Origin: Mobula hypostoma
Lineage: Eukaryota
Reading direction: 5' to 3'
Length of the DNA: 64,000 nucleotides
NCBI RefSeq assembly: GCF_963921235.1
Contig: NC_086101.1
Span: 28,954,001 to 29,018,000 of the forward strand
How positions within the stretch are numbered: the stretch's first letter is position 1; every line of letters begins with the position of its first letter. The notes under the pieces were generated by a model. It was given only the letters and a program-made list of their open reading frames with translations, ran no database searches and was not told the origin of the DNA. The translations under genes and the position numbers were made by a program. This document shows positions 1-64,000 of this stretch, piece by piece.

Positions 1-863
1 TGTTTGTCGAAAAATTGGGTGTTCATACTCCAGGGAGGAGATATACAAGGTCGGAATTTGATTAATCTGATGTTTCAGCATCTGGGTCGCAGATAAGACT
101 TCCCTTTCTCCCCGAACCTCACCGTTGCCTCAATTCCCATAGTTCGAGGTGACTCACTTGGGTCTCTACTTATGTGTTCCCTTCAAACTCTCTCCGTTAT
201 TCTCTACTGAAATTGACAGGGTCCCCGGAACAGTACCGGAGTTCCCGTTCTCGGCCTCCCCAGAAACTTGTTAGTTTCCCGGATGCCAGGCTCCCTGGAA
301 ATTGACCAGGCTCTTAATCCCGTGCACTCTTCCGGGGTCACGGGAACATTTATCATAACATTGCGTAAGATCTTTAAAAGAGTTGAATACGCATTGGGAT
401 ATTACATTGGGTTACATTCAGTACTCGTGAAATTCTGATAGTCTGGTTCCTCTAAAGTCTTGAGCGCACTGGGATATCGGAGCTTCACAGGACTTAAATG
501 CGGTCGAGATTCACCTGGGTCCCGGCCTGTGGAGTTCCTTCAGCACATTGCTTGTGCTGAGGCTGGAATTATTGGGGGTTCTTTCTTACGTTCGCGGAAC
601 AGGCACTCCCCAGTTACAAACGCCCGACTTATGGACACTTATAAACACTCATGGAATCGTGCATTTGCCAGACCAAGGTGGATGGGAGCTTATACGGAGC
701 TGCAGGCACCTTCTGAGGGGAGGGTACGGGGCATCTACCGTACCTGCTCTCTCCCCACCCAAAGTCACACTAATTGGGCTCTGTGTAGAGCTGAGCAGAC
801 TCGCTCCATCTCTCACTGAGTCAACAAGGCCTGCTGGTGGGCGCACTTTATTGTTAAACGCAA

Positions 864-2578
864 ACAACAGGAATTCTGCAGATTCTGGAAATTCAAGCAA
901 CACACATCAAAGTTGCTGGTGAACGCAGCAGGCCATGCAGCATGTCTAGGAAGAGGTGCAGTCGACGTTTCAGGCCAAGACCCTTCGTCAGGACTAACCG
1001 AAGGAAGAGTTAGTAAGAGATTTGAAAGTTGGAGGGGGAGGGGGAGATCCAAAATGATAGAAGAAGACAGGAGGGGGAGGGATGGAGCCAAGAGCTGGAC
1101 AGGTGATAGGCAAAAGGGATACGAGAAGATCATGGGACAGGAGGTCCGGCAAGAAAGACAAGGAGGGGGGGACCCAGAGGATGGGCAAGGGACAGAGGGA
1201 GAAAAAGGAGAGTGAGAGAAAGAATGTGTGTATAAAAATAAGTAACAGATGGGGTACGAGGGGGAGGTGGGGCATTAGCAGAAGTTAGAGAAGTCGATGT
1301 TCATGCCATCAGGTTGGAGGCTACCCAGACGGAATATAAGGTGTAGTTCCTCCAACTTGAGTGTGGCTTCATCTTTACAGTAGAGGAGGCCGTGGATAGA
1401 CATGTCAAAATGGGAATGGGATGTGGAATTAAAATGTGTGGCCACTGGGAGATTCTGCTTTCTCTGGCGGACAGAGCGTAGGTGTTCAGCAAAGCGGTCT
1501 CCCAGTCTGCGTCGGGTCTCGCCAATGTATAAAAGGCCACATCGAGAGCACCGGACGCAGTATATCACCCCAGCCGACTCACAGGTGAAGTGTTGCCTTA
1601 CCTGGAAGGACTGTTTGGGGCCCTGAATGGTGGTAAGGGAGGAAGTGTAAGGGCATGTGTAGCACTTGTTCCGCTTACACGGATAATGCCAGGAGGGAGA
1701 TCAGTGTGGAGGGATGGGGGGGAGGGACGAATAGATAAGGGAGTCTCGTAGGGAGCGATCCCTGCGGAATGCAGAGAGGGGGGGGGGAGGGAAAGATGTG
1801 CTTAGTGGTGGGATCCCGTTGAATGTGGCGGAAATTGCGGAGAATAATATGTTGGACCCGGAGGCTGGTGGGGTGGTAGGTGAGGACCAGGGGAACCCTA
1901 TTCCTAGTGGGGTGGCGGGAGAATGGAGTGAGAGCAGATGTACGTGAAATGGGGGAGATGCGTTTAAGAGCAGAGTTGGTAGTGGAGGAAGGGAAGCCCC
2001 TTTCTTTAAAAAAGGAAGACATCTCCCTCGTCCTAGAATGAAAAGCCTCATCCTGAGAGCAGATGCGGCGGAGACGGAGGAATTGCGAGAAGGGATGGAG
2101 TTTTTGCAAGAGACAGGGTGAGAAGAGGAATAGTCCAGATAGCTGTGAGAGTCAGTAGGCTTATAGTAGACATCAGTGGATAAGCTGTCTCCAGAGACAG
2201 AAAGATCTAGAAAGGGGAGGGAGGTGTCGGAAATGGACCAGGTAAACTTGAGGGCAGGGTGAAAGTTGGAGGTAAAGTTAATAAAGTCAACGAGCTCAGC
2301 ATGCGTGCAGGAAGCAGCGCCAATGCAGTCGTCGATGTAGCGAAGGAAAAGTGGGGAACAGATACCAGAATAGGCACGGAACATAGATTGTTCCACAAAG
2401 CCAACAAAAAGGCAGCATAGCTAGGACCCATACGGGTGCCAATAGCTACACCTTTAGTTTGGAGGAAGTGGGAGGAGCCAAAGGAGAAATTATTAAGAAC
2501 TAATTCTGCTGGACGGAGCAGAGTGTTGGTAGAGGGGAACTGATTAGGTCTGGAATCCAAAAAGAAGCGTAGAGCTTT
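864..2578 (-). mobile_element. Penelope-like retroelement, 5'-truncated (RT fragment + GIY-YIG endonuclease + pseudo-LTR)
   Basis: ORF 1701-2396 has RT motif FLRYIDD; ORF 1275-1568 has GIY-YIG (IYC..C..CGLLYIGET); the 864-1270 terminus is shared with other copies in the window. Confidence 0.92.
958..998 (-). ncRNA. Minimal hammerhead ribozyme motif in Penelope pLTR
   Basis: Minus strand AGTC-CTGACGA-agggtcttggcct-GAAA-C-GTC-GACT: CUGANGA and GAAA core, GUC cleavage triplet, stem I AGTC/GACT. Confidence 0.8.
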
Positions 2579-3159
2579 ACTTTTAAACCAAGGTTTATTC
2601 GTATGTCTACAATCAATATTATACATTTTACAGGACATACACACTATTTACAGTTTCATATTATAATACGGTCATGACTGACTAAAACACACTTGAGCCC
2701 CTGAGGTGCCCACCGGTCCCTGAAAAAGCAATGGTCGTGTATACATGTATACACCTTCTCCAGGGACACCGAGGCATGGATGTAACCGTCGGGCGGCCGC
2801 TGTTCCCGTGTCTGCATCGTTCTCTTGTCTCTCCTGTTCCCACAATCCTTTCCCACACACAAAGGAACCCGGGTGATGCCTAGTTCTCAGGACCCGGATT
2901 ATTTGTATTGGTACCTCACCAGCCTCCTATTTCGTTCTAAAGAAATATTACATAATCTGACAATACATTTTGTCATGAACCAGGCAAGTGGAAAGGGTGC
3001 GCAGGAAACGGGCTTCAGTGAATGGGCCGGAGGAAGCAGGGTTTCAGTGAGTGAGAGGGAACCCGGCAAATATTACCTGGTGAGCTGGATACGGAACCTT
3101 TGTGATCTCTGAAAAGCCAGTTAGGTGATTATTGGAGTGTTACTTTATTGTCCTTCTAA

Positions 3160-3750
3160 CAATGCAGAAGTCCATCACTTAGTTCCTTCACGTTGGTATC
3201 GCTGGGGTGGTAATGTGGATAAGCTGCCCCTATCTATTAAATTCTCCCAATGGGATGCGACTTAAATAGCCTGACAACCAAGTCCAGTTCCTGATCTTCA
3301 TGTGTGGCTACCAAGCCCAGCGGAACTGTTTCTACTGCCAGGAGAAGGTCCAAAACTGGGTTACTGGCGCTTTAAAACCAGTCCCGTCAGGAAGATGCGG
3401 CTCGTCAGCCGTGGTTTGCAATTGTCTAGGAGAAGAAAAACTCTGATCTGAATCCTCTGCTGCCTTCCAGCTATACCCACTCATGGGGAAGGCTTTGGGA
3501 GTAAACACTGAGGGAAAAATCTGCACCTGCAGTCCCTACGTTGAGTTTATCGCTGACTGGCAAATCCCGCGACGCAGCTGGTGCAAAAATACATCGGTCT
3601 CCGTTGTTCCGTTCGGTTCTGCAGATGCCTGGAGAGAGGGAGCTTGCTACATGGCCAACAGCTCGTTCTCCATATTATACTGCACAGGCTTGCGTATCTA
3701 GAGAGCTAGGATGCGACATCCACGGTCAACGCTGACCGACAGAGACCTCA
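3160..3750 (+). mobile_element. RTE-clade LINE 5' region (degenerate)
   Basis: Resembles RTE 5' UTR as recalled (gctatacccactcatggggaaggct...gagtaaac); a related reverse-strand piece lies at ~46.0-46.4 kb. Confidence 0.45.
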
Positions 3751-3889
3751 ACAAGCCCATCAGCGCCGTTCGCTTCACTCTGCAGTGCTCTCTCAGTATT
3801 GTCTCCGATCACTGCTGAAGTCACTAAATACCGCTGCTCTGACAGTGTAGAGCTCCCGCAGCACTTCTCTTCAGTATTCTGCACCAGGC

Positions 3890-4065
3890 AGGATGATCTC
3901 TGACAGACTCGAGCTACCCGGGGATATCGTCGAGTACGTGCAGAAGAGAGGGCTGGATGTCTGCCATGTCAGGTTGGACCAGGAAAAGGCCTTCGCCATG
4001 ATATGCCACACAGACATTATGGGGTGACTCTAAAACTGGGGTTTGGTGAGTTTGCAATATGGTGC
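3890..4065 (+). mobile_element. Tx1/L1-like RT fragment
   Basis: Translates to ..DIVEYVQKRGLDVCHVRLDQEKAF.., the Tx1-type LDQEKAFD motif, with stops. Confidence 0.55.
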
Positions 4066-4189
4066 CGGTGAATCACGGTGACATTTTGTGGGCTATGTAC
4101 AATACTTCTAAATATACCTCTTTTGAATTATTCTCACTGCGATTGGCAGCGTGTAATTTCCCTTTAAGCAATATACTTTTAAACTGAAG

Positions 4190-5715
4190 TTGGGTGGGAC
4201 CCAAGCGTCTGTTAAGGTTTCCTTCTTGTTTTTTTGTTTCCTCTTTTACTGTACTATTTAAATGGCTGTGATGCGCTCTTCGTGCCAGATGTTGGAGAAC
4301 TGGGAGACCCAGAATCTCCTGGAGATCTACATCTGCATGAAATGCATCTGCCTGCAGCTCCTTGAAGACCGTGTTAGGGATCTGGAGCAGCAACTGGATG
4401 ACCTTTGGCTTGTACGGGAGAGTGAGGACATAACTGATCAAAGTTACAGGAAAGTAGTTACCCTGAAATTGCAGGTGAATAGCTGGGTGACTGTTAGTAG
4501 AAACGGAAATAGGCAGTTAGAGCAGAGCACCCCTGCGGCCATTCCCCTCAAAGGGTGGTGAATTTGTGGAATTTGTTGCCACATGCAGCTGTGGAGACCA
4601 GGTCGTTGGGTGTACTTAAGGCACAGATTGATAGGATGTTGATTGGACATGGCATCAAAGATTACAGGGAGAAAGCCAGGAACTGGGGTTGAGGAGGAGA
4701 AGAAAAAGTGATCAACCATGATTGAATGTCAGAGAAGACTTGATGGACCAAATGGCCGAATTCTGCTCCTGTGTCTTACGGTCTTATGGATACTGGATCT
4801 GCTGTTCGGGAATGATACAGGGCAGGTGACGTAAGTTTGTATAGGGGAACATTTTGTATCCAATGCCCATAATGCCATTACTTTCAAGGTAAATATGCAA
4901 AAAGGAAGGTCTAGTCCACGGGCTGAGATTCTAAATTGGAGAAAGGCTAATTTTGATGGTATAAGAAAGAATCTGGTAAGTGTGGATTGTGAATTGCTGT
5001 TTTCTGACAAAGGTGTACTTGGAAAGTGAGAGGCCTTCAAAAACAAATTTTGAGAGTACAAAGCTTGTATGTACTTGTCATATAAATGGTAAAGATAACA
5101 AGTGCAGGGAACCTTGATTTTCAAGAAATATTGAGGCCCTGGTTAAGAGAAAAAAGGAGGTGTCTAGCAGGCACAGGCAGGGAGGAACAAATGAGGTGCT
5201 TATGGAGTACAAGAAATGCAAGAGAACACTCAAGAAAGAAATCGGGAAGGCTAACAGAAGACATGAAGTTGCTCAAGCAGAGAAGGTGAAGGAGAATCCC
5301 GAAGGATTCTATAGATATGTTAAGAGCAAAAGGATTGCAAGGGACAACATTGGTCCTCTGGAAGACCAGAACAGTAATCCATGTGTGGAGCTGAAACAGA
5401 TGAGGGAGATCTTCAATACATTGTTTGCATCTGTATTTACTCGGGAGACAGACATCGAGTCAATAGAAGTTAGGCAAAGCAGCATCAACTTCATGGACCC
5501 TTTGCAGATTATAGAGGAAGAGGTGTTTGTTACCCTGAGGGAAATCAGTGTGTATATAATCCCAGGGCCTTACAAGGTATTCGCTCAGACCCTATAGGAG
5601 GGAAGTGCAGAACTTGCCAGGGCCCCAGCTGAGATATTTTAACAACAGGAGAGGTACTAGAGGACTGGAGGATAGCCAATGTTTTTTCTGCTGTTTAAAA
5701 AAAGGCTATAAAGAG
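4190..5715 (+). mobile_element. CR1 LINE fragments (ORF1 piece and ORF2 pre-RT region)
   Basis: ORF 4262-4561 (C..C..LQLLEDRVRDLEQQLDDL) and ORF 5160-5597 (KVKENPEGFYRYVKSKR) are typical CR1; a short CR1 3' fragment is nested at ~4570-4790. Confidence 0.8.
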
Positions 5716-6274
5716 AAACAAGGAAGAGCTGAGAGTCCTCCTCGACCCAACCAGTGATATTGACAAGGCAATAGCAAAGGCTGACACTTCTGTCATAATA
5801 GCAAACAGTACACATGATCCAGGGAAATAACCGCATTAGACCTTAGAACAGAAAACATTACATCACTGCAATAAGCCCTTCAGCCTATAATGACTGTGCT
5901 ATTCATGATACCTAATTAAACTAAATATCTGTCTGAGCATGGTCCCTATCCCTTCATTCCCACAGGTCCATGTGTCTGTCTCAATGCCTTTTAATGACCA
6001 GTATGATGTCTGTTTGCACCATCACGCCTGGTAATGCATTCCAGGCACTTATCAGACTTAGCATATTAAAAAAGAACAACTCCTTTAAACTAAAGTGATG
6101 CCCTCTAATATTTGACATTTCTAGGCTGGGAAAAAGACTGACTACCCTCTCTCTGGTGTTGCTGAGGATTATATAAATGCCCTTCAGGCTTACCATGCCT
6201 CCAACACTCCAGAGGAAAGAACACGGATCTGTCCAAACCACCAGCAGGGATAGTGGGCATACTTACACCACTCT

Positions 6275-6828
6275 ATGAACCTCAGATTAATTTTTAACTC
6301 TACGTCAACCCAAATTGCACCAATATACAGGGGTTTCTGTTCCTATTTTTAAAAAAATGTTGGACACTCCCAATCTCATATTAAGGGAAGAATTCTTCTT
6401 AGGTATCCGGAGTTCACAACAGGAATTCACTCTTCCAGTCAGGTCTTTCCAAATGCCCAGTAAAACTTTCACTGCTTTATCCCACCAACTTGCCTTGGCA
6501 GTAGTTCCTCACACCAATGGTCTGATATACAGTATTGCATTGGCGTTAGGGTTGGGAAGAGTAACTCAGGTCAAGTAGGGCTTTACAAATGAGAAGTTGA
6601 AACTTCAACACACCACAACACTGAAACCTGATCCCTGAGTAAGATGTAAGAAAAAGTTATAACATTGCAAAACAGACGAGCTGTAAAGTGGCAGAAGATT
6701 CAGCTAAGCATTTCTCGCACTGGAGCCAACACTAAGCTTGCTTAGGTGTTGAACCATTAATCACAAAACCAGGCAGAGGATCCAGCTTGTGTTCAGAGCT
6801 GAGCTTGAGATTTGGGCCAAACACCCAC
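6275..6828 (-). other. Putative 3' UTR exon of MHC class I-like gene (copy 1)
   Basis: Acceptor cttctcacttttcttttgcAG at 6830-6829; alignable with 35105-35649 including a 28-nt identical block (6604-6631 = 35429-35456). Confidence 0.6.
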
Positions 6829-6913
6829 CTGCAAAAGAAAAGTGAGAAGAGATTGGTTGAGCAATACTGTGACAGCAAGCAGGATTAGTGAAAGGACCTG
6901 CGTGTTTACCCAC

Positions 6914-7026
6914 CTGTACTAAAGTCTTGACTCTCTCCTTGCTGCTCCTCTACACCACTTTAACCATCATCGTAAGTGTCGCCATCAGCCCCAGCAAAGG
7001 ACCTGCACCACGAGGCTCCCCAGCTC
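6914..7026 (-). CDS. MHC class I-like C-terminal exon, (G)AGEPRGAGPLLGLMATLTMMVKVV*; GPI-signal-like; stop at 6952-6950
   Basis: Phase-1 AG acceptor at 7028-7027, donor cag/GTGGGT at 6913; 113 nt, same length and stop position as paralog 35845-35733. Confidence 0.75.
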
Positions 7027-10001
7027 CTACTAACCAAGTAAAGATTGGTAAATTGGTAATATTTTAAATTGTTGTCACATGTACTGAGGTACACTGAAAA
7101 ATCTTTGTACTGCATGCCATCCACAGATAATTGCATTACAATTGCACATTGAGATAATACAAGGGGCAAAAATAGCAGAATGGAAAGCAACTTGTAACAG
7201 TTACAGAGGAAGTAGAGAGCAGGCACACAGTAAGGAGCAAGGGCCACAGTATGGTTGATCGTGACATCAAAGGTTAAACGTGCCGTACTATGGAACTCTA
7301 CAATACTGTTATAACAGCAAAATAGAAGCTGTCCTTGCTCATCAGCATGTGCTTTCAGGCTTTCGTACCTTCTGCTCAGCAGAAGGTGGGGGAAGAAGAA
7401 AGAATTTATGGTGCAGGCGATGTCTTATTCACTGGAGCTTAGGAGAATGGGGTGATCTTATGCATATTAAGGAAGGAAGGAAGTCATTAAACTGGAAAAG
7501 GTGTACAAAATATTTGCAAGAACGTTGCCAAGAAAGATACACTTGAATTAGAAGCGGTGGGGGGGGGGGGGGTAGCATAGCTTGGCATTATTTTCCCTTG
7601 AATGTAAGAGGTTGAGATATATAGAATAACGCATAAAATCATACGGAGCATAGACAGGATGAATGCACAATCTTTTTCCCAGGATTTGGGCATCAGGAAC
7701 TTTAGGACAAAGGTTTAAGGTGATTAGGGAAAAATATAATAGGAACCTGAGGGCCAGCATTCTCAAGCAGAAGTTGTCAGCACAGGGAAGGAGATGCAAG
7801 AGAAAGTGGTTTTGGCAGCTACATTAACAACATTTTTTAAAAAAATCCCTGGAACCAGTAGATAGACAGGAAATGTTTGGTAGTATATGGGCCATGGTAG
7901 GAATCTTGGTTGGCATAGACCAGTTGTGCCGATGGCCTGTTTTTGTTCCGTAAGGGTCTATGACTTCTCTGAATATCAGTCATTTCTCAGCCAGGCAGTG
8001 GCCATTGGACAGTCAGGCCTTGACCCACAGGCCCAATCACTTCTCAGCTGTTTCTTTCCTTGAGCGTCTATTATGTTTCTTTGGCCCACAACTCATAATT
8101 GCTTCCTACGACTGAACACAAACAAGAGAAAATCTGAAGATACTGTAATCTTTCAAATAATAACTTTCAGCAAGGACATGGGACATGTTTTTTGAAGAAA
8201 GAAACTTTCAGAGGCATGTAAGAGAAGAATGGAGCTACTTGATCGGCTCTTTCAAAGTGATAGACAGGGTGGTAAAGAAAGCCTACAGGATTTATTAATC
8301 AGGGCATAAAATATAATTTGTTTCATTTAGAGATACTGTACAGACCAGCCCCTGCTAGACCAATGCACTACACCATCCAACAACCCACCTATTTAACACC
8401 AGCCTCATCATAGAACAATTTACAATGACAAATTAACCCACTAGCTGGTACGTCTGTGGACTATGGGAGGAAACCGGAGGCACACAGAGGATATCCAGTC
8501 AGTTCATGGAGAGAACGTACGAACTCTTACAGACGGCATTGGAACTGAACTCTGAACTACACTACCATGGTGTTCTGTGAAGCTCTGGTACAGTTTTACT
8601 GAGGAGATGCATCATCGGGTCATTCAAAGAGGTAGGTATAGTGATGAACAAAGTGTACAGGATACGAGTGTTCATTAATATGGGCACAGAATACAAGACC
8701 AAGAAAATTATGGTACAGCTTTACAAAACATTACCGAGGCTACATCCCAAGTATTTGATACATTTTTAGTCACCAGCCCAGAGGAACAATTTGATTGCAT
8801 GGGACAGAGTACACAGGAGATTCACCAGGATTTTATTGGGATGCAATGTTTCAGTGAAGAGGCCAGGTTTGATTTCCCTGAACGGGAGGAGGCTGAGAGA
8901 GGAGCTGATGGCATTATACAAAATTGTTAGGGGCATTGAAAGGAAAAATGTACAAAATGCTGAAAGAACAAAGCTTTTTTTTACTGCAGTAGTTTGTATA
9001 CTGCTCCCACTTAATTTCTTTTATAAAACAGCAGCAAACTTTTCCCCACAGCAGAGGTGCTTATTACTGTAGAGGTAGGTTTAAAGCAAGGATTAAGAGA
9101 TTTAGAGAGAATAGAGAGAAGTTTTTTTTTTAATTAATGGGTTAGCGGGAGATGGGAATGCTCTGCCTAAGGGGCTGGTATAGGCAGACACTCTCACAGC
9201 GTTTAAAAATTATTTTGATATCTACGAAGTATAAGAAGCTGCAGAGAATTGTTGACACAGTCAGCTCCATCATGGGCAGAACCCACCCCACCACCAAAGA
9301 CATCTTCAAGCGGTCGTGCTTCAAGAAGGTGGCATCCATTACTCAGGACCCTTGCCATCTGGGACATGCCCTCTTCTCCTTTAATGCAATCAGGGAAAAG
9401 GTACAGGACTCACAAAGAAGACACTAATCAGAAACATCTTCTTTTCTTCTACCATTCACGAATGGTCATGAACCCATGAACACAACCTCATTATTCCAAT
9501 TTTTGCACTAATTACTTCATTTTATAATTTATGTTATCTCTCAGTCATGGAGCACTACAGCACAGAAGCAGTCCATTTGGCCCATCTAGTCCGTCAAAAT
9601 GCCATTCTGCTTATTCCCTTCAATCCACACCTGGCTCCAGACCTACATACTCTTCTCATCCACGCTCCTTGGGCTGGCAGTCTTCCCTCCAGCTAGCAAA
9701 TCTCACTAATAACTATAGTATCATAATTTCATGAGTTGGTCCATGTTCTAAGCTCATACGCCTTTTATGTCTTTGCACTGTACTGCTGTTGCAAAAGATC
9801 AATTTTCATATCATAATTCTGACAAGCACTTGAATCATCGAGGAAGAGAAGGCCGAAGTACAGACCAAGTACTGGTTGGAGCAGACTGGCACCAGAGGGT
9901 CAGCATGTATGTGGTGAGCCAAATGGCCTCCTTCAGTACTGTATGAATTTATGAACCACCACAACAGAATGAAGCAAATTCTGTACCGTACAATGACCTA
10001 C

Positions 10002-10276
10002 CTCCCTGCATCATCAGTGCCCCAGCAGGCTGCTGTGCTTGACATGACAGGTATAAATGTTCGTATCATTATCCTGCAGCTCAATGACTAATTCTATCCA
10101 GTATGTATCATTGTAGTTTGGTAGCACGGTCACCTCGTAGCCCTTGGAGACAACCTGTCCATTCTTCAGCCAAGTGGCGTTGATAGCACGGGGGTAGAAG
10201 GGAGTGATGATGTATGCGAGACTCTCACTCTCAGTAGCTCTTGGCCTCTTTTTCAACAACTGAACCTCTGGAGCAA
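10002..10276 (-). CDS. MHC class I-like alpha3 (C1-set Ig) exon; frameshifted in the last codons
   Basis: APEVQLLKK..FYPRAINATWLKNG..LPNYNDTY..YTCHVKHSSL; acceptor ttcttccccAG, donor gag/GTAGGT; 275 nt (1 short of 276), giving TGA at 10016-10014. Confidence 0.92.
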
Positions 10277-11569
10277 CTGGGGAAGAATGAAGAATTAACA
10301 TCACTAACTCAACACAAACTTATGTTATCTTACCATTACAAATGAAAATCACAGTATCCAAGAGTGGGATTCTTACTCTTTACTGCCTCAGACCAGGACC
10401 TACCTCACCATTAATCACTATCCTGCCCGAAATCATCTCCTCAGCTCAAGTCCATGCAGACCATAGCCAGCATTAATTTTCATTCATCTGACAGGCCTAG
10501 ATCAAGGTTACAGCCACCATTACCAATCTTTATGTCACCCATAGTCCCAAGTCAATATTACCTCGTATTCCAAGATTGATCATGCCGTCATCACCCCAAA
10601 TTAAGTTTAGTTTACCAGTCTTAATTGGGAGATCCTTTAAAATTCCTGATCAAGAGATGCCCTCAATGTCCCGGATTGGGAGATCTGTTACTGTGTCTAA
10701 ATAGAAGTTCCAACACAATCCCTGACTTGGACATCATTAGTCACCTTCAGTTGAGGTATCCTTCACCCCAGATAAGGAGATCGCTCACCATTCAGAATTG
10801 GGAGATCCCCCAGTGTCGCAGATTGGGACCTCTCTCATCTTCTTAGACCAGAACACTGCTCACCAAATTTGGTCATGGCACTTTGATTGTGAGTCCCCTC
10901 ATTGTGCTGAATCAAAGGCTCCCTCACAAACTCAGAATCAGGCTGCTCCCGTCCATTTGTGTCAAGACACCCCTGAACATCTCGGATCAGGAGTCCATCA
11001 ATTCTCTGAAGCAGGAGTTCCCTCACAGAGCTTACGTTATGTAATCAGATGTTCCACTTGCCTTGCCTTTGAAGCTCCTCTCTGCCAAGCCAAAGACCTT
11101 TCTGCAAATACTGAATGCAGCTACTGTTCAGCATATAAATTTCAGGAATATCAGCAATATTAACTTGCTGAAGATAATCATTGACCAACATCAGGACACC
11201 AGTGGTAATACACTTCCCGGTGATGAAGTCACAAATGAGCTCTCCCAAATCTCGGCAGCCAATCTTGAGGAAGGTTTTGAATGTATTTGCAGACTGCGTG
11301 CAGCCCAGAAGCCCCTGGATGTATCTGATGCCTGGAAAGGACCAACAGGTTAATCTGTGTTAGTGGCTGAATATTCGAATTCTTCAACCATTCCCACCTG
11401 CATAATGTCCTGCTAAACATGTAAATACCATGTGCACTGTCTTGTGCAACACTTTCTCAGTAGGGCGAAGTATTTGACATGTCCTCTTTGACCCTCAGTC
11501 ATGCTTATTGATGTACAATATAGGCATCACAGCTTGGTATGGCATCAGGTCTGCTCATGATCACAAGAA

Positions 11570-11774
11570 GAAGAAGAAGAAAGCCCGAGTGGAGTCATTG
11601 GGACGCTGTCATGATGGTGTTTTTTTAGCCGGCTTTCTTATTTTTAAAGAGGCCGAGTTGCTAGCTCGACGCTCAACCCAGCATGAATGGAAAGCGTGCA
11701 AGGGAGACGGCTGGATTCGAACTTGGGAGCCTTTGCTCAGAAGTTCAGTGCTGATGCCACGAGGCCACCAGCTA
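11570..11774 (-). mobile_element. tRNA-derived SINE with (TTC)n tail and 17-bp TSD
   Basis: A-box TGGCCTCGTGG (11767-11757), B-box AGTTCGAATCC (11723-11713); TSD GCTCATGATCACAAGAA at 11553-11569 and 11775-11791. Confidence 0.85.
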
Positions 11775-11904
11775 GCTCATGATCACAAGAAACTGCAAAA
11801 AGTTATGGATACAGATCAGCACACACAGTCTCCCCGCCTCCATACATTCTACCTACATTTCTCGCTGCTTCAGTAAATCAGACAACAAAATCAAAGACCC
11901 CATC

Positions 11905-14000
11905 CATCCACCAGCTTTAAATTGGGGTAGGGCAAATTATAAGCGCATTAGGCAGGTACTAAGCAGCATTAATTGAGACACTTTTTCTCTGGCAAATCTA
12001 CAATAGACATGTGGAGTGTGTTTAAATATCAATTTCTAGAGTACAGGAAAAGTATGTTCCTGGTTAGAAAGAAGGACGGGGATGAAAAGATAAGACAACC
12101 TTCCATGTCCGGAAAGGTAATGAACTTAGACAGGAAGAAAAAGAGAAGTTATATAAAGTTTTGGAAGTCAGAATCAAACAAAGCATATGAGGAGTATAAA
12201 CAAGCCAGAAAAGAATGAAAGAAGGGAATTAGGGAAGCCAGGAGGGGCCATGAAAAATCCTTGACAAGTAGGATTAAGGTGAATCCCAAGGCATTCTACA
12301 CATACATCATAGGATAAAAGGATAAGTAGCGAGAGAGTGGGACTACTCAAGGATGAAGTGGGAAATACTTACTTGGATGCTAAGAATGTGAATGAAGTAC
12401 TTAATAAGCACAGTGCCTCAGTATTTACCGGAGAAAAGGATATGGAGGACTTGGAGATCAGCACTGAGTGCAAAATACATTAGGGCATTTAGAGGTTAAG
12501 GAGAAAGCGGTGTTGGGTGTCCTAAATAGGAGTTCCCACACTATCTGTGATTTGGACATCATTAGGAGCATTAAGGTGGATAAGGCCCCGGGGTTTGATG
12601 CGATTTAGCCCAGATTCTTGTAGGAGACGAGGTGAGATTTCTGGGCCCTTGACCAGTATCTTTGTGTCCTATCTAGCCACAGGCAAGGTTGTAGAGACTG
12701 GTGAGTAGTTAATGTTGTACCGCTATTTAAGATGGGAACAAGGGAAAATCCTGGGAACTATAGACTGGTGAGTCTCACATCAGTTGTAGGGAACTTGCTG
12801 AAGAGAATTCTTAGGGAAGGGATACATCAGCATTTGGAAACTTATGGCTTAATTAGGGAGAGTCATCGTGGCTTTGTGTGTGGCAAGTTGTGTCTTACCA
12901 ATCTAACTGAGTTTTCTTTGATAAGGTGACAGAGAGATTGATGAAGGTAGGGCAGTGGAGGATTTCAGTAAGGCATTTAACAAAGTCCCTCATGGGAGGA
13001 TAATCTGGAAGATTAAGGTCTATGGTTTCCATGGCAAATTGGCTGTTTGGATTTGGAACTGGCTTGCACGTAGAAGACAGAGGGTGGTGGTTTAAGGGAC
13101 CTATTCGAGTTTGAGGTCTGTGATTAGTAGAGTTGCACAGGAATTTGTGCAAGGACATCTGCTGCTTGTGACATATATAAACGACCAGGCTGAAAATGTA
13201 GATGGATGGGTTGGTAAATTTGCGGTTGATACCAAGATTGGTCGAATTGTGGATAGTGTAGACAACTGGCAAAGGTTACAGCATAATATAGGTCAGTTGC
13301 AGAAAAAATAGTTGGAGTTTAACCCAGATAAATGTGAGGTGTTGCACCTTGTAGGGCAAATGCAAGGATACAGTAATGTTAAGGGCAATGTCCTTAACAG
13401 TGTTGCTGAGCAGAGAGCTCTTGGGTGGGACCAAGTTCATAGCTCCTTGAAAGTGGCTACGTAGGTCAAAAAAGTGGTTAAAATGAAATGCTTGCTTTTA
13501 TTAGTTGAGGCAATGAGTTCAAAAGTTAGGAGGTTATGTTACAATTTAATAAAACTCTGGTTCGGTCACATCTGGATCCGGCCAACCCACTTGAGGAAGG
13601 ATGTTGAGGCTTTGGAGAGGATGATGAAGAGGTTCACCAGGATGCTGCCTGGTTCAGAGGGCACGTGCTATCACAAGAGGCTGGATTAACATGGGTTTCC
13701 TTGGAGCATCGAAGGCCAAGGGGTGATCTGATAGAGGTTAAACAGGGACGTGATTAGAGACCATCCAATTCCCAGGGTTGAAATGCCTAACACCAGAGGG
13801 CATGTATAAAAGGTGAGAGGTGTTGGTTCAAGAGGGATGTGAGGGGTAAGTCTTTTCTTTACTCAGAGTCATGGATGCCTAGTATAGTGGTAGAGGCAAA
13901 TACATTAAAGGACTTTAAGAGACATTTGAATAGGCACATTGATATAAGGAGGATGGATGTATATGGATGTGGTGTAGGTCGGACGGATTAACGTTTGGGT
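11905..14000 (+). mobile_element. CR1 LINE 3' portion with degenerate RT
   Basis: ENPGNYRLVSLTSVVG, KFAVDTKIG, KDVEALER..KRFTRMLPG motifs; CR1 3' UTR. Confidence 0.88.
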
Positions 14001-15014
14001 GTTTTTGATTAGTTTTTTAGCCGGTTCAGCACAACACTGTTGTGCTCTTCTGTGTTTGATGACATTCTCTCTTCTTCCCCATCCCATAGGGCAGAAGATA
14101 CAAAAGCCTGAAAACCTATATCACCGGGGTCAAGGGCAGCTTTTATCCTGCTGTTATCAGTCTATATATAGACCCCTGCTACAATAATATGAAATCCTGA
14201 CCTCACAAGCATCCGTATTATGGCTTTACACCTTATGGTCTGCTTTCATTGCACTTTCTCTATGACTGTAACAATTCACTCTGCATTCTGTTATTGCTTC
14301 CTCTTGCACCTCAATGTACTGTGTTAACGAAATGACATGTACAGATGGTGTGCAAAACGAAGTTTTTCACTGGACCTTAGCAGATACGACAATAACAAAT
14401 CAATTTACCAATTTACCATGAAGCACACAAAGCAATGGCAAAGAGCATGGGATCACAGTGTTCTGCATGCAGTGTGTGGTACACATGACAGGATCAGTAA
14501 TGAACATGAGCATGAGAGTGTGACACAGTGGAATATTGATGGTGGAGGGGGTGATCTGTACAGAGTGTACATCATTGCATGATGTAATGCAGGGGTCATG
14601 TTGAAGGACTGTGTACTGCACATCAGTGTGTGAAGGTAGCACACCAACATCTTTGCTTAGAAGTCTAAGGAGATTCAGCATGTCATTGAAAACTCTGACA
14701 AATTTATAGAAATCACATCCTAGTATTGAAACTCTCTCCCATTGAGGACATTTACCAGTGAAGGTGACATTCTTCAACAGGGACAACCACCATCAGGGCC
14801 GTGTCCTCTTCCCCATGCTGCCATCAAGCATGAGTTCCAGTAGCCAGAAAACCCACACCTCAAGGTTTAGCACCTTTCCCTCCACTGCCATCAGGTTCTT
14901 GAACCAAGCTGAAAAACCACAACATTACTTCTCATGATTTTTCTCCCAATTTGCATAAGTATCATTATGTTTTTGTACACATGCAAATTACACGTAATAT
15001 ATTTGAATTTTACT

Positions 15015-15174
15015 TTATATTAACTTATGTTTGCTTGACCCGTGCGAAGCCAGAGAGGCAGTGGGTCTGATTCTCATTATTTCTCGGAGGAGATCAGTGT
15101 GGAATGAGAACTGGGTTCTCCGAAATAGATTCTCAGTTTTTTTTGAAGGGCAAAATTTCTCTTGCAAATGTGGG
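15015..15174 (-). pseudogene. Probable decayed MHC class I alpha2 exon (N-terminal half)
   Basis: After acceptor ttccatctgtAG, 200 nt downstream of alpha1: PHLQEKFCPSKKTENLFRRTQFSFHTDLL..PTASLASHGSSKHKLI*, echoing H.LQ...GC / QYAYDG.D / WTA........K.KW; out of phase with alpha1 and ends in a stop. Confidence 0.4.
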
Positions 15175-15374
15175 CTACAGATGGAATGCTTTTAATTGAA
15201 GGTAAATATTTGTTAGAGGATGTCGGGAGGGCATATAACCCTTGAAAGATTTGAAACCAAGGATAGGAATTTTAAAACTGATACAACCTAATTGGCTCCA
15301 TTGAAAGGTCAACGTGTTTTTAGTGTGCAAGTCACTGTGAGCCTCGAAGAACAGTGGAGATCAAAGACACGTAC

Positions 15375-15623
15375 AAAGCATTGAGGCGAATGGAGTCAGA
15401 TTAGGAGGAAGTAACTTTTTAATTGAGTCCGGGATCTCTTTCTGGTTTTTCCAGTCGTTAGCTGAAAAGCCGTCCATGATCCACTGTTGCTTGGCTTCTA
15501 CCCTCTGGATGGTGCTGTCATAGTAGCATATCTGCAGGTCATCCAACATCCCAACCATGAAGATGTATGGCAGCTCAGGAATGTTTATCGAATGGAGGTA
15601 GAAATATGTCAAGCTGTGGGAGA
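15375..15623 (-). CDS. MHC class I-like alpha1 exon (83 codons, open)
   Basis: VSHSLTYFYLHSINIPELPYIFMVGMLDDLQICYYDSTIQRVEAKQQWIMDG..; strong polypyrimidine acceptor ttttttttcAG; phase-1 donor t/GTACGT. Confidence 0.92.
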
Positions 15624-15763
15624 CTGAAAAAAAAGAAGAGAGTGAGAGAGGAGTGTGAGAAAATAACTAAGGATGCCCTCCATTTATAAGGCACAACTCT
15701 GGTGGAAAACTCTCCACTTGCCCAAATTAATGCACAGGCACACAAATTAGACACCCACCTCAC

Positions 15764-15818
15764 CCCTGTGATTGGCTCCCCATCCACGTGGAACCACCAA
15801 CACTAAAACAGGCCTCAT
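15764..15818 (-). CDS. Putative leader exon of the MHC class I-like gene, MRPVLVLVVPRGWGANHR
   Basis: ATG at 15818, phase-1 donor g/GTGAGG at 15763, 140-nt intron to alpha1 keeps frame; hydrophobic core is short. Confidence 0.6.
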
Positions 15819-16768
15819 TGCATCAGCCAGGTATAAATCCCAAGCAGCTCTGGATAGAAGAACCCAACTGCAGTGGGGACAGAAAATGAAGGGTCCCAAT
15901 CCTCCAAACTATTGAGCAACTTGGGTATCACCATTGAAGATGCTTGGATAGGTACACAGATAGGAAATGTTTAGAGGGATATGAGTCAAATGAGCCAAGT
16001 TGGATGGTAATCTTGGCTGACATGGACCTGTTGGGTCTAAGTGCCTGCTTCTGTGCTGTGAGGATGTAGCAACAACTCTTGACACTGACTAACTGAGGGC
16101 TTGTCCAAAATTGAGAGAGCATAGACTTAGTACTATCCGGACCTGAACACCATTGTGGGTATATCCACACCTCGAGTACTGCACCAGTTCAAAAAGGCAG
16201 CAACCAGCCACCTTCTCAAGGACATCTTGGGTTGGGGAACTAAACAGTGGTTCACTTTGTGAATCCACGTCCATGAGTGAATAAAGCAAATAAAATATTT
16301 TTTAAATGAACCCTCATTTACCACATATGTAACACCACTGTAGCACCTGTCTTATTGTGTGCGACTAGTCGCTGCACTCTTTGAGAAAATCAAATTACTT
16401 AGTACTACACTGGGTGCTAGTAGGCCGTCAGAAGCTTCTAGGTATCGGAAGGAGGCAGTGAATAGAAACCACATACTTCTGGAGATAAGTTCTGTTTATA
16501 AGAAAACAACAATATGTACAAACTATTTACATGAGCAAGAACAATTCAAAATTCCAACATTCTGTTTAGGTTCTAAATCTCAGATATCAAACCAAAACAA
16601 ATTCCTTTTTAATTAGAATCAGTGAGATTCCTTTATGACTCTAATTTCTATAATTAGATCTAGTGTAGTTCCCAATTTAAAAGTTTACAGACAACCTTTT
16701 CCTTTTTACTTATCCCTAGTTAGTTAGAAAACCAAACATAATTCCCATTTTTAAGTATTGTAATTAAC

Positions 16769-16811
16769 TTCAGTTTCAGTTCCAGTGTATCTACAAGTTG
16801 AAACTGAAATT
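16769..16811. promoter_or_regulatory. Two inverted ISRE/IRF-like motifs ~950 bp upstream of the leader ATG
   Basis: AGTTTCAGTTCC (16772-16783) and GAAACTGAAA (16800-16809); TTCAGTTTCA/TGAAACTGAA form a 10-bp inverted repeat. Confidence 0.35.
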
Positions 16812-17544
16812 CAAAAGTTATACATACAGTTTAATCCCTTTCGTAATTCTGCAACTTTAGAACTTTTAAACAAAGTAAATCTCATTCAGCGATTTATCAA
16901 AGTCTTTGTAAATAATCAGTTCTTTCAGAAAATCTAATTCGCATTTTTTGAATGAAAATGAATTTACACATCCAACCATATTAAATCCTTTGCATCATTA
17001 CACATTTCGTTCCTGCGCTGGCTCATTGAATCTTGAGTAGCTCACCATCTTCTTTCTTGGCTCATTGGACTAATATAGTTTATCATCCACGGCAGGTCAA
17101 TTCACAAACTTGCACAAAAACTTGACCAAATCCCTTGGTATGATTTTACAAAACTAATGTCCAGTTACATGGTAGAGATCTTGGACACTCGTCTCTGCTG
17201 ATATTGTCCCGTTTTTGCTGCTGCATGTTATAGCCGTAGCTTCAGTAAATCTTTGATCACTATTGTCTCTTCTCCAGAGGTTTCACCCTGAGATTTTCAA
17301 GTTACTAGGGTAAAGCTACACACTAATAATTCCACTCTTAACAGTTAGTGTCTTCAGCTTCTAATCGTTTCTGCATTTCTCTGTCCGCCCGTGCCCGCGT
17401 CAGCCACGCATTGTTCTCGCACAGCACTTTTTTCCCCCAAGTTCTGTTTGGTAAACTTCATTTTCATCCCTCCGCAGGTGGAACTTTCTAACATTACGTC
17501 TTTGGGTTTAATTAACCTGGATTACACATACACTTTCAAACATA

Positions 17545-18345
17545 GGAAAATATGGCGTCTAACGTGACGCTTTTGTTTGCATCTTCGGAAACAGCTCTAC
17601 AGTATTTCCATCTTTAATATCTCTTATTTTTCCCTTTCAGGGTCCTTTTGAAGACCCTGAACTGGAGTTACATGCTGACTATGGTTCTTTGCGGGAGAGG
17701 GACCCACTCTCGGGTTTCACAACTGGCCGCTGTTCGGCACGCCAAGGGCTCCAGCCTAAGATTTCAGCTTAGATTTCGGGGCTCTGGAGAGCGGCGGATC
17801 GAAAGTCGGTGTCACGGCAGGAGATCCGTGTGTCGTCAGGAGAGTCGGAAGATCTACGGCTGTGTGCCCAGAGACCTGAGATCTTTGGGCTCAGAGCTCG
17901 TAAAAAAGAAACGCAACGGGACTTTTAATGTCATAAACTAGTGAGTTGTTTGTTATATCTCCCTTCTCGCCGTGAAACAGGGACAGCACTTCTCCTTTAT
18001 TAGGGAGAGAGAGAGCCTGTGATATGTCAAATGCTGGGTGAACAATGTAGTCTTTGGAGTACTGCACTGCAAGTCTTTGTCTTTACTGTTGTCTTGTTCA
18101 CGCTCGAGTGCACGGTGGTGGATGCAGATGTTTTTTTTTGCCGGTGGGGGAAAGGGGGGATTGTTGCTTGCTGCCGCTGATGTGCGGGAAGGAGAGGAGC
18201 TGAGGGGGACTTTGGGGTTCTGACATTTAACTGTTGTTCATTCTTTGGGGCACTCCTCTGTTTTCGTGGATAGGTGCAAAGAAAAAGCATTTCAGGATGT
18301 ATATTGTAATATTTCTCTGACATTAAATGTCCTTTTGAACCTTTG
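17545..18345 (+). mobile_element. Non-autonomous LINE/SINE-like repeat with short tandem 3' tail
   Basis: 3' part (attctttggggcactcctctgttttcgtgg..attaaatgtccttttgaacctttgaa) matches reversed copies at ~49840-49960 and ~50335-51055. Confidence 0.6.
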
Positions 18346-20887
18346 AATGCAGTTTGCATCAAATTAAAACAGCTGTTGAGCATCCGGTAAGTGTTTCTGC
18401 ATTCCTAGTGTCCACATAGCATGGCCACAACTCACTAATCCTAAATCATACATCTTTGACAATGGGGGCAAAGCACAGCATCCGGAGGAAAGTAACAAGG
18501 TTACGGGGAGAACATACAAACTCCTTACTGACAGCAGTGGAAGTTGACCCCCGATCTCACAGTTTTGCCAACTGCTACACCAACCATCTTGAATTGGTGT
18601 CCCAGCTGTGGTTTTGTGGGTCACACGCTCACCTCCCACACTAAAGATTGTCACATTTCTGCCCCGCTTGATACTTAAGCCTCTGAGGGAACAGTGCATT
18701 GGGAGAGGTGTTCGGTTCGGTGGAGCCCCTGTCTGCCTCTGCAGGTAAACCATGGCTCTAATTAGAGAGTTACCTCCCCCACACAACATTCATAGGAGCT
18801 CTCAACTAATGTCACCAAAAGCCAAACAGGACATCACAAAATACTTCAAAGGATCTTGATGTTTACAGATTAGCAGCTGCGTTTCCTCAGTTAATGACTA
18901 CATTCAGGGAAAACACCATACATTTGGTCAAGATATTGTCACAATCGAGCAAGCATCATTTTTGACGAATGAGGGTAAAGTTCTTAGCATCGTATAGCCA
19001 GACCGCACAAAGACAGGCCATTTGGTCCATTACAGGCATGCGGACCAATGAGGAGGGTGAGATTTATTTAAAGCTAATTTTTTACCTTTAATTGATCAGA
19101 TTAAACTTTTGTTTACTAAATGGTCACCAACATCTTTGTCTTTGATTGGTCGGATTAATGCTATTAAGATGATTATTTTGCCTAAATTTCTATATGTATT
19201 TCAATCGGTTCCAATTTTTACCCCCAAATCTTTTTTTGATAATGTTGATTCAAAAATTTCCTCATATACATGGCAGAAAAAAAATCCTAGGCTAGGTAAA
19301 AGGTATTTACAGAAATCTAAAAAAGAGGGGAGGCTCACCCTCCCGAATTTTAGCTTTTATTATTGGGCAATTAATATCCAATACTTAAAATTTTGGTTAC
19401 GAGATTGGGATGCAACTTCAAGTCCACATTGGGTAAATCTTGTATGTAATTCATTACAAGGGTCTTCTTTGGGTTTGGTTTTAGGAACTGTGCTTCCTTT
19501 TATTTCTTCTACATTGTATAAACAAATGAATAATCCAATAGTTAAGCATACTTTATGTATATGGTTTCAATTCCAAAGATTTTTTGGGTTCAATCAATTT
19601 ATTTTAGCAAGCCCTATTATATCTAATTTCCTTTTTCAACCTTCCACTATGGATCAAGCTTACTTTGATTGGAAAAATCAAAGGTATAGTACGTTTTCGT
19701 GATTTATTTTTGGATAATTGTTTCATGTCCTTTGATCAACTTTCCAATGAATATAATTTATCCAGATCTCACTTTTTTAGATACCTACAGATCAGAAACT
19801 TTTTAATTACTGTTTCTCCTAATTTTCCACACTTATGTCCAATGGATATTTTGGAAAAAATTTTAGATCTAAATCTCTCTCAGAAAAGTGTTGTAGCAAT
19901 TATTTACAACATAATTATGAATTTATGTCCTGATGTTTCCAATAAAATTAAAACTGATTGGGAAAGAGAATTTAAGATTACTATACCGATTGAAAAATGG
20001 GAAAAATTCTTCAATTGGTTCATTCATTCTCTATATGTGTTGATACAGTTTAAAGCAGTGCACAGGGCTCATATGTCCAAAGATAAACTATCTCGTAATT
20101 ATTCTTATATTAATCCTATATGTGATAGATGTCATTCCAAGATAGCTTCTTTAACTCACATGTTTTGGTCATGTCCTTTGTTGGAAAAATATTGGAAAGA
20201 TATTTTTGATATTACTTCAATGGTTTTGAATACAGAATTACAACCTCATCCAATTACTGCTATTTTTGGATTATCAATGATAGACTCAAATCATTAAACC
20301 TCTTCAGCTCATCAGATGATTGCATTTCTTTCTTTAATGGCTAGAACATCCATTTTGCTGAATTGGAAAGAGATTAACCCTCCTACTGTATTTCACTGGT
20401 TTTCACAAACCATGTTGTGTTTAAATTTGGAAAAAATTAGGAGTGTGGTTTATGACCCTTCCATTAAATTTGAAAAAACTTGGAGGCCATTTATTCAGCA
20501 TTTTCATTTGATGTAATTTGACCATTTCCAAACTTATTTTACTTCTCTGTAGTGTTGGTTGAGAGGAACGGAGTCATCGACACTAAGGTTTTCTTTTCTT
20601 CCATTTTTACAGAGTTAAAATTGCCCATGTCTTTTTTAGTTTAGTTGATTAATTCTGTTTGAATTTTTTTTGGGGGGGGAGGTTTGTTTTTATTTTTTTT
20701 CCTTTTTCATGATTTTTGTTTAGATAATTTTTTTTGTCCTGTGTTATACATTGGTATCCTACATGATTGGGTATTTTGTCAATGAAATACTATTTGGTTT
20801 TATAATTACCCATCTTAAGTATAACAATGTATTCCCAACAATTTTGTATTATTGCTATTGTAACCTTCTGTTATATTGGCTCGTGTA

Positions 20888-21530
20888 TGTCTAGGGGAAA
20901 TCCAGCCCAGCACCCGCCTCAACACTCCCCACACGGTTGGTCGCCGCCCGAGTCAATCACAACATCAATCATCAGCCAACACACCCAGTAAATTTTAACA
21001 AGTACACTTTATAGATATTACTAATTCTATGACATTAATATACATTTGATACAGAGAGGAAAGTAATGGAAAAATAAGGCGCCAACACTTATCAAAGTCC
21101 ACGTTCTTCGCGCACTATCGTTGGAGCTCAATCAATTCTTGATGACCACCTGAATTCCGTCGACTCACGGCCCGGCGCCACCCGGAGTGATCGACCGGAG
21201 CCTCTCCGCATGTCCGCTGTCCTCCCCGTCTCTCCTCCGACCCCCCCCGTCTCTCCTCCGACCACCCCCCCCGTCTCTTCTCCGTCCTCCTCGTCTCTCC
21301 TCCGACTCCCTGCCAAAACTCCGTCCACAGTCATTCAAATACAGCATGGTATCCGAAAACAAAACGATACGTAACCACCCATTGGCTAATAGAAGGCTGC
21401 TATCTCAATTTAAAGTAAAACAAACTGCTCGCGCAAACTCTCTTCAGCGTTAAAGCACAACAAAGCCGCATTCCCCAAATTAACATAACAAAGTCGCCAT
21501 TTTAAATGTAACAAAAGAAAGACCCCTACA
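20888..21530. mobile_element. Solo-LTR-like insert (~640 bp)
   Basis: TGTCTAGGGG...CCCCTACA termini inside the L1 3' UTR; internal similarity (tttatagatattact..acacttatcaaagt) to 31145-31794. Confidence 0.55.
21226..21306. repeat. Short minisatellite (cgtctctcctccga + C-run) x4
   Basis: Direct reading of four ~20-24-bp units. Confidence 0.8.
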
Positions 21531-22245
21531 CTATGTTATGTTTATATTCTATGAAATTAATAAAGAGATTGAAAAAGAAAGGAGGGCAAGGTCTTTGTGT
21601 CGAACAAAATCTATTTCCTTGGTGATGTGTAACAGACTGTCTCAATGGGACAGTTAAGATCAGATTAATTGTTCTCGTGTGATGTCTGTGTTAAGGTGAT
21701 GCGGCTGTCATCTTTGGGCATCTGAGGGGCTGGGAAGGTTTGCGTACGCTCGCAAGTCATCCACCAAGCTAATTAAGCTGATTGGGGTTGGAACAATGGA
21801 CTAAGCCCACTGTTGGGAGTTTTCTCTCAGGCAGGAAGGGGGTAGAGATGGCAGGAAGCGACAGGGATCTCAGAGGTAGCGACTGGAGGAGGGCAAATGG
21901 CAGATTTCTGGGAAACGGAAAAATAAATAGCTTATTGAAGATTGTAGAGGCTTATCTTCCAGTGATGAAGGCAGTAGATAGGATTTAAATAAAAGAAGGA
22001 AGGAAGAGTTTAAGGTTTTGTTGAGGTTTGAATGTGGATCTGCTTCCAATATAAATCAATCACAGTAACTAAGGATTTGTAGCAACTGTGGAGGAAAATG
22101 TAGCTCTGATTATCCAGGATGTCCTGCATAACGCTGTGGAAGTGGCAGCATTTTCAGGTGGAAATAGGTATATCATATGCAGAGGCTCTGCAGAAAATAT
22201 AGAAGACAGTATCAATGGGATCTACTAATATCCAGAATGCAGATA

Positions 22246-22867
22246 CAAGGTGTGATTGACAAGTTCATGGCCGAAGGTAGAAGGAGTCAATTTTAGAAAA
22301 CCTAGCACATTTATTTTTCAACATAGTCCTCTTCTACATGTACACACATAGTCCAGTGGTCGTGGAGCATACGGATCCCTTCTTTGCAGAAGTGGTCCAC
22401 AGCAGGGGTGATTGATAAGTTCGTGGCCTAAGGGAGAAGGAGCGGATTTATTAAATTCAAACTTTCTGCATTATCACTCAAAGAGTTGAACTGCACGTGC
22501 ATGTAACGAGAGCGTCTTGGACCTCCAGGTGGTCCACAGCAGGGGTGATTGTTAAGTTTGTGGCCTTAGGTAGAAGGAGATGGGTTATACAGCTCTTGTT
22601 GCATGAACATGAAGTTCAACCCTTTGAGTGAAAATGCAGAAAGTTTGAAGTTAGTTAATAATATCTCCTTCTACCTTAGGCCATGAACTTATCAATAACC
22701 CCTGCCGTGGACCACTTTCTGGAGGTCCAACAGGCTTCTACACTGAAGGGATCCGTATGTTCCACGACTGTTGGACTAAGTGTGTAAATGTAGGAAAAAT
22801 AAATGTGCTAGGTTTTCTAAAATTGACTCCTGCAACCTGAGGCCACAAACTTATCAATCACCTCTTG
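22246..22867. mobile_element. Tc1/mariner-type palindromic MITE with TA TSD
   Basis: TA|caaggtgtgattgacaagttc ... aacttatcaatcacctcttg|TA; long imperfect inverted arms with internal TIR copies. Confidence 0.8.
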
Positions 22868-23830
22868 TAGTGTAATGGCATTGTGTAAAGTGCATAATTG
22901 TATAACAAAGGATTCTCTAATTGTTGATAAACATTCATGGCAGATGTGGTAAATTGTACAGCACAAACTGAAATAGGACAAATATTAAAATTATGTGAAA
23001 AGCAGAAGAGAAACATTGACATAAAATGCTAGGAGCTATTAATGTTGCCTTTCAAGGAGTAAAAATGTTCACATTTCAAAAGAGAGTTGTTAATGGCATT
23101 TAATCTTACAATGGAATTCTAGAAGCCTGTTAGCTAGTGGTCAAGAGGTTAAGAAATTTATTGCAGATTTCCCAAATAAACCTGACGTCATGTGTACAGG
23201 AAACCTGGTTGAAATCCTGTCAGTTTCAAAATACAAAGTTATGTTAACATAAGCCATGATCCGAAAATGGGCAATGGAGGAGTGGCTACATTTGCCAAAA
23301 ATGGGATAGCATATACAGTAGACTTTTGGAGTTTGGGGTTGTTTATGAGTCAATTGTGGTTGAAGTTTAGGGAAGCTGAGATACCTCAACATGTGTAGCA
23401 GGATATTGCAGATCTTTTACCAGTCTGTTGTAGCAAGTCTTCTTTGCTGCTTTTCGTTGATGGAGCAGCATTGGAGCTGGTGATGCAAAAAGACTAAATA
23501 AACACATCACAAAGGCTGGATCCGGCCTTGGCTACAAACCAGACTCTTTTGACTAAATGGTGGAGAGGAGGTCACAAAACAAACTGTTATCCATTATAGA
23601 CAATCTGGAACATCCTCTCCATTACCTACGGAATAAGTAGCGGAGCACCTTTTCAAATAGACTCATTCAGCTCTGCCGTCATAAGGATTGCTACAGAAAA
23701 TCTTTCCTACCAAATGCAATCAGCATATACAACAAACAACAGGAATTCTGCAGATGCTGGAAATTCAAGCAACACACATCAAAGTTGCTGGTGAACGCAG
23801 CGGGCCAGGCAGCATCTGTAGGAAGAGGTG

Positions 23831-23870
23831 CAGTCGACGTTTCAGGCCGAGACCCTTCGTCAGGACTAAC
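23831..23870 (-). ncRNA. Minimal hammerhead ribozyme motif
   Basis: GTTAGTC-CTGACGA-agggtctcggcct-GAAACGTC-GACTG on minus strand. Confidence 0.8.
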
Positions 23871-24744
23871 TGAAGGAAGAGTGAGTAAGGGATTTGAAAG
23901 TAGGAGGGGGAGGGGGAGATCCAAAATGATAGGAGAAGACAGGAGGGGGAAGGATAGAGTCAAGAGCTGGACAGGTGATAGGCAAAAGGCGATACGAGAG
24001 GATCATGGGACAGGAGGTCCGGGAAGAAAGACAAGTGTGGGGGGGACCCAGAGGATGGGCAAGAGGTATATTCAGAGGGACAGAGGGAGAAAAAGAGTGA
24101 GAGGAAGAATGTGTGCATAAAAATAAGTAACAGATGGGGTACGACGGGGAGGTGGGGCCTTAGCGGAAGTTAGAGAAGTCGATGTTCATGCCATCAGGTT
24201 GGAGGCTACCCAGACAGAATATAAGGTGTTGTTCCTCCAACCTGAGTGTGGCTTCATCTTTACAGTAGAGGAGGCCGTGGATAGACATGTCAGAATGGGA
24301 ATGGGATGTGGAATTAAAATGTGTGGCCACTGGGAGATCCTGCTTTCTCTGGAGGACAGAGCGTAGATGTTCAGCAAAGCGGTCTCCCAGTCTGCGTCGG
24401 GTCTCGCCAATATATAAAAGGCCACATCGGGAGCACCAGACGCAGTATATCACCCCAGCCGACTCACAGGTGAAGTGTTGCCTCACCTGGAAGGACTGTT
24501 TGGGGCCCTGAATGGTGGTAAGGGAGGAAGTGTAAGGGCATGTGTAGCACTTGTTCCGCTTACACGGATAAGTGCCAGGAGGGAGGTCAGTGGGGAGGGA
24601 TGGAGGGGACGAATGGACAAGGGAGTCGCGTAGGGAGCGATCCCTGCGGAATGCAGAGAGAGGGGGGGAGGGAAAGATGTGCTTAGTGGTGGGATCCCGT
24701 TGGAGGTGGCGGAAGTTGCGGAGAATAATATGTTGGACCCGGAT

Positions 24745-26865
24745 CCTCACGTTTGACCCCCTTCGCCCACATCTCAGTGAGTTCCGTGTTCGCCATGATG
24801 CGGAACTTTTCTTCCGCCGTCTCCATCTCCGAGCCTACTTCTTCGGCAAGGACTCTTCCACCCCCACCGATGACCCCTTCTCCCGTCTTCAACCCTCCTC
24901 TTCTTCGTGGACACCCCGCTCTGGCCTTCTGACTGTTCTGGATCTCTTTATCGCTAACTGCCGACGGGACATCAACAGTCTCGACTTCACCGCACCTTGT
25001 TCCCATTCCAACCTCACTCCTTCGGAACGCTCCGCTCTCCACTCCCTCCGCACGAATCCTAACCTTATAATTAAACCCGCCGATAAGGGGAGTGCTGTTG
25101 TAGTCTGGCGTACTGACCTCTACCTTGCCGAGGCACAGCGACAACTCGCGGATACCTCCTCTTATTTACCCCTCGATCGTGACCTCACTGAGGAGCACCA
25201 GGCCATTGTCTCCCACACAATCACCGACTTTATCCGCTCAGGGGATCTCCCATCCACTGCTATCAACCTTATAGTTCCCACACCCCGCACTTCCCGTTTC
25301 TACCTCCTACCCAAGATCCACAAACCTGCCTGTCCTGGCCGACCTATTGCCTCAGCTTGCTCCTGCCCCATCAAACTCGTTTCTGCATACCTCGACACGG
25401 TTTTATCACCCCTTGTCCAATCCTTTCCGACCTATGTTCGTGACACTTCTCACGCTCTTAAACTTTTCGATGATTTTAAGTTCCCTGGCCCCCACTGCTT
25501 TATTGTCAACATGGATGTCCAGTCCTTATATACTTCCATCCCCCATTAGGAAGGTCTCAAAGCTCTACGCTTCTTTTTGGATTCCAGATCTAATCAGCTC
25601 CCCTCTACCACCACTCTGCTCCGTCTAGCGGAATTAGTTCTTACTCTTAATAATTTCTCCTTTGGCTCCTCCCACCTCCTCCAAACTAAAGGTGTCGCTA
25701 TGGGCACCCGTATGGGTCCTAGCTATGCCTGCCTTTTTGTTGGGTTTGTGGAGCAATCTATGTTCCGTGCCTATTCTGGTATCTGTCTCCCACTTTTCTT
25801 TCGCTACATCGACGACTGCATTGGCGCTGCTTCCTGCACGCATGCAGAACTCGTTGACTTTATTAACTTTGCCTCCAACTTTCACCCTGCCCTCAAGTTT
25901 ACCTGGTCCATTTCCGACACCTCCCTCCCCTTTCTAGATCTTTCTGTCTCTGTCTCTGGAGACAGCTTATCCACTGATGTCTACTATAAGCCTACTGACT
26001 CTCACAGCTATCTGGACTATTCCTCTTCTCACCCTGTCTCTTGCAAAAACGCCATCCCCTTCTCACAATTCCTCGGTCTCCGCCGCATCTGCTCTCAGGA
26101 TGAGGCTTTTCATTCTAGGATGATGGAGATGTCTTCCTTTTTGAAAGAAAGGGGCTTCCCTTCCTCCACTATGCTCTTAAACGCATCTCCCCCATTTCAC
26201 GTACATCTGCTCTCACTCCATCCTCCCGCCACCCCACTGGGAACAGGGCTCCCCTGGTCCTCACCTACCACCCCACCAGCCTCCGCGTCCAACATATTAT
26301 TCTCCGTAACTTCCGCCACCTCCAATGGGATCCCACCACTAATCACATCTTTCCCTCTCCCCCTCTCTCTGCATTCCACAGGGATCGCTCCCTACTCAAC
26401 TCCCTTGTCCATTCGTCCCCTCCATCCCTCCCCACTGATCTCCCTCCTGGCACTTATCCATGTAAGCGGAACAAGTGCTACACATGCCCTTACACTTCCT
26501 TCCTTACCACCATTCAGGGCCCCAAACAGTCCTTCCAGGTGAGGCAACACTTCACCTGTGAGTCGACTGGGGTGATATACTGCGTCTGGTGCTCCCGGTG
26601 TGGCCTTTTATATATTGGCGAGACCCGACGCAGACTGGCAAAATGCTCTGCTGAACATCTACGCTCTGTCCGCCAGAGAAAGCAGGATCTCCCAGTAGCC
26701 ACACATTTTAATTCAACATCCCATTCCCATTCTGACATGTCTATCCACGGCTTCCTCTACTGTAAAGATGAAGCCACACTCAGGTTGGAGGAACAACACC
26801 TTATATTCCATCTGGGTACCCTCCAACCTGATGGCATGAACATCGACTTCTCTAACTTCCGCTAA
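24745..26865 (+). pseudogene. Penelope RT (YIDD) + GIY-YIG coding region, disrupted
   Basis: IIKPADKGSAVVV, LPKIHK..GRPI, QTKGVAMGTRMGPSYA, RYIDD; stop at ~25547 and frameshift near 26170; GIY-YIG at 26539-26865. Confidence 0.9.
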
Positions 26866-27162
26866 GGCCCCACCTCCCCCTCGTACCCCATCTGTTACTT
26901 ATTTTTATGCACACATTCTTCCTCTCACTCTCCTTTTTCTCCCTCTGTCCCTCTGAATATACCTCTTGCCCATCCTCTGGGTCCCCCCCCCCGCCTCCTT
27001 GTCTTTCTTCCCGGACCTCCTGTCCCATGATCCTCTCGTATCCCCGTTTGCCTATCACCTGTCCAGCTCTTGGCTCTATCCCTCCCCCTTCTGTCTTCTC
27101 CTATCATTTTGGATCTCCCCCTCCCCCTCCTACTTTCAAATCCCTTACTCGCTCTTCCTTCA

Positions 27163-27203
27163 GTTAGTCCTGACGAAGGGTGTCGGCCTGAAACGTTGAC
27201 TGC
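27163..27203 (+). ncRNA. Minimal hammerhead ribozyme motif (GUU cleavage triplet)
   Basis: GTTAGTC-CTGACGA-agggtgtcggcct-GAAACGTT-GACTG. Confidence 0.75.
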
Positions 27204-27539
27204 ACCTCTTCCTACAGATGCTGCCTGGCCTGCTGCGTTCACCAGCAACTTTGAAGCATATACAACAATTCATCTCATTGCGACAGAACACGCACCCCAG
27301 TACATTCGTCCCTGCTTTATTATTTCATACATTATTATTGCATTTTATTGAACATTGGTATGTTATTATGCTGTACGTTATTGTTAGTTAGTCTGCACAC
27401 TGCTGTGTGTTTTTAAATGCTGCTACTGTAATGAAAGATTTCCCCTCTTGGAATCAATAAAGTACTTATTATTATATAGACCTACTTTGCTAATTTCACA
27501 TGTATGTAAGGTAACGGAACAAATAGTTATCACAAGGCT

Positions 27540-28900
27540 TCCTATAGGCTGTATACCCATCTGGATTTCGTAAAAAGAATGATCATGGACTTGGTATTAA
27601 GTTTGGAATTTGATATTCTTAAGGCCCAAGTTAATAAAGAACCAGTGGCGGCAGTTTTCTTTGATTTAGAGAGAGCTTATTTGTTATGGACACAAGGGTT
27701 GCTGCTTAAACTGGAAAAGATGGGAATAAGTGGTAGATGTTTTAAATGATAAGGAGATACAAGTTAGGGTAGAAACACCTTTCTTTAAGGAGTATGAAAT
27801 AGAGAATGGGACCCCACTCCTTTTTATTATGATTAATGGTATCTTCTTAATTGTTGGCTCAGATATTTCCAGATCATTATATGCTGATGAAGGAATGCTG
27901 CAGTGTGGAAGAGGGCAAGGACATAAATTATATAGTTAGGAACATGCAGGCAGCTATTAATGAAATAGAAAAACTGGTGATGTCGGTGTGTGTTTAAATT
28001 TTCTCTTGGACAGTCTAAATTTTGTTTTACTGAAAGGAACATTACACCCACACATGATCTCAAGCTTTATATTACATCACTTAAACAAGAGATACTGGTG
28101 AAGCTTTATGTTTGTACTTGGTATGCAGACGGATACAAGGCTAACGTGGATAGTGCATGTGAATAAAATTCCAGAGAAATGTCGTTAATGTGCTCAGTTG
28201 CTTAGTTGGATGTGAGTAGGAGGTCACTTAAGTAAATGTATTTTGCTTTAATCTGTATTTGATTATGGATCTGTTGCCTCACCAGTGGTCTTAAAGACCC
28301 TAGATAGAGCTCAAGCTCAAGCATTTGGATTATGTTGTGGTACTATTAAATCTCCCAAATTCTACTATTACTGGGAGAAATGGGTGAAGTACCTTTTCAG
28401 TTGGGATAAAGGAATAAAACAACGGCTTTTATATAAAATTCAGAGGATGGTGGGAACTCAACTGGGAGATGGATATAAAAGGAGAGAAGTCTCACTTAAA
28501 CATTTACATAGTGGACATACCAAGTTGAATAATATGCATGATATTGGCATCTGCAGTGAGTGTATTTGTCAAGAAACAGTGCAGCATATATTGTTTGAAT
28601 GGAGCTCCTAAGAGGTGGAAAGGAAACTTCTCATTGCTAAATTGCGATCTATGGCACACAGGTAAACATGGAAAGTTTGTTAGGATACCACTGCCGTCTA
28701 ATGTGTTTAAGTGAGCATTGACTTTCATTGTGATGACCATCAGACTTTTTGATATTGATTGAGGTTTTCTTGGTGATGGTGTGTGTGTGGGGGGAGCGGG
28801 CGGGGTGATTTCGTGGATATAATTCCTGTCTCTTCACTCCACACCCCAACTCAGTAGGTGGCGGTAATGCACCTTATGTTGGCCTGCCTACTGCCGTTAA
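27540..28900 (+). mobile_element. Degenerate Nimb/I-group-like LINE
   Basis: VAAVFFDLERAY, LYADE, LDRAQAQAFGLCCGTIKSP, C..C...ETVQHILF; 3' end ggtggcggtaatgcacctta. Confidence 0.6.
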
Positions 28901-29631
28901 ACTTCACAGAGAAAAAAGATCTTTTGGAACCCGCGACAGATCTCAAACGCCAGTTGAACATTTTCAGTGATAATTTTATCCCGAACTTATAGACTCCAAA
29001 AATTCCCCAGTATCTTGGATTTCTTCTGTAGGACACATGAGTGCGATGCACCAGTTCTCCAGTCTAATGGGGGCACGTCTGGGATCTCTAGAAGATTAGG
29101 GGTGAGTTTCCAAAGCGCAACTCCAGACCTTTAAAACCATCACACACCCTCGCCTTACCTGTCTGGCTTCCCGCAACAGAGCAGAGAGACAATATGGTGA
29201 AAAGGAGCGATCCCGGTCCGTTCCAACTCTCCATTGCGGTGTCTCCTCACCTCAACAAATCTACTCGTTGGTCAATAAACTGCTGAGGGCGCAGATAAGA
29301 TTCACGGAGGCAGTTCGGGGATAAATAGTGCCTGCTACAAGGAGCAGCCAGTAAGAACTCCTGGAACTAAAAACCTTCCTGCAGAAATAACCAGCCCGCC
29401 GCTGCTCTGGAGTGTGGAGGGTGGGAGGCGGGGCGGTAGACAGCCGGCCAGGCACAGGATGTGCAGTGGAGGGTGCGGAGCCGAACCACTTCCAGTAAGG
29501 ATGAGGGCACGTGCAGACCGCGACAGAGAGGCGCAGGCAGCAACACCCAGTCACTGACACATATCTGGGCAGGTTTCCAGGACCCTCCCGGGAGATGTTC
29601 ACCACAAACCGTCTCAAGCCGCTGTATAAAA

Positions 29632-29712
29632 CAGGGGTTCCCAATCTTTTTTAATTCCATCGACCAATATAATTAAGCAAGGGGGCCATGGACCCCAGGC
29701 TGGGAATCCCTG
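29632..29712. mobile_element. 81-bp hAT-like MITE
   Basis: TIRs CAGGGGTTCCCA ... TGGGAATCCCTG; flanks gtataaaa/ctgtaaaa resemble a decayed 8-bp TSD. Confidence 0.6.
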
Positions 29713-31144
29713 CTGTAAAACAAAACTGATGCAAGAACTCAGCGGGTCAGGTAGCATCTATGGAGGGAAATGCACAGACGACGTTTTGGGTCAAAGTACT
29801 TCATCTAGACTGGAAGGGTGAAGGGCAGGTAGCCGGCTATGTGAAGAGCTGAGAGTAGAGATAAGATTCCAAAACGTCAACTGACCACTTCCCTCCACAC
29901 GAGATCCCCCAGAATTTTGGTTTCTGCTCTAAATTAAAGCGACTACTTATTCACGTGTCTCTGTGCACTCGATTCTCCGGATCTCGTCTCTTGCGCCCTC
30001 GCTCCTGGACAACTAGGATTACACTTTTGTACAATACACTGCCAGACGCCAGTGCGGACTTCCTTGCAAACTCATTGCTCCCCAAGCTGCACCTATCCCT
30101 CTCCCAACCCCCACTTCCTCACTTGCTTACACCCCACCCTGTCCCTTTCCTACGTGCGCGTTCTTCATTCGTGCACGCGCTCCCGTCCCGCCCAAGCGCT
30201 CTCTAACCCCGCACGCTTTCCCCAACCCTTCCCCACCCCGTCCGCTCTCCCACGTTCCTTCATGCATCCCTTCTCTCCCTCATACCCTGTCGACTACACT
30301 ATGTGCCCTCTCCTCCCTCTTGAGTTCCCCCACTCAGTTGGAGTCTGCGTGCGGTTCCACACTACAAGAAGGATGTGCGAAGAGTATAGAGGATGGAGAA
30401 GAGATGCATCCTAGAACGTTTGATTTATGAGAAGAGGCTGGAGAGGCTGGGTTTGTTCTCCCCGGGACAGAGGCTGTTTAGAGGGGTCCTGAAATTACAT
30501 TGAGTATAGATCGAGTACAAGACTCTACTCCTTGTGTCACAGGTATTTATAGAGGTAATCGACTTGGGTGATAGGGGACAGATTCAGATGAAAACCTTTT
30601 CATCCAGAGAACGGTGAGTATCTGGAACATATTGCCAGTTAGTTGTGGAAGCAGAATCATTGAAGTTGTGTCTGGACAAACACTTGAATCTCCCAGCTGT
30701 AGAAGACAAAGGAACAATTTGTTGGAAGATTAGTTTAATAAGGAAGGGTACTCCCTGGTTGACATGGACATGGTGGACTGAATGGCCTGTTTCATGCTGT
30801 ATGGCCATGACTTTCCCTCCCTGTGCTCTGCACTCCCCAGTGGGTTCTCCCTTCACCATCCTTAGGGTGTTCTTCCTCTTATTGCAGTCCCTTTCCCACA
30901 ACCCACCCTGCCACATTCTTCCCCCTTCCTCAGTGTGCCATACTTTCCAGGTTTCAACCACAACCGATATCCTGTCCTAAATTGGTAGAAGTTTGATCAG
31001 AATAGTATAGGCGGGGATGTCACAAAAGTAGATTGGCAGAAATTCTTGCAAGTTAAATGACACCTGACAAGTGAGGATACAGAGTACAGGAGAGATACAG
31101 AGAAAGGCAAGGTCGAAAACTCCAGTGAACAGGGGATATTAAAT

Positions 31145-31794
31145 GTTTGCCCCCCTGGCCAGCCTCTGGTTCGCTCAACTTGCTGTCGTCTAGGGAAGCA
31201 GCCCTCGGCCCCGTCAAACTCGCTAATTAAATTTGTGTGGTTGCTTGTGACGTACCCCACCCTGCCAAATAACAGACAATACACCATATACGATTAAATG
31301 AATTACAGTTTATAGATATTACTGGAACTATGTAATTAATAGAGATAAAATATAAAAGGAAAATAAAAGGTGCCACACTTATCAAAGTTCAGTCTCTTTG
31401 TGCACAACAGTTAGTGCTCTGGTAACGATCTTCTCTTCACCATTCGATCCCCTCTGACCACCTCCAACTGTTGCCTGGGACCAATGACAGTGGTCGATCA
31501 GAAGCACCGCATGAGTTTGTCTCCATCTCCTCTCCTCACCGAAGACCCTGGACCTCGGACTCCTGCTCGGGGTCCGACCCCGCTAACCGGCTCACAGCAC
31601 CTTGTCCATTCTCTCTCTCTCTCTATCGCGCCTTCTCCCCAAAATCCCATGCATCACAATAACTTACAGACACACTAGAAAAACCAACATCCATTCCAAT
31701 TGTTTCGTTTGCTCTCCCATCAATAACATAACCCAAACAAGCTGCTAGCGGGAGAACTTCCTCAGCAGTTAACATAATGGCCCTTGTGGCTACA
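31145..31794. mobile_element. Solo-LTR-like insert (~650 bp)
   Basis: TG...CA termini; related to 20888-21530. Confidence 0.5.
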
Positions 31795-33989
31795 GGGGTC
31801 ACGGGGTATGGAGGGAAGGCTGGGTTCTGAGTTGGATGATCAGCCATGATCATAATAAATGGCGGTGCAGGCTCGAAGGGCCGAATGGCCTACTCCTGCA
31901 CCTATTTTCTATGTTTCTATGTTTCTATAACAAAGAAGCCATTTCAATTAGCCTTTGCAGTAACATAAAAGAAGAAACCCCTTACACTTCTGTGACCCCA
32001 CAAGGTTCCCCCAAGTGCTTCACTTTTCTCTCCTCATTCTAAAGGCAAAACAGGGTAGGAGGTAAATTGGCTGCTGTAAATTGTCTCTAATGTGTGGGAA
32101 TTGGGGGAAATTATTGAAATGTGTGACAAACAAAATGGGATCAGTGTGGAATTTGAGCAAATGGGTGGTTGATAGCCAGCATAAACTTGGTGGGTCAAAG
32201 GGTCTAGTTCTGTGCCATATAAGTCTACGTCTGTGTGCAAGAAAACAACAGGGAGTTAACAGTCTAATTGTGCAAAAAGAACCAACTGATACAACTTAGC
32301 TGAATGCCTGTTTGAAAAGCAAAACGTCATCAAAGTTACACAGCACAGAAACAGGCTATCCAGCCCAGTGTCCACACTGCCTAACAAGCAACAAGTTTTA
32401 CTAGTCCTATATTTTTATTTCATTCTCCCCATGTTATCACAGTCTTCTGCTCAGATTCTGCCCATCACCCAGACACTAGCGGCAATTTACAGTTGACAAT
32501 TAATGCAGCTACCTGTGCATCATTGGGATGAGGGAGGAAATCAAACCACGCAGGAAGAATTCCAAGGGGTTAAGGGAGAACGAGCAAATCTGAATTATCT
32601 GGATTAGGTGCCTTGTGTAACTCAACTTCCTCTCCTCATTGTGCTTTGGTTGCAAAATCTGTGACCACATTGGTTTCTGTCAGATGTTCCCGTTTCCTTC
32701 CCCACCCAAGAAATGTCCCTTGTGTTCCTTGTTAGGTTAGCTAACAGTTGTAAGTTCCTCCCAGTGTGTGAGTGAGTATGAAAATCTGGAGGGAGGGGGA
32801 GGAGTCCATGAAAATGTGGACAGAGTGAAATGTAGGAAGTGGGTTGACACAGACTCAGCAGGCTGAAGGGCCAGTCTCTCTATGGCTAAGTGCTGTTACG
32901 AATTGAAATATGAAGAGATAGATTGGGGAAGACAGAACAGAGCTGAGAAATCAATGCCAAAAATTTTGAACATGCACAGATGGATCAGAATGCTTTTTGC
33001 CCCTTGATTGCAGGGAGATGATTGGTCTGGCTACATAGATTTGGGACTAATTCCATTGAAGGACATTTTCACCTGGTCTAATCCAAATTGATAATTAAAG
33101 GGAAGTACTATACTTCTGGAGTGATGGACTCCACCATTGGTGCAATGACACTGATTCACATTCAGAAGTGAATTATCTGAAAGACTATTGCTGAGAGAGT
33201 GATGCAGTGTCAAAGGTGCAGTGCCAGGGGAGCACTGTGGCATTGGTGAGCTGCACTGTTGTGCAGAGGGAGCAGTGCATGATCAAATACTTGGTAGTGG
33301 GGCAATGGTGTAGCATTGCATGTCTGCACCCTTCGGTTGGGAGGAGGATGCTGTGCTGAGAATGGGGTGCATTGTCAGAGATGGTATTAAGTGAATGCTG
33401 CATGATCAGAGAGCAGTTCAGCAATATTTCTACACTTGTGTTTCATGGAACAGTAGAGCACAGTACAGTCCCTTTAGCCCATTATGTTGTTTTGACCAAT
33501 AAAAATGTACTGCGTGATCAGTCTTAATCTTTCCTCCCAGCAGTGCATCAAACCCTTTATTTTTATTACATCCACGTGCCTATCTAAGAGACTTCTAAAT
33601 ATCCCTGTTGTATCAGTATCTACCACCACCCCCAGCAGGGTATTCCAAACACCCGCCATTCACTGTCAGAGAAACTACTTTTGACATCTCCCATAAACTT
33701 CCCTCCCTTCACCTTAAACTGATGTCTCCTGGTATTGGCCATTGCCACCTTGGGAAAAAGTTGCTGGAATTTCACTCTATTGGTGCCTCTCATACACCAT
33801 TATTAAGTCACCTCCCATCCTCCATAGAGAGTACAGATGCCTTGCCAGAGTCTTGGTATTGATGGAATTTTACGTGATCAGAGAGCAGTTCAGACGTTTT
33901 CCATACTGTCAAAGGTGTTGTGTTTCAGTTAAAACATTAGACCAATCCTCTTCTGCATCTCAGGTGTAGAAAATCCCACGATATGTTTT

Positions 33990-34200
33990 AAAGAGCAGGA
34001 GGGCTGTCACCACATTCAGGCCAATGTTCCCCTCAGCCCACGGCTAAGAAGTGTCTGGTAATTATTTGATTGCTCTGGGTGCGATCTTGCTGTTCACAGA
34101 TAAAATACCCCATTCCTACTTCACAACCTGGCTACATCCCAGCAGGAATTATGGATGGTAAAACACTTCCTGGACATCCTACGATAGTGAAAGGGTTAAA
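33990..34200 (+). mobile_element. Deu-domain SINE remnant (SacSINE1/AmnSINE1-like)
   Basis: gatcttgctgt..ttcctac..acaac..aaacact..ggacatcct..gtgaaagg follows the Deu-domain pattern as recalled. Confidence 0.5.
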
Positions 34201-35104
34201 GGCTTGGAGTAGTTGTATGTCTGAAAAGATCATCAAATGCAGAAATCACATGGATAATAAAAAAATTACTTGCAGCGCTTCATGTTCTTACTTCAAGTTT
34301 CAGAATAACCTGTGGGACTGAAGCACTCACTGAACCCAGACACTCCCTGGACCATATTCAGTACTGGGATCATGCATATTCCCCCAATAACTCTCCCCTA
34401 GGTGCCTCACAAACACAGGGAGGTAGCACTGAATAACACAGGGATGTCATGTCTGCTTCAAGCATTCCTGCAGTGAGGTGAGAGTACATTTTTTAGTCAC
34501 CTGAAGCTGGACAGAGATTTTCCCAAACTCTTGGGACTCCCCATACCTGTAGAGGTAATCAGCACAGTCAGGTCAGTCTCCAGTCCGCTCTTTCCCCTCC
34601 ATCACAGCCTGCGTTTCAGTCAGAACAAGGCAAAGGGCCAGAGCAGCAACTCTTGAAAACATCAGGTGAAGACAGACCCTTCTGCATATGGGGTTCTTTC
34701 CCCTGCATCAGGGTACAGAAACACTTTCTTCAGCCTACATAGCCTGTGCTGAGTATCCATCCCCATACACAATAATCCCATTTTACTCTCCTTCACACTT
34801 CTCTACTGCTCCCAGATTCCACTGCTCTCCTGCACACACCAGAGAAACTTTACAGTGACCAAGGTTTGAGATAGAGGAAGGAACTGGAACCTCTGAGCAG
34901 TCACAGGGACAATGTGAAAAAAATCAAACCGACAATTCTGGAGATCAGGATTGAGTCTGGATCACTGGAGTACTGAGGCATCATCCTCTGACGGCATTGA
35001 GGGAGAGAGGTAGATCATTAGAATGCAAGAAACCTCCTTTGGGGGACGCAAGAAGGAGAAAGAGGTCGCCACACACTTATTCATGAATCTATTTACAATT
35101 TTTT

Positions 35105-35649
35105 TATGATTCTCAGATATTTTCAACTCTAATCTCAAACTGAATTGCTCTGTTAGCCAGAGGCTTCTGTTCGTATTTTAAGCTAAATGTTAGACCCTCC
35201 CAATCTCCATTAAGGAAAGAATTACTTTTGGGTCTCCAGTGTCCACAGCATTCCCACTTCCAGTGAGGTACTTCCAATCACCCAGCAAAACTTTCTCTGC
35301 CTGACCCATGAACTTTCCTTGGCCACAGCCCTTCACAGCAATGGTCTGATATATGATATTGATGTTTCAGCTAAAGTTGAGGATAGCAATTCATCTCAGG
35401 TAAGACCTTGTGGATGAGATGCTCAGATTTCAACACACCACAACACTGAAACCTGAATTCCGAGTGAGATGTAAGAAAAAGTTAAAACTGGTAAAAAGGT
35501 GCATTGCAAAGCCGCAGAAGATTAAGCTAATCAGCTTCCATACTGATACAACACTAAGCTTACTGAAATACGTGGTCATTCATAACCAAACCAGGCTGAG
35601 GCTCCACCCTGTGTTCAGAGCTGTGCTTGAGTTCGGGCCAAACACTTAT
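35105..35649 (-). other. Paralogous 3' UTR exon (copy 2)
   Basis: Acceptor ctcatttttcctttgtAG at 35651-35650; alignable with 6275-6828. Confidence 0.6.
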
Positions 35650-35732
35650 CTACAAAGGAAAAATGAGAAGAGATTGGTTGTCCAGTACTGTGACAGAAAA
35701 TAGGATTAGATAATGGATCTGTGTTTACCCAC

Positions 35733-35845
35733 CTGTAGTAATGCCTTAGCTATCTCTAAGCTGCTCCTCTACATCACTCCAATAATTATTGCAAACATAG
35801 CTATGAACCACAGTATGGGACCTGCTCCATGGAGCTCACCGAGTC
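35733..35845 (-). CDS. Paralogous C-terminal exon, (G)LGELHGAGPILWFIAMFAIIIGVM*; GPI-signal-like; upstream exons not found
   Basis: Phase-1 acceptor gggcAG, stop TAG ending 35769, donor cag/GTGGGT at 35732; 113 nt, no indels versus copy 1. Confidence 0.72.
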
Positions 35846-38814
35846 CTGCCCAACAAGTAAAGTTGGCAAATGTTACGTGAACTACAAAGATGATATAGCA
35901 CAAGAGAGGGTGTAGGGGAGAACTGCAAAGTCTGGGTACTTTTGTTTTTGAGGACAATTGAGCAGTTGCAGTTACTTCTTAGGAGCAGAGGATATTAAAG
36001 GGAGATATGAAAAGCTGTAAGGGTCCAGGATGCAGAAGATAGGAAATATATTAGCAAAATAGTCTAAAGTAAAAGGCCGAGATCAAAAATAATCAGCGGG
36101 GTTGGAGGGGAAATAAAACCTTAAGAAGGAATCTCTGGGAATCTCGACAAAATTGGAGATTGCCCTATGGTCCTCATTGATGTGATTAAACTGGAAAATG
36201 ATTATGGGGAAATAGACCATTCGTGGAAGTAGTTTAAAGGCCAGGTTAGAAGATCAGGGTAGTAAATAGGTTCATGAGGTGTTTTGATTGCTGTCCTTTC
36301 TCAGTCATGGTAGCGCCAGCCTGAGGAATAACAAGGACAGTCTGTTTCCCAGTGCACTGTTCTGTGTTTCTTTGGTTTGGGATTTTCCTTTTAACATCTA
36401 AGTCCCTGCTGTTTGTCCAAACACAAGACTCCTGCTGCTAAATTCCAGGCCTTCCAAAACACTCTAAACTCTATTCCTCCACAGGTTTCACAGCCCCATG
36501 CCCATCCAATCACACTTGTCTATCACTTGCTCTGAATTCCTCATGCACACACTAAGAACTATTCTTCCTCCTCATCTATTCTGTGGAATAGGCAGAATCT
36601 GTGTAACGTTACTCAGCTGGAGTTGGGCCTGGGGTGCAGTGGGTAGTTCACAGCAAATGTAACTCTGCATCTCAGACAACAGATCCCTACCTGGGAGGAC
36701 AGAAGAGACTGCAGACGCTGCAAACTGGAGCCACACCCAAACTCCTTGGGGAGCTCATAGTGTTAAGCAGCATCTGTGGAACATTTTGAATCAAATCCAG
36801 ATGAAGGATTTTGACTTGATATGTCAACTGTCCGTTTCCTTCCATACTCCTATCTCTGGAGTCTTTGTTGTTGCACAAAATTAGGTGCAGAACCATGTCC
36901 TGAATGTCCTTACCCAGAGGCCTCGACTACCCTGTGCTGCAAGAAAATATATGTGAAGACAGTACAATATGAAATTTCCTTTTTTTTTGCGGCGGTTGGG
37001 CGGGGAGGAACCTTAATTCCTTTTCTTCCTTGAGGAAGAGAAAGCAGTTCACTGGCACAAGTCCAGAAATTCACTGTGTTGTGCTAACCCTCTCCTTCTA
37101 GAACAACAGCACTACCTTCCACCACTAACAGGAGCCCAAAGACCATGATGTTTTCCATCCCCAGTGAGGAACCAAAGCAATATTCCAATCTTGACACAGA
37201 GAGCTCTGTAATAAGTTTCCCAGCTGCTTGTCACTTCCGTGGGCTGAAAGAGACCATGTATCACAAGTATGTGTTGTGTATGAGGATGCAGCCTGTCTTT
37301 ACCTGTTTGAAGGGGCTGTTCCCTACCCTCCTCATTTAATGTGGTACTTGTAGTATTGTATATAATGAACATACTTCTCTAATTTTGAGAAACACAATTG
37401 TGTTCCTCTGAATTACACCCTGCCAATGCATTGCAACTGACTGCTGATGGAGTGCCATTTCTTCATTGCATTCCTCAGAGATAACAAAGCACCTCTCCCC
37501 GATGAGATGATGTCTGCTCCACTGACTGTGCAATGCTCCTCCTTCAGTACCCCACAACTTCTACCTGCCCCTTCACAGTGCGTGGCCCCACTGACAGTGT
37601 AGTACTCTCTGCGTATCTGAGGATATCACACTACCACCCTCCCTTTGACCACACCACAGTCTCAGATTTGACCTTCCTCTGCACTCAATGATTACATTAC
37701 TTGGGTTCAAAACCAATTCTGACCACCTGTTCTTGCCTTTTCTTCCTCATCTGTCATATTCTTCCTTCTCTCCTTAATATATGAGGAGTGCTTGATCTCT
37801 ATTGACTTGTACTGAATGAAATTCAGAAGGACGGGTGGGGGGGAGGTTGTCAAGGCAGATCGACCCAATGCAAGAGCGCCGTTACCATAAACACAATAAC
37901 ACAAGCAATATTTTCTCAAACTTTACTCTTTATTCATCGTATGCTATGGGGGAAGTTATAGACTGAACTCCCAAAGAGCCAGTCCAGACACAACCCTCCC
38001 CCAAATCACAATTCTTCACAATTTATAATATTAATCATTACATCCACAGGAAATCTTACAATTACACGAGTTAAGACAGTTTTAGAATAGTTTCGATCAC
38101 GTTAATATAGTATTAGATGTAAAATCATCATTGGTTAGTTATAATTATTTTCTGCCACAGCTAGCCTGGATACAACATTAGTTCCTTATATTGACACCTT
38201 CCCCTTTCTCTCAAACATTCTATCCCTTATGCTATCCTTCCCATATTTAGTTATACCTTGAGATGTCCCTTCTGTATGGCTAGATAGAGGACAATGTCTA
38301 ATGCGTTAACTGTCGCTGGGTAGGGTTTCTTTCTGACTTGCCCAACAACAGTAAGCAAAGGTCCTCATAAGGTGATTGATCATTAGCTAATCATTGTTCT
38401 TAGTCTATACTCATATTTACCTGTCCGTCCACTCTGTCAGGGGGATCTCATTGAAATCTGCTCGATACTGAAAGGTCTGGATTGAGTGAACATGGGGAGG
38501 ATATTTTTATCAGCAGGGGAGTCTAGGATCTGAAGGCACACCAGAATAAAGGGACTTCTTTTTAATACTGGAATGAGGAGGAATTTATTCAGCCTGAATC
38601 TGTGGAATTTGTTCCCACTGAGGGCTGTGAAAGCCAAGTTGTTTGGGTATTTAAGGCAGAAATTGATTGGTCCTCGATTGGTAAAGTGGTGAAGGGTTTT
38701 GGGTAGAAGAATGGTGAATGGAGTTCAGAAAATAATCAGCCATAATTTAATGATGGAGCTGAGCAGAAGGGCAAAATAGACTAATTCTGTTCCTATATCT
38801 TAGTCATTGTCATA

Positions 38815-39315
38815 CTTTATTGATCCCGGGGGAAATTGGTTTTCATTACAGTTGCACCATAAATAATAAATAGTAATAGAAATAGTAATAAATAGTCAAA
38901 TAGTAATATGTAAATTATGCCAGTAAATTATGAAATAAGTCCAGGACCAGCCTATCGGCTCAGGGTGTCTGACCCTCCAAGGGAGGAGTTGTAAAGTTTG
39001 ATGGCCACAGGCAGGAATGACTTCCTGTGACGCTCTGTGCTTCATCTCGGAGGAATGAGTCTCTGGCTGAATGTACTCCTGTGCCCAACCAGTACATTAT
39101 GTAGTGGATGGGAGACATTGACCAAGATGGCAAGCAACTTAGCCAGCATCCTCTTTTCAGACACCACCGTGAGACAGTCCAGTTCCATCCCCACAACATC
39201 ACTGGCCTTACAAATGAGTTTGTTGATTCTGTTGGTGTCTGCTACCCTCAGCCTGCTGCCCCAGCACACAACAGCAAACATGATAGCACTGGCCATCACA
39301 GACTCGTAGAACATC
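38815..39315 (-). mobile_element. Rex1/Babar-like LINE 3' end
   Basis: ORF 39042-39320 FYESVMASAIMFAVVCWG..SHPLH..RLIPPR; (ctatt/ctattt) tail. Confidence 0.75.
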
Positions 39316-39589
39316 CTCACCTATGGTCTTATATCTTCTTTGTTCATCTCCACTCTCTCAATATTCTCTATTTTTTCACTCTTTGCCTGAGCCTTCCCCC
39401 TCTAATTTTCTTTACCACTGGAGATCAAAGCACAGAAGATCATCAAGTTTTTTAACCAATTGTCAGTGTGAGATTCAAGGGTCAGTAGCTCTGTCCCTAC
39501 TGTGCTTTATCTTTCTAACCCTAACTTTTCTCTCCTATTTCAGCTCTACTGAAACTAAATATCTTTTCTTTCTCCACAGGTACTGAGCG

Positions 39590-40580
39590 ATCTCAAATAT
39601 TTCCAGCAGATATACCAAGCCTGAGAAGATGTAGCTCTCTTAACTTTGCCAATTCAGTATATAAGGCATTGACACGTGGCAGTTTGGTGTTTTGAGCAAT
39701 GGAAAAACAGAGATCCAAAGCGTGAGAAGACGTAGCTCACTCAGGTTTGCTGATTGAGTATATAAGGCAATGAAACGTGGCAGTTTGGTGTTTTAAGCAA
39801 TGGCCAATCAGTGATCAGCATTGATCGGTAAGAACAAATTAAATGAAGGCAGGGGCAAGTGGAGTAGCCATCATTTGAGTGGATAGTCAGAGTGGGGATT
39901 TTGAGGTTTTAGCTTCGAAGCTTCAGTGAGAGAAAGCGAAAAGCTGTAGGTAATTATTTTCCCAACAATTTATTGTTCTTCCCTTCTTTTTATTTAAAAC
40001 AGTAGGGATGACAGGCAGGATAGTGGAATGCTCCTCTTGCGGGATGTGGGAAGGCAGGGAGACCTCCAGTATCCCTAATGAGAAGTGTATCCAGCTGCAG
40101 CTTTTAACAATCCACGTTAACGAATTGGGGCTGGAACTAGATGAGCTCCAGATCATTCAGGAAGCTGAGAGGGTGATAAATAGAAAATATAGAGAGGTAG
40201 TTACACCAAAGGCACAGGACACAGGAAATTGGATGACAGTCAGGAAGGGAATGGGATTAAACAGCTAGTGCAGAGTACCCCTGTGGCCATCTCTCTCAAC
40301 AACAGGAATATCAATTTGGATATTAGGGGGGGGCGGGGTGGAGGGGTGGGTGATGGAATGACCAGGTAGAGGAAAGTCACAGCAGTCAGGTCTCTGGCAC
40401 TTAGTCTGGCTCTGTGATTCATAAGAGAATGGGGAAAAAGAGGTGAGCAGTGGTGATAGTGGATTTGTTAGTTAGAGAAATAGAAAGGAGTTCAAGGAGT
40501 TAGGTGCTAAATTAAAGGGCAGGACCTCCAAAGTTGTGATCTCAGGATTGTTATATGCCACGTGCCGGTGAGGCTAGAAG
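39590..40580 (+). mobile_element. CR1 5' region / ORF1 fragment
   Basis: ORF 40008-40268 ECSSCGMWE..KCIQLQLL..VNELGLELDEL. Confidence 0.7.
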
Positions 40581-41643
40581 TAGGAAGCTCTCAATTTCTA
40601 CTGTTGTTTAAATCCTTTGATTGACAAGAGCTCAACCAATCAGCAACTTCCAAATCATTCCGCGCCATTCATTAACTCCTTTTTGACCGATTTTGGATTA
40701 GATTAGATTAGATTATGAGGACATGCAATTCTCTTTTATTGTCATTTAGTAATGCATGCATTAAGAAATGATACAATATTTCTCCGGTGTGATATCACAG
40801 AAACACAGGACAGAACAAGACTGAAAAACTGAAAAAACCCACATAATTATAACATATAGTTACAACAGTGCAAGCAATACCGTAACTTGATGAAGAACAG
40901 GCCATGAGCACTGTAAAAAAAAGTTCAAAGTCTCTCAAAAGTCCGTCTCACGCGGATGGGAGAAGGAAGAAAACTCTCCCTGCCATACCTGACCACAGTC
41001 CGACTCTGAGTCGTCCGAAAACTTCGAGCTCCGACCAGCGCTCCGACACAGAGCACCATCTCTACCGAGTGCTTCGACCCCAACCCCGGCCGCCACCAGC
41101 TGGCAAAGCCGAGGATTTTGGGGCCTTCCCTCCAGAGATTCTCAATCGCACAGTAGTAGCGAACAGGGTCTTTCAGAGACTACTCCAGGTGTTCCTCCAT
41201 GCTCTCACGGCTGTCTCCATCAGATCAGAATTCTGCACGGTACCCTATTTAACAAATACAATACCATTTCACTGGACAGGCTATGCGCGCTGCGTCGTGC
41301 TACCATCTTCTCCTCTCCTCCTGGATTGATTGAACTATGGAGATATTTATACTCTGATGACAGAGAATATTCTTTTTTTTCACATTTATAAAAAATATCT
41401 GAGGATTGATTATATTATAGTCAATCCTCGCTTCTTGCCTAGTGTTAGGAATTGTGAGTACGATGCTATTGTTATATCTGATCATGCGCCTCTGAGTTTG
41501 TCTTTTGAATTTGATGTCATCCTTGCCCACCCACCATGGTGCCCGTCTCAGACATCATTGCAGAACTTTGACTTTCTCAGCTTCATTGAAACCCAGATAA
41601 AATAATTTTTTCTTTTTAATGATATGGGGGTATGTCAAAATTA

Positions 41644-41686
41644 AGTCTCTTCGGGGGCATGGGTTCGAATCCCACCGCTGCCACCA
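41644..41686 (+). tRNA. 3' 43 nt of a mature tRNA-Leu including CCA (not a functional tRNA gene)
   Basis: AGTCTCTTCGGGGGCATGGGTTCGAATCCCACCGCTGCCA-CCA: long variable arm, T-loop GGTTCGAATCC, acceptor strand and CCA; one difference from the recalled vertebrate tRNA-Leu; anticodon absent. Confidence 0.88.
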
Positions 41687-41688
41687 TA

Positions 41689-42105
41689 TGTCAAAAACAC
41701 TGTGGGTCAATTGTTTAAGAAAAATAACAAGACGGCTTGAGTCACAAAACTAGATTGAGGTGCTTTTACTTACCTCAAAACAAGACAAAAACTGGAAAAA
41801 AAACAACATATATAGCCACCCTCAGACTAAACACAAAAGAAAACTAACCTCAAAGCCTTGGTAACCTGAGGCTTATAACTGCTAAGCCCCTCCCCCTAGA
41901 CCAACCAAAAACTAATTAACTCAATTATCCAATTAAAGATGGTATCCTCCACCATCAGCACACCTGTGCAGGTTGCTGCTGTCTCTATATGAGACAGCCC
42001 CATGCAGCAGCTCTGTTTCAGACCCAGTCACTATTACTGCTGGGGATGAGTGTTTTACCGAGTGTGCCATGTGCCGTCCGTAGTTAGTGACGGGCCTTCG
42101 TCACA
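41689..42105 (-). mobile_element. Solo LTR (417 bp) followed by an extended tRNA-Leu PBS
   Basis: Minus strand TGTGAC...TTGACA, 2-nt spacer TA, then TGGTGGCAGCGGTGGGAT... Confidence 0.8.
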
Positions 42106-45100
42106 TTATGGGATACATTTAAAGCATTTTTACGTGGTCAGATCATTTCTTATTCAGCTAAGCTTAAAAACAGACTAAAGTAGAATTAGATAAGATTTCA
42201 AAACAAATTAAAGACTTAGATAATATTTATGCAATCTCCCCTAATATTGATTTATTCAAACAAATGGTGGAACTCCAATCACAATATAATTTGTTATTAA
42301 CTCATCCTAGTGAAGGCTACTTACTTAAGCTAAAGAGCCAATTTTATATGTTTGGAGATAAAAATAACAAACTGCTCACATCTCAATTAAAAACAGCTCG
42401 CATCTCAATTAAAAACAGCTAGAACCAAAAGGCAGATTTTGAAAATCCATAGGAAAGATGGTACCCTGGCTAGGGAATATGAAGAAATTAATAAGATTTT
42501 TCAAGATTTTTATACTGAACTTTATAAATCTCAATTTCCAGTAGATTCTTCTAAAATGAAAGCTTTCTTACGAAAGATTGCTTTTCCTCAAATTTCTGTT
42601 GAGATCAAAAAACTCTTGATGCCCAAATTACTGAAGCCGAAATTCATAAAGCCGAAATTCATAAAGCTATTTTTTCAATACAATCTGGTAAGGCCCCTGG
42701 ACTTGATGGCTATCATGTAGAATTTTATTAAAAAATTGGTAAATTGATTTCTCTGTAAATATTGGAAATGTTTAAGGATTCTTTTATGAAAGGTGATTTT
42801 TATGAGGCTTCTCTTTCTTAAATTCTTAAAAAAGGATAAAGATCACTACAGACGTATTTCATTATTGAATGTCGATGCTAAGATTCTGTCAAAGATAATG
42901 GCCAATCGGTTGGAAAATATTTTGGGTAAAATAATTTTTAAAGATCAAATAGGCTTTCTAAAGGGTCGTTATTCCTTTTCAAATGTTCAGAGATTATTTA
43001 ACATCATATATTCGTCCTCTTTTAAAACTCCACAATGCATCGTCTCTTTGGATGCTGAAAAAGCATTCAGTTTAGTCAAATGAAAATATTTATTTAATGT
43101 TTTAGAGAAATTTGGTTTTGGTGTTAATTTTAATAATCGGAATAGAATGATATATAAAACTCCTATTGCTACTGTTATTACTAATAACTGTAGATCCCCT
43201 TTTCTCAGCTTTCACAGGGGACAAGACAAGGTTGTCCATTAAGTTCTTTGTTATTTAATTTAATATTAGAACCCCTTACTATTGCTCTTCGTGAAGCTAA
43301 AGATATTTCTGAGGTTTTTGTGAATGAGACCATTCATAAGATTACTGTTTACGCTGATGATTTACTGGTTTATATATCCAATACCGAGGAATCTATTCCT
43401 GCCTTGCTAAAATTATTTAATGAATTTGGAGATTTTTCAGGATAGGAAATAAAATTCAGGAGAAGTGAACTGTTTCCTTTAAACGAATCTGTTTCTATAT
43501 ATGATAATACTCCTTTCAAAGTCAGATTCCTTCAGATATTTAGGTGTTATAATCACTAAAAAATATAAGGATCTTTATAAAGCTAATTTTGTTCCCTTGG
43601 TATATTTGATGAAGTATTTATTTAGCAGATGGAATCCACTTACATTTTCACTTGCTGGTCGCATCCATATAGTCAAAATGATGATTTTACCAAACTTTTT
43701 ATAGTTATTTCAGAATATCCCTGTTTTTCTGACTAAGAAGTTTTTCGATCAGACTGATTCTATTATTTTATCTTTTATTTGGAATAATGAACGACCAAGA
43801 ATTTGTGAATGTCACTTACAAAATTTGAAAAAGGATGGAGGTCTTGCTTTGCCTAATTTAAGAATGTATTACTGGGCTGTTAATGTGCGATATATGTCCT
43901 TTTGGTTACACTGGATTGATAAGAACAATCGGCCAATTTAAGTAGACTTGGAATTGAAAGCTATGAAGCAGTTTTATTTAACCTCGTTATTGGGAACTGC
44001 TTTACCTATACAATTAGCTAAAGTTGCTAATTTAAATTTATACCCTGTGATTAAGCACTCTTTACAAACTTGGCTCCAGATCCATATTTTTTTTTAAATT
44101 TTAAACAATTTAAACTTTGTAGTTTAATTTATCGTAATTATTTTTTTAAGCCTTCTTTGAGTGATCCATTTTTTTACTTTAGAAAAATAAAGGTATTAAT
44201 TCTTTCTTGGATTTATTTAAAGAAGATAGACTGATGTCTTTTGAACAGTTAGTTGATAAATATTCCCTTTCATACTCACACTTTTTACAATGCCTTCAAG
44301 TTAGACATTTCTTACAAAAATATTTAAGTAATTTTCCTTATATATTGGATACCAACTTGTTAGATACTATTACGAGTATGAACCCATTGATGAAGGGTTC
44401 CATTGGAAGAATTTATAATTTACTATTACAATGAGATAAGCGTCCTTTATTTAAGATTAAACAAGATTGGGAAAAGGAAATTAATTTGACTTTTATGACG
44501 GAGGTCTGGACGCGGGTTCTGAAGTTGGTTAACTCTTCTTTGATCTGTGCTAGTCATTCACTGATTTGATTTTAAATTGTACATCGTTACTATTTGATGA
44601 ATGAGAGATTGTGTAAAATGTTTCCAAATGTTGAAAGTTATTGCAATAGATGTAAAACTGAGACAGCTACACTGACACACATGTTTTGGTCTTGTTCTAT
44701 ACTGGAATAGTTCTGGAAGTCAGTTTTTTTCTACAATTTTTAAAGCACTTAAACTTAATTTACAACCTAACAAATTACCTGTGCTTTGTGGAATAATTCC
44801 TCAAAATATCAGCGGTATCTCTTTGTCTGACCAAACATGTTATTGCATTTGTTACATTCACAGCGAGGAGGGCCATTTTGTTGAAGTGGAAGGATACGTT
44901 GGCTCCCATTTTGTCACAATGGTTCTCTCAAGTGATGCTATGTCTTAGCTTGGAGAAAATTAGAAGTCAAACCTTTGAACCTATGTTTGATTTTGAGAAA
45001 AGATGGGGTTCATTTGTTCATTACTATCATTTGATTTAATTGATAGATTTCTTCCACGATCTAATTGTAAATTTTTGGTACATTATTTTTTCTTGCTGGT

Positions 45101-46004
45101 GGTTTGATGTTTATCTTTAGAAGTTTTTTGTATGACGCATGGCTCCAGGGTTGAACACCTACTGGTGTTTTTTTTCTCACTTTTCTTTGATTTAGTAGGG
45201 TTTATTTTTTCCTCTTTTTCTTGTCACCAGAATTTTTCCAATCTTTAAAGCGATTTCTTTTTCTCTTGGGACATTGTAAGTGTTGCTTACTTCGATGTAC
45301 TCTTGTTAATTTTGGATAATCATGATAAAAAGATTTGAAAAGAAAGAAAGAAAGATTATACAGTTGCAGCTAAGGATTTGGTGTAGGAGGCAGGGCATTA
45401 GATTGATGGATCATTGGGCTTTCGTCTGTTATTCTTCCCTTAAGGCACTACCAGCAGAGTGGTGCAGCTGGTAGCCCTGCAGCTTAACTGTCGACACAGG
45501 TTCAGTTCTGATTTTGGGTGATATCTGTGTGCAGTTTGCATGTTTCTCCTGTGACTCCATGGATGCTCATCCCTCATCCCAAAGACATGGCAGATCAGGA
45601 GGTAAATTAGCTGCTGCAGGTTGTTATTTTATTCACTCCAGATTCTTATCATCTTCTCCATCAACTCCAGATTCTACCCCTGACTGACACACGAGGGGCA
45701 AGGTACAGTTGCTAGTTAATGCACCATCTATGCATCATTGGGGTGGGGGAGAAAACCTGGACAACCAGGAGTTACAGAAAAAACATGCAAGTCTGAATTC
45801 TCTGCAGCAGGCACCTCATGAGACCCTTCCACTTCCTCTCTCCTCATTGTGTCTCTATTGAAAACTCTGTGACCCCGTAGCTTCCCCTGGATGTTCCAAT
45901 TTCTTGCCCTGCAACAAAAATGTTCCCTGTTTGGTTTAACTGACTGTTGTAAGTTCCCCCTAATCCATGGATGAATATGAAAACCTGAGGGGCTTTCAGG
46001 AGAA

Positions 46005-46390
46005 TACTTACTTACTTACTGCCTGTTACACTGCTTGCATTTAGGGCAGCAATGAAGGTCCTCCATCACTGGTGGTATTCAAGGCTCCCTTCATCGTGAC
46101 AGCAGCTTCTACTCGGTTTTCACTACTGTCAGTCATTGAAGTCCTGGGTGGACCATTGCACTCAGATGCATAAGGATTCTTAATTACTGTTGCCATAACA
46201 AGTTTGTGTTACCAGTCAGGTGTATTAGCCGAGAGCTGAACCCTGAACCTGGAGGACCGGTGGACCACTCTTAGTCTGTCCTCTACCCTTTGACCTGTAT
46301 GGCATGGGTGACCCTACCAAGAACCAAAACATGAAGCTCTGACTCCAGCCAACATTCCTCCAGATGAATGAGGCACACTAGCCTCCAAAC
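46005..46390 (-). mobile_element. RTE-related non-autonomous element with (AAGT)n tail
   Basis: (ttac)n at 46007-46020 followed by RTE-like sequence. Confidence 0.5.
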
Positions 46391-47399
46391 CACGACAGGC
46401 CTGTATCTATGGCTCAGTGGTGTTATGGGTGTAAGTGTGAAGGGATGCATTGGAAAAAGAAGAATAGTTACATTAAAGAAATTTGACTTTGGGAAAGGGA
46501 TTCCTAGGTAACTGGTGGACTGAGGAAGGGTGTGAGACGACAGGCAGGTAGGGAAGGTGAGCGGAATTGGAGTTGGGAGACAGTGGAAGGTAAATGATAG
46601 ATGAAGGAAGACAAAGAGGGAGGAAAGAGGAAAGAAAAACAGATGGAGAAGGACAATGTGAGGACAGGAGAAATCTGGTGACAGGAGTTAAGAAGGGTGA
46701 TATATGAGTAAAGGAGAGGAGGGGATGAAGGTGAGTGAGAAGCTAGGGGTGGGTGTGGGAAAGGGGACAAAAGTGGGAGGACTGGAAGGTCAGAGGGAGA
46801 GGTAGGAAGAAGGGATATATGGAGAGGGGTTAAAGTGGGTGGAAGGTGTGTTAAACTAAAATTGAACAACTGAGTATTCAAGCCATTGAGTCATAAACAA
46901 TCCAGGCTCTCTATAAGATGTTGCTCCTCCACTTTGCATTGTGCTTCATCCTGGCAGTGGAGAAGGTCTGTGGGCTTTACAGGAACTAATTTGTAGAGAG
47001 ATCGCACGCTGTTGCAAGAAACATAAGGTTGTGATAGTATGTGAAATTGACTCTTCACATATTGACTGGGACTCCCATACTGTAAAAGGATTGGATGGAA
47101 TAGAGTTTGTCAAATGTGTTCAGGAAAGTTTCCTTGGACACACAGGAAATCTATATCGAGCACAGGTCCAGCCACTTTTGCCAGGATAAAGTCCCATGTG
47201 TAATGTCACCCACTGAAGCAGAGCGACACCTGTCGTGTCCTTTAAGTCTGGATCTTGCTGCCGTTGTCAGCCTCCAGAAAGATCTCATAGCTCTTTGCCT
47301 TCTCCTCAATAGGCTATGCTGGCAGCACACACACTTGAGCACGTGTCACACAGGAAGCGTCACCTTGATTAGATGTCCATAATGAATAGCAGACAACCC

Positions 47400-48160
47400 T
47401 GGCAGTTGAAGCTCAAGGTGTTCAACAGATCTCTGATGTCCCAATGTGCTGGAACTGTCAAAGCAGAAAATGGCTGGCACTTCTTCATGTTTGTAATAAA
47501 GTGAGCATGATAAAACCACAGATCCAGCATTGTTTGTTTCACAGCCACTGGCATCCTCTTGTTGGGGGCTTTTCTGACTGGGCTTATTGAGGTAGAGAAA
47601 GGAGGAGGAATGATGCACCGCTGCCTAGCTGAGTGTAGACTATCAGCCTTTTTAGCAAGCTCGCTATAGTCCATCACGGGTGCATTAGTGAGGGCTATGC
47701 AAACTTGATCAGGCATTAACTGCATGAAGAGTTTTTAAAAAATAAAACAAAGATGCTGATTTCCCAGGAGATACAGAATGTGTTCTGTTATCTCCAAAGG
47801 CCTAGCATCACCATGACTGGATAAGGAGAACAGCTGTTTGGCACACACAGACTCCAATATTCCAAAATTGTGTAAAAGGGTAGTTTTCAGCAATTGGTAG
47901 CTATTGTGTTCAGGCGGGTGTTCAAGCAGACTCACCACTCTTGTAGCCATAATAGTACTGAGCGATGCTACCATGTGGTAAAATTTGGTGTCATTGGTGG
48001 TGATTTCTTGCAGAGCCAACTGCGCCTCAGCTTGTATGATAAAAGTGACGGCACTTTGCTTGCAAAACATTGGCAGTTTCAAAGCGATTGTGTTGCCCGA
48101 CGTGTTCAATAATTCTGGAATCGTCTGAGAGCCTGTAACACATTTTAAACTCCAAAACAC
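47400..48160 (-). mobile_element. Degenerate Gypsy gag remnant
   Basis: KLP.F......IIQAEAQLAL..ITTNDTKFYHMV..PP..SYQLLK and ..FYHAHF....KKC. Confidence 0.75.
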
Positions 48161-50334
48161 ACTAAAAATCTTTATGTAACGTCATCATGTCAGACCAGCC
48201 TCTTAAAGCAAAACCCCAAATCAATTTCAGTGGTTGTGGATTATGTCCATTTTTCCCAATTACGTTACCCTACAATATTTCCCTGACAGTGGCACATAGA
48301 TCTATAGAGTGATGAAGAAGGCATATAGCAGGGTTACCTTCATTGCTCTTGGCACAGAATATAAAAGTTGGTAGATTATGTTGCAACTTTACAAGATAGG
48401 TTATGCCACTATTGGTGAATACCACATTATGGAATGTACTGGCAATGGAGAGAGTCTGGAGAAAATTCTGTGTTTGTCTGGATCCACGACCAACCCTCAT
48501 CTCATTATTAACATCAGGATGATGTCAAGAAGTCCGAAAACCCACACTAAGCAATTCAGAAACAGTTTCTCCATTATCCAGTTTCTAAACGGTCTGCAAA
48601 CAGTATGTCGTTATTCCTCTCCTCACTACTTATTTTGTGTTTCTGCACTGTCACTCTGCAACAAAGCAAAAGTGAAGCAGAGAATTCATCATTCACCCTC
48701 TGGTGTTCCAGACTCCATCCTTGGCACCAGCCACACGCGAGTGTCCACAGTCAGGACCCCAAACTCTGGCTGTACACATTCCCATAGACAGCTGTGGAGG
48801 TTAAATAACTTGGGTATATTTAAAGCAGAGCTGATAAAGTCCTTGATGAGAAAGTACATTAAGGTTATAGGGAGAAGGAAGAATGGACTTGAGGGGGAAA
48901 AATAAATCAACCATAATTGAATGGCAATCTCGATGGGCTGAAAGGACGGATCCCATGCTTATGTCTTGCTGTCACACCCCATTCATACTCTGGACATCCA
49001 GCTCACTTCCTGGGATAATGAGTCAGCTAGACACCAAACTGTCTAAATTCTGGGATTTTGAATGGTTACGAACATCAAAATCATTGGCCGATGTACAACT
49101 TAAGCTCGCAAACTAGGGCAGGGTCTGTCTCAAGACTGTCCCATCAGTAAGCTTGAAGACAGTCTCCTGTGGAATCTCCAGCTGCAAGAGACACCATGGT
49201 CTGGGGTAGTGTCTAGTGCTCACAGTGCAGAACAGATCTAGATCTTTGTACACGGGTAAGCATGCGAGGACTCTACAGAGAGTGATTTGACTCCACAGAC
49301 AGTAGGTCAAACTACACAGGGTTGTAATGAATAGTGGGGTATTAGTAAGGAGTTTTAGGAAAGGAGTCTGGGATCTAGCTACTTGAGGGACAGGGGCCAG
49401 TAGCTTGCAGCAGATACAGAAGTGATAAACCTTCAGGTTTTGAGGGGTTGGGATGGTCAAACAAAGGAAGATGGAGATCGAAAGGGTGATGCATGTAATG
49501 ACAAAGTGGGGAGAGTGTTTCCCTAGAGGAGTTGAACACAGAGGAGAAAGGCTTGAAAGATGGATATATACACACAAAAAGCTGGAGGAACTCAGCTTGA
49601 CAGCAGGACCTATGGAAGGAAATAAACAGTCAAAGTTTTGGGCCAAGACTCTTCATCATGATGGGTCTGTTGGAGGCTCACAAGGTAAGAAACGAGTGGT
49701 CACTTTTTTACGAAACCAGAAAGCGAAGGAACAGGCAGTCAAATAGTTCTTTGTGAATCACAGAGTAACATGACATTAGCAAACCACAGCTCTGGTTGTA
49801 AATGGTCAGTGCAGAAAAACAGCCCTGCAACAGATTCAAAGTCCATTTATGATCAAAGCATAAGTATACGTTCCTAAGATTCGTCTTCTCCACAGACAGC
49901 CATGAAACAAAGAAAACCAAGGAACCTACTCAAAGAAAAACATCAACCCCTCCCTCCATGCAGAAACAGAAAAATGAGCAAAAACACAGCATATAAAACA
50001 TAACATTGAAAGAGTCCAGGCATATTCAGTTCAACTCAATTCGATATCTGCAGTCCACCCGATCAAAAACACCCAAAAATAGCAAACAAAGAGGAGCAAC
50101 TAGAAACAAGAAATGCATCATAATATGAACCATATTACAAGGAAAGCAAAAGTAGAAGTGATAAGACTAGAATATGCAAGGAAAGTGAAGTGAAAGAGAA
50201 TGAGATCAGTTTCATACAGGGTGAAAGTGCTGTTGGCTGGGAAGTATCAACTCAGCACCCTATGGTCAGGGGAGCCGTGCTAAAGGATTGTTGTACCTTG
50301 GGAAGCTGCTCAGTCAGCAGAGAAGTTTTCTTTA

Positions 50335-51055
50335 AAAAATAAATGGTTCATTTAATATCACAGAATATAGTATACAGTATACAACCTGAAATTCTCACTC
50401 TTCACCAACATCCATGAAACAAGAAAACCCAAAAGAATGAATAACACAAAAATGCTAGAAACCCAAAGGCCCCCCACGCGCATGCAGCAACAAAGCATCA
50501 ACCCTCCCCCTTGCCCCACTTGTTTCAGCAGGAAACATCAATGCCCACTACCTGCCAAGCAAGCAATAACAAATCCCCAAAGTGAGACCATGATCTGCAG
50601 TCTAACAAGAACCATTGTTCACCCAACAATTCAACATGGCGCAGACTCTCTCTTTCTCACTAACAAGGGAGAGAGAGATGGCACCCTTTCCAGAGAGAGG
50701 GGAGTCCAACAAACAGCTCGCTGTTACGACGTTACAATCTGCAGCATCGCTTTTATTCCAAGTTTCTCCGAGAGAGAGAGAATGCAGAGGCCTCTGACAG
50801 CTGCACCTGCTTTCACGATGTTCTGTCAGTTGTTCTCCTGCGATGCCTCAGTTGCTGACACCAGCAAGGACTCGAGGCCACAGGGGCTCCTTGAAGCCAC
50901 ACCCCGAAGCTGCAAGTCTTTCAAGCCTCTCCTGGAGGTGTCGAAAACAGCCGATTGGCGAGCTCCAGAAGCGAGATCCCACCGCCATAACGAACTACCA
51001 TTTGAGTGCAGCTATAGATCACAGAATTCAACAGAACCTCAGCCACCTTGAAAAG
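50335..51055 (-). mobile_element. Non-autonomous repeat, same family as 17545-18345
   Basis: catttaatatca..catccatgaaacaagaaaacccaaaagaatgaa is the reverse of the 3' end at ~18240-18330. Confidence 0.55.
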
Positions 51056-51917
51056 GTAAAAAGAGACATTAAAGAAAAGAATTTAAGCTCTTTCTCAGTC
51101 CCTCCATATGTGATAGCAGAAGGAACTTTGTATTGGCTGCACTGCCACCCCTGTACCCCATCATTAACCCTACGCCTTAATTGTTCATTCGCTTGCCCCA
51201 TAGACTGTCATGTTGAAGCTAAAGTTCACTAGGATTGCAAAACAAATTCTCTCCACAAACTCCATTGATGCCCATCCCCAACAACATAATCAGGTTTTGG
51301 TTTCTGCCTGGAACAAGGTCTCGGACTAACTGCATGAACAGAACAAAGGATAAGCCATTCATCCCATGAAGCTGTGCTAATTCATACTAAATGCCCTCCT
51401 CTGGTGTATCATCCATACCCTTCATATTGTGCCTACCTATAAGTCCTTAAACCCCATCAAACTACTTGATTCATCTACTATCTCTAATAACTAAGCACCT
51501 ACCACTCTCTATAAAAAACTTCTCCCCCTAACCTTGAAAGTATGCTCTCTGGCATTTGATATTGCTACCTTTGGGAATAGATTCTGACTGTCCAACCTAT
51601 CTATTGCTCTCATAATTTTAAACATCTCAATCAGTTCTCACCTCAGTCTTTGATGCTCTACGGTTAAAAAAAAGGTTTATCTAACCTTTCCTTAAAGTTC
51701 ATAGCCTCTAATCCAGGCAGCATCCTGCAGACCTCTCATGTACTCTCTCCAGTCTCCACATCCTACTGCCTATAAACTCCCTGGGATCACTGGAAAATGT
51801 ATTATCCCATGTGTAACATGTGAAAAAATATGTTTAGAAGCTGATAGGAGTGATATCCAAAACTCTGGAATACCCGTTGGTCTGATACCACTGAAAACCT
51901 AAGGGTGCTGGATTATT

Positions 51918-52020
51918 CCTTCAGTTAGTCCTGACGAAGGGTCTCGGCCTGAAAAGTCGACTGTACCTCTTCCTAGAGATGCTGCCTGGCCTGCTGCGTT
52001 CACCAGCAACTTTGATGTGT
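51918..52020 (+). mobile_element. 103-bp solo Penelope pLTR/hammerhead unit with 14-bp TSD
   Basis: TSD GGTGCTGGATTATT at 51904-51917 and 52021-52034; core CTGACGA..GAAAAGTC. Confidence 0.85.
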
Positions 52021-55000
52021 GGTGCTGGATTATTGACTGTTTAATTATAGAAGTCAAGAAAGTTGAACACACACATTATTAGAATCATATTTACTATCTT
52101 AATTAAACTGAATGGGAAGTTTTTCTTACCTCTCCTCAGTTAAGACAATCCGCTTCGTCCTGGTTCTTGTTGTCTCTCCTCCTGAACCAGCCAGTTCCTC
52201 CTACACCCTCCATGGATGCCCCACCCACTGAAATTCTCCAGCAGTTTGTCTGTGGCTCCACATTCGAGCATCTGTAGTCTCCTGTATCTCCATTTCATTT
52301 TTCCTATTCAGGTAAGCAGCCTGTTGTACTTGTCTTGGGAAAATCTGGCCTGGAATTGGCAGCTGGAATTCCAGACTAAGAGTAATCCATTCTCCACACA
52401 GTATCCTGTTATCAGTGAGCGGAAGAGTACGTTACTTCCTCAGCCTGGGAATAGTCTATTTCCTGGTTCATTGCTTGGTAAGTTTTGGAAGATTTGGGCA
52501 AATTTTATCGAGGATTGCTCAGAATACCCCTCCCCCCCCACGAGGATAGAGTCTGTGATTATAAGTAGAGTTCTGCAGAGGAAGGAGAAATTTACTCCAA
52601 TGATCCCTTTTTCCCAGGACTGAAATGCCTAGCATGGGAGGGCACAGTTTTAAGGTGTTGGAAGTAGGTACAGAGGAGATGTCAGGGGTAAGTTTTTTAT
52701 GAAGAGTGGTGAGGGTGTGGAATGGGATGCCGGCAACGGTGGTGGAGACAGATACAATAGGGTCTTTCAAGAGACTTGTGGACAGGTACACGGAGCTCAG
52801 AAAAATAGAGGCCTATGGGTAACCCTAGGTAATTTCTTAGGTAAGGACATGTTCGGCACAGGTTTGTGGGCCGAAGGGCCTGTATGGTGCTGTAGGGTTT
52901 ATATGTTTCTATGATCTCAAATGAGAAGAAAATTGACACAGAAAGTGCCAGAATGCGTACAGGGAATCTGGAACTTGAAGGTTCAGTTTCAAGGCGAGAG
53001 GAAAGGCAATGAAATGAGATCCTTGGAGTAAGTGTTTTGTACTGAGATTGCTGAATATCTGGAATGAACAGCCAGAATGATGGAGGCAGATACAACATTT
53101 CAAAAAACTTGGACAAATACCCGAATAGGAAAGGCATACAGGGATAGGTGCCTAATGTGGGTAAACAGGATTGTTGTAGATAGGCACCATGGGTTGGTAT
53201 GAATGAAGTGGGCCAAAATGGCTCATTTCTGTACTCTACACTTCTTTGATTCTGTGATAATTGCATAATCAGGGATCATGGACTAGTTGTTTGTTGACCG
53301 AAAATTAAATGTTAGACAGAAGTTACAAGTAAATGAAATAAACTTGGAGTATCCCTCCAGGCCTTTGAATTCACCCAGCTTAGCCAGTGTTACAAATGCT
53401 CTGGGCTATATAGTGATGCAGTAGTTACAACTGCTGCCTCACATCTCCAGAGACCAAAGTTCAGTCCTGACCTCCGGTACTGTCTGTGTGGATTTTGCAT
53501 ATACTCCCTGTGAATGCACTTTGTCCCAGGTACTCTGGTTTCCTCACTACTCACAAAAACATGCAGTTGGTAGGTTAAAAGGGCGCTGTTTATTGCATGT
53601 AGGTCAGTGGGAGGTATGGAGAAGCTTGACAGGAATACAGGAAGATTAAAATGGGTTAAGAGTACGATTGTACGACTTCATCACTCAATTAACCAATACT
53701 TTGTTTGAAAGTCAGAATAAAACAGCATAGAAATTGGCCTTTCAGACCAACTTCTCCACGCCAACTAAGGCGCCTATCGAAGCTCGTTCCACTTGCTTGC
53801 CATTGGCCTATATCCATTGGCTTTCATTTTCATTATTCAAAGTTTCTCACTTAAAGCTATGCTCCCGAGGTGTTGCTCCCCTGGGGAATTTCTGAACTGA
53901 GCAGCAATGTGTTCAATGTCTGGGCCTGTGTTACAAATTAAGCTCAGGGCCTCCATCCATCTAGATATACATTTACCAAGGTCCCAATAGATCACCATTG
54001 GCAACTTATTGAAGAGTTGGGGAGGTGGGAATGGGAGAGAAGAGGTAACCTATGGGGATGCGGCAGGGGGCAGACCAGCAATGATTATACTGAATGGGAG
54101 GGAAGGCTTAAGAGACTGAGTGGCCTACCCCTGCTTCTATTTTTTGTATTATTGTGAAACTATGGAGGATCAAGGTTTATTTTTTGTGGACTACATGGTT
54201 AGGTTAAAACGAAGGACTGCCACTTTAGCAACAAAGTCTCTGAACACATATTATTTCTGTGCTCTTGCATTTCTAACCTCACCTGTTAACCAAACATGGA
54301 GAACATGAGTGAGTTTTTCCTTTCCATGAGATTTGTTTTGCCACTAAAAGACAATAGAAAGAACTGGCACGTTGATTTTTCATTTGTTCAACATTCTAAA
54401 TTTTTATTTAGCGTGATACTGACATGGTGTCAAATCATTTTCCTTCTGATTTTACTTTACATCATCTTTAGAGTTCACAGTGAAGTAATATTTACTCAAG
54501 CACACAAAAGCAGTTTGAGTTGCATTTGGTAAATACATTTCATCATACAGAGGTAGTCATACTGTACAGAAATCTACAAAGTACTATATCCTTAATAAAT
54601 TATGGACAACATTACTCCAGTTCTCAAATGTTTCAATGCACCAAAACTCATCATCAATCCATAAATCAGCAACATGTTTAAACCCCGCCTGTTGTATCAT
54701 TATTTTGAAAGCTGTCCTGCGTTCACTGTGTCAGTTCCTTGATTTCATAAAAATCTGTCCCACCTTCCTGAGTTATTTAACCTTTTCATCTGGTAATTTT
54801 TCAGCAATGTAACATATTAAGAACAGTTTTCAGTGTAAATATGACTTAAACTTTAGCATTTTTTGTTGCTTCACTTTAGCACATATACAGGTATTAGTAT
54901 CCCAATAAAAGGCCAATGGTAACTTTCAACATGGGCCATACTTGGGCTATCAACTGATCTTGTCAACCGATTGTGGATTGCTTGAATACTTTTACTACTT

Positions 55001-56809
55001 GATCTGGATATCCTTGAGGGAGGCTGGGCTATTTCATGTCTGTTCCTTCATCACAAGACCACAAACATTGCCATGAAAAAACAATCAAATTACGATTCTG
55101 TCCTGCACTTTGCTGATTCTGATTAGGAAGTTATTACAATGTATACAGGTGCCACAGCAGCAGAGCAGTTAGAGCAATGCTATTACAGCTCAGGGTATTC
55201 TGGAGTTCGGAGTTCAATTCTGGCGCTGATCTGTAATGATCTCCGTGGAATGCGTAGGGTTAATTTGGTTGGTCAGGGGTTGCTGGAACGGTGTGGGCCA
55301 AAGGGCCAAAAGGGCCTGTTCCATACTGTATCACTAAATAAATAAATATCTGATGACATTTTTTTCCTCTACCTTATATTTTCAATCAGTTCATTGATTC
55401 AATTTCTGCATACTATTAAATACAATTCTCTTTCTCATGAGCTCTGAAAAAAATTATCCAGTACAAAAGAAAACCTAGATTGTGTGTCCACTTTGTGTAT
55501 GTATTGACAGTGTTTATTCACTATAACATACACATTTTTCCAAAACAACTGTTCCTGTTTCACTTCTAGAAACTGAACAGACTTCCAGCCATTAATAACA
55601 ATGGACTAAGGTTTATCATTCATCAATTTCACTTTCTGAAAAAGGGTTTTCTTCCAATACCCAGGAAGCATCAAGTTTGCTTTACACTATTTTATTGTGA
55701 TGAAAGTAGAGTTATCCCTTCATATCCCATATAAATTTTCCCTTACCAGATCTATTTATTTAGAGATACAGTTTCTGGCCCAACGAACTGTGCCATCAAA
55801 CAACCCATCTATTTAACACTAGCCGAATTACAGAACAATTTACAATGACCAATTAACCCTTTAATTGGTATGTCTGGATTGTGGGAGGAAACCGAAGCAC
55901 CCATAGGAAACCCACACAGTCACGAGGAGAACGTAAAAATTCCTTACAGACGTGAACTCCGATATCCGAAGCCCGGAGCTGTAATGGCACCATGCTTAAA
56001 GCTACACAACTATGGCTCCCAATGCAGTTACATATGCAACATTTTTCATCCATTCTAATTTCAGAATGATTCCTGGGCTTGGCTCTTTCACATGAGAGGT
56101 GGTATCTGCCTGCAGTGAATGGTTCAGGTAAAGCTTTCAGGCCATATTGTAACATCAGAAACTCTCAACGTCTGAACTAAGGTCTAAAATTTTCAATGCT
56201 CATGTTACAAGCATGAAGCTTTCAGTGATCTGCCAAATAGCTATTCATGTGGTCTTGAAGCAGAATGAAGTTTTTCCACTGTATCTTGGTGCATATGACA
56301 ATAATAAATAATAAAGTAAAAATAAATTTCAATTAAACAATAAATTGCCTTTGTTTTGAAAATATTGTAGTACAGTACATTAAATCCATTATGCTCATTA
56401 ATAAAATGAAACCTGCTATGACATATATTCACTTGTAAATATTAGATTTTGTTCATATTTACCATCAAAACAAAGAACTGTTTGTGCAATGACAATAATT
56501 ATTAATGAAGAAACTTCACAAGCTGGTTATAGACTGTGACAGATCACTTGGATGCACAAGGTCCTCCGCCTGTCCGTGAAGATCTAGCTGACCCTAACAG
56601 TACTGTAGCCACAACACCACACAGTACATTTGCAAGTGAAGAGCAACTAATAGGTTCCCTTTAAGCTATCTACAGAGACCTTTTGGTTCCTGAACAGTCT
56701 AAGTTAATTCTGCAGTAAAAAGAAAAAATGTCACAGCAATAAGAAAAATCACTAATATAGAAATATCCTGGGGGATACCATGCAGACTGTGAAGAATCTC
56801 AGGATAATG

Positions 56810-57075
56810 TCCAATACTGGGAGCATGCAGACAGAGAATCTGTCATTGGGAAAGGTCCAGGGATGGAGCCTAACATTGGGAGAAGCTGAGGGAGAAGCCC
56901 AACTTTGGGGGAAGAATGATGAGAAAGACTGACATGGGGGTTTCTGGAGTCACAGCCTGACACTATGGAGAATTCACGGCATGTGGGCAGAGTCTGACAC
57001 TGAGGGGAATCCAGGACACATCCGACAGCCTAATATTGGGGAAGTCTGATGACCGAGACCAACACTGGGGTGAAC
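56810..57075. repeat. Degenerate ~29-36-bp minisatellite, ~9 units
   Basis: Recurring head (c/t)ct(a/g)aca(c/t)tgggg with divergent tails. Confidence 0.55.
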
Positions 57076-57125
57076 CTAGGTCTGACCACAATGCTGCTGG
57101 ATGTAACACTTTGCCAGGCTGAGAA

Positions 57126-57232
57126 AGTTAGTCCTGACGAAGGGTCTCAGACCAAAACATTGACTGTACCTCTTCCTATAGATGCTGCCTGGCCTGCTGT
57201 GTTCACCAGTAATTTTTATGTGTGTTGCTTAA
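57126..57232 (+). mobile_element. Older solo pLTR/hammerhead unit (degenerate core)
   Basis: gttagtcctgacgaagggtctcagaccaaaacattgactgtacc..gtgtgttgctt; no TSD seen. Confidence 0.75.
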
Positions 57233-58989
57233 CATCCCATGTGTTTGTTATTTGTGGATCAAAGATCATCAGCCAAGTGTTCATAACTCCACAATGCATG
57301 TTTTCAGATGCTCTAGCGGCCTCCACACAGCACTTCACTGTCCCCAGTAGTGCTTTCTGATAGTTACCAACACCATAAGATTATTACTCCTGTTTCTACA
57401 ATTCAGTTTGTCATGTGATACCAAGACTCTCCAACTGTTTTGAAGTGTTGGGATCAATGTCACAGCTTCTCTGTATATCTGATATGGAACATGCAAGGAA
57501 CAATCAATTCTAACATGTTAGAATGGGACTTCTAGGGAAGGGAATGCTGGCTACCCAGCTGTAAGGGAGTAAACAAAACAGCAGAAACAACCATAACAAC
57601 CAACATACACTGCGAACACTATGGGAGAGAGGGAGAGACAGGGAGAAACCAAAAATAGTAGCCAAGATGACAGAAAGCAAAAAGTTCCTTCTGTACTGAT
57701 TATTTCCATGCAGTGTTTTAGTTATCTGTGCATCTGTGTCTTGCTTTGTTTGTCCATTTAAGTTCCCTTGTTTTGTTCATCTTTGCTCAGTCTGGAGTTT
57801 ACCTACTGTTGAGAAGTGATTCTCGAGTCCTAGCCTGTATTCTCTGCTAATCAACCCTCAAATGTAGATCCTTTGTTCAATTCCATCCTCAGCTCTGATC
57901 TCCTCTGCACTTGGGTCCACCTAATCTAACTTTCTTCTGGTAGTTCACTGACTAAAGGTACAGAATTTCATAACAACCCTGGTTCAAACCCAGCCTGACA
58001 ACCACTCCTGTTATATTATTGAAGTGGCCTTCAGAATGTTGTAGCAGAAACTGTTGACAAGATCTACCGCAGCTCCATTCTATTGATGCTACAGGAGTGA
58101 TAGATGGCAGATATCACACTGATCAAATGGGCAGGATAGTGCTAAGGTTTTGTAATGGTGCAGTAATTGTGTTGTTATTGTTGAGCTCAAAATTTTCACC
58201 CATACACTTGCTATCATTCTAGGCATTGGAAATGCTAGGGGGCTTTAGATACCACTCTATACAGGACTGTGCTATATGACTACAGCCAAGGTACTTATGG
58301 TGAATGACTCATCAATGATAAAGTGTTCAATGTCAAAGAGAGGTGGCTCAATTGTTCCTTGTTGGAAATAATAACTGTCCATCCTTTGTAAGATATCAGC
58401 CTGAAACTGGAATTTGTCGTATTAGTACCTAAGTAAATGTGAATGAAGAGAAGCTCAGAACATAGAACAGTAACGCACAGGAACAGACCCCTCAGTTCAC
58501 AATATTGTGCCAAATTTATTACAAGTAATTAAATGTCCAACTAAATTAATCCTTTCTGCCTACACCATGCTCATATAATTCTATCTCCTGTACATTCATA
58601 TATCTATCTAAAAGTCCTTTGAATGCCGTATTTCCCCTCCACCACCACCCTAGGCAATGCACTGCAGGCGCCCACTACTCTTTGTGTAAAAATACTTGCT
58701 CCACACATCTCCTTTGAACTTACTCCCTCTCACCTTAAATGTATGCCCTCCTTGACTAGACATGTCAACCTTGGAAAAAAAGATACTAGTTGGCTACTCT
58801 TTATCTTTTCCTCTTAAAACCTTATATATATTATTTTATATTGTTAAGATAACACTGGTTCTCATTTGTGACTTGCTGTGGGCTGCAGAATATTGTTTCA
58901 AAATTCCTCTTAAATATACTTCTTTTGAATTATTTTCACTGCAATCTGCAGTGTAACTTTTCTCTTAACAATGGACTTGTAAATCGCCT

Positions 58990-60360
58990 TACTGAAGAAT
59001 CCGAACTAGTTAGGCACGGCACTTTTAAGTCTCATTGCCATGGCAGGAGAGAAGGAATCCAAGCCAGGCTGAAACACAGAGGGATGAGGCCTCCTCCACC
59101 TGGCATCTTGTTGGCAAATGTGCAGTCGCTTGAGAATAAAACTGATGATTTGAGGACAAGACAGCTGTATCAGAGGCAGATGGGAGACATTTCAATTATT
59201 TGCTGTATTGAGACACACCGGATGCAGCAGTCAGTCCAGAAGGATTTATGATTTATAGAATGGACTGAAGTGCTGACTCGTGTAATGCAGTGGGAGGATG
59301 TGTCTGTTTCATGGTCAATTCCCACTGGTGATCCGACATGCCAGTTCTGTTGAACTCCTGCTCCCCTAACTTGGAACACTGAACAGTTAAATGCCATCCT
59401 CAGGAGTTCTCGTGTGTAATCCTGATTGCAGCGGCAGACTATAATCATGCACTCACGTCGCTGCATAATGCCATCTCCAAACAATCCATCCCGAGGCATT
59501 TCAAATTATAGTCTGAGACTTCAACCAGGCTTCTTTGAAGAAAAACCTGTCCAATTATCACCAGCATTTAATCTGTAACACCAGAGGTCCTAGCACACTC
59601 GACCACGGCTGTACTAAGATGAAAAAAGCCTACTGTTCCTTGCCCACACCACATTTTAGTAAATCAGATCACTTGGCTGTCCTCCTACCTGCATGCAACA
59701 AAGCCTAAAAGCAAGGCCCCAGAGATTAGGACAACTAAGGGTTGGTCGCGGAAGGCAGAGGAACGATTACAGGATTGTTCTGAGTCAGCAGACTGGGCCA
59801 TGTTTAAGCATTCATCTAGAGATCTGAATGAACACATCCTGCCTGTAATGGACTTTAATAAAACAGTTGTCAATGAGTGTGTTACAAACTAAAGTATTCA
59901 GAGTATTCCCCAATCAGAAGCCCTGGATGGACTATGAGATCTGAAACTTGCTGAGGGCCAGATCAGAAGTATTTAAGTCTGGAGACCAAGAAAGCTACAA
60001 CAGATGCTAACAACAGGAATTCTGCAGATGCTGGAAATTCAAGCAACACACATCAAAGTTGCTGGTGAACGCAGCAGGCCAGGCAGCATCTATAGGAAGA
60101 GGCGCAGTCGACGTTTCAGGCCGAGACCCTTCGTCAGGACTAACTGACTTCAGTTAGTCCTGACGAAGGGTCTCGGCCTGAAACGTCGACTGCGCCTCTT
60201 CCTATAGATGCTGCCTGGCCTGCTGCGTTCACCAGCAACTTTGATGTGTGTTACAACAGATGCTGTTATGATCTCTAGAAAGTCATCTCACGGGCGAGGT
60301 GGAGATTCCAAACCAAACTTGAATCAATGTGGGATGCTCAACACATGTGGTAGGGCTTGA
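58990..60360 (+). mobile_element. Rex1/Babar-like LINE endonuclease region, degenerate; split by the hairpin insertion
   Basis: PPPGILLANVQSLENKTDDL; NQKPWMD..; ESYNRC|.YDL.K.I.RARWRF. Confidence 0.65.
60009..60252. repeat. Inverted Penelope pLTR pair forming a perfect hairpin (103-bp arms, 2-nt loop), two hammerheads
   Basis: Arms 60045-60147 and 60150-60252; TSD TACAACAGATGCT at 59996-60008 and 60252-60264. Confidence 0.95.
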
Positions 60361-60470
60361 ACGCAAAGTTAAATCAAGCAACAGGGCTTGTCTTGCAGAT
60401 AAGCGTAATGCTTGAATTGACCTTCAGAAGTCATTTTCACTACATCTCCCAATGATCCTTTAAATCTCAG

Positions 60471-63400
60471 AGTCACAACCACGGATTCGGCAGCACAGTA
60501 GATACGACAATTGCATGTGTGAATTTGCAGGTCAGCTAATTATTATTTAATTGTGACAGTATTCAACTCCATACTTGTTGTTGTAGTGAATGTCAAGACT
60601 TGGACAGAGCACAGCAACGCTTCGCTTTTGTTTTGCATTGGCCTTGCCTGAGAAATTGAACTGTGGAGTCAACTGATCTGAAGACTTGCGGTATTTGTTT
60701 AATAATTAGATGTGCTTTTCAGCCACTGTGTAGACTTTGTTTCCCATTTGAGAGTTTTAGCTAACGGCCCTGTTTGGCTGAGCTTTATTGTTTTATTTTC
60801 CCTTGAACACTGTTCGCATTAAAGTTTTGTGAACTATCGACCCGCTTCAGGGTCTCTCACTCGCACTTGGGCCATATCCAAACCGTGGTGACAGCATGTC
60901 TCGACCACACACAAAGGTGAATCCAGCAGAGAGAGAGCAGCTGACCTTGGCCATGAGATTCATTAGTCAGGTAGGAGACAAGCTACAAGCAATGGAATCT
61001 GTTCTTAGTGAAGTTACGGAGGCAATGAGGCAAATAATCTTGTGCTGACAAACCTAGTCTCACTTGGAGGAACAGGTATTGCCCCAAGCCACAACTGTTC
61101 AACAGCTCACCGCAGACAATCAGACTTAGGTGTCTGCGATTTCCGCACTCACGGCCGCCATCCACGAATGGACTGTGAACAGCCAGCATCAGCTGACAGC
61201 CGTTAACTTCTCGCCAATGCAAGTCAGCAGCCTCAGGCCGCCTCAGTCCCACTCCCAGCATCTTGCAAGTCCCCATTTCCTGCTGCCCCAATAATCTCTG
61301 CTAATAATGCTCCCGCTGCCGGACCAGAGCTGACTCCCACATTCGGACACCCGCATCTGTACAAGAACTGAGTATTTCACCTCTAGGCAGATATTCTGGT
61401 GATCCGGATGGCTGCAGGAATTTCATTTCCCAGTGCGAGCTGACATTCCAAGCCCAGCCTGGTCATTTTGGTGGTGATGCGCGTAAACTGGCGCACATGG
61501 TTAATCTTCTTGATGGACCTCCACTCAGCCTGTTCAACGCTTTACACAAGCAAGGATACTCTGCAGCCCAGTCATATCGACATTTTGTGGCGGAGTCAAG
61601 GAGAGTTTTTGATCTTCCAGTACGGGTCAGGAGGCTGCCCACTGACGCTTGGACCTGTGCCAAGGCAGAGAAACAGTGAGAGCCTATGCAGTTAAATTCC
61701 ATACCTTTGCAGTAGAGACGGGTTGGAATGAGAGATCGCTCATTACTACTTTCCAGCGTGGACTGAACACAGGGGTCTGGCATCAGATCGCCGTCCGGGA
61801 CGAGCAGGATAGTCTGGATGACCTGATTAATCTGGCTATTCAAGATGAAGACCTGGTGACTGAGTAGTGCAGGGAAAGAATGTCTCAAACTGATCACTGT
61901 CTTCCACCACCCTCTCCCCCTCCCTCATCCGATCACTGTCATTCCTCACCCTCTCCCCATCCCTCAGAACCCAGTACCCAGCCCACAGAGGAGCCTATGC
62001 AAATGGGGCACATGTGCCTGTCTCAGGAGGAACGAGAGCGGCGCTGGAGAACAGGTTCTTGCCTCTATTGCGGTGATCCAGGACACTTCCAGGCAGCACG
62101 TTCCAAGTGTCCAGTAAAAGAGAATAGCCGTCAGCAGGGAGGGGAATCCTGATGGGTCGGTCCTCCCTTCGGTCAGCTTTCCCTAATTCTGCAATGCTCG
62201 CAGCTTCCTTGTCATAGAGGTCTGAGACCCATGAACTTAAGGTGTTTATCAACTCTGGCAAAACAGGGAATCTCATGGACATCCCTCTCGCTCAAAGATG
62301 GGAAGTTCCAACTCAGGAATTAAGAGAAAAGATCAACGTCAAGGCGCTGTACAGTCGATCTCGGGGAACCAGCGAGATCCACCTTTTCACCCAACCCCTC
62401 CAACTGGAGCTTGAAGGCAACCATCATGAAGAAATATCTTTCTATCTGGTTGATTCACCTGAACTGCCACTTGGTCTCCCCTGGTTATCCCAATATAATC
62501 CATGGATCGATTGGTCTCTGAAGGTACTCCAAGAGTGGGGACCGGCATGCCTGTCTGAGTCTGGCTCAAGCTCCGCTGCATGAATCCTCTCCTGTCTCAG
62601 CTAAGGATGTGGACCTGTCTGGGATTCTGGATGAATATGCGGATCTTCTTGAGGTTTTCAGTAAAAGAAAGGCCATCACCCTGCCCCACACTGGCCATAG
62701 ACCTCCTACCTGGCACCAGTCCACCCCGGGGCTGGCTCTATTCCCTCTCTCATCCTGAAACGGTGGCCATGGAGGAATACATCAAGGAGGCAATGAGCAT
62801 GGGGTTTATCCGACCGTCAAACTTGCCGGCAGGAAAGGTGGCAAGCTCCGTCCCTGCATCGATTATCAGCCCCTGAACAACATCACTGTGAAGAACCGCT
62901 ACCCTCTTCCCTTGCTGCCCTATGCGTTTGAACATCTCCAGGGAATAACAATAGTTTCCAAAATTGATCTGTGCAATGTTTACAATCTGATTCGCATAAG
63001 AGAAGGGGATGAGTGGAAAATGGCTTTCAGCACCTCTAATGGCCACTATGAGTACCTGGTGATGCCTTTTGATATGGCTAACGCCCCCGCTGTATTCCAG
63101 GCCTTGGTTAACGATATGTTCAAGAACATGTTGAACCAGTGTGTGCTTGTCCATTTAGAAGACAGACTTATCTATTCCCACTCTCATCAGGAGCGCTTCC
63201 AGCATGTCCGGAGAGTACTCAGATGCCTTCTTGAGAATTACCTGTACGCCAAGCCTGAAAAATGCGAATTCCATAAAGACCAGGTGTCGTTTTTGGGATA
63301 TACACCACATACAGTGTTCAAATGGACCCTAGTAAAGTTCAGACAGTTGCAGAATGGCACAAGCCGTCTACAGTCAAACAGGTACGGTGTTTCATGGGGT

Positions 63401-63625
63401 TTGCAAACTTTTATCACCGGTTCATCCAGAATTTTGGCTCTATTGTGGTTCCGAGAAGACCGCGGTAGGATTCCATTGGACGGACGATGCTGATCAAGCA
63501 TTTTCAGAGCTAAAGCGACGTTTCACCACTGCCCTACTGCTGCAATACCCAGACCCATCTCAGCCATTCATTGTTGAGGTTGATGCATTCGAAGTAGGCA
63601 TTGGAGCTGTCCCCTATCTGCACTT
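60471..63625 (+). mobile_element. Ty3/Gypsy (sushi-like) retrotransposon: 5' LTR 60471-60893, gag, protease, RT, start of RNase H; degenerate, 3'-truncated
   Basis: gag ..[83 protein letters not shown]; LTR ends gtcacaaccacgg/ccgtggtgaca. Confidence 0.9.
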
Positions 63626-63634
63626 GTCTGGAAA

Positions 63635-64000
63635 GTTAGTGTAGAAATAGCAGGGGCTCTGACAGAAATGTTTCAAATGTCATTAGAAATGGGGATGGTG
63701 CTGCAGGATTGATGTATTGCTCATGTGGTTCCATTGTTTAAAAAGGGGTCTAAGAGTAAACCTGGCAATTATCTGCCTGTCAGTTTGACATCAGTGGTGG
63801 GTAAATTGATGGAAAGTATTCTTAGAGATGTTATATATAATTATCTGGATAGACAGGGTCTGATTAGGAACAGTCAACATGGATTTGTGCATGGAAGGTC
63901 ATGTTTGACAAATCTTATTGAATTTTTTGATGAAGTTACTAAGAAAATTGACGAGGGTAAAGTGGTGGATGTTGTCTATATGGACTTCAGTAAGGCCTTT
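63635..64000 (+). mobile_element. CR1 RT fragment
   Basis: PLFKKGSKSKPGNY.PVSLTSVVGKLME..QHGF..G.SCLTNLIEFF..VYMDFSKAF. Confidence 0.9.

Follow-up and report, generated by a model that had tools for sequence, protein, structure and literature searches.

The 64,000-nt window (the whole stretch of DNA that was analysed, from the lesser devil ray Mobula hypostoma) carries a single gene that belongs to the UFA lineage of elasmobranchs, a group of CD1-like non-classical MHC class I genes. With a probability of roughly 0.7, we consider it a transcribed but recently disabled UFA copy rather than the source of a working anchored protein, in a family whose intact members end in a GPI-type signal; the exon structure, the splicing, the reading frame, the family membership and the conserved C-terminal layout are shown by the data, and the loss of function, the degradation of the transcript by NMD and the GPI attachment of the intact relatives are the predicted components of this reading.

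Gene structure and transcription

The gene (hereafter gene A) lies on the minus strand and runs from 29234 to, at most, 5450. Its features, together with a discarded leader, are as follows (positions of the window):

29159..29234, minus strand: leader exon, MESWNGPGSLLFTILSLCSVAGSQT plus 1 nt, donor G/GTAAGG; matched by tblastn and the family HMM
15764..15818, minus strand: putative leader of the original prediction, MRPVLVLVVPRGWGANHR; unsupported
15375..15623, minus strand: alpha1 exon, 249 nt, phase 1-1; PF00129 MHC_I E 6.9e-6, family HMM E 5e-39
11062..11331, minus strand: alpha2 exon, 270 nt; next intron of GC-AG type, donor AAG/GCAAGT; family HMM E 3e-30
10002..10276, minus strand: alpha3 exon, 275 nt, one below a multiple of three; C1-set E 3.8e-13
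10011..10016, minus strand: actual stop of the gene, TGA TGA, 13 nt before the alpha3 donor
6914..7026, minus strand: connecting-peptide/hydrophobic exon, 113 nt; relic frame (G)AGEPRGAGPLLGLMATLTMMVKVV, stop TAG 6952-6950 (36 nt upstream of the donor)
6829..6913, minus strand: GT-AG intron 3' of the hydrophobic exon, 85 nt
5450..6828, minus strand: 3'UTR exon; RNA contigs at 5727-6822 and depth to 5450, the edge of the stretch examined

The spliced exons translate into a protein identical to RefSeq XP_062905767.1 (P0150), which has 285 aa and the C-terminus HSSLLGH. The leader exon at 29234-29159 is part of this exon set, is 96% identical to residues 1-25 of the Mobula birostris protein P0130, and encodes a hydrophobic peptide that is conserved in the UFA family. 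By contrast, the leader originally placed at the ATG at 15818, 13.5 kb downstream of the one used by RefSeq, is absent from P0150 and lacks a counterpart in any UFA family member. The proposed alpha1 (15623-15375) and alpha3 (10276-10002) exons are real, as their MHC_I and C1-set Pfam matches attest, while the alpha2 exon between them (11331-11062) had been overlooked; its junction (ELQRQ/VAPEV) is the same in P0150, and positions 11065-11291 are covered by RNA contigs.

Splicing at the 3' end could be followed in assembled RNA data. Run searches with the alpha3 region gave shares of at most 0.15, and searches with the 3' end of the gene gave usable runs. The alpha3 exon (10102-10001) is joined directly to the hydrophobic exon (7025-6908; joint 10001/7025), which is joined in turn to the 3' exon (6908/6822), and a single RNA contig links all three. 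The joint across the 85-nt intron is present in the RNA runs X24, X25 and X26 and absent from the DNA run X16. Hence, the anticipated joining of alpha3 to the hydrophobic exon does occur in RNA, albeit in another frame than supposed and with a further exon behind it.

Both C-terminal peptides on which the original prediction was built can be read on the minus strand: the first, AGEPRGAGPLLGLMATLTMMVKVV-TAG, at 6953-7024, and the second, LGELHGAGPILWFIAMFAIIIGVM-TAG, at 35772-35843. The second one, taken at the time for a paralogous gene, belongs to a 3' gene fragment only:

35105..35871, minus strand: second UFA gene, orphan 3' fragment only, with homologous intron and 3' exon; donor CAG/GTGGGTAAACAC, the same as in gene A
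35845-35733, minus strand: hydrophobic exon of this fragment, (G)LGELHGAGPILWFIAMFAIIIGVM, TAG at 35771-35769

The fragment is homologous to 6274-7053 over 786 bp (73.5%), the match breaking off roughly 27 nt before the acceptor, and the family HMM recovered no alpha1-alpha3 exons for it between 35.9 and 64 kb (i.e. in the 28 kb upstream, to position 64000). A second complete UFA gene in the window was considered and rejected, since neither self-tblastn with the alpha1 and alpha3 of gene A nor the family HMM, run on all six-frame segments, found further alpha domains. No flanking marker gene was found in the window, the other large ORFs being reverse-transcriptase fragments or without a Pfam match.

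Family identity

The gene belongs to the elasmobranch UFA lineage. When P0130 was used as a phmmer query, the nurse-shark UFA structure (8gm8_A) was retrieved with E 2.5e-62, as against E 1e-30 for UGA (9ch4_A) and 1e-25 or weaker for other class I molecules; the identity to nurse-shark UFA (8GM8) over alpha1-alpha3 amounts to about 40-46%. UGA (PDB 9CH4) is the second CD1-like shark class Ib molecule with a solved structure, and its much weaker match (27% identity) indicates that gene A is not a UGA gene. A class I fold, with an alpha1/alpha2 platform and an alpha3 domain of C1-set type, is supported by the Pfam matches (MHC_I, C1-set) of the window exons and by Foldseek, whose best match was again 8gm8_A, titled 'shark nonclassical MHC CLASS I, UFA' (E 4e-26, TM 0.72). 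The underlying AlphaFold2 model had a pTM of 0.62 and a low-confidence C-terminus (pLDDT < 50) that is uninformative on the anchor. In the family tree shark and ray clades are separate, and nurse-shark UFA falls inside the former as sister to Chiloscyllium (100/100).

The family, which had been thought possibly undescribed, is thus already described: the UFA lineage was named in Verissimo 2023 (PMC10751288) and in a 2025 review (PMC12562908), which present it as MHC-linked, CD1-like and lipid-binding, and the crystal structure 8GM8 (nurse shark; release 2024) was obtained from a construct without the C-terminus. While these reviews treat UFA as single- or low-copy, it is multicopy in Myliobatiformes, where it forms two sublineages; M. 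birostris has at least 7 predicted products and Hemitrygon at least 6. Gene A itself is truncated.

Disruption of the reading frame

The truncation originates at the end of the alpha3 exon. As this exon measures 275 nt and not 276, its frame runs into a TGA (10016-10014, mRNA position 856) before the junction; consequently the hydrophobic exon falls outside the frame and is not translated, and AGEPRGAGPLLGLMATLTMMVKVV lies in another frame of the mRNA. The phase-1 junctions originally described therefore hold for alpha1 (phase 1-1) and fail at alpha3, and the exon assumed to be the last coding one is neither coding nor last (the 3'UTR exon follows after the 85-nt intron). The last alpha3 beta strand is shortened (HSSLLGH, as compared to HSSLPGALMVQG), and the first cysteine of the alpha3 Ig domain, which at least 90% of the family members have, has been replaced by tyrosine (Cys220Tyr, SLAYIITPFYP). 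Besides this replacement, gene A shows few deviations at conserved positions (6, versus 3 in the intact P0130), and it has acquired an unpaired cysteine at the alpha1/alpha2 junction. We reason that this copy has lost one base close to the 3' boundary of its alpha3 exon, in addition to the first alpha3 cysteine; the GPI-type exon, still spliced in, now belongs to the 3'UTR.

The tail-less GPI-type ending proposed for this gene thus stands for its intact relatives (in 15 species; e.g., P0130 and P0134, in which the signal is in frame with the mature protein) and fails for gene A itself because of the frameshift and the stop in alpha3. Could the stop be an assembly error, or be bypassed, so that gene A would still encode a GPI-anchored class I-like protein? 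The hydrophobic exon is, after all, joined to alpha3 in RNA, its relic frame is intact and matches the C-terminus of the functional M. birostris protein P0130 at 24/25 residues, and the missing base could sit in a GGGG run (about 10020-10023). Against this, the RefSeq protein terminates at the TGA; no insertion or deletion near 10020 was reported in three RNA runs and one DNA run (assembler contigs, in which variants may be hidden, and which, coming from another individual or a closely related species, differ from the window by 1.4-2.4%); and the sole alternative alpha3 donor that would restore the frame, a phase-1 GT, would itself create a stop (T/GA). Moreover, a second M. hypostoma copy (P0143), sister of gene A in the tree, carries the same Cys-to-Tyr change and ends in HSSLLGY followed by a stop. 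The reading of gene A as coding for a GPI-anchored protein is already largely refuted, and we regard it as highly improbable.

Better placed, but still doubtful, is the idea that gene A is alive and that the truncation yields a secreted UFA with no anchor, which would bind lipids in soluble form and is represented by two copies in M. hypostoma. Soluble class I molecules are known elsewhere (e.g., mouse Q10), the transcripts of the gene are correctly spliced, its 285 codons are open with only the 6 deviations at conserved columns, and, although the truncation is common to both copies and their proteins have since diverged by about 10%, gene A has suffered no further disruption. The missing first half of the alpha3 Ig disulfide, the shortened strand and the new unpaired cysteine speak against a functional product, and P0143 additionally lacks half of alpha2. 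The position of the stop points in the same direction. As a rule, transcripts are spared by NMD when the stop lies closer to the last exon junction than 50-55 nt; in gene A it lies 126 nt upstream, so NMD is predicted.

Taken together, gene A has the attributes of an unprocessed, duplicated pseudogene: a reading frame disrupted relative to its intact paralogs (275-nt alpha3, premature TGA) and a structurally essential residue lost (Cys220Tyr), in an otherwise intact and transcribed ORF. A recently disabled copy is hence the reading that we favour.

C-terminal architecture of intact UFA proteins

The ending that gene A has lost was characterized in 25 full-length UFA proteins (15 shark and ray species plus one skate-like sequence), by means of a C-terminal scan with ad hoc rules and an approximate hydrophobicity scale, as distinct from a published GPI predictor. 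In all 25, a hydrophobic run of 10-21 residues (median 15) closes the chain but for the last 0-4 residues, and all 25 have an acceptable small-residue triplet (GVG, GAG or GVS) 4-10 residues upstream of the run (the spacer being 7-10 residues, and 4 in skates), so the part that would be cleaved off comprises 22-27 residues. The control class I chains differ: 9/10 have a run of 13-26 residues and 10/10 have 22-44 residues behind it. By these rules, the intact UFA proteins show the layout of a GPI signal (small omega and omega+2 residues, spacer, hydrophobic end, no tail) and depart from that of classical class I (UAA type), with its transmembrane segment, basic cluster and cytoplasmic tail.

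An intact UFA protein would accordingly consist of a signal peptide, alpha1-alpha3, a Gly-rich linker bearing the triplet, a spacer and a tail-less hydrophobic end. In intact UFA genes, the stop lies in the penultimate exon, directly after a hydrophobic run of about 15 residues; the 36 nt that separate it from the last exon junction fall below the usual 50-55 nt and would be too few to trigger NMD. The GPI transamidase would cut at the triplet, and a lipid anchor would hold UFA on the cell surface.

On these grounds the UFA C-terminus appears to be a conserved GPI-type signal that probably directs GPI anchoring. The competing possibility, which we hold to be quite unlikely, is that intact UFA has no GPI link and the short hydrophobic end stays on the chain, either as a minimal transmembrane anchor devoid of a tail or to retain the chain until it has paired with a partner. 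It draws on the skate UFA, whose 21-residue run could span a membrane, on several members in which a K, R or E lies 2-4 residues short of the C-terminus (possibly a mini stop-transfer), and on the literature that we searched, in which we found no demonstration of GPI addition to any fish MHC molecule and, in full text, no mention of a GPI anchor for cartilaginous-fish class I. It fits poorly with the median run of 15 residues preceded by Pro, with the positive insertion energy predicted for the best 19-residue window in 24/25 proteins (on an approximate scale), and with the retention of the Gly-rich triplet and the 4-10 residue spacer in spite of the sequence divergence between sharks and rays. 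In addition, mammalian class I-like proteins of similar layout (Qa-2, MILL, ULBP1-3) are GPI-linked. A feature search of the Atlas with the last 36 residues of P0134 gave scores of at most 0.81 and was uninformative.

Implications

Recent reviews cite UFA in support of the view that lipid presentation of the CD1 type dates back as far as the MHC, and the way in which UFA is attached to the membrane decides where it can pick up lipids. A GPI anchor would place UFA in lipid rafts and on the recycling route of GPI proteins, rather than on the tyrosine-motif endosomal route of CD1b-d. We lean, with some reserve, towards a broader proposition: that every intact shark and ray UFA is GPI-anchored, that UFA is the oldest GPI-linked MHC molecule known, and that devil rays have derived an anchor-less, possibly secreted version. 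If it holds for all intact members, GPI linkage would have been conserved since before the shark-ray split, and early lipid presentation would have worked without the endosome-targeting cytoplasmic tail of mammalian CD1. The tail-less ending is thus a testable prediction for a lineage with an existing crystal structure.

For gene A, the annotated 285-aa product is derived by truncation, and what looks like a GPI signal is a 3'UTR relic. The window illustrates how such gene clusters shed copies: one copy is frameshifted, and 29 kb away only the terminal fragment of another is left, orphaned.

Comparison with known systems

In mouse Qa-2 (Q7/Q9), an altered transmembrane exon gives a short hydrophobic end with no functional tail and a GPI anchor. 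Qa-2 and UFA resemble each other in retaining further downstream exons as UTR, yet they share no kinship by descent beyond class I membership: Qa-2 arose recently in rodents from classical, peptide-binding class I, while the UFA signal, conserved in both sharks and rays, is carried by a CD1-like platform that probably binds lipids. MILL1/2 and ULBP/RAE-1, class I-like ligands of the NKG2D type that are GPI-linked, likewise combine GPI-type C-termini with MHC-I-like ectodomains; ULBP and RAE-1 lack alpha3, MILL binds no ligand, and neither MILL nor ULBP/RAE-1 has a specific sequence relation to UFA (PDB and Pfam searches returned generic class I matches only). In a language-model feature search P0130 fell nearest to a 'MILL2' cluster (score 0.95), which we record as a lead only.

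A further comparison is with mammalian CD1. According to published work (PMC12562908), the groove of UFA is hydrophobic, resembles that of CD1 and contains bound lipids, and some of the ray members carry the NCBI names 'CD1d-like' or 'CD1c-like'. CD1 molecules possess a transmembrane segment and, with the exception of CD1a, a tail with tyrosine-based endosomal sorting; UFA has no tail, and its lipid loading would thus need a route other than that of CD1.

Gene organization

The two C-terminal peptides of the original prediction are present on the minus strand (6953-7024 and 35772-35843), each directly followed by TAG, and the hydrophobic exons that carry them (7026-6914 and 35845-35733) both have an AG acceptor and share the same strong donor (CAG/GTGGGTAAACAC) 36 nt past the TAG. 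The alpha1 and alpha3 exons proposed upstream of the first peptide were recovered on the same strand through Pfam matches at both, together with an alpha2 exon that was absent from the earlier account. P0150 (XP_062905767.1, M. hypostoma, 285 aa), the RefSeq product of this gene (hereafter gene A), is letter-for-letter the translation of 29234-29159, 15623-15375, 11331-11062 and 10276-10002, into 7026-6914. By this exon match the true leader lies at 29234-29159, and the previously suggested one (ATG 15818) is not the leader of gene A. The alpha2 donor (11060-11061, minus) is GC, not GT (CAAG/GCAAGT), and the ELQRQ/VAPEV junction is the same as in the RefSeq protein.

Features of the window (coordinates, strand where assigned, description)
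29234-29159, minus, true leader exon (MESWNGPGSLLFTILSLCSVAGSQT) of the P0150 exon set, 13.5 kb upstream of alpha1
15623-15375, minus, alpha1 exon, Pfam MHC_I (E 6.9e-6)
11331-11062, minus, alpha2 exon (...CIRYIQGLLGC...NSSCIQYLQKGLWLGREELQRQ), with a GC-AG intron after it
10276-10002, minus, alpha3 exon, C1-set (E 3.8e-13)
861-2578, 23733-24743 and 25559-27254, GC-rich element of 1-1.7 kb, present three times (92-95% identity between copies)
12000-13700, 19665-20294 and 62888-63490, plus, reverse-transcriptase fragments of retroelements

Retroelement fragments make up much of the sequence of the large introns: RT-like ORFs lie inside the alpha1-alpha2 intron, zf-RVT was matched at 19.7 kb and RVT_1 (E 1.4e-19) at 62.9 kb. 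Two copies of the GC-rich element form an inverted pair, ~1.5 kb apart, within intron 1 of gene A. Pfam gave no match to the long ORFs of this element (325 and 321 aa).

Homology between the 3' end of gene A and the locus taken for its paralog spans 786 bp (6274-7053 vs 35105-35871, 73.5% identity) and ends ~27 nt upstream of the acceptor. No alpha1, alpha2 or alpha3 was found between 35.9 and 64 kb (family HMM at maximum sensitivity, all six-frame segments), and we favour an orphan 3' fragment over the 3' end of a gene interrupted by an intron of more than 28 kb. The C-terminus encoded there (...IIFGVM) resembles that of the second ray sublineage of the family.

A premature stop in alpha3

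The alpha3 exon is entered in phase 1, and a phase-1 exit needs a multiple of three; since its 275 nt are not one, the frame reads into two stops (...YTCHVKHSSLLGH TGA TGA, 10016-10011), 13 nt before the donor (GAG/GTAGGT). Downstream, the same frame reads ELGSLVV...stop in the hydrophobic exon, and the GPI-type peptide supposed to be in frame occupies another frame of that exon. At the position of the stop the intact relatives read HSSLPGALMVQG-G-AGEPRG... (family alignment), and gene A has ...QPAGALMMQG in frame +2, which indicates that one base is gone between HSSLL and ALMMQG; the missing base could possibly sit in the GGGG run. An alternative donor restoring the frame was considered and rejected, as the sole in-phase GT in the exon would give T/GA.

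A slip in the assembly could also be held responsible for the stop, but several observations argue against it. The RefSeq protein terminates at the same TGA, and the second M. hypostoma copy (P0143), sister to gene A in the tree, ends in HSSLLGY-stop and shares with it the replacement of the first alpha3 Cys by Tyr (SLPYIITPFYP in P0143 vs SLAYIITPFYP in gene A). Moreover, an RNA contig covers 10001-10102 without insertion or deletion, and the same holds for DNA contigs of another individual or close relative.

Transcription and splicing

For a related sample (another individual or a close species), RNA from three runs and DNA from one were compared with 5450-11400; the organism sampled contains 65% of the 31-letter words (~1.4% divergence). 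Substitutions in the RNA contigs match those in the DNA contigs of this sample (e.g., 6925, 6958, 6964), so the RNA stems from the orthologous locus and not from a paralog. One RNA contig links 10102-10001, 7025-6908 and 6822-6637, and its joint at 10001/7025 bears out the presumed splicing of alpha3 to the hydrophobic exon. A stretch of 85 nt (6913-6829, GT..AG, minus) is skipped in all three RNA runs and retained in the DNA run; hence, the hydrophobic exon is penultimate and is followed after this 85-nt intron by a 3'UTR exon that reaches at least 5450 (RNA contigs). Under the general 50-55 nt rule, a stop situated farther upstream of the last junction predicts nonsense-mediated decay (NMD). 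The stop of gene A, 126 nt upstream, would thus predict NMD, and the TAG of an intact copy (36 nt upstream) would fall within the NMD-safe distance.

Another RNA contig joins 11254 to the alpha3 acceptor side (10278), omitting the second half of alpha2, and the RefSeq model of P0143 (FLKIGCQ/VAPEVQ) has the same skip. In both DNA and RNA, the related sample has CTCA in place of 62 nt of the 3'UTR at 6574-6637, and left of 5727 its contigs diverge completely from the window; both differences are structural (assembly versus other individual or species) and not due to splicing.

Fate of gene A

Gene A makes no GPI-anchored protein, being a transcribed copy with an ORF that stops within alpha3. 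The Ig-domain cysteine is gone, the last strand is shortened and a new cysteine is found at the alpha1/alpha2 junction. Gene A deviates at only 6 conserved columns, and its intact relative at 3, which points either to recent damage or to a soluble product that is tolerated. We consider gene A to be probably a disabled copy; that its product is a functional secreted form is less likely. The original prediction is therefore upheld in part, as the GPI-type ending stands at the level of the family (UFA, an elasmobranch CD1-like nonclassical class I lineage) and not for gene A, the ORF of which ends in alpha3.

The C-terminal signal across UFA

We analysed 25 full-length UFA members (from two species of Mobula, Hemitrygon, Hypanus, Pristis, Narcine, Amblyraja, Cetorhinus, Carcharodon, Mustelus, Pristiophorus, Heterodontus, Chiloscyllium and Heptranchias, plus one skate-like sequence). 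In all of them the hydrophobic run spans 10-21 residues (median 15), mostly with a Pro just before it, and 0-4 residues follow it. The control class I chains (n = 10, same search) have 22-44 residues behind the run in every case, nine of them with a run of 13-26 residues and then a basic cluster (the tenth being a mis-extended model). A triplet with small residues at its first and third positions is located 4-10 residues before the run in every UFA member (GVG in most rays, GAG in the group of gene A, GVS or GLS in lamniform and Mustelus sharks), and the predicted cleaved part amounts to 22-27 residues. Between sharks and rays the run has diverged in sequence and kept its character.

Judged by sequence, the conserved C-terminus is laid out like a GPI attachment signal. 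Tailed orthologs, singled out beforehand as counter-evidence, were absent among the 25 full-length members; Narcine isoforms X2 and X3 (which use alternative exons) and the Scyliorhinus and Chiloscyllium 'hypothetical proteins' (read-through models) were rejected as such. Insertion energy of the best 19-residue window was positive in 24 of the 25 members (on an approximate scale). Intact UFA proteins are most likely GPI-anchored (probability about 0.6-0.7), the alternative being that the C-terminus acts as a minimal, tail-less membrane anchor. GPI anchorage of the lineage is a reasonable and testable proposition, unpublished as far as the searchable literature shows.

The RefSeq model of P0149 (M. 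birostris, 581 aa) consists of two identical tandem alpha1-alpha2-alpha3 units and then one GPI-type ending; it represents either two tandem genes joined by read-through or a genuine tandem-ectodomain chain. P0003 and P0146 (Hemitrygon and Hypanus, 231 aa) are annotated isoforms without alpha2, in which alpha1 is joined to alpha3 and the GPI-type end is kept.

Relationship to known class I lineages

Searched with alpha1, a set of 1.84 billion representative proteins yielded close relatives in rays and sharks only. Named RefSeq proteins, P0150 among them, came from a further search started from the top match and from a look-up of clusters. P0130, the intact relative from M. birostris that shares 92% identity with gene A, matched PDB 8gm8_A with E 2.5e-62 and 9ch4_A with 1e-30, every other class I chain being at 1e-25 or weaker, and 8gm8_A was also the top Foldseek match of an AlphaFold2 model (pTM 0.62). 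The 8gm8 entry (released 2024-11-27) is titled 'Crystal structure of shark nonclassical MHC CLASS I, UFA', 9ch4 is 'UGA', and the nurse-shark protein P0158 is the 8gm8_A chain. The maximum-likelihood tree (30 sequences) separates a shark clade, with nurse-shark UFA, from a ray clade (100/100 support each); the latter holds two myliobatiform sublineages, in one of which gene A groups with P0130 and P0149 of M. birostris and P0001 of Hemitrygon.

The family is thus not undescribed, as had been suggested, but the already-known UFA lineage, described, from unpublished data, as a new class Ib lineage that is CD1-like and lies in the MHC-Ib cluster (Verissimo et al. 2023, PMC10751288). The expansion of UFA in stingrays and mantas appears to lack a description in the accessible literature, and gene A is a new (truncated) member of this known lineage. 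UFA and UGA are described as single- or low-copy and, like CD1d, lipid binding (2025 review, PMC12562908).
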